From contig CM097882.1 of assembly GCA_044892505.1 (NCBI GenBank), positions 25,978,001-26,042,000 of the forward strand: a DNA stretch of 64,000 nucleotides. The letters are read 5' to 3'. Positions 1-64,000 of the stretch are shown one piece after another. The notes under the pieces are model-generated. The model searched no databases. It had not been told where the DNA came from and saw nothing but the letters and a program-made list of their open reading frames with translations. This DNA comes from Schmidtea nova (taxonomy: Eukaryota). Position 1 is the first letter of the stretch, and the number at the start of each line of letters is the position of its first letter. Both the position numbers and the translations under genes were made by a program.

Positions 1-71
1 CACACTGCGTTTACTACTTCCTTTCAACTCTCATCTCTACTCACCTTTGATTCAACTGACATCTCTCGATG

Positions 72-452
72 GCCTGCTGGGCTTTCCAGTCAGTACCTTT
101 AATCTCCCCTGTTATCTCAACTTTATTTCTCTCAACATTACTCATTATCTCATTAGCCTGCTGGGTTTTCCAGTCAGCGCTTTTAATCTCTCCCTTTTAC
201 TGTTATCTCGTTATTCTCGACCTTGACTGTCGTTTCGTTAGCCTGCTGGGTTTTCCAGTCAGCGCTCTTATTATCCTCCATTTATCTCTTTACTGTCGAC
301 TTTTAACTGCTCTTTACTCCGATGATCATCACTTTTGACCTGCTGGGTCTTCCAGTCAGCGTCCTCAATTTTACCACTTTATCTGTCTTAACAAACCGGT
401 TTCATTTTACTCTCGTCGAATCTCATGGTCTGCTGGGTTTTCCAGTCAGCAC
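72..452. repeat. Array of 5 ~25-bp hairpin-forming repeats (GCCTGCTGGGTTTTCCAGTCAGCGC) separated by dissimilar C/T-rich 60-72 bp spacers
   Basis: Copies start at 72, 156, 241, 338 and 428 (periods 84, 85, 97, 90). CTGCTGG can pair with CCAGTCAG around a GTTTT loop. Confidence 0.9.
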
Positions 453-814
453 CCTTATTTACTCACTTTACTTTACTACTCCTCTTTGTATGCATACTTT
501 GACGTCGTTAGGCCACATAATCAGCTTTACTCGCATTTATCAATACCCAGGTGCGCACCTTCAACTCTCTCGTTATTAATTCGGTTTCTTTCAGCTATTA
601 TTCCTCATTATTCGCTATTCATTTTCACTATTCGTCATTTATCTTCATTATCAATTATTCATCTCCATTATCGCTTGTTGATCTTTACTATCTTCTATTC
701 GTCTCTCTTTTTGCTTATTGATCTTTACTATCCGGATAGTTTTGTACTTAATTTAGTCCTCATCTGCCTCACTTCGTCGTCTTTCTCGTGGGCTTTCACT
801 CAATATTTTATTCT

Positions 815-1360
815 GGACGAGAACTACGCTCACAGTTGAGAACTATGCTCACTAACGAGAACTATGCTCAATGACGCGGACTGCGTTTACTACGAGAACT
901 AGGCTCACTGACGAGAACTAGGCTCAATGGCGATAACTATGCTCAATGAGGAGAACTATGCTCACTGGCAAAACATGGTTGTTATGAGGGTTTTGCTTAC
1001 TGATGGAAACTCTGTTTGCTCCGGGGACTAGGTTCCCCGATGAGAACTATGCTCACTGGTAGTATTTACTACAGGAATTTCGCTTCCTGATGAGAACTAA
1101 GCTCACTGTGTTGACTATGTTTATTGATGAGAACTACGCTCACTGATGAGGACTATGTTCGCTGGTCTTATGTTTATTTATGAGAACTCTGCTCACTACG
1201 AGATTTATGTTTACGGACGAGAACTATGCTCACTATGATGTTGTGTTTATCAACGAGACCCATGCTCACTATGATGTTGTGTTCTATGACGAGACCTACG
1301 CTCACTATGATGTTATGTTTTATGCTCACTATGAGACCCCTGCTCACGAACGAGAACTCG
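815..1360. repeat. Degenerate tandem array of GAGAACTATGCTCA units (~17 copies)
   Basis: The motif (T/C)GAG-AACTATG-CTCA recurs about every 19-21 bp at first, then at wider spacing. It produces the repetitive ORFs at 1180 and 1226. Confidence 0.85.
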
Positions 1361-2042
1361 AAATATCATCTCTCAGTGGTTGCATGTGTTGCTTCGAGAT
1401 GTTCCTCTCAGTGGTCACTTATGCTTCTTCGGAGAATCTATTATCGCGTTTCGTTAAGTTCTGTCTTTCCAGAACTATGGGCAAATCCTTTCTCTCTAGG
1501 ACCCCTTTCGTCATTTCCTTTCTTTCAAGGATTTCATTAACCTCGAGTTTTTCCTTTACTCGGTTCATCTATTACACGCCTTTATTCTATTGTTGATTCG
1601 TCAACCTCTCTACTTGATTTTACTTTATGCGAGCTGATTACGTGCCTTTCCTCATATACCACATTTTCCTTATTCGTCTTACTCATTTTATTGCTTTCGG
1701 TCTTTACTGATCAGTTTATCCTCCTATTTTTATAGTTTTTCTGCGCGCGCCTAAACTTCATTGGGTTGTCCCTACCTTTCACCCCAACCAAAATATATTA
1801 AAAGATCGCATTGGTCTACTGATGCACGATGTGGTGATCAGTCACATCACAAGAGCTTTCCAATATCCGCGATTGGATCCCTTTCTACACATCTCGGGTG
1901 AGTTGATCAGTTGGTTCCCCCCAATGGGTGCCTATCGGACTACTCGTGAGTAGCTCATTATTACTTAGGTCATTTTTACCAAATCATTGTTAAACCCTCA
2001 TAATTTCAATAACAACTGCACTTGTTCAAAACTTTATTTCTA

Positions 2043-2501
2043 TTACAAGTACACTGTTATTCTTTCGGATACGGGAAGGTTGCACATAGGACATCGTTCA
2101 TTTATTTTACATTCATTACAGAATCGAAAATGTCCACATGGCAACAACATTATCTGTATTTTGTTCATTTCACAGATATAACACGTCAGATATTGTCTTG
2201 TATGTTCTGTTGTTATTCTCGTCCACTCATCGTGTTTTGTTGCAATCTGTTGTTCTAGCCTGTGGCATTCGATATTCATTTTGGGGTTGTTTAATCGCTC
2301 TCTATACCATTTGTATCTCGTTGCTGTATCCACTGTTATCTTATTCTCGCTTATGCTCATCATCATTTCGGCTCTTTCTGTGTTGTTTGTCGGTTCGTGA
2401 TATTCTACTGCCTCGAGTCGTCTTAGCTTTCTCGTTATTGTCTCCACTGTCTCGTTATTTGTTTCGAAAAACGTTTGCATTTCTTTTATTTTGTTCTCCA
2501 T
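2043..2501 (-). CDS. 152-aa protein with a helical N-terminus and a C-terminal IAP/MDM2-type C3HC4 RING finger (putative E3 ligase), no BIR domain
   Basis: CYIC...LLPCGH..FCNEC....CPMC..PV near the C-terminus. AATAAA directly after the stop (minus strand 2038-2033). AG acceptor 3 nt before the ATG (ttcattcag|gggATG). Confidence 0.8.
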   Translation of the reverse strand: MENKIKEMQTFFETNNETVETITRKLRRLEAVEYHEPTNNTERAEMMMSISENKITVDTATRYKWYRERLNNPKMNIECHRLEQQIATKHDEWTRITTEHTRQYLTCYICEMNKIQIMLLPCGHFRFCNECKINERCPMCNLPVSERITVYL

Positions 2502-2648
2502 CCCCTGAATGAATTCTCATTAATTTTTGTCGATCTTTATTTACTATTCATTATTCCTATTTTATGGTAGTCCTACCGTTCGCTTTCTGTTGTTCTGTTT
2601 TGCGTCGTTACTTGCGTATCCCCCCGTGTTCTTGAATGTCGCCCCGAC

Positions 2649-4100
2649 ATGATCATTGTTAGTTGCTCACACTCATACCATTTTCATGCACACTTTTCAG
2701 CATACTTTTACCTTACGTCATGCATACTTTTCATCACTTTTCATACTGTTACTCCACATACTATTCATCATGCTTTATTCATTAAAAAAAAAATTAAAAA
2801 TCAAGATCAAGTTATCACTAATCTCAACAATCTTCTCTCAACCTACAATTGCAAGAACCAAACAAGCTGTCAAACACCACCACACAGCTCTACCCAAACA
2901 CCTCCTAATAACTCTACCCCTAAAATAGAAATCAACAATACTATATCTCATAACCTGATTCCTCCAAAAACCATTGATCTTGATGCATCAGATGAAACAA
3001 ACAATACTAATTATAGTCCATGCTCTGAAATGAATACTACTGACTTCAATGAAAGCAATGAAACTGAAAACACTAAAGAAACTCCTAATACACCACTCTC
3101 CTCCAAAGATGAAATCCACCAAGTATCTTCTACTCCAAAAAAAACTGCTAAAAGGAGACGAATCTCAGATATAGATCTCTTTAATACCCAAGATAGTCTG
3201 AACAATACTACTCAAGCTCAATGTTCAAAAAGTTACACCTGCACCCCTTCCTATAAAGAAACCTTAAACAAACCTTTTAATTTTCAAACATCAATTGGAG
3301 TTGCACAAGATTTTGAACTAGCTCAAAACCTTATAGTTGAAAAATGTCATATCACAAAAGACATTTCAAACATTCTAAATGACGAAAAGATGAAGAGTGA
3401 ATCTATAGACTCAGCTATAGAAAACAATACTTACTCAAATGCAGGTATCCTACTCACAAATGAAACTATATTTGAAAGTTACCCCCGTAATAAACCAATC
3501 TTTAGACTCTTGAAAAGAGGATACTTTCTATGCAGCAATAAAGAATGCACAATTAAAAAATTTATTGGATGCAATAGACCTGAGGAAATAGATGATCATC
3601 TAAGAACACATAGCAAAAGACTCAAATTGGAAGATACATTCACATGTGTCATGTGTAATAGTGCCGATAGTAAAACTAACTCCAGAAAAGGATCGATTCT
3701 AATCACAGGTGCCGAAAAGCACATCAAGGAGTTCCACAGTGTGATTCGAATTCCATACTCCAAATCCGAGATAAAAGAAAATAGTAAAAGAATAACTTTA
3801 AAAATCAACAAACATGGTGCACTCGTTTGTCACCATTTTGACAACATTAAACGAAATGAATGTGATATCAATCTCACATATAAAAGCTCTCTTAAAGACG
3901 TCCTTAAACATATGAATCACAAACATAAAACTAAAATTTTTGACATTAGTGCAATCATATGCCACTGTGATACCATCCTAAAATTTTCTGAGATAACAAC
4001 TCATGTTGATGCTCACAACAATACTGCTATACCTAGTGAACCTATAGGAGAAATTCCTGACAATTTACTTGTAAGTGATGTAGATCTGAAATCTCAATGA
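2649..4100 (+). CDS. Retrotransposon N-terminal region: low-complexity N/T/S segment plus four C2H2-like zinc fingers, ending at a single TGA
   Basis: CSNKEC..HLRTH; CVMC..HIKEFH; CHH..EC..HMNHKH; CHC..HVDAH. Confidence 0.8.
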   Translation: MIIVSCSHSYHFHAHFSAYFYLTSCILFITFHTVTPHTIHHALFIKKKIKNQDQVITNLNNLLSTYNCKNQTSCQTPPHSSTQTPPNNSTPKIEINNTISHNLIPPKTIDLDASDETNNTNYSPCSEMNTTDFNESNETENTKETPNTPLSSKDEIHQVSSTPKKTAKRRRISDIDLFNTQDSLNNTTQAQCSKSYTCTPSYKETLNKPFNFQTSIGVAQDFELAQNLIVEKCHITKDISNILNDEKMKSESIDSAIENNTYSNAGILLTNETIFESYPRNKPIFRLLKRGYFLCSNKECTIKKFIGCNRPEEIDDHLRTHSKRLKLEDTFTCVMCNSADSKTNSRKGSILITGAEKHIKEFHSVIRIPYSKSEIKENSKRITLKINKHGALVCHHFDNIKRNECDINLTYKSSLKDVLKHMNHKHKTKIFDISAIICHCDTILKFSEITTHVDAHNNTAIPSEPIGEIPDNLLVSDVDLKSQ

Positions 4101-7100
4101 CTAGGCCTTCATCATATATCTATTTACTTTTACACTAGAATTATTACAAAATCTTCCATCTTTATTGATAACTTAAGTAGCCAATCTTTCCTCATAAACG
4201 ACTTCGTTACTTTCTTTGAAAACTTTCCCTTCTCTAAATATCCAAATTGGAATGAAATATTCTGGCCGATAAACTATGAAAATAACCTGTGGACTCTTTT
4301 TTATCTTAATAAATCCAAACATCTTGCAACCTTCATTGACCCAACCTGCGATAATAGTCTTGAACGTTACTCCACTACTGCGTCGAACATTCTAAATGCT
4401 ATTCTTAATATTCAAAAAATTATCTCTCCAATAGACATAAAACTTACTGAAACTAATACTCCTCGTTGTAATACTATATCTGATTCTGCTTACTTTGTCT
4501 GCCACTTCGCCTTCTGCCTTACTCGTAACTATCCTCTCACTTTTCCTCCTATATTAAAAATTAGAAAAAGCATTAATGAAAGTATTGAAAAAATTATAAA
4601 TGACCGTAAACCTGATCATGATATATCGAAACACACCAAAACTTTTAATAACATCATTAAAATGATCAATATAAATGCCTATACTCCTGACCAAGCACTA
4701 GATGATATGAAACCTATATTTTTTAATATTTTTCCTCTTAAAAATAAATTTAAAAAACTTTTTAAAATAAATAAAATAAATAGAGAAAGCTTCCAACTTA
4801 TCTTTACCTTGCGACTTCATTTTGACAAATTTCCAAAAAAAACTATTGAAAAAATACTAATTAAAAAAGACCTCATTACTAGAATCCCTGAATCTACTGA
4901 CATTAAAAACTTTTTTTCTAAACAAAAAAAATATACCATTAATTTAAATAACGGGTTAATTAGTAATATTTTTCATGACCTTTTTACTCAAGAACCATTT
5001 ACCAACAAAACAATTAAAGACATACTTAAAATACTTGATAAACGTTCCGCTCCTGGAAAAGACCATATATCTTACTCTGACTGGCAGAAAACTCTTGACC
5101 CAAACTTTAACTTTCTGGTAGCACTCTTTAATAGCATTCTTAGTAACAACACTTGTCCTCTTTCATGGAAGACCTTCAAAACCAAACTGGTTCTAAAACC
5201 AGGAAAAGAACTCTTATCTCACGACTTATCTTCTTGGCGTCCTCTTGCAATCCTTGACACCTCTTATCGCATTTTTACTGCTGTTCTTAACGACCGTCTC
5301 CTTTCTTGGATCTCTGCTGGGGATCTCATCTCTAAAAACCAAAAAGCCATTGGAATACCCGATGGATGTACTGAGCACAATACCATCCTAATCCTTACCA
5401 AAGAATGGGCCATACGTAACAAAAAAGACTTGAATATTATCTGGCTTGACCTTGCTGATGCCTTTGGCAGCCTACCTCACGACCTTCTTTGGAAAACCCT
5501 TACTCTTCTTGGATTACATGTTGAGACCATAAACCTTTTTAAAAACATGTATGAAAATATCTCTACCTTCTATGACTGCGAAAAAAGACTGACCGAAAAT
5601 ATTCCTATCTTTAACGGGGTAAAACAAGGATGCCCCCTCTCTATGACACTCTTCTGCTTATCAATTGACTTCATCATCCGTTACATACTCTCAAATCACC
5701 CCCTTGTCATCAACAATCTTAACGTCAGCATACTTGCGTATGCGGATGATCTTGTTCTTATTGCTGATAACTATAATGAAATATGTAAAATACTGACTGA
5801 CACAATCAACCTTACCAATATGGCTAACTTACAATTTAGACCAAATAAGTGTGGACATTTTCAACTCCACAGAAATAACTTAAACGAGCCTCTTTTTATT
5901 TATGATAACCCAATACCTTGCATAGATGAAAACAACCTTTATAAATATCTTGGCGTAAATTTTGGAAACCGCAACAAACATAATATAGATGACGTCTTAG
6001 AAAAAGCTTTATCTGACAGCAAAACTCTTTTTGAATCTGATCTTCACCCTGCACAAAAAATCTATGCTTATAAAACTTTTATACACTCTCGTCTTATCTT
6101 TCTCTTTCGAAACTGTACTCTTAATACAATGACTCTTGACTCTAGTAGAAGTAAAAGTGTTCAGGGAAACCCAAAACAAACTGGATATGACCAGAAAATA
6201 AGAAAACTTATAAAAAAATCTATAAATGATATCCACTTAAATTTAAATAATAACTTTATCTACTCACATATATCGCTTGGTGGCCTGGGTTTTGTCCCTA
6301 GTATTGATGAGTACCTAATCCAAAGTATCACACACCTTTTTAGACTACTTAACTCAAACCACTTAACAATGAGAAATTTTATTACCCAAGAAATGATCCA
6401 AGCTTGCAATGATAGATTTAAAAATAAAAACTGTGACCTAGAAAAAACCTTAAAATGGATAAACGCAGAAATCAAAGGTCAAATTAGTGGCCAAAAATGT
6501 CTTTTTAACAAATTTCGAGCATCTGTCAAACGCTTTAAACAAAAATTTAATATTTGTATAAAATTATGTACAATAGATAACAACTTCAATTTAGAAATAG
6601 CAAAAGACAATAACATAGAATACCTAAATCCCCTTGAAATAAGTGACACCTCTTCTTCTCTTCACACTATGACTGCTAAATGGTATTTTGAACAATGGAT
6701 CTTAATGAGCTGCCAAGGGCACATCGCAAAAACTATAGGACATAATACTCTTTCCTCTTTCTTAATTAAAAAACATGAACTTACTGAATACCAATACTTT
6801 TTCTTGATCAAAGCTCGAAATAATATGTTATCCCTAAACTACGGACCTTACAATCTTATAACTGACAAAAATATTCTTTGTAGACTTTGTAAAATGGAAC
6901 CTGAATCTCAAACCCATATTTTTAATCATTGCAAGCAAACAATAAACGCGAGACGTAATAAACATGATAGAGTCCTTATAGTAGTCCGCGATTTTTTGAT
7001 TTCTAAAAAATTCCATGTAGATATGGAAAAAAGTCCCCCAGGAGTTATAACCACCTTGAGACCTGACCTAATAGTGAAGTCTGATAAAAATGACCATATA

Positions 7101-7409
7101 CACATCTTAGACATTAAAGTTCCATACGACACTTTAGAAAACTTTGAAAATGCCCGTAGTAAAAATTTTGCTAAATATAGAGAACTAGGCTTAGAAACTA
7201 AAAAAGTTAATAAATGCAAAACAAAAATTGCCGCTATAGTAGTAGGTACTCTTGGCACCTGGGACCATGAAAACGACAGGCCATTAAGCGATGTTGGCCT
7301 AGATGATAAAGAAATAAAAACTTTATGTAAAAAAGTTATGGTTACTGCTGTCAAAGCAAGTTTCGATATATACATGGATCACATAACCAATAGATACAAT
7401 AACAATTAA
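4101..7409 (+). CDS. Ulp1-like (C48) pseudo-protease + reverse transcriptase + CCHC + REL endonuclease, in the same frame as 2649-4100
   Basis: Hand translation of 4101-4661 shows no stop and no ATG. It contains IFWPINYENNLWTLF, FIDP and PRCNTISDSAYFVCHFA. From 4662: KGVKQG-like NGVKQGCPLS, AYADD, CRLC..HIFNHC, RPDL, DIK, KY. Confidence 0.85.
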   Translation, partial: LGLHHISIYFYTRIITKSSIFIDNLSSQSFLINDFVTFFENFPFSKYPNWNEIFWPINYENNLWTLFYLNKSKHLATFIDPTCDNSLERYSTTASNILNAILNIQKIISPIDIKLTETNTPRCNTISDSAYFVCHFAFCLTRNYPLTFPPILKIRKSINESIEKIINDRKPDHDISKHTKTFNNIIKMININAYTPDQALDDMKPIFFNIFPLKNKFKKLFKINKINRESFQLIFTLRLHFDKFPKKTIEKILIKKDLITRIPESTDIKNFFSKQKKYTINLNNGLISNIFHDLFTQEPFTNKTIKDILKILDKRSAPGKDHISYSDWQKTLDPNFNFLVALFNSILSNNTCPLSWKTFKTKLVLKPGKELLSHDLSSWRPLAILDTSYRIFTAVLNDRLLSWISAGDLISKNQKAIGIPDGCTEHNTILILTKEWAIRNKKDLNIIWLDLADAFGSLPHDLLWKTLTLLGLHVETINLFKNMYENISTFYDCEKRLTENIPIFNGVKQGCPLSMTLFCLSIDFIIRYILSNHPLVINNLNVSILAYADDLVLIADNYNEICKILTDTINLTNMANLQFRPNKCGHFQLHRNNLNEPLFIYDNPIPCIDENNLYKYLGVNFGNRNKHNIDDVLEKALSDSKTLFESDLHPAQKIYAYKTFIHSRLIFLFRNCTLNTMTLDSSRSKSVQGNPKQTGYDQKIRKLIKKSINDIHLNLNNNFIYSHISLGGLGFVPSIDEYLIQSITHLFRLLNSNHLTMRNFITQEMIQACNDRFKNKNCDLEKTLKWINAEIKGQISGQKCLFNKFRASVKRFKQKFNICIKLCTIDNNFNLEIAKDNNIEYLNPLEISDTSSSLHTMTAKWYFEQWILMSCQGHIAKTIGHNTLSSFLIKKHELTEYQYFFLIKARNNMLSLNYGPYNLITDKNILCRLCKMEPESQTHIFNHCKQTINARRNKHDRVLIVVRDFLISKKFHVDMEKSPPGVITTLRPDLIVKSDKNDHIHILDIKVPYDTLENFENARSKNFAKYRELGLETKKVNKCKTKIAAIVVGTLGTWDHENDRPLSDVGLDDKEIKTLCKKVMVTAVKASFDIYMDHITNRYNNN

Positions 7410-7539
7410 AAGTATATTCTTAAATACTATTTATTATTAATTATATTATATATATATATAACTTTATACAAAGACTTTAAAACATCTACCGGGAGAGTAT
7501 CTTGAATACCTCCAAATAATAATATTTTCAGCCCAATTA

Positions 7540-8055
7540 TCCTTATCAAATCTACTCAATCTCTTACTCTCCTACTCAATCTGCCACACAATATCTCTTA
7601 AAAACCCATGCCCAATTGTTGTCCAAACTCCAACACACTACTCTCCTCAAAAATCCTACTCAATCTCTGGAACAATTGTCCTGCTCAGAAACTCTGGCTC
7701 AACCTGATGTCCTGCTCAAATACCGGCTCAAATCTATATTCTGCAAAATTATCCAGCTCAATTTCTAATATCCTGCCCAAATCCTATTGCACAAACTACT
7801 TCCAATCACAAGCCCAAATCCTTATTCTACTCAAAAATTACTGCTCAAATTCAATATTCGGCTCAAATATCCTGATGTCCTGATCAAATAAAGGCTCAAA
7901 TATATATTCTGCCGAACTATCCAGATCAATTCCTACTCAATCTCCTACTATCTTGCTCAAATCCTATGGCACAAACCACTTCCAATCACAAGCTCAAATC
8001 CTTATTCTACTCAAAATTACTGCTCAAATTCAATATTCTGCTCAAATATCCTGAA
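7540..8055 (+). repeat. CTCAA-rich 3' UTR repeats, including a ~180-bp tandem duplication
   Basis: Roughly 7710-7885 recurs at 7885-8055 (shared CACAAAC..CTTCCAATCACAAGC.CAAATCCTTATTCTACTC). Confidence 0.75.
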
Positions 8056-8689
8056 CCTGGTACAATAGCTGTTGGTCCCTGGACCATGGCTCGCGGAATG
8101 GAAAAATGAAACACAGATGTAAAAAAAACCCAAGCCATGTGCGGCTGGGTTGGTCCGAAAGGACAGGTCCTGTCTCTTCGGAGCAGAGAATTTTTTATAA
8201 ATAAATTTTGTAGGCCAACTTACCAGGGTTGGTCGCCTTAAAAAAAAAAAAAAAAAAAAAAAGTAATCCCTTAGTCAAACTACTTTGTCAAGTAACGTAC
8301 TAATTTTTGTTTTCCTACTATCGGGATTGACCTTTCATACCCTCCGAGGGTTATATTCATATGTTATAACATATTCGATTTACTACTACTTCTTGGTGCT
8401 AGTATCCTTTGTCCGCGACGTTACGCTTTACATATCTCTACTCCCGTCGACTTTCGATGTATCAGTACTCCTCGAAGGTACACACCTTTGTCAAGATACC
8501 ACCATGCCTACATACTCCATGCGAAATTAACGTTACTTTGATTTGATTTGGGACCCTTCTCTGTTACTCGATACCCTATGTGCACTTATTCCCCTTCCAC
8601 TTACCAAGTATTTAGTAAACCTATGGTCCCGCCGCATCAGCACCTCACATGAAAATGTGTTGCGCTGAGAGGCCAAGAATCCGTCAGGC

Positions 8690-9283
8690 TGTTAGGCCTC
8701 CGGAAAACCCTATTGATTTTAGTATGATTACAAATAATTATGAGGGTTTAAAATAAAACACAACTTGTAATTACCTTTTATTTCTCTTCCAAATCGATTT
8801 CACAATGTTCGCTACAAGATTCACAATCACTTACACTTGGTAAAGATAACCTTGACAAATACTGATTTGACTCCAGTATTTATACTAAACCGGTGTTGTT
8901 GGTCAGCCAATCAGCATCGAGTATGTGTGTATGTTTGATCATTATTTTGTGTTGTCGGCTTTTTGCTGCCTAATTCAACTCAATGATTTGTTTGTTTAAT
9001 CATGCGGTAAGTTTATTTTTGTGTGATTTAATTTTAATTTTATTTTTGTTTTAGGTCTTCGGTGACATCCGCCCACGCGCTGACATATTCAGATTTTATC
9101 TGCTTCGCATGAGTGAGTTCTTGAGTTTTATTTTGTTCTGATTCATGCTTTATTTCTTTTAGATGTTGCCGCTCATTTGCTATTTTTTATGCTGGTAATT
9201 TATTTTGTTGTTATTTTTTGTAGCTTTATTTTATTGATTTACGTATTATCTTTCAGATGCTGCTCGATTTGGCTGGCCCAACA
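8690..9283. mobile_element. LTR-like unit (594 bp), orientation unresolved
   Basis: Starts TGTTAGGCC and ends GGCCCAACA (8/9 inverted match, TG..CA). TATAAATA on the minus strand near 8880-8887, CCAAT near 8907, AATAAA on both strands. No TSD, canonical PBS or PPT found. Confidence 0.5.
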
Positions 9284-9506
9284 GGTAGCCAGAAACCCGA
9301 AAGAGAGAATGCAATGAGGATTAGTTTTGGAAATTAAACTCATTGGTAATCTGCTCATTGAATTCTCGCACTACTGTGTTTATTACCAGCATAAAATTTA
9401 TAATAAGTATTTATTGAAAATTAAATAGTAAATTTCAATAAAAGTAGAATTTTAAATTTGTTTAGCTGGATTTATAATAATTTATTTTCTTGTAACAAAT
9501 ACGAAA

Positions 9507-9634
9507 ATGTCCAATTCAGATAGTTTAATTAATTTTTCTTGTGATGATATTGATCCAGCAAGTCTCTCGAATACTATTTTGCAGCAGCAAGATTTGGGAA
9601 AGTATTTAAGAGAAATTACAAATGAAATCAACAA
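9507..9634 (+). CDS. COG5: COG5 exon 1
   Basis: ATG 9507 MSNSDSLINF...EITNEIN; GTAATA donor at 9635; 52-bp intron; phase 2. Confidence 0.8.
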
Positions 9635-12600
9635 GTAATAATGTTAATGTTCAAATAAATTATTTTCCCATCAACAAAAAAACTAGCTTGAATGAACAAT
9701 TACAAACTCATGTCATATCAAAACACGATGATTTAATGAGCCACGCGGTTGGTATAGAGAAACTCGAAGGAGTTCTGGAAATGATGTGCTGTAGAACTTC
9801 TAATTTGAAAAATCATATTGACAAAATCCGAGTGAAATTAGAAGAACCGTTTAATAATCTAACCATGAGAATTCAACAGTTAGATAATATGCAAATTACT
9901 TGTGAACTGCTTCGGAAAATTATCAGAATTAATTGTTTAGTTAGAAGATTGAAAGGCAAATTTGATATTTACTATATATGTGCATGCTCGCTTGCTGTGA
10001 TTAATGGGGACCGAGCGATCATCACAATCGGCGAATTTCACACTTAGGGAACAATCGGGATTTATTTGTTTATTGCTTACATACTCTAGTGTGCAAATTA
10101 TTAAAAATTGAAAAAATATATATAAGTTATAAATTATGTAAATTGACAAATTATTTCATCCTAATGTAGATGTGGTTAAATTGTTCAATGATGAAAAGTT
10201 AGGAAAAGAAATGAATTGTAGTTTGCTTAAGTTTGATTAACACGAACACATAACTTTACTCCATGTGCTTATTGATTCCTTAGCTAGCTTAATGACTGTC
10301 GTATACATATAGAAATACTGAAATGATATAATTTTTAAAAATAAAGAAACTGCTTGAAGGGTTAAGTGATATGCTTAAATGTATAAACATATTATAATAT
10401 ATTCGTTAATTTTAGATGCTTAATATATTATATTCATTTAATACTTATAAGGTATATGTAATAAATACTCTAATAGCTCGAAACTACTAATGGGGTTTTG
10501 CGCTGGATATCAGAAAGCCTTTAATAGTATTTTTTTAAAAAAAGACAAATTCATTCGACAAATATTTGAAATAATTAAAAGCTAAGGAAGTCGAATGCGC
10601 TTGCAAACTGTTTCTATGTTAAACTAATTATTAGTGCACAGAGGCGAATATAAAGTTCATACGCCATGTTCACAGATTATCGATTAGCCCTTGCATATCA
10701 AAGTGATGTGACATCCAATGTACCAGGAAAAGTATTCAATAAAGTTGTTCCAACTTTGTTTTAGACTTACTTGGCGTGAATAGCAATTTTTACGTCTCCG
10801 ACATAGCAGCGAAGAGAACCAAGAGCTTAAAACTATTCTGCTTTTGGGATTTTTCACTCGGTATCATAAAACTTTTATTAGTGTTTAAAAAAACAAACAT
10901 TCACCTGACAATTATTTGAAAGTATCTTTCATTTGTTATATAAATTTAGAGTAAATATTTTTCATTTAATGCATATACCGACAATTTTATCTTATTTTTT
11001 AAAATATCACTGACAAGTGAATTTTATTGTGATTTCTTTTAACCATAAAAAGCATAACAGAGCCTGTCAGTCTCTATTTGAATTCAAATTACTGATAACT
11101 TTATTGATATTTATTAAATTTTTCTAAAATGTCTTGTAATTTTTGTTCTATAATAAATTATTTGAGTCTAATTATTATCAAAATACAAAGAAATATGTAA
11201 TAGAGACTCAGAGGCACTGTTGTTCGCTAATGCTTGTAAAATAGTTGTGCTTTTTAGGGTTAACGTGAACGAATTACTGAATCACGGTAAGCGAGTACTT
11301 ACGATATTGACAAATGAGATATAATAAAAAGGAAATAATTAATAATTATTCAAAACAGATCATCAACGAGATCCTTGTAAAGTTTCGGCAGCAATCAATG
11401 AGTTGCGATATCATTTCAGCACGACCGATTGGAAAGGAATACAAATTCTCGAGAAACATTACGAATTAACAAATCTCACAGTTAACAATCTTATCGACGA
11501 AGCTTGGTCACTATTGAAACTTGTAAAAGAAACAAACAATCAAGCAATGCTGGGAATCGCTTTACAAGTGGATTCATTTAGCCAGCTAATAGAATATAAC
11601 TTCTTTGTTTCCCATAGATTTTCAGCAATCTGAACATGTTGACAGCCAGTGTCAACAGAATCGTGTCGAATTGGCAGAATGAATTCTGTGAAAATCTGAA
11701 AAAAACCGTCAATATAAATCTCATAATTCAAAATTCATTCAAGAAACAAGCAACAACAAACCAAATCGGTGGCGGTAAAGGTAAAGATTTCAATGATAAT
11801 TGATTTTCATTAATCAATTTCTCATTTCACACTTAATCCAATCAATTATCAATCGTTATCATTGGCTAGGAAACACATTTTAAAATTCCATCAAAAATTA
11901 TCTCTCAGTTACTTTCGTGAATGCGTGATATCTCCTGACGTTAACACCGTTATACCGACCACTACTCCTTTGTTTTTTAAAATCATAAACCTTAAAAGTC
12001 AATTATAATTATTAAATATTAATGCCGATACTATTCAAACCCACATGTCTGATTTATATCGATTATAATAATTTTTTTCCACTGGATTTTTGTTTACCAT
12101 AGAAAAAGGGGATTCCGTTTAGCGTACGTCCACCGTCACTTAAGTTATCTCGCATACTCCAAGTCGCGCTGAATTATTACCCGAGGTACACTTGTTTTCA
12201 TACAGCAAAAGTTTCAATAATACACACAGGGGTGAAACCTACTTGTGACTCATAAATGCTGTTTTCATTTATGACAATTTAGCCATTTTTAAAATGACTT
12301 TCAGGTAAGTTAATTTAAAAAGATATCTTTTAAGGTTTATATTTTGATCTCATAATGATATGAAATATTTACACAACGCTTTGAAAGATTATGCCTGTGT
12401 TCTACAATTTAATTTTAAATTTATTATTAATTACTTTGTAAGAAATCATGATTTTTTACAATATTTTTGGAATTATTTACGCTCAAAGTAAGTTAAAAAA
12501 GGAACCCATAAAAACAAGTTTTTAATGTAACTCTTTCTTTTTCTCATGTTCTCGGTTAATTTTATTGTTGTTTCATTGTTTGGTAGTTTCTTGGCAACAG

Positions 12601-15600
12601 TAAATTGAAAAATCACATTGTTTCAAAATTTTTCAATTTTTCAATGGAATAATTTGTGGGCCACCACGAGTCTGTTCGCAAACCTTCAGATCAATTGGAT
12701 ATCGGGAAGTGGGTTAAAAATCGATCCAAAGTTTGACAAGAAAACAAACAGAAATTGGAAGTTAATAGAAAGAGTTAAAAAAATCATTTTAAACTAAGGT
12801 TTATCTCTGAAATATTTTTTGGATATTCAAAGAAATTTTCAAAAACGGAAATAATATCATTAAAAATACACAGACCAAAATAATTTAAATAATAATTAAC
12901 ACCCTTCAATCGCCTTACATCTAAAAGCACTTCGAGGCCAATATTCCATATAAATCCATCAGCAGAACGAATATGTATTTTCACATATCGCTGATTGCTA
13001 ATTGCCCTTTTAACTAAAACAATTCTAAAACTTGATTCAATTAAAACAATTCAACTAGAACATTTTGACTAAAAACAAATCAACTAGAGAGCAATTAAAC
13101 TTTTAAATTGCAATATATTTTTTAAACATTTTACTTTTTTAAAACTAAAACTATAACTTTGAAATTATAAAATTCTGAATAATTTAAATTAAAAAATTGA
13201 AAGTTTATAACAATAAGTTACCCCTAACATTTTATTAATTGAAAATGGAATAAAAAATTTTAAAAACAGAAAAAGGCAAAGATAATATCTTGATGAATGG
13301 ATTTATTTTTTATAAAATGAATTATGGGGTCACGGTTAGGTTCATTTATTGTTTTAGTTAAAAAGGCTAAAATCAAGTTAAAAAGATATAATAAATGTTT
13401 GATGATGAATCTATTTTGTCAAATTGTAATTAGTTGAATTGTTGGATCATGTCCATTATCTGCCACCTACAAGATACATGGGTATTATCTGCCACCTAAA
13501 TAATAATAAATAAGAATTCTATTAGTTTTATTCAATTATAAAAACATAAATAAACCAAATAATGATTTATTGAGTTCTCATTACACAAACAAGATTAGTT
13601 TTCCACACAAGCTCATTTAAGAAAAGAGGAAGCTGATCTCCACGAATCCCCTTCATGGCCTTTATCTTCATTTTCAGCTGCGCACATATAGGTTTTATAT
13701 TTTGGGTATGCACACCCGAATCAGGATCAACAAAATTCAAAAAATGATTAACTGTTTCGTGTACAAACTCCAAATTTTGATTTATTCTCTTGTATGCTGC
13801 CTATTTATCACTATAAATAACTGTTCCCGGGCGGCATACTCTAGAAATTATTGGCAAGAGAGTGTTCGCAGATCTGTCAGACAACACTTCCACATAATAT
13901 TTTGCTGGGGTTGTGCTGGTATCAGCTATCCCAAACACCCAGATTTGAGTCTCAGCTGCCCTTCCACTAATATGCTTTTGTTTGTGGCAAAAGATGCTTT
14001 CATCAATCTGGCAGACAATACCAGGCCCATCGAGTCTTATAGGATCTGCAAGTAAATATTACGATGCAAGCCCTCGAAGCTTTGCATATACTGCACTCAC
14101 AGACTTCCTGTTTATTCCATACCTGTGGGCGGCATCACAAACCTGAACAGACTCGGTCCACATTAACACCAAAGTCCATATATCAGCTAGTGATAAACGA
14201 AAAAAGACCCATTTCTTATGCTTCTTATGGTTTTCTTTTTAGGGCATTCTTTGCTGTAGCAAACCCAAGAAACACCATCAATATTGTATTTTCTTTCTCT
14301 TTTTACCATTAATTCTCCACAACAAGAACATTTCATTGTTCTTTTCAGTAATTCTTTGGCACGAAGAATGACAATAACCTGAGATACTGTCATATTTCTC
14401 ACAGAAAGCAACATCTCTATTCTGGAAGTTTTCATAGTTTTTATTCCAAATTAATCAATAAATAGATCTATAAATAAATAATTTTAAATTCAATGTTATG
14501 GATATTATCTGCCACCTATGTGGCAGATAATGGACATGATCCGAATTGTTTTAGTTAAAAGGGCCTATAATCCTAATTGATCCTCTTTCATCCAATGCAA
14601 TACTGAACGGGTTCCTTCAAGTTTTAGTGAACTATTTCATTAGTTATGTTAGTTCTAATTATCTTCCTGAAATCTAGTACCATATTTTTATTGTTATTGC
14701 GGATTTTGAAATTTCTTTAAAACCTATCACAGTCATTCCTTTTCTGATGTGAATAGAAACAAAAATATTAAATGATTAACCACCACGAGTTGACATACGT
14801 ACGATCGAGAATTTTAGATAGATTTTCATTTTTTTCGCTTTTAAAGACTTGTTTTTTTATGATTTGGGTTGACTTTTAGATTGACTTTCTTGATCATTTT
14901 TTCCATTCAAAATTGCATTACTCCTTTTCCTATATTCAACCATGTGTGTTGTCTTTAAATGAGTATGCAGTTCACTGGTAGATCCTCCACTACATTTTCT
15001 TTTGAGCACTTATTACATTTCGCCAGTTGACCATTTATTTTTGAAAAAAATTATAACAAATCGAACATTGGAGCTCAATTTGAAGCTGATTGTTTCTTTC
15101 CAGCAAAACTATACTTGAAAATATTGAAACAGTTTTCGAGCTTAATGCAATGGATAAAGTGCAATTTTGCATAAATAAAATAAATCGAATAATAATTATT
15201 TTGATATTGATTGATATTAATAAATATCGATATTATTAATCAATTTCATTTATTTATGCAAAATTACACATAAATTAAGAAACTTATATAAAGCTTAGAT
15301 AGGGTTTTTAACTTCTAGTGCAGTTTAGGTAATGATATTCAATATTTATAGAAATGAGAAAGTGGATGGTAGCAATGATTACAAATTTATTAGGTAAATA
15401 GCGGCTTCGCCTTTCCAATTACGAACATGAACTGTCCATAATAAATATTATATAACTCATGAGTCAGTTTTAACGCCATGAGATATCGCGCATTTCAGGC
15501 GGTAATTGAAGAACTGTAACAAAAATTTTCTAAAGCAGTTTAGAAATATGTTTCCTAATAAGTAAAAATGATAAATGTTCAAATAATTATCCACCATAAT

Positions 15601-18600
15601 GCAAGGGTGATAAATTGTATTTGTATGAATAAAATAAATCGATTAATAATAACTTCAATATTAACTAGTAATACAAATAAATAGATTAAAATATATTATA
15701 TTATAGATCATGATTATCTTTTGGTTTCATCTTTGATCTTTTTTTATTTATTCAATAATTTTTATATTAATTTATATTAATTTTTTATAAGACTATAGAT
15801 TAAATATTAATATGAAAATTATTGAATATATCATAAATGTTATAATGTTAAACCTTTGTTTTTCTTTTCAATTGGTTAAGGTAGTGATTCTCCACCTGTG
15901 TATTACGACACATTATTGTAGCTTGAGACTTTCGCTGGTGTGCGGCGAAAAGTTTAGAAAATATTTAAAATTGCCATGGTTTTTATAAAAATTTAAAAAA
16001 TTTTAACGAATTTTTAAACAAAATATTTTATGTCATATCATTTTTGAAAGTTTTCTAGGAGAAAGAAAGAAAACTTCTTTAAAAATGCGTATTTTGTCGA
16101 CATTTAAACCTTATTATAATTTGATTTTCTCTCGAAAACAAGTACAACTTTCAATTTTTCTTTTAAAGCAATTTAAATAAAAATTCAACTTTTATGTCTC
16201 AAAAATTTTTGAGTCTTTCCAAGTGTACCGTGAAAATTTTAAGATTGATTTAATGTGCCGTAAACCAAAAAACGTTGAGAATCAATGGGTTAAGGCAATT
16301 TTCCGGCATGAAATTAGGTTGGCTGATAATCTGAGTGAACATTATTATACTCCGTTATTCCCACAAATAGTATTGTAGAACTCCCTGTGCTAGTCATGTA
16401 ATTCACGTATAATTATAACTAACAAAATATCGCACTTTAGATATAAATATTTTGTATATTTACGAAGACTGTAAGAATTAAACATCAGTTGTTAATTTGA
16501 AATTATCCCGTGCAATTGCATAACTACATGATATCAAGATAGTTTCTAGAGGCCATCTTTGATTTTATTATTAAAAGCTTTTATAAGAATAAAGGTGTAA
16601 AGCTCTACGTTGTCAGTAAAAATTAAGCCACACATCAATTCTCTTTTATTCCCGATAAATAATAATAAATATTATTTGCCACAAATATTTCTTCGAATAA
16701 TATATTGTAATAATAAAATTTATTAAATATCAAAAGCTTAATTAACAATATTTTATTACATAATAATAAAAATAATTCCTTAATCCGATAATTTCGATAA
16801 AAATTTGTTTCTCAATATTTTTCATTTCATTTAAATTAAATTTAGTGATAACTTTGAATTTTTAATTAAAGCCTCTCTAGAATATAACCCGGATTGCTAG
16901 TTGATTTGAGGATGTGTATGAGAGTTGTTCGCTTCGGTTGAACATTTTTATGGGGAATCTCAATTTTTCATTTTCTATTAAGATTAGCAACAGCTGAATG
17001 GAATTTGATAAAACTTGTATGATAAAATAATATATTTATATAAATCGTAATTTATTTTTTTATCTCAATAATAAACGAACATTAATTTACTATCGAAATT
17101 ATTCGCAATTAGGTATTTTAGAAGTACACTTTATAAGATTATTTCAATAATTTTAGAAGATTTTTGAAAAATGTATGTAAAAAATGAAATTGATTATCAA
17201 AAAATAAATATTAGTGTCTAAAATATTTTTAAAATAAATCCCCTAAAATTCCAGCTTATTAGCTAATTTCGCAGAAACCCGACAAATGCCTGGTCTGTTT
17301 TCTGGTATTGCAATAGGGATTTGATTGACAAAGTAAATAATTTGATGTCCCTAAAAATTTTGGTAGATTGGAAAATGATGAAAGTGATGTTTTTATGATT
17401 TATATTATTTGTCTTCAAATTATTATAAAATCTGATAATGATGATGATCATTGTATCGTTTTTTTCTATTAATAAATTCTGTTTTTCCAAATATCGTTAT
17501 TTTCCCATAAATGCATGCCCCACTTATTTTAATTAGTATATTTAATCAGTCGTGCAACTAAAGAGAGTAAAGAGTGCGGTCATCCGAACGGAAGGAATAA
17601 CCTTTTAAAAATTATTTTACAATTTTCATGTGTTTTCTCGCCGCTTTTTGTTGAAAAAGCTTTAAACCCGATACGAGTAACACTTTCGAAAAGTAAAAAA
17701 AGCAAATTAAAAATAATGCAGTTTACTCCTTGGTCTAAGATGGAGTTGACTGTGTATTTAAAAATAACAAGTAATAAGGGATAATTTGAAATATGAAAGG
17801 GCAATAAGCAGTTACTCTCATGAGTGGCAAATTACCTTATTATACCACCGTATTTCATTCATTTGATTGGCTGAAATTACGGAGGTAAATGATTTCCGCC
17901 CTGATTGTGACTAAGTTTAATCAACATATCATATTTAGTAACACCCGGACGAGCTGCTGTTCCAACTGGCGAACAGTTGGCATCATTTAGAGCTTCATTT
18001 TGGACTGTTGTTGATAAATTGGTAAATAGTGTCGAATCCAATATGTTAAATGTTCTTCTTTTATCTAAAACTCTTTATATGAAACGTGACATGATATCTC
18101 AGAAATGTCTGATTGAAAATTTGTTGAATTCCGACGAAAAAGAAGAACTTGATGAATACTGTAAAAAGCTTTTCAGTGAAAGCATATCAAGTGTGTGTTT
18201 AAGTTTTAAAATTTTGGTTGATTTCAAAAAATTGCACAGACACGGGCTATCAGTATCAGCTCTGGATCTCTGATAAATTGAGTCAATCATTTAGGGATGC
18301 AATTGCATCAGATGAATCTGGATTTTTAAAGAAAACTCTGGAGAATGAATATCCAAAATTGCTTAAATTATTTATGGATCTCAACACAAAGCTACTGAAT
18401 CATGCCGTTGTTCAGAAAGATGACATCAATCGAAATTTCGTCGAGTTAGATAACATGAAGTTCAATCAAAAATATTTCAAAACCTTTCTTGTTGAGTTCG
18501 AACAAGCATTTCTTTCGATATCATTGTCTAAATTATTTGACATTGTCCAATTCGCATTCAATAAGTCCGAAAAATTACCATCCGACGACGATATCAATAA

Positions 18601-21600
18601 TTTCGTAAAAAATATTTCAACAGAACTTACATTGGCCTCCGTTGATCCTCATCTAATGACANNNNNNNNNNNNNNNNNNNNNNNNNNNNNNNNNNNNNNN
18701 NNNNNNNNNNNNNNNNNNNNNNNNNNNNNNNNNNNNNNNNNNNNNNNNNNNNNNNNNNNNNNNNNNNNNNNNNNNNNNNNNNNNNNNNNNNNNNNNNNNN
18801 NNNNNNNNNNNNNNNNNNNNNNNNNNNNNNNNNNNNNNNNNNNNNNNNNNNNNNNNNNNNNNNNNNNNNNNNNNNNNNNNNNNNNNNNNNNNNNNNNNNN
18901 NNNNNNNNNNNNNNNNNNNNNNNNNNNNNNNNNNNNNNNNNNNNNNNNNNNNNNNNNNNNNNNNNNNNNNNNNNNNNNNNNNNNNNNNNNNNNNNNNNNN
19001 NNNNNNNNNNNNNNNNNNNNNNNNNNNNNNNNNNNNNNNNNNNNNNNNNNNNNNNNNNNNNNNNNNNNNNNNNNNNNNNNNNNNNNNNNNNNNNNNNNNN
19101 NNNNNNNNNNNNNNNNNNNNNNNNNNNNNNNNNNNNNNNNNNNNNNNNNNNNTCTTATCGAATTCGTTATATAAGTCATTGAAAGATTATCCCAGATTTC
19201 TCTAACCTATGACTTTACCACTGTGTAAACAGGGACCCTTGGAATTTCCCATTGCTCAATTTATTTATATATTAAATCTTTAAATTCTCGATAAATTACA
19301 GATGCCATTCCACCTGGTATCACTGCCATTTGAATTTGCCTTTTTCTGCAATGATCCTTTAATTTGTTTTATATGTGCCCGACATGGATCTCATATAATA
19401 CACTTCCCCTTTGAGACATTGAGCGCAGGAAGCATAAAATCAATAAAATTAATAATCACGTCTTCGTTCACTCATGCTTTTTCTTGATACGTAAAAAGAA
19501 TATTAGAACCTTTTTAATATAACTTTTAACTTTCCCTTTGTGGATAATTAACTGAATTGCTTTGCTGCCAAATGCCCAAACAGATATAATATCAATTATT
19601 AACATCGAAGTAAACCAAAATTATTCCATCACAATATGCTTCCTTCCTTGCAAATCAACCGTTTGTATACGAGCATCTTCAAAATAAACAGCAGCCTCAT
19701 TTATTAATTAAGTTTGATAGAGATCTGTCCGGAATTTTAGATATTAAATATTTCATTTAATTATTCCTCTTGTTATTAATTCATTTATTGTTAGCAGCAG
19801 TAAAGTTAGTTTTGCGCCTGAAAGCTAAATTATTTCTCGCACTAAAACCATCTACCCGACGATTACTTGCCTCCAGTTCAATATTATCTTGTTACCTTTA
19901 TATTGTTTATTCTTAAATCTATAATTTAGTCTAAAATGATGTCTTCAAGATTACCAAGACATGTTTTATCCCTGGGTCTTTTATTCTCTTCGTCGTGGAT
20001 GATTGGATTTTTATTTGTTGTCGAATCATTTGCCATCTTGAAACGACTTCTGGTCATAATTCTGATTGTCACGTTTCTCAATATGTTTATTGCTTTTGTT
20101 GTATGAATTACCTTCTCCCATAAACGTTATAACTTCTTTTTTGAACGCCATTTTGAATGTTCTTTTCATTTTAATGAGTGTAATAATTGAAACTTCAATA
20201 AAATATTGGAAATTTGTTTTGGTTATTGAAAACAGTAAATATTTTTCGGTGATATCATTTGAATAGTGATACTGTTCGGAGAAATCCGTTAATAATAATT
20301 ATTTATGATTATAATATTAATCATAATATAGTAATAATTGATACAGAATAATATACAGTCAACATTCAGAGTTGTAAGAACCTCGGTAAAATGATCGATA
20401 TCGTCTGCACAAAATTCGAACAGTGCATCTCGACCGATAGTGATTCGAGCCAAATAATCGGCCCGGCTAATGCCAATCAAAAATGCAATTTCAACATTAT
20501 AAATCTTCTCCACAAATTCAAAAGCAGCGTGGGAAATTCTATAATTCGTCAATTGAGATTATCAGAGCCAAATCAATTAGTAATTCATTTGAGATATTAA
20601 TTGAGACATTAATTATAATTATCTTTATTTTCCGTTCTATCAATTTCTATAATTAATTCTGCACTCCTAAAACCTTTAATTTTAATCGACAAAATGACAA
20701 TTCTGTTCCGAATGATAACAGAAAATTAACTTCTTTATAGAATGATAATAAAATAAAATAAATTTGATTTTTTTAATATATCAACTTTATTACCCGACTT
20801 CGCCGTGATAGATTCAAACGCATTCTTTAATTATTATAATTAAATTTACTTACCCTGCTCACTTTCTATCAAATCGCGAACATTTATCTATTTCAGGGAT
20901 GGGCAAACTACGGCCCGCGGGCCGCATGCGGCCCGAATAATATTTCTATGCGGCCCGCTAAGACCAAGTTAGATTTCTTTTAAAAAATAAAGTTTCAACA
21001 GAGTTTCTTTATTTTTCAAGCAAATATGTTTAATGTACCTTTCAACCTTAAAATAATAAATGGGGGAACATTGTTTTTTCTTCAAAAACCTTCTATTTTA
21101 AAGCTATTATCAATATTAATTATTACACTTTTATACTATGCGGCCTTTCAAAATTTTGAAACTATGTATGCGGCCCTTGTACTAAAAAGTTTGCCCACTC
21201 CTGATCTATTTACTGGAATAAGGCAGCTTCTATAAATAGAATAAATAGGTGTGCTGCCCGGCTTCGCCCTGGTTGTATTGAACTTCTAAACGCAGATATT
21301 GAAAATACAAATATTTGCGTTTGTGTTATTATGACGATAACATTAGATTATTTAGACGTCGATTATTATTATGAAATTATTTTGGTGCTAGATAATGTTG
21401 ACAGTTGAAAGGAGAACCACGAAACTTACCTCATGGGATACCTACAAAATATAATCCATCAATTAAAGGGTTATAAATTAATATGGGGAAATATAAATTT
21501 ATATAAAAAATTATAAAAGAAATGAATTTCTCGCGAAAAGAATTAAAAAATGTATCAGAAAGAGTTCTGACAACAGATTTACTTAACGAGAGATATTTAT

Positions 21601-24600
21601 TTTGTGCCAGAAAATAATAATATAATAATTGATAACATACTTTATTTGGATGAATCCAGATTTAATTCATAATATATTTATAAATATGGATACTCGTCAT
21701 TAAATGTAGATGCAGTTCGTTATGTTCTGGCTAATCGGGGTAGAATATCAGTTTATTGGCAAAACTTTCTTCTAGGAAATTTGAAAATTTTAAACTAGTT
21801 GATGGGCCTAATGATGGTTTATGAACTTTCTTTTCCGCTTAACATTATCACACTCGGAAATATATAATAATGGACAATGATAAAATACACCATTTAAGAA
21901 TTGTTTCTCAATTCTTATGAGAAAGAAACGTAAATTTTATTTTCTTTCCTCCATACAGTCCCAAATTAAATTCGGTTGAAGAATGTTTAGCTATGGTTAA
22001 AACGAGATATCACGGTTTAAGACCACTTGAAATAAATTCCGACGAAATAAAAAAATGGTTCCAAATACAACTGAAGATATAAACAGAAATCGAAACATTA
22101 TCATCAAAAATTTTTATAGTCATATGAGGACTTTTGTGGAATATGGATTAAATCGGAGAAATTCCGATTGAAATATCGTTTTTAATTTTTAATTTATTTT
22201 TGTGTATAAAGTAAAATTATTTTATATTTACCCAGAATTTAATCAAGAATTTTTTGTGTATATCTAACGTTTTATATTAAAATATTTAGAATCAAGCTTG
22301 TATTGTTATGTCAAAATTATGTTTGTTCGTTTTTTACTATTTCTTTATATCTTTATTAGTAGAATTTTTTATATAATTTTATATTTTCCTCATATTAATT
22401 TATATTTTCCAATATTACTTTATATTTTCCCTATATTAATTTGTAATCAGTTAATAATAATATTAAAAGTTTAATGTTGGAAATTGAAAAGCTAATGTTG
22501 GAAATTACATGCGAGTATCACCGAATACAGTACACCATGTAACAACCACAAAATATAGTTGAAAGTTGAAAATAGCTTAGTTGACCTATGAATGGCAACC
22601 AGAATGACATGTGTAAACGTCATGACGCTACTGGTCAAAATTTAGAAGGAGCTCTTATGACAAACAGACAGACACATGTATTTTTTGTTTTATATTATAG
22701 ATTTAATATGAAGTTATTTTAAAATTTTACAATAACTTTTAATTTTAAGAACATGATATTTTTTCATATTTTTTCATATTTTTTCATATATTATCTATGT
22801 TAGAATTAAAGCTAGTTCTTTGATTACTGCCACAGCTTTTCTAATTCTTTTGAATGCTCTGTACAATTAACCAAAAACTATCTGTTATAATTTGCCAATC
22901 CTAGAAAACTTTGAATTAGTCCGAATAACATCATTATCTGTTATTTTTTGTTGAAACATTATTTTTTGTTTTTGTCTTCCGATTTGACTTGACAATATGT
23001 ATTAATATGTCAAGAGTCGTAAAATATTTGGAGCCATTACGAATATCAATCATCTCACCTGTACTGGGAATTGGGATTATTGGCCTTTCTGTTACATTGT
23101 TCAATGCCTTAAATCTAAAAATAATCGTATTTCAAAAAATGTTTGTTCGTAGACTGTTTGTTTTTAAAAAAAATGCAATTAATAAAAAGCAAAGCGTTAT
23201 GATACCCAGTGCAAAACCCCAATAGCAGACTAGTTTTGAACTTTTGGATCTTCAGTGCTTCACAGGAGACTCGAAGGAGACTCTTCATGTCATGTAAGTA
23301 GAAAACAAATTTGGAACAACTTTATTAAATACTTTTCTTGTTACATTGGATATCACATCATTTGAATATGCAAGGTCTTACAGATAAGCTGCAAACTTTC
23401 AAAGATGGCGTATGAACATCACATTAGCTTCTGCATACTAGTAGTATAATACTAAACTATTTGCAAGCGCACTGACTGCCTTAGCTTTATTCATATTTTT
23501 TCTTTTAAAATATATTGATCGGATGACTGTTTGTTTTTAAAAAAAAATTCCAAATTTAATTTAATATCTATATTGTAGATTGTAAAAGACAAACTAGATC
23601 ACTGTTTAAAGTTGCAAATAACGGTGATCCAACCTTTGATGGATAATATTACCTCAACATTGGAGGAGATAATTACCACTGTGCATTCTGAGAACTTTTG
23701 TTTGTCTAACATAGAAACTGAATCTTCACTAATGATGTGTGAGTTGGATGTAATTTTATTTTATTTTCTTTCGATTTACATTTTTTGTCCCAACAAATCA
23801 GGGCTTCATAAAACGTGTTCGAGTTCAATATTTAGATGAGATAAATGACGAAGACCTTCTGATATCGTTTCTAAAGGAAATCATCAATCATATAACAGAA
23901 ATATATCTTATTCATTTAACCTTGATTAGACCTACTAATGATTTTGGATCACAAAAGTTGGCGCTGGACATAGAACAGTTTGAAATAGCTAATCAACATT
24001 TTTGTTTACGAAATCTCTCTGTTTCTAATTTCATGGACAGTGCAGTCTATCGTAAACTGCGTGGTTTGAAATCAATTTTACTGCAATCTATTCCAGCAAT
24101 TGTTGAAGTTTGTTTTTTTTTCATTTAGTTAAAAATATTTTTATTCAAATTTTCTTCTAGAAACTATAAAAATTAATTTTAATAAATGAATAAAAATGAG
24201 TTGTAATAAATTCAAATATGAGATTATTTTTAGATATCATAAAATTTCGGTAAAATATTTTTTATCGAATTTTTCATTTTTTTGTAAAATTACTTGATAT
24301 TTAATTTGAATAAATTATTAAATAAAAATGACAATTTTTTCAAATAAATTAATGAACACCATTTTTTAAATATATTTTTGCAAAATATTTTGACAACTCA
24401 GTGGCTATCTTGAGGCAATAAAAAAATTCAATAAAATAAAATTGATCCTATTTATAAGTTTATTAGTGATTACATAATTACATGTGCAAAATCCAATAAA
24501 GTTGTTATTAACCCTTAAAAAAATTAAAAACTCTCAAAATGCATGTAGATATTGCATTTGTATGTTTATTTTAGGATTAAATGATTTTATCATCAAAGTC

Positions 24601-27600
24601 TCACAATTCGTACGTTCATAATGATTTTTAAAATTCCTAAACAATATTTTGAAATTGGAAATATCAATCCTTTTCTTGCATGTCTTATTGTGCTCTCTTC
24701 GCTCTTTCTGGCACATTATAAAACCTCAATTCATAACAAAACAACAGATACTGGTTCGTATACATCAATGGAAAGTTTTTGTGATTTTAAATATAAAAGA
24801 AATATGATAATGGATTAGTTTATCGTTCTTGGACACTGCCTTAAACTTATTATAAATCTATATCTAGTATTGATACATTTGTTAAGTTACTACAGATAAA
24901 CGGATATTCAAAATCTGTCTTGCCACGAATAATGTGTGAAACTGTTGATAAGTATGTCAATAAGTTGAATATGATTGATGACAAAATCTCACCTGGTGTT
25001 GACCCGTTTAATACCCCTGATTTAGTTCCTTTGATTGAAACAGGTGATGTTGTCATGGGAATGAATGATAGTGTTGATAGTATTAATAATAGTATCATAA
25101 TAATAATGAAATAATTAAAAGTAACGAATAATAGCATTGGTATTGTTAAATTTTTTATCATTTTCTGAAAGTTCTGTAAATTTAAAAAAATCTTTATATT
25201 GGAAAGACTACTCTTTATCTCTGTAACCGAGTTCAAGAACGTGCCAGAAAAAGCGGAAAGAGTAATATTATTGAGCACAATAAGACATGCAAGAAAAGCA
25301 TTGATATTTAAAATTTCAAAATATTGTCTAGGGATTTTAAAAATTAATATGAACGTATGAATTGTGAGGCTTTGATGATTTATCAATGACATTTACTGCA
25401 CAAACCGATAAATTTAAACGATTTACAATCACACCATTTCCAAAAATTCAATTTGATGAAATTTTATAATTAATTCCTAAATTTCTTAGTTAATTACTTT
25501 TTCGACCTTGTATAAAATGTAATATATTTTTGAATATTTTCAAATATAAAATTGAATAAAATGGAATAGTATTGAATAAAATGGAATTTAAAATTGAATA
25601 AAATGTAATAATATTGAAAAATATGGAATATATTGAAAATGAAATATAGTTTTGATTCAAAACTATATATTATTCCATATTATTCAAGAATTTATTCTAT
25701 TTTATTCTATTTTATTCAATATTATATTGTATATTATTCAATACTGTATTACAATTTATTCAATATTATATTCCATATTATTCAATAAATATTACATTTT
25801 ATTCAATATTATATTCTATACGATTCAATACTATTACATTTCATTCAATACCATATTACATTTTATTCAATATTATATTGTATATTATTCAATACTATTA
25901 CATTTTATTTCATATTGTATTGCATATAATTTAATACTATATTACATTTTATTCAATATCATATTACATATTATTCAATACTATATTACATTTTATTCAA
26001 TATTATATTCTATACGATTCAATACTATTACATTTCATTCAATACCATATTACATTTTATTCAATATTATATTGTATATTATTCAATACTATTACATTTT
26101 ATTCCATATTGTATTGCATATAATTCAATACTATATTAAATTTTATTCAATATCATATTACATATTATTCAATATTATATTGTATATTATTTAATACGGT
26201 ATTACAATTTATTCATTATTATATTCCATATTATTCAATACTATATTACATTTTATTCGATATTAGTAGGGACAAGTGAGCGGTCTAGGCCAAACCATTT
26301 ATCCATAAACTATGTAATATTACGTAATAATTAGACAGTTAACCCGCATATCCAAAAAATACATAATACTTTATGTACTACGCAATTATTACATAATCAC
26401 TATGTCAATATTACGTCATCATTACGCAATTAATTAACTATTGTATAATTTTATATAAAACTTTAAATTCTTATATAACACAATAATTCTTATGCAATTG
26501 ATGACGTAATACTGAAATTCATTAATTTTTATTTATTTTTCATAATTTTTACAAAAAATATAAAATAAATTATTTTTTTCAAATTATTTTTCCAAAACTT
26601 TCAAAAATGCTCAGATTTAAATAATTTTTATACCAATCTACTTGGAATTCAATGGCGAACAAAAAAGGGTCAAAAAGTAAAAACATGAAAAATGGTCTTC
26701 TCCGGTAAATTTAACATGAAAAACCTTACTTGGTTAAAAATGGTTAAAATTCAAGAACTTTTACATATAAATAATCAGAATTTAACGCTCAACAATAAAA
26801 AGTAATATTAACTAGAAAAACAACAAAAAACACAAAGTATTTTAAAAATAAATAAATAAAACTTTATTTAAATAAATCTTATCATCTTCAGGCAAATTGT
26901 TCATCAGCAACATCTTCACGCACCCTCATAACCACATCAATTCCCTTATAATGTCCGTAAAGCCAGAGTAACATTTTTTCCCACCCAAAGTCTTTTGTCG
27001 TCAAGATTAGTCAAGGCAATCTTAGAAGATTTATTAGTAAAGAGTTGATGATTCTTACTAACTATTCTAGACTGATCAACAGAAACTATTGAATTATTAT
27101 TATAACAATCCAGATACGACTGATAATTCAGTTTAGTATCCTTCAATGTTATACCCTTAGCCTTAATGCACTCTTCATCACCTAAAAGACTATAACACTT
27201 TGGCCTAAGGAATACCCACTCATCATACTTGAATCCTTTATTCTCGTCTTTGAATTTACCAATGACGGAATCTAGGTTCCTACTGTATAATGGGTGATTC
27301 GGATCATAATTAGAAGTGTCAAGTAAGTTATCTCTTATCATGGCCGGTAAAAGAATATCAAGCTTACAATTTCTAATCTCAAGAAAAAACGATGTTAATT
27401 TCGCAGTTGAATTCGTTACGATATAAAAAACAATAAAAAACACAATTTTTAAAATAAATCTTTATTTAAATAAATCTTCGGCAATTAATTTGTATTGTAA
27501 AGGCCATCATAGTATGCCTTTCTCATTTCAGCAACCAAGATATGCAAAGATTGTTGTCTTTTAAAATCGTGGCAACAAGCACATCCATTGGTGCATGAAA

Positions 27601-30600
27601 CACGCATTGATTACTTACAAACAATGCAATTTTCAACGCACTTGACTCCAGCTCCAAGCACCATATCATAGTGCATTTCAAGCAACTCCTCAATATTGAT
27701 CCCTGTGTATTGGTATATTTTATGTACCAACAACTCGGGGCGCAATAATCGAGATTATTTTTAATCTTTGGATATAAATCTTGGATCTTCTTGAGAATTA
27801 CTTCGAGCAAATAAACTAAAAGAATAAATTAATATAAAAATAAAAATACTCTTACTTTTAGACATTTTCAAATTTTCACAATCAATGAGTAACAAACAAT
27901 ACAAACAAAATTTATTTAATTAATTAATGTATTTATTTCATTAATTATATTTTCCACATAATTTTTAAAATCCAAAGTTTTAATTCCAAGCATAACTACT
28001 TTTCCGCTGCCAAAGACATTGACACATACTGGATCAAATTTCTGTAGACGTAATGCTGGGAATATTTCTAGTTCGAACCAACAACGATATTTCTTTTGTA
28101 ATTCGTATAAATTAATAAATTTGCCGCCATCGGCCGGTAATTGTTTGAATCTCTAAATTTTTAATCTTGAATTTCAAATCCACCGGCTTTAACGGTTGTT
28201 CGCATCCTATTACCCGACACTTGCCAGATTTGAAGAAGATGATGGGGTACTTGCCGCTTCTGTCAACAACTTGTTTCGGTTTGCCACTCGGGAATATCAT
28301 ACCGGGAACTAAACATTTACCTTTATAATTGATGTTGCTCAACATTTTTGATTAATTAAACAAATATAAACAATATAAATTAATTAATTAAAATGGAATT
28401 AAGAAATGATGCCGTATATCAAATAGTAGGACCCAGCGGGAGTAGGATAACCTTGTTTGTATGTAAATTATTACAATAAAAATGTTTAAATCGCAATTCA
28501 ATAAAATTTATTGGCATCGGGGTGCTGATGAAGAACATGGATTGACTCAAGATCAGATTTGTAAATTAAAAATGACTATTATAAAAGGTTTTGACAAAAA
28601 TTGGTCATCTAGATTACATCAAGGTGATGTTATAATTATCGATGACTTGTATCAGGAAGCCAATAAAGAAAAAGATTTCAACAATTTATTTACAAAAATT
28701 AGTAGACACTTTGGTGTTACAGTTATTTTCATTACTCAAAATTTATTCCATCAAGGTGGTAGTCATAGAACCCGGAATTTAAATGTACAATATTTGGTTA
28801 TATTCAAAAACCCCCGAGATGCAACAATTATTAATTTTCTTGCAATACAAGTATACCCTAATGATAGAAATTTTTACTTGATTCATTTCAAGATGCAACT
28901 AAAATTCCACATGGATATCTGTTTTTCGACTTTACACAACAATGTCCTGATGATTTACGTATAAGAACTGATCTTTTCAATGAAAAAGGTATAACAGTTT
29001 ATAAACAAAATTGAAATCGTAAAATTAATTAATTAAAATGTCATTCAAAAAAGTCGTTGTTCAACCCGTTATTGGAAAATCCGATAAACAAAACTTAAAG
29101 GTAAATAAGATGTCATTGAAAAAGAAGTCAAAAATCAAGAAATCAAAGAAGAAATGGATTAAATTATAAACAAAACAAATTGTGAAAAAGCTGCTAATAA
29201 TGAAAAATGAACGCAGTTTACCATATTTTAATGCCTTGATAAAGGCTCCAATTAATAAACGTATGACAATCTTACAGGCTTTTCCCCCATTTGTTATTGA
29301 TGATTTGCTTGAGGTTATTGTCAATGTAATTCGTGGTAATGTAAACATTAGTAAAGCCAAAAAATTACGGCTACAAAAACATAAAAGATCACTTTTATCA
29401 CTAGTCAACACTAAAAATCGTAATCTTATGCGTAAGATAATTTATAAACAAAATGGCGGTTTCCTAGGTACATTAATTCCAATAGTATTATCAGCTATAA
29501 GTGCAATTTCATCATTTAAATGGGAACTAAAAATTCAATACCCGATAAACATAATTTAGACTTGAATATATTAACATCTTGTTGTAACAATGAAGGAAAT
29601 ATTAACCAAAAAGAAGGTAACCAAAAATCAATTAAAAAAGATTTGGACAAACCCAAAAGATCCCGATGGGTTTGCTGGGGTAAACAAAATTTCAAAAAGA
29701 GTAAAAAATTCAAAGAAAGATACACAAAAATGGTTATCTGATCAATTGGCATTGGGGGGTAAACTGTATAATATTACGTAATATTATACAGTTTAGGGAT
29801 AAATGGCTTGGCCGAGACCGCTCACTTGTCCCTACTGATATTATATCGCATATAATTCAATACTATATTACATTTCATCCAATATCATATTACATTTCAT
29901 TCCATATTATTCAATACCATATTACATTTTATTCAATATTATATTCCATATTATTCAATACTATATTACATTTTATTCAATATTATATTATATTCTATAC
30001 GATACAATACTATATTACATTTCATCCAATATCATATTACATTTTATTCAATATTATTCAATACCATATTACATTTTATTCATTATTATATTCCATATTA
30101 TTCAATACTATATTACATTTTATTCAATATTATATTCCATATAATTCAATGCTATTAAATTTTATTCAATATCATATTACATTTTATTCATATAATTCAA
30201 TACTATATTGCATTTTATTCAATATCATATTACATTTTATTCATTATTATATTCCATATCATTCAATACTATATTACATTTTATTCAATTATGTATTTAA
30301 TGCTATTAAATTTTATTCAATATCATATTACATTTTATTCATAATATTCAATACTATATTACATATTATTCGATATTATATTGCATATAATTCAATACTA
30401 TATTACATTTTATTCAATATTATATTCCATATAATTCAATAAATATTACATTTTATTCAATATTATATTCTATACGATACAATACTATATTACATTTCAT
30501 CCAATATCATATTACATTTTATTCAATATTATTCAATACCATATTACATTTTATTCATTATTATATTCCATATTATTCAATACTATATTACATTTTATTC

Positions 30601-32223
30601 AATATTATATTCCATATAATTCAATACCATATTACATTTTATTCATTATTATATTCCATATTATTCAATACTATATTACATTTTATTCAATATTATATTC
30701 CATATAATTCAATACCATATTACATTTTATTCATTATTATATTCCATATTATTCAATACTATATTACATTTTATTCATATATTATATTATTCAATATTAT
30801 ATTCCATATAATTCAATAAATATTACATTTTATTCAATATTATATTCTATACGATACAATACTATATTACATTTCATCCAATATCATATTACATTTTATT
30901 CAATATTATTCAATACCATATTACATTTTATTCATTATTATATTCCATATTATTCAATACTATATTACATTTTATTCAATATTATATTCCATATAATTCA
31001 ATACCATATTACATTTTATTCATTATTATATTCCATATTATTCAATACTATATTACATTTTATTCAATATTATATTCCATATAATTCAATACCATATTAC
31101 ATTTTATTCATTATTATATTCCATATTATTCAATACTATATTACATTTTATTCAATATTATATTCCATATAATTCAATACCATATTACATTTTATTCATT
31201 ATTATATTCCATATTATTCAATACTATATTACATTTTATTCAATATTATATTCCATATAATTCAATACCATATTACATTTTATTCATTATTATATTCCAT
31301 ATTATTCAATACTATATTACATTTTATTCAATATTATATTCCATATAATTCAATACCATATTACATTTTATTCATTATTATATTCCATATTATTCAATAC
31401 TATATTACATTTTATTCAATATTATATTCCATATAATTCAATACTATATTACATTTTATTCGATATTATATTGCACATAATTCAATATTATATTGCATTT
31501 TATTCAATATTATATTCCATACGATTCAATACTAAATTACATTTCATTGAATATCATATTACATTTTATTCAGCGCTATATTACATTCAAACCTTTGAAT
31601 AACACTAATGATTTTGTTATTTGTTTCTAAAAATAGTAATTAATATTACTATCCATATTTCGTATAATTGTATAGTCTATATATTTATAACTTTCAAATT
31701 CCATCAATTAGTCGGTTATAAATTAACATCAACGCTGGAAATTCTTTTCCTTGTAAAGAACGACGAATTTAATGGGGTGGTTTTCTACAAATTTCATTTT
31801 GACAATAATATTTCTAATTTATATTTGTATAAATTATTTTAAAAGATTGATTAAAAAATGTTAATTTTTAAGAATTACCAATCAATTGATAAAAAAGTGT
31901 TTAACGTGTTGCCGACAAGTTATGTGCTGTTACATTTATTCAGCCGATCTCCTTTGGAACTGAAATCCCCTCATATTTCAATGGGTTGGTCGGTAATGCA
32001 TTATGTTGCTTGGTTATTAAAACATCCTTCTGAATCAGATCGTTTAAACTTCATTAAAGGTGCTCTAGATGCATATGCAAACATGGTTTGATTGGTTTTT
32101 CTTTTATATTTAAATTTAATTTTAACTATTTACTTCAAGATTCGCCTGAAAGAACAAAAACATTATGCCGAAATCTATATTCAAATGATGGCAATTTTAG
32201 AAAGTGCTTTAAAAAATAATTGA
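9507..32223 (+). CDS. COG5: Conserved oligomeric Golgi complex subunit 5; 11 coding exons
   Basis: The spliced translation follows metazoan COG5 colinearly: GIEKLEGVLEMM, IALQ-IFSNL, PGR..FRASFW, EYPKLLKLF, SQIIGP, QPL, GFIKRV, LIRP, ELKSP..W..HPSESDRL..IKGALDAY. All junction phases were checked and are compatible. Confidence 0.95.
9687..9955 (+). CDS. COG5: COG5 exon 2
   Basis: LNEQLQTHVISKHDDLMSHAVGIEKLEGVLEMM...RRLK; proposed GC donor at 9956. Confidence 0.85.
10689..10770 (+). repeat. Dispersed repeat fragment homologous to 23297-23385 in opposite orientation
   Basis: CCTTGCATATCAAAGTGATGTGACATCCAATGTACCAGGAAAAGTATTCAATAAAGTTGTTCCAAC aligns with the reverse complement of 23297-23385 at roughly 85% by eye. 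Confidence 0.7.
11359..11567 (+). CDS. COG5: COG5 exon 3
   Basis: AG at 11357-58; HQRDPCKVSAAINEL...LGIALQ. Confidence 0.85.
11618..11780 (+). CDS. COG5: COG5 exon 4
   Basis: Follows a 50-bp intron; IFSNLNML...GGGK; donor GTAAAG at 11781 (alternative at 11775). Confidence 0.8.
13004..14564. mobile_element. MITE-like element with 22-bp TIR GCCCTTTTAACTAAAACAATTC, hosting the Merlin insertion
   Basis: 13004-13025 is the exact reverse complement of 14543-14564. No TSD recognised. Confidence 0.55.
13444..14542 (-). mobile_element. Merlin (IS1595-like) DNA transposon with degenerate transposase
   Basis: Perfect 23-bp TIR GGATCATGTCCATTATCTGCCAC and perfect 8-bp TSD GAATTGTT (13436-43, 14543-50). 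ORF pieces include C..C zinc ribbon, SIRNGSFF and FVDPDSGVHTQNI..LNELVW. Confidence 0.92.
17939..18190 (+). CDS. COG5: COG5 exon 5
   Basis: TPGRAAVPTGEQLASFRASFWTVVDKL...; 49-bp intron follows. Confidence 0.85.
18240..18661 (+). CDS. COG5: COG5 exon 6 (3' end runs into the N gap; about one codon missing)
   Basis: FLKKTLENEYPKLLKLF...FEQAFLSISLSKLFD...ELTLASVDPHLMT. Confidence 0.85.
18662..19152. other. Assembly gap (N)
   Basis: N run; hides the donor of COG5 exon 6. Confidence 1.
19153..20180 (-). pseudogene. pogo/Tigger-like (DDE_1) transposase remnant
   Basis: Minus-strand fragments MAFKKEVI, ARNNLAFRRKTN, KAWVNEDV...CII*DPCRAHI, VREIWDNLS; many stops and frameshifts. Confidence 0.65.
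20370..20579 (+). CDS. COG5: COG5 exon 7
   Basis: SCKNLGKMIDIVCTKFEQCISTDSDSSQIIGP...PNQL; GTAATT donor at 20580. Confidence 0.85.
20894..21203. mobile_element. hAT-type MITE, 310 bp
   Basis: TIR CAGGGATGGGCAAACT / AGTTTGCCCACTCCTG, perfect 8-bp TSD ATCTATTT, internal GCGGCCC repeats. Confidence 0.9.
21250..22702 (+). mobile_element. Possible non-autonomous Helitron/DINE-like element
   Basis: 5' motif TGCTGCCCGGCTTCGCCC and 3' ACAAACAGACAGACA...TATATTATAGAT resemble such elements. Motif resemblance only. Confidence 0.4.
21560..22030 (+). pseudogene. IS630/Tc1-like DDE_3 transposase remnant
   Basis: YLDESRFN, IIMDNDKIHH and FFPPYSPKLNSVEEC, in broken frames. Confidence 0.75.
22790..23400 (-). 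pseudogene. Ty3/gypsy pol (RT) remnant
   Basis: Minus strand PIPSTGEMIDIRNGSKYFTTLD and QSFLGLANYNR. Confidence 0.65.
23579..23749 (+). CDS. COG5: COG5 exon 8
   Basis: IVKDKLDHCLKLQITVIQPLMDNITSTLEEIITTVHSENF...ELD. Confidence 0.85.
23802..24107 (+). CDS. COG5: COG5 exon 9
   Basis: GFIKRVRVQY...LIRPTNDFGSQKLALDIEQFE...YRKLRGLK. Confidence 0.85.
24540..25390 (+). mobile_element. Penelope-like remnant (GIY-YIG end) with an inverted duplicate of its 3' end
   Basis: LLQINGYS, LYIGKTT..NRVQE and NFKIL motifs. About 24575-24706 is the reverse complement of about 25272-25390. Confidence 0.7.
25553..26258. repeat. AT-rich minisatellite (~44-bp unit), left part; the first ~100 bp are inverted
   Basis: TATTCAATACTATATTACATTT units. 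25553-25650 carries the complementary AATTGAATAAAATG form. Confidence 0.9.
26946..27424 (-). pseudogene. Protein-primed DNA polymerase B C-terminal fragment
   Basis: GKFKDE, FLRPKCYS, KAKGI and DDKR motifs. The 20 bp encoding AGDTDS in the 56.2-kb copy are deleted here. Confidence 0.85.
27523..27865 (-). CDS. Small Cys-rich Maverick ORF of unknown function, probably with a 40-bp intron (27816-27855)
   Basis: ATGTCTAAAA|GTAAGA...TTTTAG|TTTATTTG joins in frame to ORF 27523-27810 (MSKIYLLEVIL...CLKC...C...CVFH). Confidence 0.45.
27916..28345 (-). pseudogene. TBP-like (TATA-binding protein fold) gene with one +1 frameshift near 28135
   Basis: Repeat 1: MLSNIN...IIFFKSGKCRVIGC...IQTIT. Repeat 2, in the shifted frame: FINL..FELEIFPAL..VNVFGSGKVVMLGIK.. 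ending TAA at 27916-18. Compare TBP ALIFSSGKMVCTGAK and YEPELFPGL..LIFVSGKVVLTGAK. Confidence 0.75.
28393..29014 (+). pseudogene. Polinton packaging ATPase (A32/FtsK-like), frameshifted
   Basis: Degenerate Walker A VGPSGSRIT, Walker B IIIDD, SRH...IFITQNLF, YLVIFKNPRD, and GYLFFD in a shifted frame. Confidence 0.88.
29038..29168 (+). CDS. Short Lys-rich basic ORF (43 aa), possible Maverick core protein or frameshift product
   Basis: MSFKKVVVQPVIGKSDKQNLKVNKMSLKKKSKIKKSKKKWIKL. Confidence 0.3.
29182..29559 (+). CDS. Maverick basic core-like protein with QNGG|F protease site and a C-terminal hydrophobic helix
   Basis: KQNGGFLGTLIPIVLSAISAIS resembles adenain-cleavage-motif proteins of Polintons/adintoviruses. 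Confidence 0.6.
   Translation: MKKLLIMKNERSLPYFNALIKAPINKRMTILQAFPPFVIDDLLEVIVNVIRGNVNISKAKKLRLQKHKRSLLSLVNTKNRNLMRKIIYKQNGGFLGTLIPIVLSAISAISSFKWELKIQYPINII
29590..29755 (+). pseudogene. Polinton retroviral-like integrase N-terminus, truncated at the right TIR
   Basis: IWTNPKDPDGFAGVNKI...TQKWLSDQ. Confidence 0.7.
29843..31590. repeat. AT-rich minisatellite (44-bp unit, 88-bp dimer), right part
   Basis: Alternating AATATTATATTCCATATAATTCAATACCATATTACATTTTATTC and ATTATTATATTCCATATTATTCAATACTATATTACATTTTATTC. Confidence 0.95.
31873..32085 (+). CDS. COG5: COG5 exon 10
   Basis: VLPTSYVLLHLFSRSPLELKSP...HPSESDRLNFIKGALDAY. Confidence 0.9.
32140..32223 (+). CDS. COG5: COG5 exon 11 (terminal)
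   Basis: Follows a 54-bp intron; IRLKEQKHYAEIYIQMMAILESALKNN-TGA. Confidence 0.85.
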   Translation: MRLKEQKHYAEIYIQMMAILESALKNN

Positions 32224-32691
32224 ATTATTGTGATATCAGGTTTTGTTTTCAAATAAATATTTTTGATTGTCGGGTTTTCCGTGACTGTTTTAATTTTTAA
32301 ATTAATAAATAAATTTATGTTATTGGCGAATGAAATGAATTGCTTGCAGCATCACGTTATAACAATAATAGGAAAATGTTATAAAGAAATGTTGATCTCA
32401 TTTCCCCATTTTTTCAAACAATAGATCAGAAATTTTGTGTTGAATAAGAAACAAACGCTTGAGCAATGCGTAGCTAGAAATTTTGTGCCCTATGCATCAG
32501 TCATAGGTGGGCCCCTTCTTCTGGACCAGTGGTCCCCACTCAGTTACACATTATACTGTATTTTATTTTTACAGAAACAAAATTTTGTACATAAGTTTTT
32601 ACTCATATTTCATTTAATTTGAGCACAATTTCTTGTTTAAATTAACAAAATATAATTAAATATTTAGTAATTAAGCAAAAATTGTAAAATA

Positions 32692-33725
32692 CGTGGTGCG
32701 GTCAAAAGGTTTCCGGCCTACCCTACTTAACAAATTGATTTTTTAATGGAAATAGGTTTATTTTATTGGAAATTTATTGACAATTTCATGTTGAAAATCT
32801 ATTTGTCCTAATCCATTTACTTTATCTGTTGCAGATGGAAATGTCGTTGCAAGTGCATTCGCTGGAAAAAATTGAGTATCGCAGTGCTATTCGCTTTTGT
32901 GTTCTTCTCGGCCAAACCAACCAGGAAATCATGGCAAATCTGAATCGAGCCTATGGCGAAAAGTGTCCCTATCAGTCTACCATCAAGTTTTGGATTGCTG
33001 AATTCAAACGAGGTCGGCAAAGTGTGTCAGATGATGAACGAGAGGGTCGACCAACGACATCGAGAAATGAAGATGTGAAGGATAAATTGGAGAAAATGGT
33101 ACTGGAAGATCGCCTTATAACTACCAGGCAACTAAAAGAATCCCTACAAATATCACACGGCACTGTAGTGCAATTATTGAAAAACCTTAACTTCAACAAG
33201 GTGGTGTCTCGCTTTTTGACAACTGAGATGTGCAATAACCGATAGAATGCGTGTCTCATGAACCTCGCCATTTACCGCAAGTATGGAGAAAGATTTATCC
33301 AAAACATACTCACTGTTGATGAGACACCGTTGCCCCTACATCAGCTTGAATCAAAGCGGGAGTCTATGGAATGGAGAAAGCCGGAAGAAGGAAAAGTTTG
33401 GAAGTCTCGTTTCCGTACCAATGACTGTGGTTTCGAGATCATTAGCCACTTTCCATACAGCCCTGATTTGGCTCCCTAAGATTACTGCCTATTTACAGAA
33501 TTGAAGAAGCAACTGCGGAAATTATTTTGCGGATTTTTGACCAGCTTCCACCCTCATTTTACCATGGGGGTATTCGAAGCCCTCCCTGATCGTTGGCAGA
33601 AGTGTGTCGATGCCGGAGGTAATTGGTTCGAGAAGTAATGGTATTTGTGTTGATAAAAATATAGTTGTGGTTTCTTGCTTTTACTTTTTTCTGGGGTAGG
33701 CCGGAAACCTTTTGACCGCTACACG
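32692..33725 (+). mobile_element. mariner-family transposon with internal deletion and stops
   Basis: 32-bp TIR CGTGGTGCGGTCAAAAGGTTTCCGGCCTACCC (2 mismatches), TA TSD, HTH (EFKRGR..DDEREGRP), TVDET and YSPDLAP. Confidence 0.92.
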
Positions 33726-33829
33726 TATATATTAAAAACCGAAAAATTGTGAATATGTAACATTTAAGATAACGAGCTTACCAACTATGAAAATCTTAAA
33801 TTTAAATTTTACAAGTTTTTAATTAGAAA

Positions 33830-36061
33830 TTAGAAATTCTTCTTTCTTGCTTTGAAGTTTGCAAACTCATTGATTACTTCTGCATAATTCATTTTTGCTG
33901 CTTCTTTGTGTTCAATAGATAGTTTTGCAAGATTCCGCAATCTGCTTTGGCCAATAAAATTTCTTTTGTGTTCCTTTATCATTTTCAATTTACTAAATGA
34001 GCGTTCGACACCAGCTACTGTAACCGGAAGTGTAAAAAACAACATGAAAGCTGTATATATTTCAGAAAATTCACTTTCTAAACAGTTGTACTTTGAGAAG
34101 CAGTTTTAAAAAAGATTTTAATGTCATTTTTTCATTTAATTCTTGCCTTATTAGACAAATTGCATGCTGAAACTGAATGTGAAACTTTAAGGAGAACACT
34201 TCTGGGTATTTCTTTTCGAATTTTGAGCATAATTTTAAAATGTCTGCTTCAGGCAAATTTACAATATTTTTGGCTCAAGAACTCCAAAATTTTTAACAAA
34301 TGTTTGCATCCCTATAAAACGCTGCTTAATCTGAGCATTTATTTTGTCTAGAACGAAATAAAATACTTCAACTTTGAATAGTTGTTCCTTGCTATCAAAG
34401 CGATAATCTAAAGCTAACTCATTAAAATGTCGTCTAATGCGTGGCTATCGTTTTGGTTTAAAATTATTGTTAATTCTCTACTTTTTGGCTTGTTCTACAG
34501 CCTCTAATTTCAATTGTTCATACGATTTTCTCTAGTCTTGAAAATTTTCACTGACACGATTTAACACAATAGACGCTTCATTTGAGTCAATGTCTTTCTT
34601 CTGCAGAGTTTTCGATGCATAATTAATTTCGCACATGACTTTATATAAAAATATACTCAAAAAAAAACGAAATCAAATGTCTCCATCTTTTTCTGTATTT
34701 GAATTGCCTCATCTCTCTTCCTTTTTTTGATTTAAGACTGATTTCAGTCAAAGCTTTTAATATATCAACAAAACAAACTTTAACAGCTGCCAGGGCTGTA
34801 TTCTACCTGACCAACGAGTTGGATTAAGTTTTTTTAAGGTAATCTCTGACTCGCCACTAAATAGAGAAAGAATATTCCACTTCTTTATACTGCTTCCAAA
34901 AACCGCATAAATATTCTGAAGAGTGGAAAATATAACAAAACTGCGTGGTAGTCACTAACACAGTCATTAATTACTAAATTGAGATTGTGACTGGCGCAAT
35001 GCACATACTCTGCATTTGGTTGGATCCGTTTAATCCTTGTATGTATACCATTGTACACACACTCATGACACTAGACCCATCATAGCCCTGTCCATAGCAT
35101 TTTTCTATTGTAATATTCATTTCCATCAGTATCTTCATTACCTGATCAGTCATACCTTCTGCGGAATGGTCCTTTAATTCATAAAATCCTAGAAAGGTTT
35201 CAATAATTTCAAAATTTATTGGTATTTGGTTAGTGCTCCGAAGAATGTGAATATTTCGTATAATAATACTTAGATCATCAATTTTTGTGATGTCTTGTGT
35301 TGTGTTCAACATTAGAATATAAAATGGCGCCGCATTAATCTTTAATATCAATTCTTTTAGAAGTTTTTTTCCCAAACATTGTATTAGTTCATTTTGAATT
35401 GTTGGACTTACATATCTAATTGATCCAGATGGCATATCTATTATCTGCTTTATGACATAATCATAATGGGCAAGCAATTGAACCTGTGAAAGAAAATGTC
35501 CGTTATAATCATCTTAAAATCCTACTCGTTGTCCACGAAATGATAAAGAAATTTTGGCTACCATGAGTGTTATATGGATTAAACGTTCCAGAACCACCTT
35601 CCAAAAAGAGGATTCATATCGTATTTGTTCAGCATTTTTATCGATGGTTTTATTTTTTCTCCATATCTTGTACACTGCACATGCTCCAATGTGTTGCTGA
35701 GAACCCCTATGCGCATTTATGCGTCATGATAAATTTCGCCAATCTCTTAAACCAGAACGCCATTGGCCTTTGATATTCGAGAAAAGCCAACAAGGTTCAC
35801 AATATGTTGCGTCTAAAAAGTGGAATAACAGAGCCACAAACGTGGTACGGTACCATATTTTTCCCTGGAGTAATAACACGTTTCACTAAAACATCTATTT
35901 TCTTGGCCAGGATCTTTAGGAAACGGTCCTTTTGGTCTATGAGGTGAAAGATTTATTATTGTTCTCTTTGTTTCATCAGAAATATTTTGATTTAGATATT
36001 TACCAAGATCAGTTGAAACATTTAATTTCGTCTGTGTCAGTTTGAATAATATCGTCATCAT
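33830..36061 (-). pseudogene. hAT transposase remnant (TTF zinc finger/DUF4371/dimerisation domain type)
   Basis: RLWLCYS, YVSPTIQNELI, QGYDGSSVM and LPVTVAGVERSFSKLK..RL.NLA.LSIE. A possible terminus near 32463 would place the mariner inside it. Confidence 0.85.
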
Positions 36062-36375
36062 TATTTGGCACTTCTTTTAATACGTTACTATTTTTCTCTT
36101 CACAAATTTTCACTAATTTGACATCATCAAACTCATAATCCTGACTCCTCTCTATGATTTGTTGTTGTTTTCTACTGTTTTAAACTTAAAGCCTAAACTC
36201 GAGCATACAGTATATCGAGCTCAGAGACGCATTTGAGCACACACACACGCATACATAAAAAATACATAATACGTTGTGAAATTGTAACTTTTTATCAGGT
36301 AACTGTAGTAGATATATATTGAATAAAATCTTTGAACCAGTGTTGTCTTATTTATTTATATTAGATACCAAGTTG

Positions 36376-36688
36376 NNNNNNNNNNNNNNNNNNNNNNNNN
36401 NNNNNNNNNNNNNNNNNNNNNNNNNNNNNNNNNNNNNNNNNNNNNNNNNNNNNNNNNNNNNNNNNNNNNNNNNNNNNNNNNNNNNNNNNNNNNNNNNNNN
36501 NNNNNNNNNNNNNNNNNNNNNNNNNNNNNNNNNNNNNNNNNNNNNNNNNNNNNNNNNNNNNNNNNNNNNNNNNNNNNNNNNNNNNNNNNNNNNNNNNNNN
36601 NNNNNNNNNNNNNNNNNNNNNNNNNNNNNNNNNNNNNNNNNNNNNNNNNNNNNNNNNNNNNNNNNNNNNNNNNNNNNNNNNNNNNNNN
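36376..36688. other. Assembly gap (N)
   Basis: N run. Confidence 1.
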
Positions 36689-36824
36689 ATTGAAACTTGA
36701 TTGGTTGATAATTTGTTCAATAATAACTTTTTAAAAAAATTAATAAACAAATCGGAAATTTATCACTTTTAATTTATATATCACAGAAAATTTTCTATAC
36801 ATTTACTTAAATAAAAAACTTTAG

Positions 36825-38039
36825 ATGAATAAAACATACTTTTGTCAGAAATCGAAGCCGGTTTTCATTGCCTGCATTTTTATTCCTCTTTCAATTTTGG
36901 GTATTTGTGGCAATTTTCTTCTTTTGACAGTAATGTTAAGACTGAAATTGAGAAAAAAAACTTTTTCCCGATTCCTGCAACTACTTGCCATATCAGATTC
37001 AATTTGTATCGCATTTCTTTTATTGGAATTCCTTGAAAACTTATATAGTAAGTTGATTACCATATCAAATGACAACGGTTCATTTGATAAGCTGCTGATC
37101 AATGATTATTATCTTTATCCCCGTACTGATATTCATTGTAAAATTGAACAATTCTTAAAGCATACTATTCTGTTGATTTCGGCTTCTACAAATGCGATTT
37201 TGACCATCGAGCGTTTCATGGTCATATTCTTTCCCTTAAATGGTAAAGTTTTGTGTACGACCCAATCAATTACTATCGTCATCATGACAACGGTCATCGC
37301 CAGTCTTTACATTCAGACTTTTAGAATTGTGTTCACAATATCAATCGGAAACAAATGTATGTTTCGTACTAAAGATCTAATTTTTGGCTATTATGCAGAT
37401 GAAATAATTGGAGGTTTGTTAATATTTTTAGTGCCATCTATAATCATTTTATTGTTTAACGCAATGATTCTTGTTAAAATCATAAGCTTCTCTCCCCATA
37501 TCAAATCAATGTCAGCATTACAACAGACCAACCGAAATTATAATTTACATAATTACTCTATCCAAGAAACGCAACCTTTCATTCAAGGTCACACCTGTTT
37601 GAGAAACCATTTCATCGTCAGGTCTTCGAATAATTCCGATTTTGGATTGTTTGTCTGCTCAAAGTGCGGAATCATGCTTCGAAGTCCGAATATTCGAATT
37701 CTCAAGAGTCGTCGGCGAGCTACGATGATTCTTTTATTCATTACATTTTCCTACGTCATCAGCCACATCGGTTATTCAACCTTGACCTTCTATTTTCTCT
37801 GTCGAATACACCAAGTGATTATGCTGCCATCAAACTCGACGGAATTGAATTCAGTTATTTTAGACATTTATCATTCGCTAGCTCCGGCGTCTTGCTATTG
37901 GTTTGACGCATGCATGACCTTGAAACTCATCGGTTATGGAGGGAATTTTTTTATTTATTTGCTCTTTGAAAAATCATTTCGAAATGAACTGTTGATCATT
38001 TTTAGTCGCTGGAGAAGACTGATAAGTCGTAGAATTTGA
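36825..38039 (+). CDS. Intronless rhodopsin-family 7TM receptor (peptide/chemoreceptor-like orphan), 404 aa
   Basis: GICGN (TM1), LAISD (TM2), TIERF..IFFPL (TM3), FLVP (TM5), RRATMIL (TM6), GNFFIY..FR (TM7/H8). Confidence 0.9.
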   Translation: MNKTYFCQKSKPVFIACIFIPLSILGICGNFLLLTVMLRLKLRKKTFSRFLQLLAISDSICIAFLLLEFLENLYSKLITISNDNGSFDKLLINDYYLYPRTDIHCKIEQFLKHTILLISASTNAILTIERFMVIFFPLNGKVLCTTQSITIVIMTTVIASLYIQTFRIVFTISIGNKCMFRTKDLIFGYYADEIIGGLLIFLVPSIIILLFNAMILVKIISFSPHIKSMSALQQTNRNYNLHNYSIQETQPFIQGHTCLRNHFIVRSSNNSDFGLFVCSKCGIMLRSPNIRILKSRRRATMILLFITFSYVISHIGYSTLTFYFLCRIHQVIMLPSNSTELNSVILDIYHSLAPASCYWFDACMTLKLIGYGGNFFIYLLFEKSFRNELLIIFSRWRRLISRRI

Positions 38040-38539
38040 GTTGAAATGGATTTCCTAAGGTTTCGTTGTTATTTTCTTTGATTAAAATTTATTAATTTTC
38101 TTTCAAAAACAATTTTTGTTTGTTTGACTAAATATTTTAAAACTAATTGAAAATTAATTGAGTTTATTAAAGTTGAAAATCTTTCTCTTTAATTATAAAT
38201 GAAAGAATTGTAATTAAGAATTGGACTACCAACCCTCTGGGTTACACTTTTATTATTAGAGTGGTATTTCGACTAACGCGCGTAATTCGTTTCTGACGGG
38301 GGTTCGTATCTCGAAGCACAATTTCACTATACAATGTACGGGTAATCAAATAATCCGTTCTCAGATTAAAAATTTTTTAAAAATATCAAATAATAATAAA
38401 TAACTTTTCTCACCTAAATTACAAAATTGTAAATAAACGGAAAAGAAAAGAGAATAAGCATTTTTTTGGAATCATTGTGCATTTTTGGATACCATTACAA
38501 ATTGTTATTTATCAAATGTTTCATTTGTCATGACATATA

Positions 38540-39056
38540 TAGCATTTTCGCGTTAAATTAGACACTTTCCATTTTAAATTAGACACTTTCGAATTTGAAT
38601 TAGACACTTTAAAAGTTGAATTGGACACTTTAAAAGTTGAATTGGACACTAATTATAAAACCCCTACTATTTAATATACGTGTTTTTATAAAAATACTTT
38701 ATAGACAGAACATATCAACTAAATTCCCGCCCAAAAATATATAATCGTTTGAAATCATTTATCATGTCAAATGGTCGATATTATGAATTTTCTGAGGGAT
38801 CAAACATTGAAGAAACTGAAATTGATGGTGCGGATGTGCATGAAAATCGCAAATCTCCTATAAAGAAATCGTATGCCAAATCCACCCGGGACGTTAAAAT
38901 TATTCTTATTTGAAATATATATTCACGTCTTTTACAGTTTTATAACTAGTGTCCAATTCAACTTTTAAAGTGTCCAATTCAACTTTTAAAGTGTCTAATT
39001 CAAATTTAAGTGTCTAATTTAAAGTGGAAAGTGTCTGATTTAACGCGAAAATGCTA
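38540..39056. mobile_element. Foldback MITE with ~120-bp TIRs built from ~21-bp repeats
   Basis: TAGCATTTTCGCGTTAAAT... / ...ATTTAACGCGAAAATGCTA, flanked by TA. Internal (G)GACACTTTAAAAGTTGAATT repeats. Confidence 0.8.
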
Positions 39057-39178
39057 TACGTGATGTGTCCAATAAGTGCTTATTCGACATGAAATAATTA
39101 CTTTATCAAATTGATATTGCAAGCGATTATACATCTTTAATATGTTTAGGTCAAGAAAAGTATTTTTGTTTTTCTAAA

Positions 39179-39553
39179 CTATATATTTAAATCTTTTTCA
39201 TTTAATTTAAATTTTAAAATCTTTTTCACAAAATCTTTGATTATTCGGAAAAATTCATTACTGGAATTCGAACATCGCCTGTACGCTAAAGCAGCATTTA
39301 AATCATTTGCTAGATTAGCTGGTTTGGATGGTGATTGGATTCTGCTTCTATAATTTGCTTCTATATTTGGGGAATCATATTTCCTTGTTGCTTCGATTGA
39401 CAAAAATGTCTTGATAAATATCTCACGATGTTCTTCAGCAACCTGAGTTAATTTGAAGAACTTTTCTATTTCATCCAAGAATTTTTCGGTATCGTCTCTA
39501 ATGATGAAAATATTTGGTGGTTTAATAAATTGCAGCAAAGGAGTGATCACCAT
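39179..39553 (-). pseudogene. gypsy gag-like fragment
   Basis: KPPNIF...EKFLDEIEKFFKLTQV...FLS..A..Y resembles capsid N-termini. Motif resemblance only. Confidence 0.45.
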
Positions 39554-40399
39554 ATTAAGATTATTGATTTTTCTTTGCTCACAAATAATAATTCAAAATA
39601 TTTTCCAAAGTATATATATATATTTGTAATGTACGCACTCCAATCCGGTTTTGGTTTTTTATTGCCAATCGGTTCACTTTTGTGTGTTTGTATAGTGTAA
39701 ATGTTGTATATTTTTTATTTTTATTGTCGTGATTTCTATGATCCCCGTCATGGGCGCTATAATCACAAAGAGCGGACACAGGATATCCCTATAGTGTTTG
39801 TAGACCCCTAGTTATTTTTATTTGGCTGATAATAATTATCCAAAAAATGAATTTAAAAAATTTTAAAAAATCAATACAACAATGCTATAGCATTGGCAAT
39901 GAAAAATTACAAAAAATCAATAAAAAAATTAAGAATAAAATTTAATACCAAAAAAGAAAGTTTGAGAAAATATAACTATCTAAGAATTGGAGATTTCTTA
40001 CAACCAACTTTAAAAAATAAAGAAAACATTCCAAAACTAGACTAGAAAAGGGATAAATAGATAAAGAAAACCCGAAATACGAAAATTATCGAAGAAATTA
40101 ATACAAGAATAAGATTAAATCAACAAAGGAGAAATAACTAACCAAAGTTAAAAAAATCAAATCAGAATTGTCAAACGGGTAAAATTTATAGAGAGGCAAG
40201 AAAGAATTCCTATTGTAAAGAGACAAAAGAATCCTACTTGTAGATTAACTATAAAGGAAATCTATTACAACTATCAAATAAACACCACAACTATCTAAGC
40301 AAAATTTTAAGACTATTGAAATTAACTGATACATTTCAAGACTGTCCACATATTGCGTGAGCAGTGTTTATTTTTATTTTAAATAAAGTTCGTGGTTAA

Positions 40400-40546
40400 N
40401 NNNNNNNNNNNNNNNNNNNNNNNNNNNNNNNNNNNNNNNNNNNNNNNNNNNNNNNNNNNNNNNNNNNNNNNNNNNNNNNNNNNNNNNNNNNNNNNNNNNN
40501 NNNNNNNNNNNNNNNNNNNNNNNNNNNNNNNNNNNNNNNNNNNNNN
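40400..40546. other. Assembly gap (N)
   Basis: N run. Confidence 1.
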
Positions 40547-41169
40547 GCAATCATACCTATATACATACGCATTCACCCCGATTGTCCCTACACCAATTGG
40601 AGCCTCTTTCGGGCTCTTACAAATCTCTAATCATACAACAATTCACATTAACGATTACAAGTCACAAATAACTAACCCATTTTAATAATTATGATATAAC
40701 TAATTTACATATATATATATAGAATTTTTAAAAATTTACCGTAAATTAAAATATCCAATTTTACATTCGATTTTTCTTATAATTAAAAAAATAGATTTTT
40801 CAGATAATGAACAATAAATATTTTGAAAGCTCATGTTTGATTAGATGAACCACTGAAATGATTAATAAAATTCAGTTTTCCCATTAATCAAAATAATCCA
40901 TTTCTCTTTTAGATATATTTCAAATGCGTTTTATCGAAAATCTTTTTCCCAGACTCGAGGCCTTATAAAGTTTTTCATTAACTTTCGAAGGAAAACGAAC
41001 AACTAATTAATAATGAAAACTGACATAAATGTAATTTTGATTTTTTGTAGCTGTATACTTTTAATTGATGAGATTTTATTTGAAAAGTTATTCTCGAAGA
41101 AAACTTATTATTGTGTTCTTGAAATCAAAAATTATCAATGAATGGTTTTTAGAAATTTATGAATATTCA

Positions 41170-41330
41170 CAACAATTTTCTTTGCATCACATAATTCGGC
41201 ACTTACCTGTCTTGAAAAATGTTATCTGATACTTATTAATGCTTCTATCAACGAGCTGCTGTGGTTTACCCATTGGAAATTCTAGATGAGACAAGGAACA
41301 TTTTCCTGTACAATTTATGTTACTTAACAT
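41170..41330 (-). pseudogene. Second, diverged copy of the TBP-like gene (first repeat only)
   Basis: MLSNINCTGKCSLSHLEFPMGKPQQLVDRSINKYQITFFKTGKCRIM*C aligns with MLSNINYKGKCLVPGMIFPSGKPKQVVDRSG-KYPIIFFKSGKCRVIGC. Not in the ORF track. Confidence 0.8.
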
Positions 41331-42239
41331 TATTTTATTGATTTTTTTTTCAAATAATTTCTAAACTATGATTAACTATAACGACATCTTGATATTTTCC
41401 TCAGACATTAAACTTGTTGGGTTATTAATGAATAGTTGGTTGGTATCTGACTCCTGTGTTCTTTCTTTCACAACAATAAATTAGACTCAACACAAGTTTT
41501 TATTTCTCCAATTCAATCACAAAAATAATACCAATATCTGCACTCTGCGTTACGGTAGAAAACCAAATGGGAGATCCCCCTTTCTGGTATGCAGGAAAAT
41601 TACTAAATTGATACTCTTTAACTTTCAATTGCTATTTTCAGTTTCCTTTTTGACTTTAAGCTCCTCACTCAATTCTTTAAATCTTTCTTCGACCAACTGG
41701 CAATTTGCTGTTTTCCTTGCCGCTTTTATAGTTTACCAAGTTTTTAACAAATTGATTATGTTTCCTGATTTGAGATGAAATTGGACTATACATTTCCGTA
41801 ATTTGATTTTTGTTAGTTAGAATTTATTCTAATTTGATTTATTTGATCCGCTCTTTTGGTAATTTTATTTCATCTCGGGTTTCCTTTTGCTCGGCTCTCC
41901 ATTAGCCCAGATCTCCCATGCACTCAGGCTATCCCTTGACACGGGTTTTCTACATAACTAATAAATAATTCATTAATAATTCATTAATTTTTAATTTATT
42001 TCTATTTACTGAATATCTTTTTCTGGGGAGCCCCCCATTGATATTTTATTATCATATTCGTACTCGTACCCCTTAGTAAATACCAATTTCCCTAGTTAAA
42101 TCTTTATTTTTAATTTTCCCACCTTTTTAATTAATTTTTTGTACTTATTTATTATTTGTGAATTCAACGCTTTTCAGTCACTTTATTGAGTTTTTCTCCA
42201 ATCCCCTCCGCACTCTCATTTTACTTGTACCACTTCAGA

Positions 42240-42490
42240 CTGACCTCAACAAACTCCATAGAACTCATATCGACAAAATATTTTCTTGCAAAGATGTCAA
42301 ACTAATTCCAGAAAAACTTGAAGCAAAAACAATATAAACCTTCAAAAGACAGTCAAAAGTCTCCGGAGTTTCCTGGGCTCTGTCAATTTTTACAACCTTT
42401 TTATTAAAAGGCCTCTTTTTTATTTTCACCATTAAAGGAAGTCTTATTTTATTTTAGAGAAAATGCTAAATTCATAGACGTGTATATTAT
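42240..42490 (+). pseudogene. gypsy RT C-terminal remnant
   Basis: KTVKSLRSFLGSVNFYNLFIK. Confidence 0.55.
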
Positions 42491-45400
42491 GGCATATCAA
42501 TTCCAGGTTGTCAAAGGCAAATTTTATCTTTAAACCTAAGAAAAAATGCATTTAATTCAGTTCATAATCTTCATCAAACAGGCATTTACAATACTTACTA
42601 TTACATTCACTATTACATTAAATAAGATAAAATAATATCTACACATCAAAATTATAAAACCCCAACAAAATTAAGTCAAATAAGTCAAATCAAAATTGAC
42701 TGGAATAAATCAAGTCAAAATTAAGATAATAAAATAAATTATTACTTTAAATATCAATTAAGATCTACAAATTAAATAAAAAACACTTCGAAAAGATTGA
42801 ATCAAAGTTAAAATCAATAAAATCAATAACTTTTCAAAATCAATAAAATCAGTAAAATCAATATTTAAAAATCCATCAATAAAATCCATCATAATAATTG
42901 GACTAGAATCAATAAGGTTCATGAAATTTTTTCATTATTCTTTGCAAAGTTTATATTGATCCTATACTTGCTTGAGCCTATTATGTGATATTTTAATTAT
43001 AAAATCTTTATTATTTTCTCATCTTTTAACACGCATCACTATTTGCTACCCGCTCATTCTTTTTCCCCGTAAAATATCGATTTTTAAAATTTTCAATTAT
43101 TAATTAATTTTTGTACTTTATTTATTACATTTTTGAATTTTATCCTTCATATTGATTTACATATAATTTTCTGTTAAATTTTACTTTATTTTTGCATCAA
43201 TTTCGACAACACCAACACGTAATCATGAATTTTTTTAAAAATAAAAATTGCAAATTATCAAATTGAATATATTGTTGGGTAAAGAAAATAATAATAGTCA
43301 GTAGTAAGTAATAATAGTCGTTGTCTCTGACTCCTCATGCTCTTTATATAAATTAATAACAGTCCAATCTATACTTAAATTCAATTTATTGCAAAAGATG
43401 ATAAAAATTGTACTCTCTGTTGATCACAACTCAAAAAATAAATGTTTTAATATTCCGTCCGTGTTTTGTCGTGAGATGTCTTGACTACGCACTTTAAAAC
43501 AATAATAACCTTTCGATATTTTGACTTTATTTTGATCTTACTTGGTCCTTTAAGTTTTTCTGATAGATTGTTTCAAATAAATTTATTATTCCCTCTGGGC
43601 CTAATCTCGGTTTCTTCTTTCATATCTGAGGTAAAATACCTATTGCTTTCAATTTTCACTTCCCTTATAAAGTGAAATGATCCTTTTGATTAATTATTTT
43701 TGAACCAAATCGTATTTGTTTAACTATGTTTTAACAACCTTTTCTTTACGGTTTTCTCGAATATTGTTAGGAAAATAATTATGGGTAATTGCATACTTAA
43801 GCTTTTTCTTCGTAATAACGCTGTTTTGTTTGCTCCCATTAATCATGCTGTCGAGATAATGATCTTTCAAAATTCACTTTGTTTACTTTCCTTGTTGTTT
43901 ACCAAGCTCAGGTTTTCCTTGATTAATTTACGATTTCCTGTTTTTTAAACATTCGAATGTTTGTCAACCTTTCTAAACTTTTTCTGATAAATCGATCAGC
44001 ACCATGTTCTTCACCATTACCTAATTTATATAAGACCCGTTTTCCAAATCCAAATTCGATAAATTTACCATTTATTAATTTTTTGCAAATTGCATATTTT
44101 TACATTTCGTATCTAATTATAAACTTTTTCTATCATTGTTTCCATCATGATTCCAATTGCTATCAATTCTCTGTTAGATTATATTTCTTTCTGTCTATTT
44201 CGTTTGGTTTCAATTTCATTTTCTATTCTAAATAATTTTAATTTATTATCCTCAACCGTAACTTTAAAAATAAAATCGACGTTCTACAGAAAGTAATTCA
44301 AAATCATTTAAACGTAAAACATAAAAATTAATATAAATTTTTAATTTTAAATTACTAAAAAATCAAATCATTAAATTAATTTTCATTTTAACTCAGGAAA
44401 CTGTTTTTTTTATTTTTCAATTAAAAATAAATATTGAGGAAATCTGTGGAAATTCTTTCCGATTTTAAAATTTGTTATTTACAATTGGTTGAAGAATTAA
44501 AATTTATTTTCATCATTATTATCTTTATAAAATATAAATAACCCAATATTTATATAAATAAAATAACAACGGGAAAATGGTAGTAACAAGAGCCTGTCAC
44601 AGATTCTATAGGAGACACATGTGAAATTTAAAAAATTAATTCATTTAAAAAAACATGAAATGACTATTAAAATAAGAAGTAAATTTTTTTTAAAAAACTG
44701 TTAGAAATCAAAGGATTAAAGAGCAGGGTAAACGCTAAATTATAAAAGAAAGCAAGCAGTGTTTAAAAAAGTAACAACCACTGACAAGGATATAATATTG
44801 GTTAATAATTTACTTAAAAAATATTTGACAGAAAACCTTAGTATACAATGGATCAAAAATTACGACATTCCTATAACACGGCTTCATTATAAGATAACTT
44901 GATTTAACAGTATAACGATCACTAAAAACTCTATGATACAAACAAACTCACCTATATGTTAACAGTACGCAAACGGTGTGCTAACAATGAATTCTTTTAT
45001 GTGATAGTAAAATGGGTAGAAAAAATCATTAACCACGAAAAGGTAGTATATAGTAAAAATGCATGCAAACTGTTAATGCATTAATTTCTATCAATGAATA
45101 AAAACACATAATAAATTTTAAACACACATCAAAGTTTGGTGTGTTATTCAAATTTTTTACTCAGAATTTTGTAGTGGGTGCCTGATATTGCGCAAAATTA
45201 TAAGTTGACAGAAGTGAGCACATACCACCACTTTTTTCGTGGTCACTGTTATTAACGTAAACACACATATATTAATATGTAATCATCAGTTTTAGATAGC
45301 AAATAAATTAATATATAATAACTCTAGGTGGTTATATAGCACACATACTATGACGTCATCAAAGTCACGAACAATTTATAAATGTTAATTCAGTTAAATT

Positions 45401-45699
45401 GTATTTAAATTATTTTTGTTTTAATTTTAAGTGACAATTTTAAATTAAATGTACATCATTTTAAATGATTTTTAACCGAAAAACTCAAAATTTAAAATAA
45501 GTGGGCAAAAGTTGTGAGGATGAAACATGTATTAATATTTGTAAAAACCAGCGAAATAAGTATTTTTACACAATAAAATAATTTTAAAAATCATAAAAAT
45601 AGTACACATATCAGGAAAAAACAAACTGGGACAAATACAATAAAAAATTTGAAAATTAATTAAAATAAATTATTGAAATATAGAACACAATGAAAACAA

Positions 45700-46104
45700 A
45701 ATTTTTCATAAAGCTTTATATATTAAAATACTGGATCTGAGAGTTGTAGATGATAATCTGTATTGAGTGATTGAACTGGATTGTTAACTTGATCTTGCGA
45801 TTGGTCTATAAAAGAATCACATCCCTTAAAATGCCCATATTCTAAACTCTTATTTTTACACACCAATTTCTTATATCAATTAAGTTAGTTACTGCAATTT
45901 TATTATTCTTTATTGTAAATAATTGATGGTTTTTACTCACTATTCGAGATCATGATAAAGAAACCATCGAATTATTACGGTAACATTCCAGTTATGATTG
46001 ATATTTAATGTCAGTACTCTTTAATGTTATCCCTTTAGCCTTAATGTTTTCTTTATAGCTTAAAAAACTATAACATTTAGGTCTTAAAATACCCACTTCT
46101 TATA
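45700..46104 (-). pseudogene. pPolB C-terminal fragment, truncated at 46105
   Basis: LRPKCYSF..NIKAKGITLK...SKNHQLFT in broken frames. Confidence 0.8.
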
Positions 46105-46166
46105 AGTAGGTAGTTAATGGCCCTCACGGCCACCTCAAAATTCTACCCAACCCCCCTAGAAAAAAA

Positions 46167-46450
46167 GTGGCCCAGAGGGCCACTATGTTTTTTCGTCGAT
46201 CTTTTGTATAGGAAAATTTTTGTCGGTCTTTTGTACAGGTGACCCAGAGGGCCACTATGTTTTTTCGTCAATCTTTTGTGTAGGAAAATTTTTGTCGGTC
46301 TTTTGTACAGGTGGCCCAGAGGGCCACTATGTTTTTTCGTCGATCTTTTGTATAGGAAAATTTTTGTCGGTCTTTTGTACAGGTGGCCCAGAGGGCCACT
46401 ATGTTTTTGGGTCGATCTTTTGTATAGGAAAATTTTTGTTGGTCTTTTGG
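46167..46450. repeat. 72-bp tandem repeat x4, each with a GTGGCC-CAGAG-GGCCAC hairpin
   Basis: Unit starts at 46167, 46239, 46311 and 46383. Confidence 0.95.
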
Positions 46451-48839
46451 ATAGGATTTTCTACTCCGAGATATTTCTCGGGCAATAAGGGACTCTGAAT
46501 TTTTGTTCAGGGAATTTTTATACATGAATTTTTATGCATGAAATTTTGTTCTGGTAATTTTGTATAGGATTTTGGTATGGATTTTTTGAATAGAATTTTC
46601 AACTCCCAGATTTTTCTCAGGTAAAAAGGGACTCTGGTAATTTTGAATTGAAATTTAAAAAACACGTGTAAATTTTTTAAACAAGTAAAATAGATTGAAA
46701 TTATTTTGAATAGGATTTTCTACTCTGTGATTTTTTCTCAGGCAAAAAAGGACTCTGATATTTTTTAACTGAAATTTATTTGTAAATAAAAACACGTGTA
46801 AATTTTTTAAACAAGTAAAATAGATTGAAATTATTTTGAGTAGGATTTTCTACTCTGATTTTTTGTCAGGCAAAAAAGGACTCTGGTTATTTTGAACTGG
46901 AATGTTAAATAGATTTAAATGGTTAAATTAAATAGACAATAAAACATGGAAAATTTTAGAAAAACAAAAGAATGACATAATATTTAAAATTTAATAAAAA
47001 AGGGTTAAATTAGGGCAAAGTCAGAGTTGAAATGATATAATATTTAAAATTTAATAAAAAAGGGTAAAATTAAGGCAAAGTCAGAGTTGAAATGACATAA
47101 TATGAAAATTTAAAAAATAAGTACGAAATTTTTTGGGAAATCTCAGAGACGCTAAATTTAAAAGTAAAATTTTTGAAGTAAATTTTTCAAAGTAAAATTT
47201 TTTTTAGAATAAAATTTATATACAATTTAAATTTTTATAAAATCTTAAACTAAATACAATAAACTTTTTTATACTGAAATTTTCAAGAGATTTTTATAGT
47301 AAATAAAAAACATGTAAATTTAGAAAAATGTTAAATAAATTTAAAAGGTTAAATTAAAACATGGAGAATTTTACAAAAATAAAAGAATGACATAATATTT
47401 AAAATTTAATAAAAAAGGGTAAAATTAAGGCAATGTTAGAATTGAAATGACATAATTCTTAAAAATTTAATAAAAAGGGTAAATTTAAAGTAAAGTCAGA
47501 CTTGAAATGACATAATATGAAAATTTAAAAAATAAGTACGAAATTTTTTGGGAAATCTCAGAGTTGGTAAATTTTTAAATATTAAATTAAAATTTTTTCT
47601 CAAAATGAAATTTTTTAACCAATAAAAGTCTTAACAAATAAAATTTTTTAACAAATAAAAATTAAACACTACAAATTGAATTTCAAATACAAAATTTTAT
47701 TCAGGAAAAGTTTTGTTGTAATATATATTCTTCTTAATTCTGTCAAAAGAAAGTGTTTGGTCTGGGAATTTCCAAAAATTAAAAAATTGTCAGAATTCAA
47801 TAATTTTTATACCAATCTACTGAGAATTGAAAGGCGAACAATAAAGGTCAAAAAATTAAAATCATGAAAAAATCAAAATTTTATACAGGAAATGTCAGTC
47901 TCAGTAAAAAGGGTAAAGTTCATAAAAAACGTGGAAATATTTAAAAAAATTTTAAACTAAATAATTAAATCTAAATAAATTTATGATAATTAAATAAAAA
48001 AGTAAATACTTTCTATACGAATTTCCAAACTCAGTAAATAATTCACTCAATATTGTTGTATTGAATTTATTAAGTAAAATGGTACATTAAATAAAAAGCA
48101 TGGAAATAATAAGTCAATTAAAGTTAGAATTTTAAAATAATTTGTACTGGATTTATGAAAAATGATAAAGTAAATAAATTAAAGATAGAATTTAAAAAAT
48201 AAATTAAGAATTTAAAGATAAATAGAATTATAAGCAAATAATTTTTTTTAAATAAGTAAATTAAGAAAGGCGTGAGTTTTAATGACATAATTTTAAAATG
48301 AATTGGTTTTAAATGAACTTTTTATTGTAATATTTGAAAAATGTGAGAATAATTAAATATTTTTGAAATTCTTTAAATTAAAATTTTTTAACAATAAAGT
48401 CAATGTAAAATTTTTTTTAACAATAAAATCAATGTAAAAAAATTTTTTTTTTAAACATTAACCAACAAGTAAAATTTATTAATTAATAAATACAAAGTAA
48501 ATATGTTTTCACAAGTAAATATTTTTCACAAGTAAAATTTTTAATTAATAAATACAAATCTAACTGTTTTTCAATATGATCTTTTTTTAAAGGAAATGAT
48601 CAAAGAACAACAAATAAATGTAATAAATAAAACACATGTAAATATTAAATTTATGTAGAATAAAAGTAGTTATTAAACAAGAGTTGTTACAATTTGTATA
48701 CTAAGTTAAAAAATATCGATTAATGTCATAAATTTTTCAAAATAAACGTAATAATTGAAAATATGTGAACAAGTAAAATAATAATATTAATAATAATAGT
48801 AAGTAACGTCTATCAATCAATCTAAGTACCAACAATAAA

Positions 48840-50160
48840 ACGATCAACTAACTAATAATCTCATTACACACACAAATCAACCACTGACTAGTAACTGATC
48901 AAATGCCAACTGACTCTATCCACAAATCAAAAACCTACTAGTTACTTACCAGTTAAAACTGACTCTATGTATTAACCAACTAAAAGAATTGATCCATATG
49001 TCAATCAATTATCTCTTCCTATTAACTATATATCAATTATTCCAATCCCCTTAGTTAACAAACAGACCAATTCCTTACTTACCAAATAGTTCTATACATC
49101 AACCAACTAACTGTATTCACAAATCCCCAACCAACTACACTAATCAACTAACTAACTATACACACTAACCAACAACTAATCTCTTACTTACCAACTACAT
49201 CAATACATCAACAAACTAACTCTTCACATTAACCAACAAATTTTATTCATTATTCTTATACCATCCATGCCAACTATATTAACCAACTAACTAACTAAAC
49301 ACTCTAACTATCAACCAATACCTTACTTCCCAACTACTTCTTCTCATTAACCAACTAAATCTATTCACAAATCACCAATCAACTACCCACTCTATACATA
49401 CTTACCAGTCAGCAATCAAATACTTACCTACCAAGTAGTTTTACACATTAACCAACTACTTCTAAATGTTAACCAACTAGTTCTATACACCCACTAATTG
49501 GTTCTATTCATTAATCCTATGCCAATCAACCAACCAACCGCTGTATACATACTAACCAGCAATAAATTCCTTACTAACCAAATAGTTCTATACATTAATG
49601 TTATATCTATCAATCAACCAAACAACTACACTAACCAACTAACTAACTATACATACTAACCAGCAACCAGTTCCTTACTAACCAACTAGTTATATACATT
49701 AACCAACTAAATCTATTCACAAATCACCAACCAACTACCCCCTCTATACATACTAACCAGTCAGCAATCAAATACTTACCTACCAAGTAGTTTTACACAT
49801 TAACCAACTACTTCTACATGTTAACCGACTAGTTCTATACACGAACTAATTGGTTCTATTCATTAATCCTATACCAACCAACCAACTAACCGCTCTATAC
49901 ATACTAACCAGCAATCAATTCCTTACTAACCAACTAGTTCTATACATTAGTCTTATACCTATCAATCAACCAACCAACTACTCTATCCAACCAACTAACT
50001 ATACATACTAACCAGCAACCAATTCCTTACTTACCAACTATTTATAAACATTAACGAACTAACTCTATTCATAAATCAACAACAGACTAGTTACTTATTA
50101 AATATAAATTGATTCTATCCACAATCAATTAGTTAAATCAACTAATCAGATACCAACTGA
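48840..50160. repeat. AACCAACT-rich satellite of the left arm (mirror image at ~52180-53420)
   Basis: A/C-rich on the + strand here and G/T-rich in the mirror. Unit copy number differs between arms. Confidence 0.85.
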
Positions 50161-51409
50161 CTCTATATATTAAACAAATAAATCTTCACTCTAAGGAAAT
50201 TGTTCCACGTATAAATTAACTCTTCGTATTAACTATATATGATATTTAAAACTAACTGATTCTAAATTTCGTGTCATAAAATTAAATTTATTATTTAGAA
50301 TAATTGAATTAATCTTTAGTTGATTATCAGTTTATAAAAAGGTATACAAATAACCACGTTGTTAAATAAATTTTTTTTTATTAAATAAAGTTCTTAAAAT
50401 TTAGAATATATTTAAAATACAAATGACTCTTAATCCAAAGCTCTATTGAAATCATTGTTCATCTAATTCTTCACTCGATAACTAACATGTATAATTAATT
50501 TAAAAACCATTATAAAAACTCAGTTAACTAGGTAAACCTATTAAAATGATAAGTAAGCAACTAATGAAATATTTTTTGATACTTCTTATTACATGTTCAA
50601 ATTAATTCTTCACTCCGTTAATGTAAAGGATTAAATAAATAAATATTCAATTAATTCTTTGTTGATTGTCAATAAATTCTAAAAATAATAAAAATAATAA
50701 AAATTAATTCAAAGATTTCAATACAAATATTTATTTATTAAACAATTTATTAACCACGCTAAACAGTGCTACCAAGCATCTTTTATAAATTTCATAAGGA
50801 ATATTCGAAACAGATTTAATGTTACAAAAATTACTACGTGGTAATAATAATAAAAATAATAAAAATAATAAAAATAATAATATTAATAATTCACTGAAAA
50901 TATTTTAAATGAAAAATCAATAAATATTTTGGTAAAATTTTTATTACCAATTATATTCAGTATCAGAACTTTTCTAATATAACCTTAGTAACAGCACCTT
51001 GCTAACAAAACCTTGGTAGAAGAACTTCTTTTGTGATGGTTTTTGCCTGAAAAAGATTCATACTGTATATTCAATTATACATCATTATTGATACATTTTC
51101 ATTAAATTTATCACGTAGCAGAACCTTTCTAGCAGAACCTCTTTTGTGATTGTGTTTGCCTGCAAAAGAATTATACTATATTTTTTTGCTCATATATCAA
51201 TCAATTATATCCAGTATTAGAACCTTGGTAGAAGAACTTATTTTGTGATAGTTTTTGCCTGAAAAAGATTCATATTGTATATTCACTTATATACCATTAT
51301 TGTTACATTTTCATTAAATTTATCACGTAGCAGAACGTTTCTAGCAGAACCTTTGGTAGCAGAACCTCTTTTGTGATGGTTTTTACCTGCAAAAGATTCA
51401 AATTATATT

Positions 51410-51630
51410 TTCATGATTGCAGTTTATGTGAAACCCGATAAAATACACATGTTTAATCCAATGGGATTTCATTATCCGTCGCTATTGATGAAAAACATAT
51501 CGTCAAGGTTGATGTGAATTGAATATAACAGAATCTGATACTAGAATGCAATGACAAAAAACACTTGGTAGCACTGTTTAGCGTGGTTAATAAAAATGTT
51601 TAATAAAAAAAATATTTGTATTGAAATTTT
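51410..51630 (+). pseudogene. Polinton cysteine protease (adenain-like) remnant
   Basis: IAVYV...HMFNPMG...IEYN.I.Y.N...HCLAWL, with stops. Confidence 0.55.
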
Positions 51631-54600
51631 TGAATTAATTATTATTATTTTTAGAATTTATTGACAATCAACAAAGAATTAATTGAATATTTATTTATTT
51701 AATCCTTTACATTAACGGAGTGAAGAATTAATTTGAACATGTAATAAGAAGTATCAAAAAATATTTCATTAGTTGCTTACTTATCCTTTTAATAGGTTTA
51801 CCTAGTTAACGGAGTTTTTATAATGGTTTTTTAATTAATTATACATGTTAGTTATCGAGTGAAGAATTAGATGAACAATGATTTCAATAGAGCTTTGGAT
51901 TAAAAGTTATTTGTATTTTAAATATATTCTAAATTTTAAGAACTCTATTTAATAAAAAAAATTTATTTTAACAACGTGGTTATTTGTATACCTTTTTAAA
52001 AACTGATAATCAACTAAAGATTAATTCAATTATTCTAAGTAATAAATTTAATTTTATGACACGAAATTTAGAATCAGTTAGTTTTAAATATCATATCTAG
52101 TTAATACGAAGAGTTAATTTATACGTGGAACAATTTCCTTAGAGTGAAGATTTATTTGTTTAATATATAGAGTCAGTTGGTATCTGATTAGTTGATTTAA
52201 CTAATTGATTGTGGATAGAATCAATTTATATTTAATAAGTAACTAGTCTGTTGTTGATTTATGAATAGAGTTAGTTGGTTAATGTATATAAATAGTTGGT
52301 AAGTAAGGAATTGGTTGCTGGTTAGTATGTATAGTTAGTTGGTTGGTTAGAGTAGTTGGTTGGTGATTTGTGAATAGAGTTAGTTGGTTAGTGTAGTTGT
52401 TTGGTTGATTGATAGGTATAAGATTAATGTATAGAACTAGTTGGTTAGTAAGGAATTGATTGCTGGTTAGTATGTATAGAGCGGTTAGTTGGTTGGTTGG
52501 TATAGGATTAATGAATAGAACCAATTAGTTGGTGTATAGAACTAGTTGGTTAACATGTAGAAGTAGTTGGTTAATGTGTAAAACTACTTAATAGGATAGT
52601 ATTTGGTTGCTGACTGGTTAGTATGTATAGAGTGGGTAGTTGGTTGGTGATTTGTGAATAGATTTAGTTGGTTAATGTATATAACTAGTTGGTTAGTAAG
52701 GAATTGGTTGCTGGTTAGTATGTATAGTTAGTTGGTTAGTGTAGTTGTTTGGTTGATTGATAGATATAACATTAATGTATAGAACTATTTGGTTAGTAAG
52801 GAATTTATTGCTGGTTAGTATGTATACAGCGGTTGGTTGGTTGGTGATTTGTGAATAGATTTAGTTGGTTAATGAGAAGAAGTAGTTGGGAAGTAAGGTA
52901 TTGGTTGATAGTTAGAGTGTTTAGTTAGTTAGTTGGTTAATATAGTTGGCATGGATGGTATAAGAATAATGAATAAAATTTGTTGGTTAATGTGAAGAGT
53001 TAGTTTGTTGATGTATTGATGTAGTTGGTAAGTAAGAGATTAGTTGTTGGTTAGTGTGTATAGTTAGTTAGTTGATTAGTGTAGTTGGTTGGGGATTTGT
53101 GAATACAGTTAGTTGGTTGATGTATAGAACTATTTGATAAGTAAGGAATTGGTCTGTTTGTTAACTAAGGGGATTGGAATAATTGATATATAGTTAATAG
53201 GAAGAGATAATTGATTGACATATGGATCAATTTTTTTAGTTGGTTAATACATAGAGTCAGTTTTAACTGGTAAGTAACTAGTAGGTTTTTGATTTGTGGA
53301 TAGAGTCAGTTGGCATTTGATCAGTTACTAGTCAGTGGTTGATTTGTGTGTGTAATGAGATTATTAGTTAGTTGATCGTTTTATTGTTGGTACTTAGATT
53401 GATTGATAGACGTTACTTACTATTATTATTAATATTATTATTTTACTTGTTCACATATTTTCAATTATTACGTTTATTTTTAAAAATTTATGACATTAAT
53501 CGATATTTTTTAACTTAGTATACAAATTGTAACAACTCTTGTTTAATAACTACTTTTATTCTACATAAATTTAATATTTACATGTGTTTTATTTATTACA
53601 TTTATTTGTTGTTCTTTGATCATTTCCTTTAAAAAAAGATCATATTGAAAAACAGTTAGATTTGTATTTATTAATTAAAAATTTTACTTGTGAAAAATAT
53701 TTACTTGTGAAAACATATTTACTTTGTATTTATTAATTAATAAATTTTACTTGTTGGTTAATGTTTAAAAAAAAAATTTTTTTACATTGATTTTATTGTT
53801 AAAAAAAATTTTACATTGACTTTATTGTTAAAAAATTTTAATTTAAAGAATTTCAAAAATATTTAATTATTCTCACATTTTTCAAATATTACAATAAAAA
53901 GTTCATTTAAAACCAATTCATTTTAAAATTATGTCATTAAAACTCACGCCTTTCTTAATTTACTTATTTAAAAAAAATTATTTGCTTATAATTCTATTTA
54001 TCTTTAAATTCTTAATTTATTTTTTAAATTCTATCTTTAATTTATTTACTTTATCATTTTTCATAAATTCAGTACAAATTATTTTAAAATTCTAACTTTA
54101 ATTGACTTATTATTTCCATGCTTTTTATTTAATGTACCATTTTACTTAATAAATTCAATACAACAATATTGAGTGAATTATTTACTGAGTTTGGAAATTC
54201 GTATAGAAAGTATTTACTTTTTTATTTAATTATCATAAATTTATTTAGATTTAATTATTTAGTTTAAAATTTTTTTAAATATTTCCACGTTTTTTATGAA
54301 CTTTACCCTTTTTACTGAGACTGACATTTCCTGTATAAAATTTTGATTTTTTCATGATTTTAATTTTTTGACCTTTATTGTTCGCCTTTCAATTCTCAGT
54401 AGATTGGTATAAAAATTATTGAATTCTGACAATTTTTTAATTTTTGGAAATTCCCAGACCAAACACTTTCTTTTGACAGAATTAAGAAGAATATATATTA
54501 CAACAAAACCTTTCCTGAATAAACTTTTGTATTTGAAATTCGATTTGTATTGTTTAATTTTTATTTAGTAAAAAAAAAATTTTATTTGTTGTTTAATTTT

Positions 54601-56190
54601 TATTTGGTAAAAGATTTTATTTGTTAACACTTATATTTGTTTAAAAATTTCATTTTGGGAAAAAATTTAAATTTAATATTTAAAATTTTACCAACTCCGA
54701 GATTATCCAAAAAATATCGTACTTATTTTTTAAATTTTCATATTATGTCATTTCAACTCAGATTTTGCCTTAATTTTACCCTTTTTTATTAAATTTTCAT
54801 ATTATGTCATTTCAACTCTAAGTTTGCCTTTAGTTTACCCTTTTTTTATAAAATTTTAAATATTTTATCATTCTTTTGTCTTTGTAAAATTCTCCATTTT
54901 TTTTGCCTATTTAACTTAACCACGCGTTAAATATCCTTTTCTTAAATATTTATTTTAAATTCCTGTTCAAAATTACCAGAGTCCCTTTATGTCCGAGAAA
55001 AATCTCGGAGTAGAAAATACTATATAAAATTAATTTCAATCTATTTTACTAGTTTAAAAAATTTACACGTGTTTTTATTTACCATTAAAATTTCAGTTCA
55101 AAATTACCATTCTATTTTTGCCCTAGAAAAATCTGGGAGTAGAAAATCCTATTCAAAATACTTTAAAGATAATTTACTTGTTTAAAAAAAAGTTTACACG
55201 TGTTTTTTATTTACCATTAAAAATTTTAATTTCAGTTAAAAATTACCAGAGTACTTATTTGCCCTAGAAAATTGTGGGAATTGAAAATCCTATTCAAAAT
55301 AATTTCAATGTATTTTACTAGCTTAAAAAATTTACGTGTTTTTATTTACCATTAAAATTTCAGTTCAAAATTACCAGAGTCTATTTTTGCCCTAGAAAAA
55401 TCTGGGAGTAGAAAATCCTATTCAAAATACTTTAATGATAATTTACTTGTTTAAAAAAAAATATACACGTGTTTTTTATCTACCATTAAAAATTTTAATT
55501 TCAGTTAAAAATTACCAGAGTCCCCTTTTGCCCTAGAAAATTATGGGAATTGAAAATCCTATTCAAAATAATTTCAATGTATTTTACTAGTTTAAAATAT
55601 TTACACGTTTTTTTATTTACCATTAAAATATATATTTCAGTTTAAAATTACCAGAGTCCCTTTTTGCCCAAGAAAATTGTGGGAATTGAAAATTCTATTC
55701 AAAATAATTTCTATCTATTTTCCTAGTTTAAAAAATTTACACGTGTTTTCATTTACCATAAAAATTTCAGTTCAAAAATACCAGAGTCCCTTTTTGCCCG
55801 AGAAAAAATCTCGGAGCTCAAAATCATATACAAAAATACCAGACCAAAAATCCTATTCAAAATAACCAGACTAAAAATCCTATTCAAAATAACCAAACTA
55901 AAAATCCTATACAAAAATACCAGACCAAAAATCCATGTATAAAAATCCCTGTACAAAAATCCAGTGTCCCTTTTTTGCCCGAGAAAAATTCTATTCAAAA
56001 GATCGACAAAAGTTAACTTCATTTAAACAAAATTTAAAAATTTAAAAATTAAATTGACTTCATTTAAACAAAAAGAAATAAAATAAATAAATAAATTGAC
56101 TTCATTTAAACAAAAAAATTAAAAATTAAAAACAAGAACAAGAACAGGGGGCGGGGGTGTTCCTGTGGTTGGGCGCTCCCCCTACTCTAC

Positions 56191-56833
56191 TAGTATGTAC
56201 CAGCTGCAGTATGAAGAGTTACAAAAATATCGTAACGAATTCAACTGCGAAATCAACATCGTAGCTGGTGACACTGATTCATTTTTTCTTGAGATTAGAA
56301 ATTGTAAGCTTGATATTCTTTTACCGGCCATGATAAGAGATAACTTGCTAGACACTTCTAATTATGATCCGAATCACCCATTATACAGTAGGAACCTTGA
56401 TTCTGTCATTAGGAAGTTCAAAGACGAGAATAAAGGGCTTAAGTACGAGGAGTGGGTGTTTCTTAGACCAAAATGTTATAGTCTTTTAGGTGACGAGGAA
56501 ACTAATAAAGCTAAGGGGGCAAAATTGAAGGGTACTAACATAAAGCATCAGTCGTACCTGGACTGTTTTAATAATAACCAAATATTTTCTGTTCCCCAAA
56601 CCAGAATCACAAGTAAAAATCATCAACTTTTTACTATTATAAATGAAAAGACTGCACTGACAAACGCAGATGATAAAAGGAAATGGGTAGCAAAAAATAA
56701 AAGCTTGGCATATGGCCATTATATGGGAGGTGACTTGGTTATATTTCAACATACCGATCCAAGAATCAATACAGATCAACAATCTCAAGATCAAACTGAA
56801 GAAGAAACAGTTTTATTAAATAAAATTTGTTGA
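56191..56833 (+). pseudogene. pPolB C-terminal fragment, open frame, 5'-truncated by the CTACT terminus
   Basis: IVAGDTDSFF, KFKDE, FLRPKCYS, KAKG and DDKR. A possible Maverick end CCTACT lies at 57409-57414. Confidence 0.88.
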
Positions 56834-57839
56834 AAAACTTTGTTTTTTATTGTTTTCATTTATTTAGTTATATATTGTACAGATAAGTTTCAGTCTGTTT
56901 TTATAAATTGATTATTAATTTTTAGAAACTATGGTTATGTCATAGAAATAATAATGATAATAATATTAATAATGAAATAAGTAATAAGTAATAAATAATT
57001 AGTTTAATATTTATCGTATTTGAGCATGTATTTTTTTGCTGTTGTTGTGTATAGTCGTCTCATTTTGTTATATGTTTATAAAATTTTGAGCAGTGCTTTC
57101 ATTGAACGTTTATCATTGAAGTTGGTTAAAAATAATAATATCAATAATAAATTATACTAACAAAAGTAAATTAATAATATTTTAAAAATAATAAATAAAA
57201 TAAATAAATAAATAATTAAAATAAAATTAATAAATAAAATAAAATAAATATAGTTTAAATAAAAAAATAATAAGAAATTATAATTTAATTAATTAATAAA
57301 AAAATTAAAATAATAATAAAAAAATCCAAACATTTAAACAAAACACACTTTAAAAATGGCGCCGAAAAACGCGCGATAACTCATACGGATACAGACCTGA
57401 CATAGCCTCCTACTATTAGGCTGGAAGGAAAGTTCTGTCGTATTTTTAATAGGCGTGGCTAATTAGGTTTTTTCGAAATTTTATTTATTTAAAAATTTTA
57501 TTTTAAATATAATAAATAAGGTTTTTACTTGTTTTATTATGTAAAATTAAATTTTTAATAGCGTTCCTTAGTTACTTGTGATATTTAAAGTGAAAATGAT
57601 GTCAGTGGATAAAGTGGATTTGTAATTTGTATGAGTTCGAGAAAAAAACAACGCGACAATTGACAATCTTTTTGTGAACTTTTTTAAAAACAAATTATAA
57701 TTAATGTGCCGCTGTATGCTAATATTTTTTAATTTTAAAATAGTTTTTTGGCTCTTCTTAAAAATATTTTAATAATTTAGCTCTGAAATTCGTTTTGGCA
57801 AAACATGGCTGTTTTAGATAAAAATAAAAAGATTCCTAT

Positions 57840-58344
57840 TCAATTCAATAATGAAAATAGCTTTTCAACAATAAATGGACATAACACAGTTAAAAGCATC
57901 AACGAAGAGAGAAAACAGATAAAAACATTCACCATAGCGGTGAGAAATAAAAACCCAAACATTTGATAATAATTGCTTTTCCATCGTTTTGCACTTGCAA
58001 ATTCAAACATTGGATGACTTCCACAATAAGTTGGTTGACACAATTTTATTTGTCGTCTTTCACCCAGACAGTCAAATCCATTACAATATCGAACTCTGAC
58101 GCTTCGACGAATTGGTCCACATATAGGATCACAAGTGGACCAAGGTAACCAGCGACCCCAGATCGATCTCTTTAAGTTGCAATTTTCTCCTGTTAATTCT
58201 GGAGGACAAATGCATCGAGTCGTTTGACCGTCTTTTGATGATACACAGTCCCCACTTTGGCAAATGGTTTTGGAACATAAATCTCGAAATGAAAGACAAT
58301 TACTGATAGTATAAGAATAATCTTGAGTCCAGGATTTTGTGCAA
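57840..58344 (-). CDS. Terminal exon of a membrane protein: EGF-like + TSP1 + C-terminal transmembrane helix
   Basis: C..C.SGDC...CICPPELTGENC; WGRWLPWSTC...C...R.R.R.C...C; hydrophobic segment; AG acceptor at 58346-45. Upstream exons not identified. Confidence 0.8.
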
Positions 58345-58879
58345 CTTAAATTAGCGGAAATCACATTAAAATAATTTTAAAAAATTGAAATAATAGAAAT
58401 AGACCAGCTGTCAATATTTACGTACAAATAAGACACATATTAAAAGCAGTTGGTAGTAATTTAGCAAGTGTTTATGTATTTCTATAATAGTATTTGAATT
58501 TTGAAATTAAATATAAATATGCTTTTAAATGCAAATTTGAGGATTTTTCTAAATTGTTTGTAAACAGGTAATATTTTAAAAATGTGTATTTTAAGTAAAT
58601 TTTATTTATATGATAATTTATGTTTTTCAATGCGATTCTTCCCCACGTAGGATCATTAATTCTATTTAGAACATCAAAAATATATCCAAAAATCATTCCC
58701 GTATAGCAAATTTTTTCACTCAAATTTGTGTGTATATTTTTATTATAACATTGATACAGATAATCGTTGATGATTTTGGACCACGGTATCCATGGGAGCA
58801 AATTGAATGTTTTATTGTCTCCCCAGTTTGTGAAAGTGACAATTGGCCGTAAGAATGGAACGTTACCTCCTCTTAAAGA

Positions 58880-60250
58880 TGAAACGAGTTTGTCAAGACT
58901 GTTGTTAGAATTATATGATAATATACATATCGATGTCGACTTTGCAAGATGGATATATGCGAAAAGATTCCTGCCAGGAAAAGTTTATGCTCTTCCAAAA
59001 TTACATAAAGAAGATATGCCTATGACACCAGTCTTATCGGCGGTAAGAGCCACTTAATATAAAATAGTCTAATTTTTGGATAGGTTATTAAAACCTTTGT
59101 TGATTTATGAGTTTGAATGTACGAATAGCTTTGAGTTTGCTTCATTTATTGCACAGTTGAACAGAAATAGTTCGGATGAAATTGTGGTTTCTTTTGATGT
59201 TTGCAGTCTATTCACTAATTTGAATTGATGGAATGTGTTACGAGAGGTGGAATGAAAATGAGTCTGAATATGAAAATGCGGATGAAATAGCTTAACGTAA
59301 ATTACTTGAATTTGTAACATTGAGTGTTAATTTTCTTTTAAAAGATTAATGGAACAAACAAGTGGATGGTGTCGCTATGGGTTCTCTATGAGCTTTGAAG
59401 ATGGCTTCCAATTTTATGTCTAGTTTGGAAAAGTAAATTTCATCATATTATCTTATTAAACCAAGTATGCGTAAAAGTCATATGGAAGATATTTCTTTGG
59501 ATTTTGAGAGTTAAAAATATGACGCATTTTTTGAATTATAAGAATGGTTTGGATACGAACATTAAATTTACTAGTGAGTAAAACAAAATGTCATTGATTG
59601 CATTTTTTGATTTACTTGTTCAACGCAAGTCGAAATATTATGAGACTGATATATATATATATATATATAATCGATTGATACTCATTTTTATGTTACATCT
59701 GACAGCTTTTGTGAATTTAAATAAGAGAAATATAGTAAGAGGATTGGTGTTTTGTGCTTGGTAATTATCTCCCAAGTTTGTTGATTCAGTAAAATGTTGA
59801 GGCTTTGGTTTAGTTGCTACTTACAAATTATTACTCTAAATCCTTCTTTTGAGAGTATTACAAAAGTGATTGTAGATAAGTTGATCTTGGTATGGGTGTG
59901 TCTGGAGTAAAGTGCCTATTGGTTCTGATGAAAGTACACTGAGTCGAAATATGTGCTGGTATTGTGTTATTCTGATGGCTTCAGAAATTTTAAGCATGAG
60001 ATTTTCAAACATGTAGACAAGGATACATTTAGGATTGTTTCCTCGTCTTGCAGAATTAGCATTATGTTCACGCAATTTGGTTTGTGCTCTGAACTCATTT
60101 ATCACTTTTCATGTAATGAATGTTATGCCACATACATTGGAAAGACTGTCCATCATCTTTACACACAGTTTTTTGAGAATTGTGGACTGGATGAGTTGAT
60201 TAATATTATGATTATTTTAGGAAATGTGACAATAAAAAACAGGTATCTCT
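58880..60250 (+). mobile_element. Penelope-like RT + GIY-YIG remnant
   Basis: YALPKLHK..P, VSFDVCSLFT, QVDGVAMGS and CNEC..TYIGKT. Confidence 0.85.
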
Positions 60251-61043
60251 GATTTTAAGATTATTGCAAAGTTTAAGTAATTATTGGGAACAAGTAACTT
60301 GTAAGAGATTGTTGATAAAATTTTTATATCCAAATATTAATGCACAAAATGCTCATTCCACTTATATTTTCAATGTGCTTAAGTAACTGAGTGTTGCATG
60401 TTGTGAATTATGTTCTTTGTATAATTGTGTTGCTTTTTGAAATGTTTTCAGTAATTGAATTTTATGTTTTTAAAATATTTTTACATAGAAATTAATTTGA
60501 AAACTTTACTTTAAAATAATTTATTAATAAGGATGAATGTTTATACAATTAGAAGATGATTATTATTGATTAATTAGTTTTAAAATTTCGTATTTATTAT
60601 TTTTATTATCCTGATTGCTGGCCTGAAAAAGACTGATATTCGGTCGAAATACATAGCGTTATGTTAAATAAAATTAGTTGCCGTTTCTTAATTATTAAAT
60701 GGTTATTATGTGTCTTTGATTAATTATTATTATTGATTAATTATATTATTTGGGTAAAATATTTCGCACAGACTTTACACACTTGATAAAGGCTGTGCCG
60801 AAATCTTGTGTACTTATTTAAAGAAATTTTGATCTATAGTCATCCATTATGGGAATTATTGATATTAATAATAAAAAAAGATCAAAGGTAGCTGTCAAGA
60901 GGTTACATATGGATCAGAATAAAGAGGAAAGATAGATAAAGAATTCGACAAAGTACGTGAGATAAAAATTTACCAAGTGTTTTAATTTTGTCAATTAAAT
61001 TTAGATTTTTCAATTTCTTGAAGTTATTATTTTAGTTCTAGAG

Positions 61044-61700
61044 CAGTGGTTCTTAGAGTTATGCATGCGACGGACTAGTGTTAATTTCTTTGAAGATCGA
61101 GGAACCTTATAAATCGACCTAAATTTATTTCGGTTTGGTTTCATATCCTCTAAAAATAAATATATTTTAAATATTGTGAATCATATTTTCCTGTGCAAGG
61201 TCTATTTTTTTGGAGCTTGTGTGTTTTGTTTAAACATGAAACCAGTTCCGAAATATCATCTTTTTTTCTTTTCTATGAGTTTTTAGAGGGCGACACTCAT
61301 GCCGTTATTTTATATATAAAACCGTCCAGACGTGATCGCTTACGCTTGCTCATTTTTTAATGATTAAATTATTAAAAAACAATTGTTGTGTTATAATATT
61401 AAATTAATGTTAGAAATTTAAAAATCTTCACCCAGTCTGATCAGTGTTTACTTGATTATCGCTCCAAATAAATAAAACTGACGTCAGCAATAAACGTAGT
61501 AAATTCAGAATTACATTTATTCGGAATTTACTAAGTTTGTGACTGCCTTCAGTTTCATGTTTGAATGCGCCATTTGGTATGTTAAAAAAAGTTAATAATT
61601 TAACCATTTCAACTAAAAAATTTGAAAATTAAAATTAATTTTTGACTCTTCCACGGACTGATGAAAAGTACTCCCGGGACTCCTACTTTAAGAAGCACTA
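61044..61700. mobile_element. hAT (Charlie-like) MITE, 657 bp
   Basis: CAGTGGTTCTTA / TAAGAAGCACTA termini; TSD TTCTAGAG / TTCTATAG (7/8), matching the NTCTAGAN preference. Confidence 0.75.
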
Positions 61701-62159
61701 TTCTATAGTTTATTTTAAAATATTTATTTATATTCAATGGCATTTTGTTTATTTATGTCATTCTAATTTATGATATATTACATATTAAATGGTAGATTCT
61801 GCAAATCAAAGTTTTTAGCCAGGCTCAGACTTTTTGAAAGTATGGTGATTTCTTGGTAACAGAATAAATTAATGCGTTAGATAATAATTAAATAACAAAA
61901 TAAGCCTTTGTGAAAATTTTTTATTAAGTGAAAAATTTCGATTATAAAATAATCGTTATTAATCAAAATATAACTGGAATCTTCATCATGAATTGCTATT
62001 TCTTTCTCGTGAATTATCTCCTTTTTTATTGGATGTAAATCTAGTTAACATAAATTTTAAATTTTAAAATTTCTTTAGTTAAAAACTTAATATAAACTTA
62101 AAAATTTTAAATATTTTATAATAAATATAAAATTTCTATTTTTTAAAAAAAAATAATCT

Positions 62160-63165
62160 TTTTAATTTCAAAGTAAAAAGACAGAAATCATCACTGGACT
62201 TCTCGCAAACACCTACTTCACATTTGAACAGAAGTATCCCAAAGTGAAAGGCCTGTTAATGGGCTCTAACATATCAGCCATACTAGTAATTATATTCATG
62301 GACTATCTCGAACAACAAACAGTTATAATTATAAAAAATACGTACGCTATGTAGATGATATCTTTGTCACGACCAATAGCAAAAAGGAAGCGGAAGAAAT
62401 ATTTCATATTTTCAATGCTGCACACAATGACATAAAATTTGAGATTGAATACCCGAAAAAAGACGGATCCCTCAAACTATTCGATTTGAGAATAAAAATA
62501 AATTTAGACACACAAACATAAGGATTCTACAAAAAATCAGCGCACAAAGAAATATTTATGCACCAAAGATCAGCACTTCCTCATATACAGAAAGCATACG
62601 TCATTAGAAATGAGAGACAAAGTATAACTTATCGATGCACGAAAGAAGAGGACAATTATGCACAACAAACAATATTTAATGAAGTCCTGCATCGGTAATA
62701 CATACCATAATAGTAACGACATTAACAAAATGAAATTCCATCCGAGAAGGCAGAAAGATTTACAAAAGAAAAAACATTTATACCTTTAAATTTCTTTCAT
62801 TAATGACCGGATAAATTTTATGATCATCAAAGAACTTAATCTCACTGATCTTACAATTTGTTTGGTATATAGATCTATAACATTGAGGCAAGTGTTGTCT
62901 AACAACCCGAAAAAAGAAAATAATTATAAGATGGAAAATTGCCAAACACCAAAGAAAATATGCTTCCACAAGAATATAGTCTATAGCATCATGTGTAATA
63001 AATGCGAAGAAATCTACATTGGAAACATCCTTCGGACTTTGCATCAGAGAATTAAAGAACATCTTGATCCTGGTGGAAGTCATATGTATATAGACATCTT
63101 CACCAATATCAGAATAATAAAAGAATTTAACATTAGTAAGAATATTAACAAGCGAAAACGATGAA
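62160..63165 (+). mobile_element. Second Penelope-like RT + GIY-YIG remnant
   Basis: GLLMGSNIS, YVDDIF, IKFEIE and IVYSIMCNKCEEIYIG...QRIKEH. Confidence 0.85.
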
Positions 63166-64000
63166 AAAAAATCGCCCACTTACTACCTTGTTAAAAAAAG
63201 ATTTTTGTTCTACAAAGGAGAAAAAGAAAAAGGAAAGAATGGAAAAACCGAAAATACAGAAAATATATGGGCATTTCAAAGAGATAAATTTTTCAAATCT
63301 AATCAAATTATTTTTAAAATTTAAATATAAAGGGTTAAAAAAATGAAAAAAAAATATAAAATTAGCTAAAAAGATTTTAATTTTAAAAAAATAAAAAATA
63401 ATTGTACTGCTTTGAAATTGATAAGACTTTTTAAAAAAGTAGAAGATTTATATTTATTAAAAAATTATAAGGTTTGTACTTTTAATTTTAAATCTTTAAC
63501 TGAATAAATTTTTAAATTTAAAATTTATATTAATCAGATTTACATATGTTTGGGTCGTGCTTAAATAAGCATGAAATAAAATAAAAACCAAAAAAACTAT
63601 GTGAAAATCAATGAAAAAACACAAAATCAAAAAAAGTGATAATTAAAGTTCAAAAAATAATTAATACTTGGAAAAATTAAAAGTAAAGATTTAATGGGGA
63701 AACGGGTAATAGGACAATTTGATTTTTTTGTTTAGAGAACCTCAAAAGCAATTATCGGAAATGAAATTAAAGGGACAGAGTGAAGTGACGAAGTCACTAT
63801 AAAAATCAGAGTGAGATGCCAGATTTGTCAGTGTGTCGAGGAGAAATTTTATAATTTGAACGTTGAGCTAACGAGTTAGAAGCGATAGAAAGAAATTTTA
63901 AGAAAAAACCAAAGGTTAGAATCCAGATTAACTCTAGCGTACCAGAAAGGGAGATTTCCCATTGGGTTACCACTCTAATGTTATAAAATGTTACATAAGA

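Follow-up and report, generated by a model that had tools for sequence, protein, structure and literature searches.

A BIR-less RING gene between the 5′ LTR and gag of Burro-like giant gypsy elements in Schmidtea nova

A short gene for an IAP-type RING protein lies close to a NeSL-like retrotransposon in the genome of Schmidtea nova, which raises the questions of which mobile element it belongs to, how it might be expressed, and what its product might do. We analyzed the 64,000 nucleotides surrounding this gene (GCA_044892505.1, contig CM097882.1, positions 25,978,001–26,042,000, hereafter the window) and compared the locus with its copies elsewhere in the genome.

The window copy and its nested NeSL insertion

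The RING gene occupies window positions 2043–2501 on the minus strand and encodes 152 residues, comprising a predicted helical N-terminal domain (aa 1–105), an IAP-type C3HC4 RING (aa 107–140, nt 2183–2082) and a short tail. The first-pass annotation of this DNA had described an intact frame with a C-terminal C3HC4 RING and without BIR domains. Both points held, since the frame reads intact, and Pfam places zf-C3HC4_3 at aa 105–146 (E 2.5e-9, above cut-off) and detects no BIR in the ORF.

Two origins had been proposed for the gene, an LTR element split by the NeSL insertion, or an antisense ORF of the NeSL itself. All 29 other RING copies first fetched match the window without a break up to 2780–2782, while other NeSL copies match only from 2788 and differ upstream; the NeSL is thus 5′-truncated at about 2788. 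It spans 2788–8262 on the plus strand, antisense within the Burro-like copy, and contains an ORF1 remnant reaching a TGA at 4098–4100, an RT frame at 4101–7409 and a poly(A) at 8240–8262. One further NeSL copy, 98.9% identical over 2788–8262, extends much further 5′. The insert resembles NeSL/R2-type non-LTR retrotransposons in its RT, zinc-knuckle/endonuclease-like tail and poly(A), but it does not carry the RING gene. The ATG at 2649, from which the NeSL ORF had seemed to start 147 bp from the RING ORF, lies in LTR-element DNA, and the head-to-head arrangement is therefore an artefact. The apparent 5′ end of that ORF (2649–2787, plus strand) is Burro leader DNA in antisense, from which the reading runs on into the truncated NeSL as a chimeric frame.

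No NeSL DNA was present at any of 74 RING loci, which by their coordinates represent 64 distinct copies, and the RING gene was absent from all of 41 NeSL loci, so copies of the gene go with the LTR element and the antisense NeSL origin is refuted. Furthermore, a 23-nt RING motif has 274 exact occurrences in the genome, including families C and D described below, versus none in the reversed control. The gene's position in one window only might have suggested an antisense NeSL gene or an ordinary single-copy host gene, but with at least 274 copies, mutually exclusive loci and a different 5′ end in NeSL copies, we give this explanation practically no credence. The NeSL is a later, unrelated nested insertion, and its proximity to the RING gene is accidental.

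Positions 1–2782 (minus strand) form the internal 5′ region of the Burro-like element, from LTR to gag, with tandem repeats at 816–1358, and 8263–9283 (minus strand) is the surviving outer 1.0 kb of its 5′ LTR, with the TG start at 9283. The core of the LTR-element proposal, that these two segments are one element split by the NeSL, stood when copies were compared. The strand bias cited in its favor is also present, the plus strand being T/C-rich on both sides (T 0.39 in 1–2782 and 0.335 in 8263–8689) versus an A-rich NeSL (A 0.37), but the boundary falls at 2782/2788 rather than about 2640. The direct joint of about 2600 to 8263 that had been anticipated does not occur in NeSL-free copies, which have about 2.4 kb more there. 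The window copy lacks this DNA at the NeSL site, namely about 280 bp of leader with the PBS and about 2.1 kb of inner 5′ LTR.

To the left of the window, this copy has gag, starting about 890 bp away, and an env-protease frame. No match for the RT-RH-IN region or the TRAF region was found on its left side, and its outer flanks showed no matching target duplication. The NeSL junction at 2783–2815 is taken from the assembly alone. This copy is damaged and non-autonomous. Its promoter and splice acceptor are separated by 5.5 kb of antisense NeSL with five minus-strand AATAAA motifs, and the copy may be silent.

The TGA between the NeSL ORF1 and RT frames (window 4095–4104) has the context CAA-TGA-CTA in the window and in 5/5 other aligned loci, which represent four distinct copies down to 77% identity; we take this context to resemble that of stop-codon read-through. 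The longer NeSL copy (L156–L157, G000:C1:475250001-475270000, 98.9% identical) sits in sense inside a related Burro LTR and is fused in frame to an LTR ORF, forming a chimeric frame of 1,183 codons. Targeting of Burro LTRs by NeSL was considered and rejected, as the seven of 29 3′ flanks (window included) that lie in DNA like that of the window's element family are at different sites and in both orientations. The 29 sampled flanks have no common target, bar one three-to-four-copy repeat and one pair.

Giant elements with a RING gene in a conserved position

Four copies of the element family carrying the window's RING gene (family A, E1–E4) were read from end to end. Three are 29.4–29.5 kb long and the fourth, with nested inserts, 47.7 kb. 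The LTRs (3.18–3.32 kb, TG..CA) are 99.1–99.7% identical within a copy and are flanked by 4-bp target duplications. A PBS-like sequence, resembling a PBS for tRNA-Pro, follows the 5′ LTR, and a purine-rich tract precedes the 3′ LTR. One of the four copies has a single open frame of 4,550 codons, interrupted in the other three, in which Pfam domains follow the order gag (CCHC knuckles), env, PR, RT, RH, IN and ankyrin. The env is a Monjiviricetes-type fusion glycoprotein (PF24664, E 1e-70) upstream of the RVP protease. The giant frame is followed by a 514-codon frame, then by a TRAF gene, a separate frame of 476 codons with TRAF RING, zf-TRAF and MATH, and then by two more ORFs. Two further ORFs of about 190 and 210 aa lie inside the 3.2-kb LTR (L043:5956-6564 and L043:6708-7364, minus strand); neither has a Pfam match above cut-off, and their pN/pS of 0.15–0.39 indicates purifying selection. 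The RING gene is the first ORF past the 5′ LTR, about 560 nt from the LTR end. It lies on the same strand as gag, about 2.9 kb upstream of it. The RING ORF is a gene of a Burro-like giant gypsy element and occupies the stretch that separates gag from the 5′ LTR.

No BIR was found by tblastn in E1–E4 or the window's own element, nor any BIR motif in E1–E4. Pfam at E 0.1 detected neither BCL2 nor dUTPase in the family A polyprotein and no SUMO-like motif in family A; a weak Rad60-SLD match (E 0.028) occurs in family B. No named Burro protein appeared among the 120 protein matches listed of 244. About a dozen unnamed environmental polyproteins (within P0166–P0183) combine the fusion glycoprotein with PR-RT-RH-IN at 39–46% identity in the searched region, and represent Burro-like elements.

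Relatives of the RING protein revealed further families. A single-sequence word search with the protein found no relative. The best match among 1.84 billion representatives was an unnamed protein of 160 aa, full-length at 28% identity, with two close relatives; full-length relatives outside this genome were P0002, P0152 and P0158 (27–29% identity). Searching the genome with the 160-aa protein identified a second high-copy family, B, whose RING protein is 27% identical to that of the window. Family B elements begin with the same TGTTGGGCCA as family A and measure 20–21 kb from LTR start to LTR start. They retain the protease and ankyrins, without detectable gag, env, RT or integrase, and family B is a non-autonomous Burro derivative. 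The RING-only gene comes first, followed by TRAF and a separate 399-codon BIR-RING IAP frame, with four or five ORFs without assignment (L144–L151). Since family B carries a full BIR-RING IAP as well, the RING-only gene is not simply that IAP; the two proteins share 41% identity in the RING only. Eight further loci constitute families C and D, at 43–48% identity to the window protein, with the ORF intact in 6/8 and gag 2–3 kb downstream of the RING gene in all eight. The RING gene therefore holds the same slot in four families (B–D at 27–48% identity) and is old. In a RING tree built by a quick method (104 rows, 60 columns, a motif filter having dropped 53 of 157 candidate rows), seven RING-only rows and five other proteins formed one weak group (81) apart from the family B IAP RING, and the forks separating that group were weak (78).

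We compared selection on the gene in 29 copies chosen via non-coding DNA downstream of the ORF, which avoids choice by protein score. The ORF was intact in 24 of these and had internal stops in three. There were no indels in the ORF across the 29 copies, versus nine distinct indels in the 250 nt upstream and 14 in the 459 nt downstream. With the window included, mean pN/pS was 0.24 (shared variants 0.27, singletons 0.42), being 0.16 in the RING part and 0.26 in the N-terminal part, and the Zn ligands were retained in 28–30 of 30 copies. The absence of ORF indels and the pN/pS value rule out a chance ORF. Two pairwise comparisons between whole elements gave 0.34–0.37 for the RING gene, 0.12 for TRAF and 0.04–0.11 for gag, env and RT (about 0.08–0.10, 0.05–0.06 and 0.04, respectively). 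The RING gene is hence under purifying selection, though looser than that on the core genes gag, env and RT. In family B, pN/pS was 0.22 both for the RING-only gene (30 copies) and for the BIR-RING IAP (10 of 20 loci passing the length filter). A protein search of the genome, in which 150 of 9,310 candidates were scored, returned matches to the RING ORF in all 150 at 67–100% identity.

Burro and GYPSM1 are giant planarian gypsy elements (Grohme et al. 2018 and Jurka 2007, as reviewed in PMC6431247). As far as that review describes them, the Burro1 polyprotein has BCL2-like, SUMO-like and dUTPase-like motifs, found with HHpred, and the RING motif of GYPSM1 (AIR1) is listed as one motif of the element rather than as an ORF of its own. 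Against these descriptions, family A is similar in its length of about 30 kb, its giant ORF with gag CCHC knuckles, mononegavirus-like env, PR-RT-RH-IN and ankyrins, and its MATH/TRAF cargo and accessory ORFs. It differs in having TRAF as a full-length gene of its own, downstream of pol, and in the stand-alone RING gene that precedes gag. The first-pass annotation had mentioned IAP-like cargo in giant planarian gypsy elements, and such cargo is published: Burro1 B-IAP, which has a BIR and a RING, is reported to protect stem cells from loss of life (Lee et al. 2026, Dev Cell, as described in PMC13465017). On that description, B-IAP and the window protein are alike in being IAP-type RING proteins carried by a giant planarian gypsy element, but the window protein lacks the BIR, and its N-terminal domain is a different one. 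BIR-containing IAP cargo, as in Burro1, was not found in five family A elements; the related family B carries it.

IAP and TRAF cargo in giant gypsy elements is already known, and what appears new here is a BIR-less RING gene in a fixed pre-gag slot. We found no description in the literature of such a gene upstream of gag in Burro, of its coexistence with a full IAP, or of a multi-acceptor layout, although Lee et al. 2026 and Grohme et al. 2018, or the supplementary material of either, may cover them. Our comparison adds a second, separate IAP-type RING gene, whose position is fixed across four element families and which is selected even in non-autonomous copies.

The predicted protein and the signals around its gene

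Profiles built from the family placed the RING closest, among solved structures, to those of cIAP2, XIAP, cIAP1 and BIRC7 (E 1e-12 to 2e-9). The better structure model of the 152-aa protein had a pLDDT of 81.6, with a confident N-terminal part of five helices. Its RING gave IDOL, BIRC7, RNF8, cIAP1 and XIAP as top Foldseek rows (E 0.01–0.04). The protein shares with cIAP1/2, XIAP, BIRC7 and IDOL/MYLIP a C-terminal C3HC4 RING that contains PCGH, follows a helix and leads into a short aromatic tail. It differs in lacking BIR, CARD and FERM domains, in an N-terminal helical domain of about 100 residues without a specific match, and in having no Arg after the last Cys. This residue is Asn in the window protein, Lys or Asp in relatives, Arg in cIAP1/2 and Tyr in XIAP. 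Membership of the IAP family takes at least one BIR, and the window protein falls outside it; its RING is, by sequence, of the IAP type.

The N-terminal domain matched no IAP domain, produced only generic helical-bundle structure matches (Z 5.2 or less) and gave no usable Atlas match. Profile comparison with the family B IAP aligned only the RING and about 35 preceding residues, and the N-terminal domain may contain a degenerate UBA. In the RING, all Zn ligands are conserved, as is the E2-facing Ile that follows the first Cys pair, and the aromatic tail residue (Y/F; Y151 in the window) is kept in 12/12 aligned sequences. A homodimer prediction scored 0.02 against a mark of 0.42, which is no evidence in either direction. 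The 152-aa protein is a predicted RING E3 ubiquitin ligase.

The gene is bracketed by candidate processing signals, two of which had been annotated before and proved conserved. An AATAAA after the stop codon (2033–2038, minus strand), a likely internal poly(A) signal, is present in 30/30 copies. The candidate splice acceptor CAG/GGG-ATG just before the start codon (2502–2508, minus strand; AG at 2506–2505, first exon base 2504) retains its CAG in 28/30 copies and has no long pyrimidine tract. In families B, C and D a YAG lies 0–3 nt before the ATG of the RING gene and an AATAAA at or within 17 nt of the stop; the family B acceptor alternates between TAG and CAG, with YAG kept in 29/30. More widely, 13 of 17 accessory ORFs in two elements have a YAG no more than 12 nt before their first ATG (background 0.28–0.34, p about 2e-4), or 11 of 15 (p 1.2e-3) without two ORFs whose TAG is an in-frame stop. 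These 17 ORFs were picked by eye, excluding overlapping frames, a broken continuation and 3′ LTR duplicates.

Upstream, the LTR promoter (8879–8911, minus strand) comprises a CCAAT box at 8907–8911 and a TATAAA at 8884–8879, shared by 13/13 other LTRs with alignment cover. The leader proposed earlier, from a TATA near 8885 to a donor near 8605, survives in part. The TATAAA at 8884 and the G/GTAAGT at 8604 (8597–8606, minus strand) are both present, but that donor is poorly conserved, with GT(A/G)AG in 6/12 other family LTRs. A better candidate, AAG/GTAATT with its intron start at 8774, follows an AATAAA at 8782–8777 (8769–8782, minus strand), and GTA directly after AATAAA/AATACA is kept in 15/15 LTRs examined (14 by pattern, the fifteenth by eye). 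This arrangement resembles that by which some retroviruses silence the poly(A) site of their 5′ LTR, with a donor placed beside it. In three family D LTRs no such pairing of AATAAA and donor appeared up to 140 nt from the TATA, and no matching promoter was found in family B. Four read runs of unspecified kind, with transposase adapter ends, contained no splice-like joint among the 15 joints listed of 49 and are uninformative on expression.

Proposed role and competing explanations

We propose that the RING gene is a conserved accessory gene, likely expressed from a spliced, internally polyadenylated mRNA, whose predicted E3 ligase product would act on host cell-death or immune signalling, and we regard this reading as probable. 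The LTR promoter would produce one short leader exon, from the TATA at 8884 to the donor at 8774, to be joined to alternative acceptors just before each ORF, the RING gene among them. The AATAAA past the RING stop would end the spliced mRNA, and read-through would yield genomic RNA. We consider this layout probable. We hold it equally credible that the RING would recruit an E2 enzyme, with the helical N-terminal domain, in place of a BIR, choosing the substrate. The ligase might then act on host cell-death or immune signalling in a way that favors the cell carrying the element. Its substrates could be components of TRAF/IAP survival signalling, a suggestion to which we assign slightly less than an even chance. 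It comes from the cargo of these elements, which includes a TRAF gene and, in family B, a complete IAP as well. As the protein has no BIR, it cannot inhibit caspases in the manner of IAPs, and an anti-apoptotic role is an analogy with Burro1 B-IAP.

The ligase could instead serve replication of the element and have no role in cell survival. In the way of accessory RING proteins of viruses, it might, for example, ubiquitinate Gag or bring about the degradation of a host factor for restriction or silencing. The env-like fusion glycoprotein in frame between gag and protease fits such a virus-like function, as do the N-terminal domain unlike any in IAPs and the weak structural matches (all E > 0.01), some of which are small RING proteins encoded by large DNA viruses. 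However, in family B, which has no detectable gag, env, RT or integrase, the gene stays under selection next to TRAF and a complete IAP, and we consider a purely replicative role rather unlikely. It is more doubtful still that the RING has little or no activity of its own and serves as a decoy, pairing with IAP-type RINGs of the host or element and altering their activity or stability. The tail position occupied by the conserved aromatic residue is used by IAP-type RINGs to dimerise, families A, C and D have no Arg after the last Cys, and family B encodes both a RING-only protein and a full IAP, all of which would suit a decoy. Yet the E2-facing Ile and the Zn ligands are conserved, and XIAP, an active ligase, likewise has no Arg at that site.

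With regard to expression, the ORF might be translated from unspliced element RNA as an upstream ORF, leaving the YAG and AATAAA unused. AATAAA is common in these elements (2.1–2.9 per kb) and YAG precedes about a third of all ATGs. Against this, about 3.4 kb and two LTR ORFs separate the TATA from the RING ATG, and both signals are kept in four families at 27–48% protein identity, with C/T interchange at the Y position. We judge translation from unspliced RNA improbable, and prefer the spliced accessory gene.

Taken further, Burro-like elements may run a virus-like programme, in which up to nine accessory genes share one LTR promoter and leader and are served by alternative acceptors and poly(A) sites. 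The first gene in this series would be an old, lineage-wide, BIR-less ligase with its own substrate-binding domain, distinct from B-IAP, while cargo-only derivatives without gag, env, RT and integrase would keep ligase, TRAF and IAP selected for survival of the carrier cells. We advance this wider scheme tentatively and with some doubt. The short, testable protein and the exact predicted junctions make it possible to ask whether such elements manipulate host signalling via spliced accessory genes, in the way of complex viruses.

Other features lie elsewhere in the window. A host COG5 gene (Pfam COG5_N, 9507–10047, plus strand) appears to begin some 220 bp beyond the LTR edge (9283) and points away from the LTR promoter, with more exon-like sequence near 18203–18660. 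Frames resembling fragments of Polinton-type integrase, DNA polymerase and ATPase were recognized by eye at 24850–28964 and 56123–56833, and a similar Polinton-like element is nested in family A copy E4 (L045–L046). A 404-aa intronless GPCR-like frame lies at 36825–38039 (minus strand), with N letters nearby. Finally, 47461–54797 contains a large inverted repeat, with a 1,785-nt arm pair that is 99% complementary, and is probably a foldback DNA transposon.

Follow-up and report, generated by a model that had tools for sequence, protein, structure and literature searches.

The window (the whole stretch of DNA that was analysed, 64,000 nucleotides long) contains a Maverick/Polinton copy of 3,572 bases (26265 to 29836), a deletion derivative inserted in a 22-base satellite. 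Its termini read AGTAGG at 26265 and CCTACT at 29836 (AG ends) and the flanking GATATT is duplicated, which bears out the first-pass annotation in placing a Maverick bounded by a target-site duplication (TSD) here. Within it lies a gene resembling TATA-binding protein (TBP), whose product we call mini-TBP. The features are as follows.

26259 to 26264, no strand: left TSD, GATATT (6 bp)
26265 to 27424, no strand: left terminal inverted repeat (TIR) of the long type, including a copy of the pPolB 3' end; about 1.05 kb of it is 90% identical to the right arm of the sibling element L027
26946 to 27424, minus strand: 3' end of the protein-primed DNA polymerase B (pPolB) gene, within the TIR; the same piece ends the full pPolB of L027
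27916 to 28345, minus strand: mini-TBP gene, broken here by a frame shift between 28136 and 28137 (Pfam PF00352; sibling model; 144 codons in open siblings)
28366 to 28371, plus strand: ATAAAC word 5' of the ATPase gene, a candidate mini-TBP binding site (word scan)
28393 to 29014, plus strand: packaging ATPase gene, broken here (a sibling matches Pox_A32 at 28.2 bits, cut-off 22.8)
29001 to 29006, plus strand: ATAAAC word 5' of the 43-codon basic open reading frame (ORF)
29038 to 29169, plus strand: 43-codon Lys-rich ORF, possibly a core-protein gene
29166 to 29171, plus strand: ATAAAC word 5' of the pX-like gene
29200 to 29559, plus strand: gene for an adenovirus protein-X-like core protein (Adeno_PX, 23.7 bits here and 25.3 in a sibling, cut-off 25)
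29545 to 29550, plus strand: ATAAAC word 5' of the integrase gene
29590 to 29752, plus strand: 5' portion of a putative integrase gene, truncated by the large deletion; siblings run on into integrase, capsid-like and pPolB genes
29757 to 29836, no strand: what is left of the right TIR, about 80 bp that match the left end at 90%
29837 to 29842, no strand: right TSD, GATATT (6 bp)

The pPolB piece at the left is not a deletion remnant, a reading we rejected after comparison with L027. This sibling spans 15,972 bases between 6-base TSDs (GGTTTG), a length that fits the Maverick/Polinton range of 15 to 25 kb, and its 1.37-kb TIRs (94%) include the 3' end of pPolB, which explains the piece in the window as part of a long terminal repeat.

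The minus-strand gene at 28345 to 27916 is present as the first-pass annotation described it, with the TBP-like repeat motifs that it quoted and with 47 bases between its ATG (28345) and that of the ATPase (28393). The first frame closes after 77 codons and the second half lies in another frame. This break is real, but it had been put down to one extra base, whereas the gene is 5 bases shorter than an unbroken sibling between 28136 and 28137. Besides that loss it carries 10 substitutions relative to the sibling, among the decay changes being FELEIF (FEPEIF in the siblings). These substitutions and the neighbouring ATPase, in which Walker A is damaged and the frame is both shifted and interrupted by a stop, make a sequencing error an unlikely cause of the break. 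With both adjoining genes broken, the window copy is a relic, about 94% identical to its siblings (sibling TBP genes differ by 0.3%), and, as its reading frames stand, it cannot make the mini-TBP protein.

Fold and residues of the encoded protein

Membership of the TBP family, originally proposed from short motifs, holds up in profile searches. Read through the break with an X, the window gene scores 32.0 bits (E 1e-7) against a PF00352 cut-off of 22.9; by itself the 3' half reaches 25.9 bits against the same cut-off, and the 5' half has no Pfam TBP match. The natural protein of a sibling scores 50.1 bits (cut-off 22.9), the match lying in the C lobe only. The structural comparison that had been suggested as a check points the same way for both lobes. 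An AlphaFold2 model of the natural sibling (13 sequences, pLDDT 94.4) has the TBP fold; Foldseek returned 44 PDB matches at E<=0.001, with TBP entries throughout among the matches listed, and VIA-align superposed all 144 residues on both lobes of human TBP (residues 164-337) with Z 12.9 and an rmsd of 2.5 A, the best non-TBP chain reaching Z 6.6. The gene is thus, by its model, one for a TBP-fold protein, a predicted two-lobed saddle of 144 residues.

With cellular and archaeal TBPs (PF00352; 7egb_P, 1cdw_A, 2z8u_B) the protein shares the two-lobe saddle, F116, F190 and F207, N69 and both Glu residues that contact TFIIB. It differs from them in its length (144 residues versus 173-193 for the solved single chains), in an identity of about 25% and in being encoded by a mobile element. 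To compare the DNA-facing positions, we used the yeast numbering of contacts given in PMC12529657 (Table 1), transferred by alignment to 152 rows of the clade. Three of the four intercalating Phe are kept, as had been noticed in the window: F116 (F38 in the mini-TBP) in 147/152 rows, and F190 (F97) and F207 (F113) in 151/152 each; the F99 site has no conserved Phe in these rows. The first central Asn (N69 equivalent) likewise survives, in 131/152, and the second, N159, is Ser or Thr (S/T68) in all 152. Further changes are V122 to Arg (R44, 147/152), T124 to Met (M46, 151/152), L205 to Asn (N111, 151/152) and V71 to N. Owing to the loss of F99 and N159, DNA bending may be weak.

The shortening of repeat 1 reported earlier also stands. 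No helix is predicted in the sibling model before residue 81, so the N lobe would be without both of its helices; the region of helix H2 is a gap in the alignment, with a shorter segment retained in longer relatives. In TBP, H2 carries the basic patch at which TFIIA, TAF1, Mot1 and Brf bind, and the C-lobe Glu residues C.L3.2 and C.L3.4 contact TFIIB (PMC7221094). The latter pair is kept in the mini-TBP (E93 in 140/152 rows, E95 in 150/152). In short, the features of a canonical TBP that are missing are the full set of four Phe, the two central Asn and helix H2.

Siblings, relatives and selection

The 1.25-Gb, AT-rich, animal-type genome from which the window comes holds many further copies. 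A search with the window DNA gave 3,254 candidates, of which the best 40 (95-100% identity) were scored. Intact copies inside Mavericks, which the first-pass annotation had wanted sought, were readily found: the TBP frame is open over 144 codons in 28 of 29 other loci and stops at codon 125 in the remaining one, the 29 being best matches and hence a sample biased to well-kept copies. Beyond the point where the window copy is deleted, siblings carry the pPolB gene, a putative integrase gene, a protease-like frame and genes for proteins of 135, 340 (two genes) and 408 aa. The pPolB core of the family matches DNA_pol_B_2 (Pfam, E 1e-19), the window keeping the 3' end alone, and separate pieces of the putative integrase match rve_3 (at only E 0.028) and a chromodomain (E 6.5e-4) in Pfam. 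The conserved 408-aa and 340-aa ORFs at the positions expected of capsid genes have no Pfam match; we call them capsid-like from their position. After the capsid-like gene sits a frame with the motif HWIAV...CGQHC, a putative adenain-like cysteine protease.

A genome search with PF00352 itself gave 14,001 candidates; 150 of them were scored and 30 loci fetched, comprising 7 host TBP-family genes and 23 of element type, of which 20 adjoin an ATPase gene. Among the several TBP-family genes of the host, two are strongly diverged. Approached from the capsid gene, all 5 elements examined (of 105 matches) carry the mini-TBP head to head with the ATPase, so that this own-genome search for TBP-less Mavericks yielded none among those 5. 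An analogous TFIIB-family search gave 25 candidates and 6 matches (compared with the 14,001 TBP candidates), and the two loci inspected are host-type exons, Brf-like and TFIIB. No multicopy element TFIIB was seen in this Pfam search, which a strongly diverged TFIIB could escape.

Elsewhere, the profile search found 57 clusters (at 50% identity) with E<=1e-30, and a scan of metagenomes 77 loci, from which the five weakest (L104-L108), without the clade's residues, were left out. Maverick genes stand beside the mini-TBP gene on 13 of the 13 contigs of at least 5.5 kb and on 8/10 of those of 3.5-5.5 kb, on 11/19 of 2-3.5 kb and on 1/30 under 2 kb; at locus L102 the sole neighbour is a distant ATPase. 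The gene is often adjacent to the packaging ATPase, yet its position varies: it may face the ATPase head to head, lie upstream of that gene or follow the capsid gene. A search of the phage collection found no mini-TBP match, and the Atlas search returned TBP-labelled clusters only (score 0.98), with taxon labels resting on 1-9 members.

In an IQ-TREE phylogeny of 38 rows, proposed earlier as a comparison with host TBPs, all 20 element-type rows fall on one branch (support 100/100) apart from the host's four rows, the outgroup side being an open fork. FastTree had put the protist-like rows L104-L107 nearest, a placement that we dropped, since re-rooting made the FastTree supports unreliable and the IQ-TREE analysis did not recover it. 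The expected purifying selection is borne out as well: of 26 (non-independent) pairs of natural open frames, 23 have pS above pN (P<0.05), and dN/dS is 0.12-0.38 in the 14 pairs with dS 0.18-1.43; a near-identical pair gives 1.2, and another is saturated. Comparison of the 27 family copies showed 6 synonymous against 8 non-synonymous variants (ratio 0.35, P 0.047).

Apart from the mini-TBP gene, the element resembles described Mavericks/Polintons (adintoviruses) in its TIRs, its 6-bp TSD and its length of about 16 kb, and in carrying pPolB and ATPase genes, a putative integrase gene and protease-like and capsid-like frames (PMC6431247). TBP is absent from the conserved genes named there, in line with the first-pass annotation, for which it is not known to belong to the Polinton set. 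Novelty is slightly reduced, since the legend to Fig. 5 of Starrett et al. 2021 already labels a 'TBP' gene among adintovirus-like elements, in a section on non-animal datasets (PMC8502044). That gene lies in a midsize linear dsDNA element with an adintovirus-like PolB, not necessarily of this clade, and the paper gives no discussion, selection test or promoter word for it (PMC8502044). Starrett et al. 2021 and its preprint are the one place where TBP was met together with Polintons in the literature searched, which lay outside Repbase and most subscription journals.

The word ATAAAC upstream of element genes

We scanned the region from -70 to -13 before each ATG, de-duplicating genes by shared 12-mers and using shuffled controls; the elements being related, the counts are not independent even so. 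ATAAAC is the top 6-mer before the non-TBP genes (54/75, versus 5.1 in shuffles). It is found before 22 of 23 ATPase genes (shuffle mean 1.8, maximum 7; antisense 0), clustering at -31 to -41 from the ATG, and before 8/11 pX, 6/11 integrase, 8/13 penton-like and 8/10 capsid-like genes. Counts are 2/7 for the 135-aa gene that precedes the capsid gene and 1/5 for pPolB, and the word is missing before the ATPase-like gene of L102 and the capsid gene of L027. All these distances run to the ATG and would imply very short leaders.

The TBP genes themselves look different: ATAAAC precedes 2 of 54, whereas a canonical TATA box precedes 28 of 54 (shuffle mean 9.0, maximum 15). In the window's own genome, a canonical TATA is absent within 90 bases of the TBP gene in 6 of 7 stretches, and the seventh stretch is itself broken or likewise has none.

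Of the 55 sites, 31 have a T immediately 5' of the word, 19 a C, 3 a G and 2 an A. The scarcity of A led us to reject a poly(A) signal, and an effect of protein constraint was discarded since the word is mostly non-coding before the ATPase and falls in all three frames elsewhere. For comparison, 13 pPolB-related viral contigs with no TBP match have ATAAAC before 0/12 ATPase genes, 0/2 capsid genes and 2/103 long ORFs; their pPolB is 26-35% identical and they probably come from other hosts, so they are a distant and not a matched control. Scans of viral contigs with ATPase and capsid alignments found no matched TBP-less controls. In the elements compared, the mini-TBP marks a broad Maverick lineage, accompanied by the promoter word.

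A putative late-promoter factor and the competing readings

Our preferred reading, to which we give a probability of about two in three, is that the mini-TBP is the element's own late-promoter factor, which would read (T/C)ATAAACA and act through host TFIIB and RNA polymerase II (Pol II) in an early-to-late switch. Expression would start with the TBP gene, before which many relatives have an ordinary TATA box that host TBP would read; the own-genome TBP genes, being without a canonical TATA, make this first step not a general one. The saddle, altered to Arg, Met, Ser/Thr and Asn at the positions of V122, T124, N159 and L205, would then read (T/C)ATAAACA in the minor groove, and the intact EPE loop of the C lobe would recruit host TFIIB and hence RNA polymerase II. 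A link to TFIIB is suggested by the conserved residues, and its host origin by the element showing no TFIIB gene of its own. Loss of H2 may at the same time free the protein from TFIIA, TAF1, Mot1/BTAF1 and Brf, as these regulators bind on it. The first-pass annotation had offered two roles, a driver of the element's own promoters and a competitor of host TBP: the ATAAAC word suggests the former, and the latter drew no direct support.

Such a protein would likely work most like the TBP mimics that herpesviruses use for late genes. ORF24 of KSHV and its counterparts in beta- and gamma-herpesviruses are viral TBP folds for late promoters with the variant word TATT (PMC12529657), and in ORF24, too, V122, T124 and L205 are changed, there to polar residues (PMC12529657, Table 1). 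On the other hand, ORF24 runs to 752 residues, retains the four Phe and has its own Pol II-binding domain and partner proteins; direct TFIIB binding is reported to be incompatible with its model (PMC12529657). The mini-TBP consists of the saddle alone, and its TFIIB loop is intact. TBP homologues are also described in phycodna-, mimi-, asfar-, irido- and poxviruses (PMC7221094). The mini-TBP shares with these large dsDNA viruses a virus-borne fold (BFVD matches down to E 1.5e-7) and an N-lobe regulator signature that is not conserved. Their TFIIB contacts have diverged, often alongside a viral TFIIB (PMC7221094), whereas those of the mini-TBP are host-like, with no element TFIIB found, and its genome is of about 16 kb. 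Within the TBP family, the TRF2/TBPL1 paralogues also have an altered DNA face, proposed to serve other promoters (PMC7221094); these are host genes with both lobes complete, and the element proteins group apart from the host's diverged paralogues.

The best-surviving competitor, which we nevertheless consider unlikely, is that host TBP or a host paralogue reads ATAAAC as a TATA variant and that the element's TBP does something else, for example as a decoy tying up TFIIB and damping host transcription. TATAAAC, the form of 31 of the 55 sites, is one that host TBP might read alone; the diverged host paralogues could be cited in its favour, as could the TFIIB-contact loop being the best-kept part of the mini-TBP. 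However, 19 of the 55 sites are CATAAAC, a pure decoy would not need near-invariant new residues at DNA-facing positions, and the ordinary TATA box is often at the TBP genes with the variant at other genes.

We regard it as quite improbable that the mini-TBP is instead a repressor, sitting on ATAAAC without forming a productive complex and so keeping integrated copies quiet. The absence of the N-lobe helices for TFIIA and TAF1 (PMC7221094) would agree with this, as would the head-to-head placement of the mini-TBP and ATPase genes across one shared site in the window's genome, but nearly every member retains the two Glu that contact TFIIB, which suits productive initiation. A shade less probable still is a DNA-binding role outside transcription, such as recognition of the terminal repeats in replication, integration or packaging. 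Its frequent place beside the packaging ATPase would fit; the variable position of the gene between elements, the tie of ATAAAC to gene starts at a fixed distance on the sense strand and the kept TFIIB loop all speak against it. Finally, that the gene is a recently captured fragment of host TBP and a functionless passenger, as the broken window copy might suggest, is very improbable and already largely refuted by dN/dS far below 1, by a long branch that stands apart from the four TBP-family rows of the host and by the presence of the gene in distant Mavericks.

Returning to the late-promoter factor, we advance a broader claim more tentatively, at somewhat below even odds: that the TBP-bearing lineage of animal Mavericks runs a two-step, virus-like programme by means of one 144-residue TBP of changed specificity, which would use host TFIIB and Pol II and a private ATAAAC promoter, with no surface for host regulators and with no viral TFIIB or partners. 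A promoter factor of the element's own, with a defined DNA word as its target, would bear on how Mavericks control their genes and on whether they follow a virus-like early/late programme, and it would support the view of Mavericks as integrated viruses. The known viral TBPs belong to large genomes and come with their own TFIIB or as part of a larger protein, whereas the mini-TBP appears built for the host's TFIIB. As a natural minimal TBP, it would show which parts can be dropped and which changes may retune the DNA word. If the reading is true, the thousands of copies in the genome could also switch on promoters with ATAAAC in the host or in their neighbourhood.

Surroundings of the Maverick

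The broken Maverick (3,572 bases, window 26265-29836) has an AT-rich satellite with a 22-base period as its insertion target, and it shares the window with further Maverick traces, other transposons, and a receptor gene.

Features of the window outside the Maverick (window numbering)
2571-7409: LINE-like element; its two long ORFs measure 509 and 1102 aa
about 25500-26264 and 29843-31560: AT-rich satellite, 22-base period, flanking the Maverick
32835-33479: broken mariner-type transposase (HTH_48 match)
36825-38039: seven-transmembrane receptor gene without introns, 404 aa (7tm_1 and Srx matches)
45852-46097: pPolB 3'-end piece, 74% identity to the piece within the Maverick
47644-49428 / 52791-54575: 1.8-kb inverted repeat, arms 99% identical, enclosing tandem repeats
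56227-56742: pPolB 3'-end piece, 78% identity to the piece within the Maverick

The two outlying pPolB pieces are leftovers of other Maverick families. About 100 bases in each arm of the inverted repeat resemble the Maverick terminal repeat. The LINE-like element, whose second frame carries a reverse transcriptase, looks young.

Gene content and terminal repeats of related elements

Terminal repeats of 1.1-1.4 kb that include coding DNA are found in L027, a sibling from the same genome (neighbours L115, L116, and L191), and in the element at L150 (L180 and L181), the coding content being the pPolB 3' end in the former family and a 147-aa ORF, present at both ends, in the latter. The penton-like gene, named from its position, is tandemly duplicated in two loci (L116:855-2904 and L047:5616-7684), and the window's family has two penton-like paralogues of 340 aa each with 44% identity. 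Close to TBP genes lie two ORFs whose motifs suggest a dual-specificity phosphatase (L034:4008-4316) and a ubiquitin-conjugating enzyme (near L047:719, minus strand). Another TBP-bearing family is represented at L117 by a truncated copy, which immediately adjoins a copy of the window's family (L017).

TBP genes outside the Maverick clade

The host itself has several TBP-family genes (L119-L125), namely a canonical TBP, a second TBP present as two inverted copies close together, and two paralogues that have diverged strongly, each with one long uninterrupted frame. A 44.7-kb IMG/VR virus contig (L031) encodes a 182-aa TBP with both lobes complete, which falls outside the Maverick mini-TBP clade; TATATA words stand 35-50 bases upstream of many of its genes.

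Possible introns in the element genes

The integrase frame is interrupted at a similar position in all own-genome families seen and is unsplit in two further loci (L041 and L047). Read by eye, L116 at about 4530-4990 shows an ATG, 31 bases below an ATAAAC (the candidate mini-TBP site), immediately followed by a GT...AG stretch and then the protease-like frame. Together, the split integrase frame and this GT...AG stretch suggest spliceosomal introns, which, if present, would agree with transcription of the elements by Pol II.
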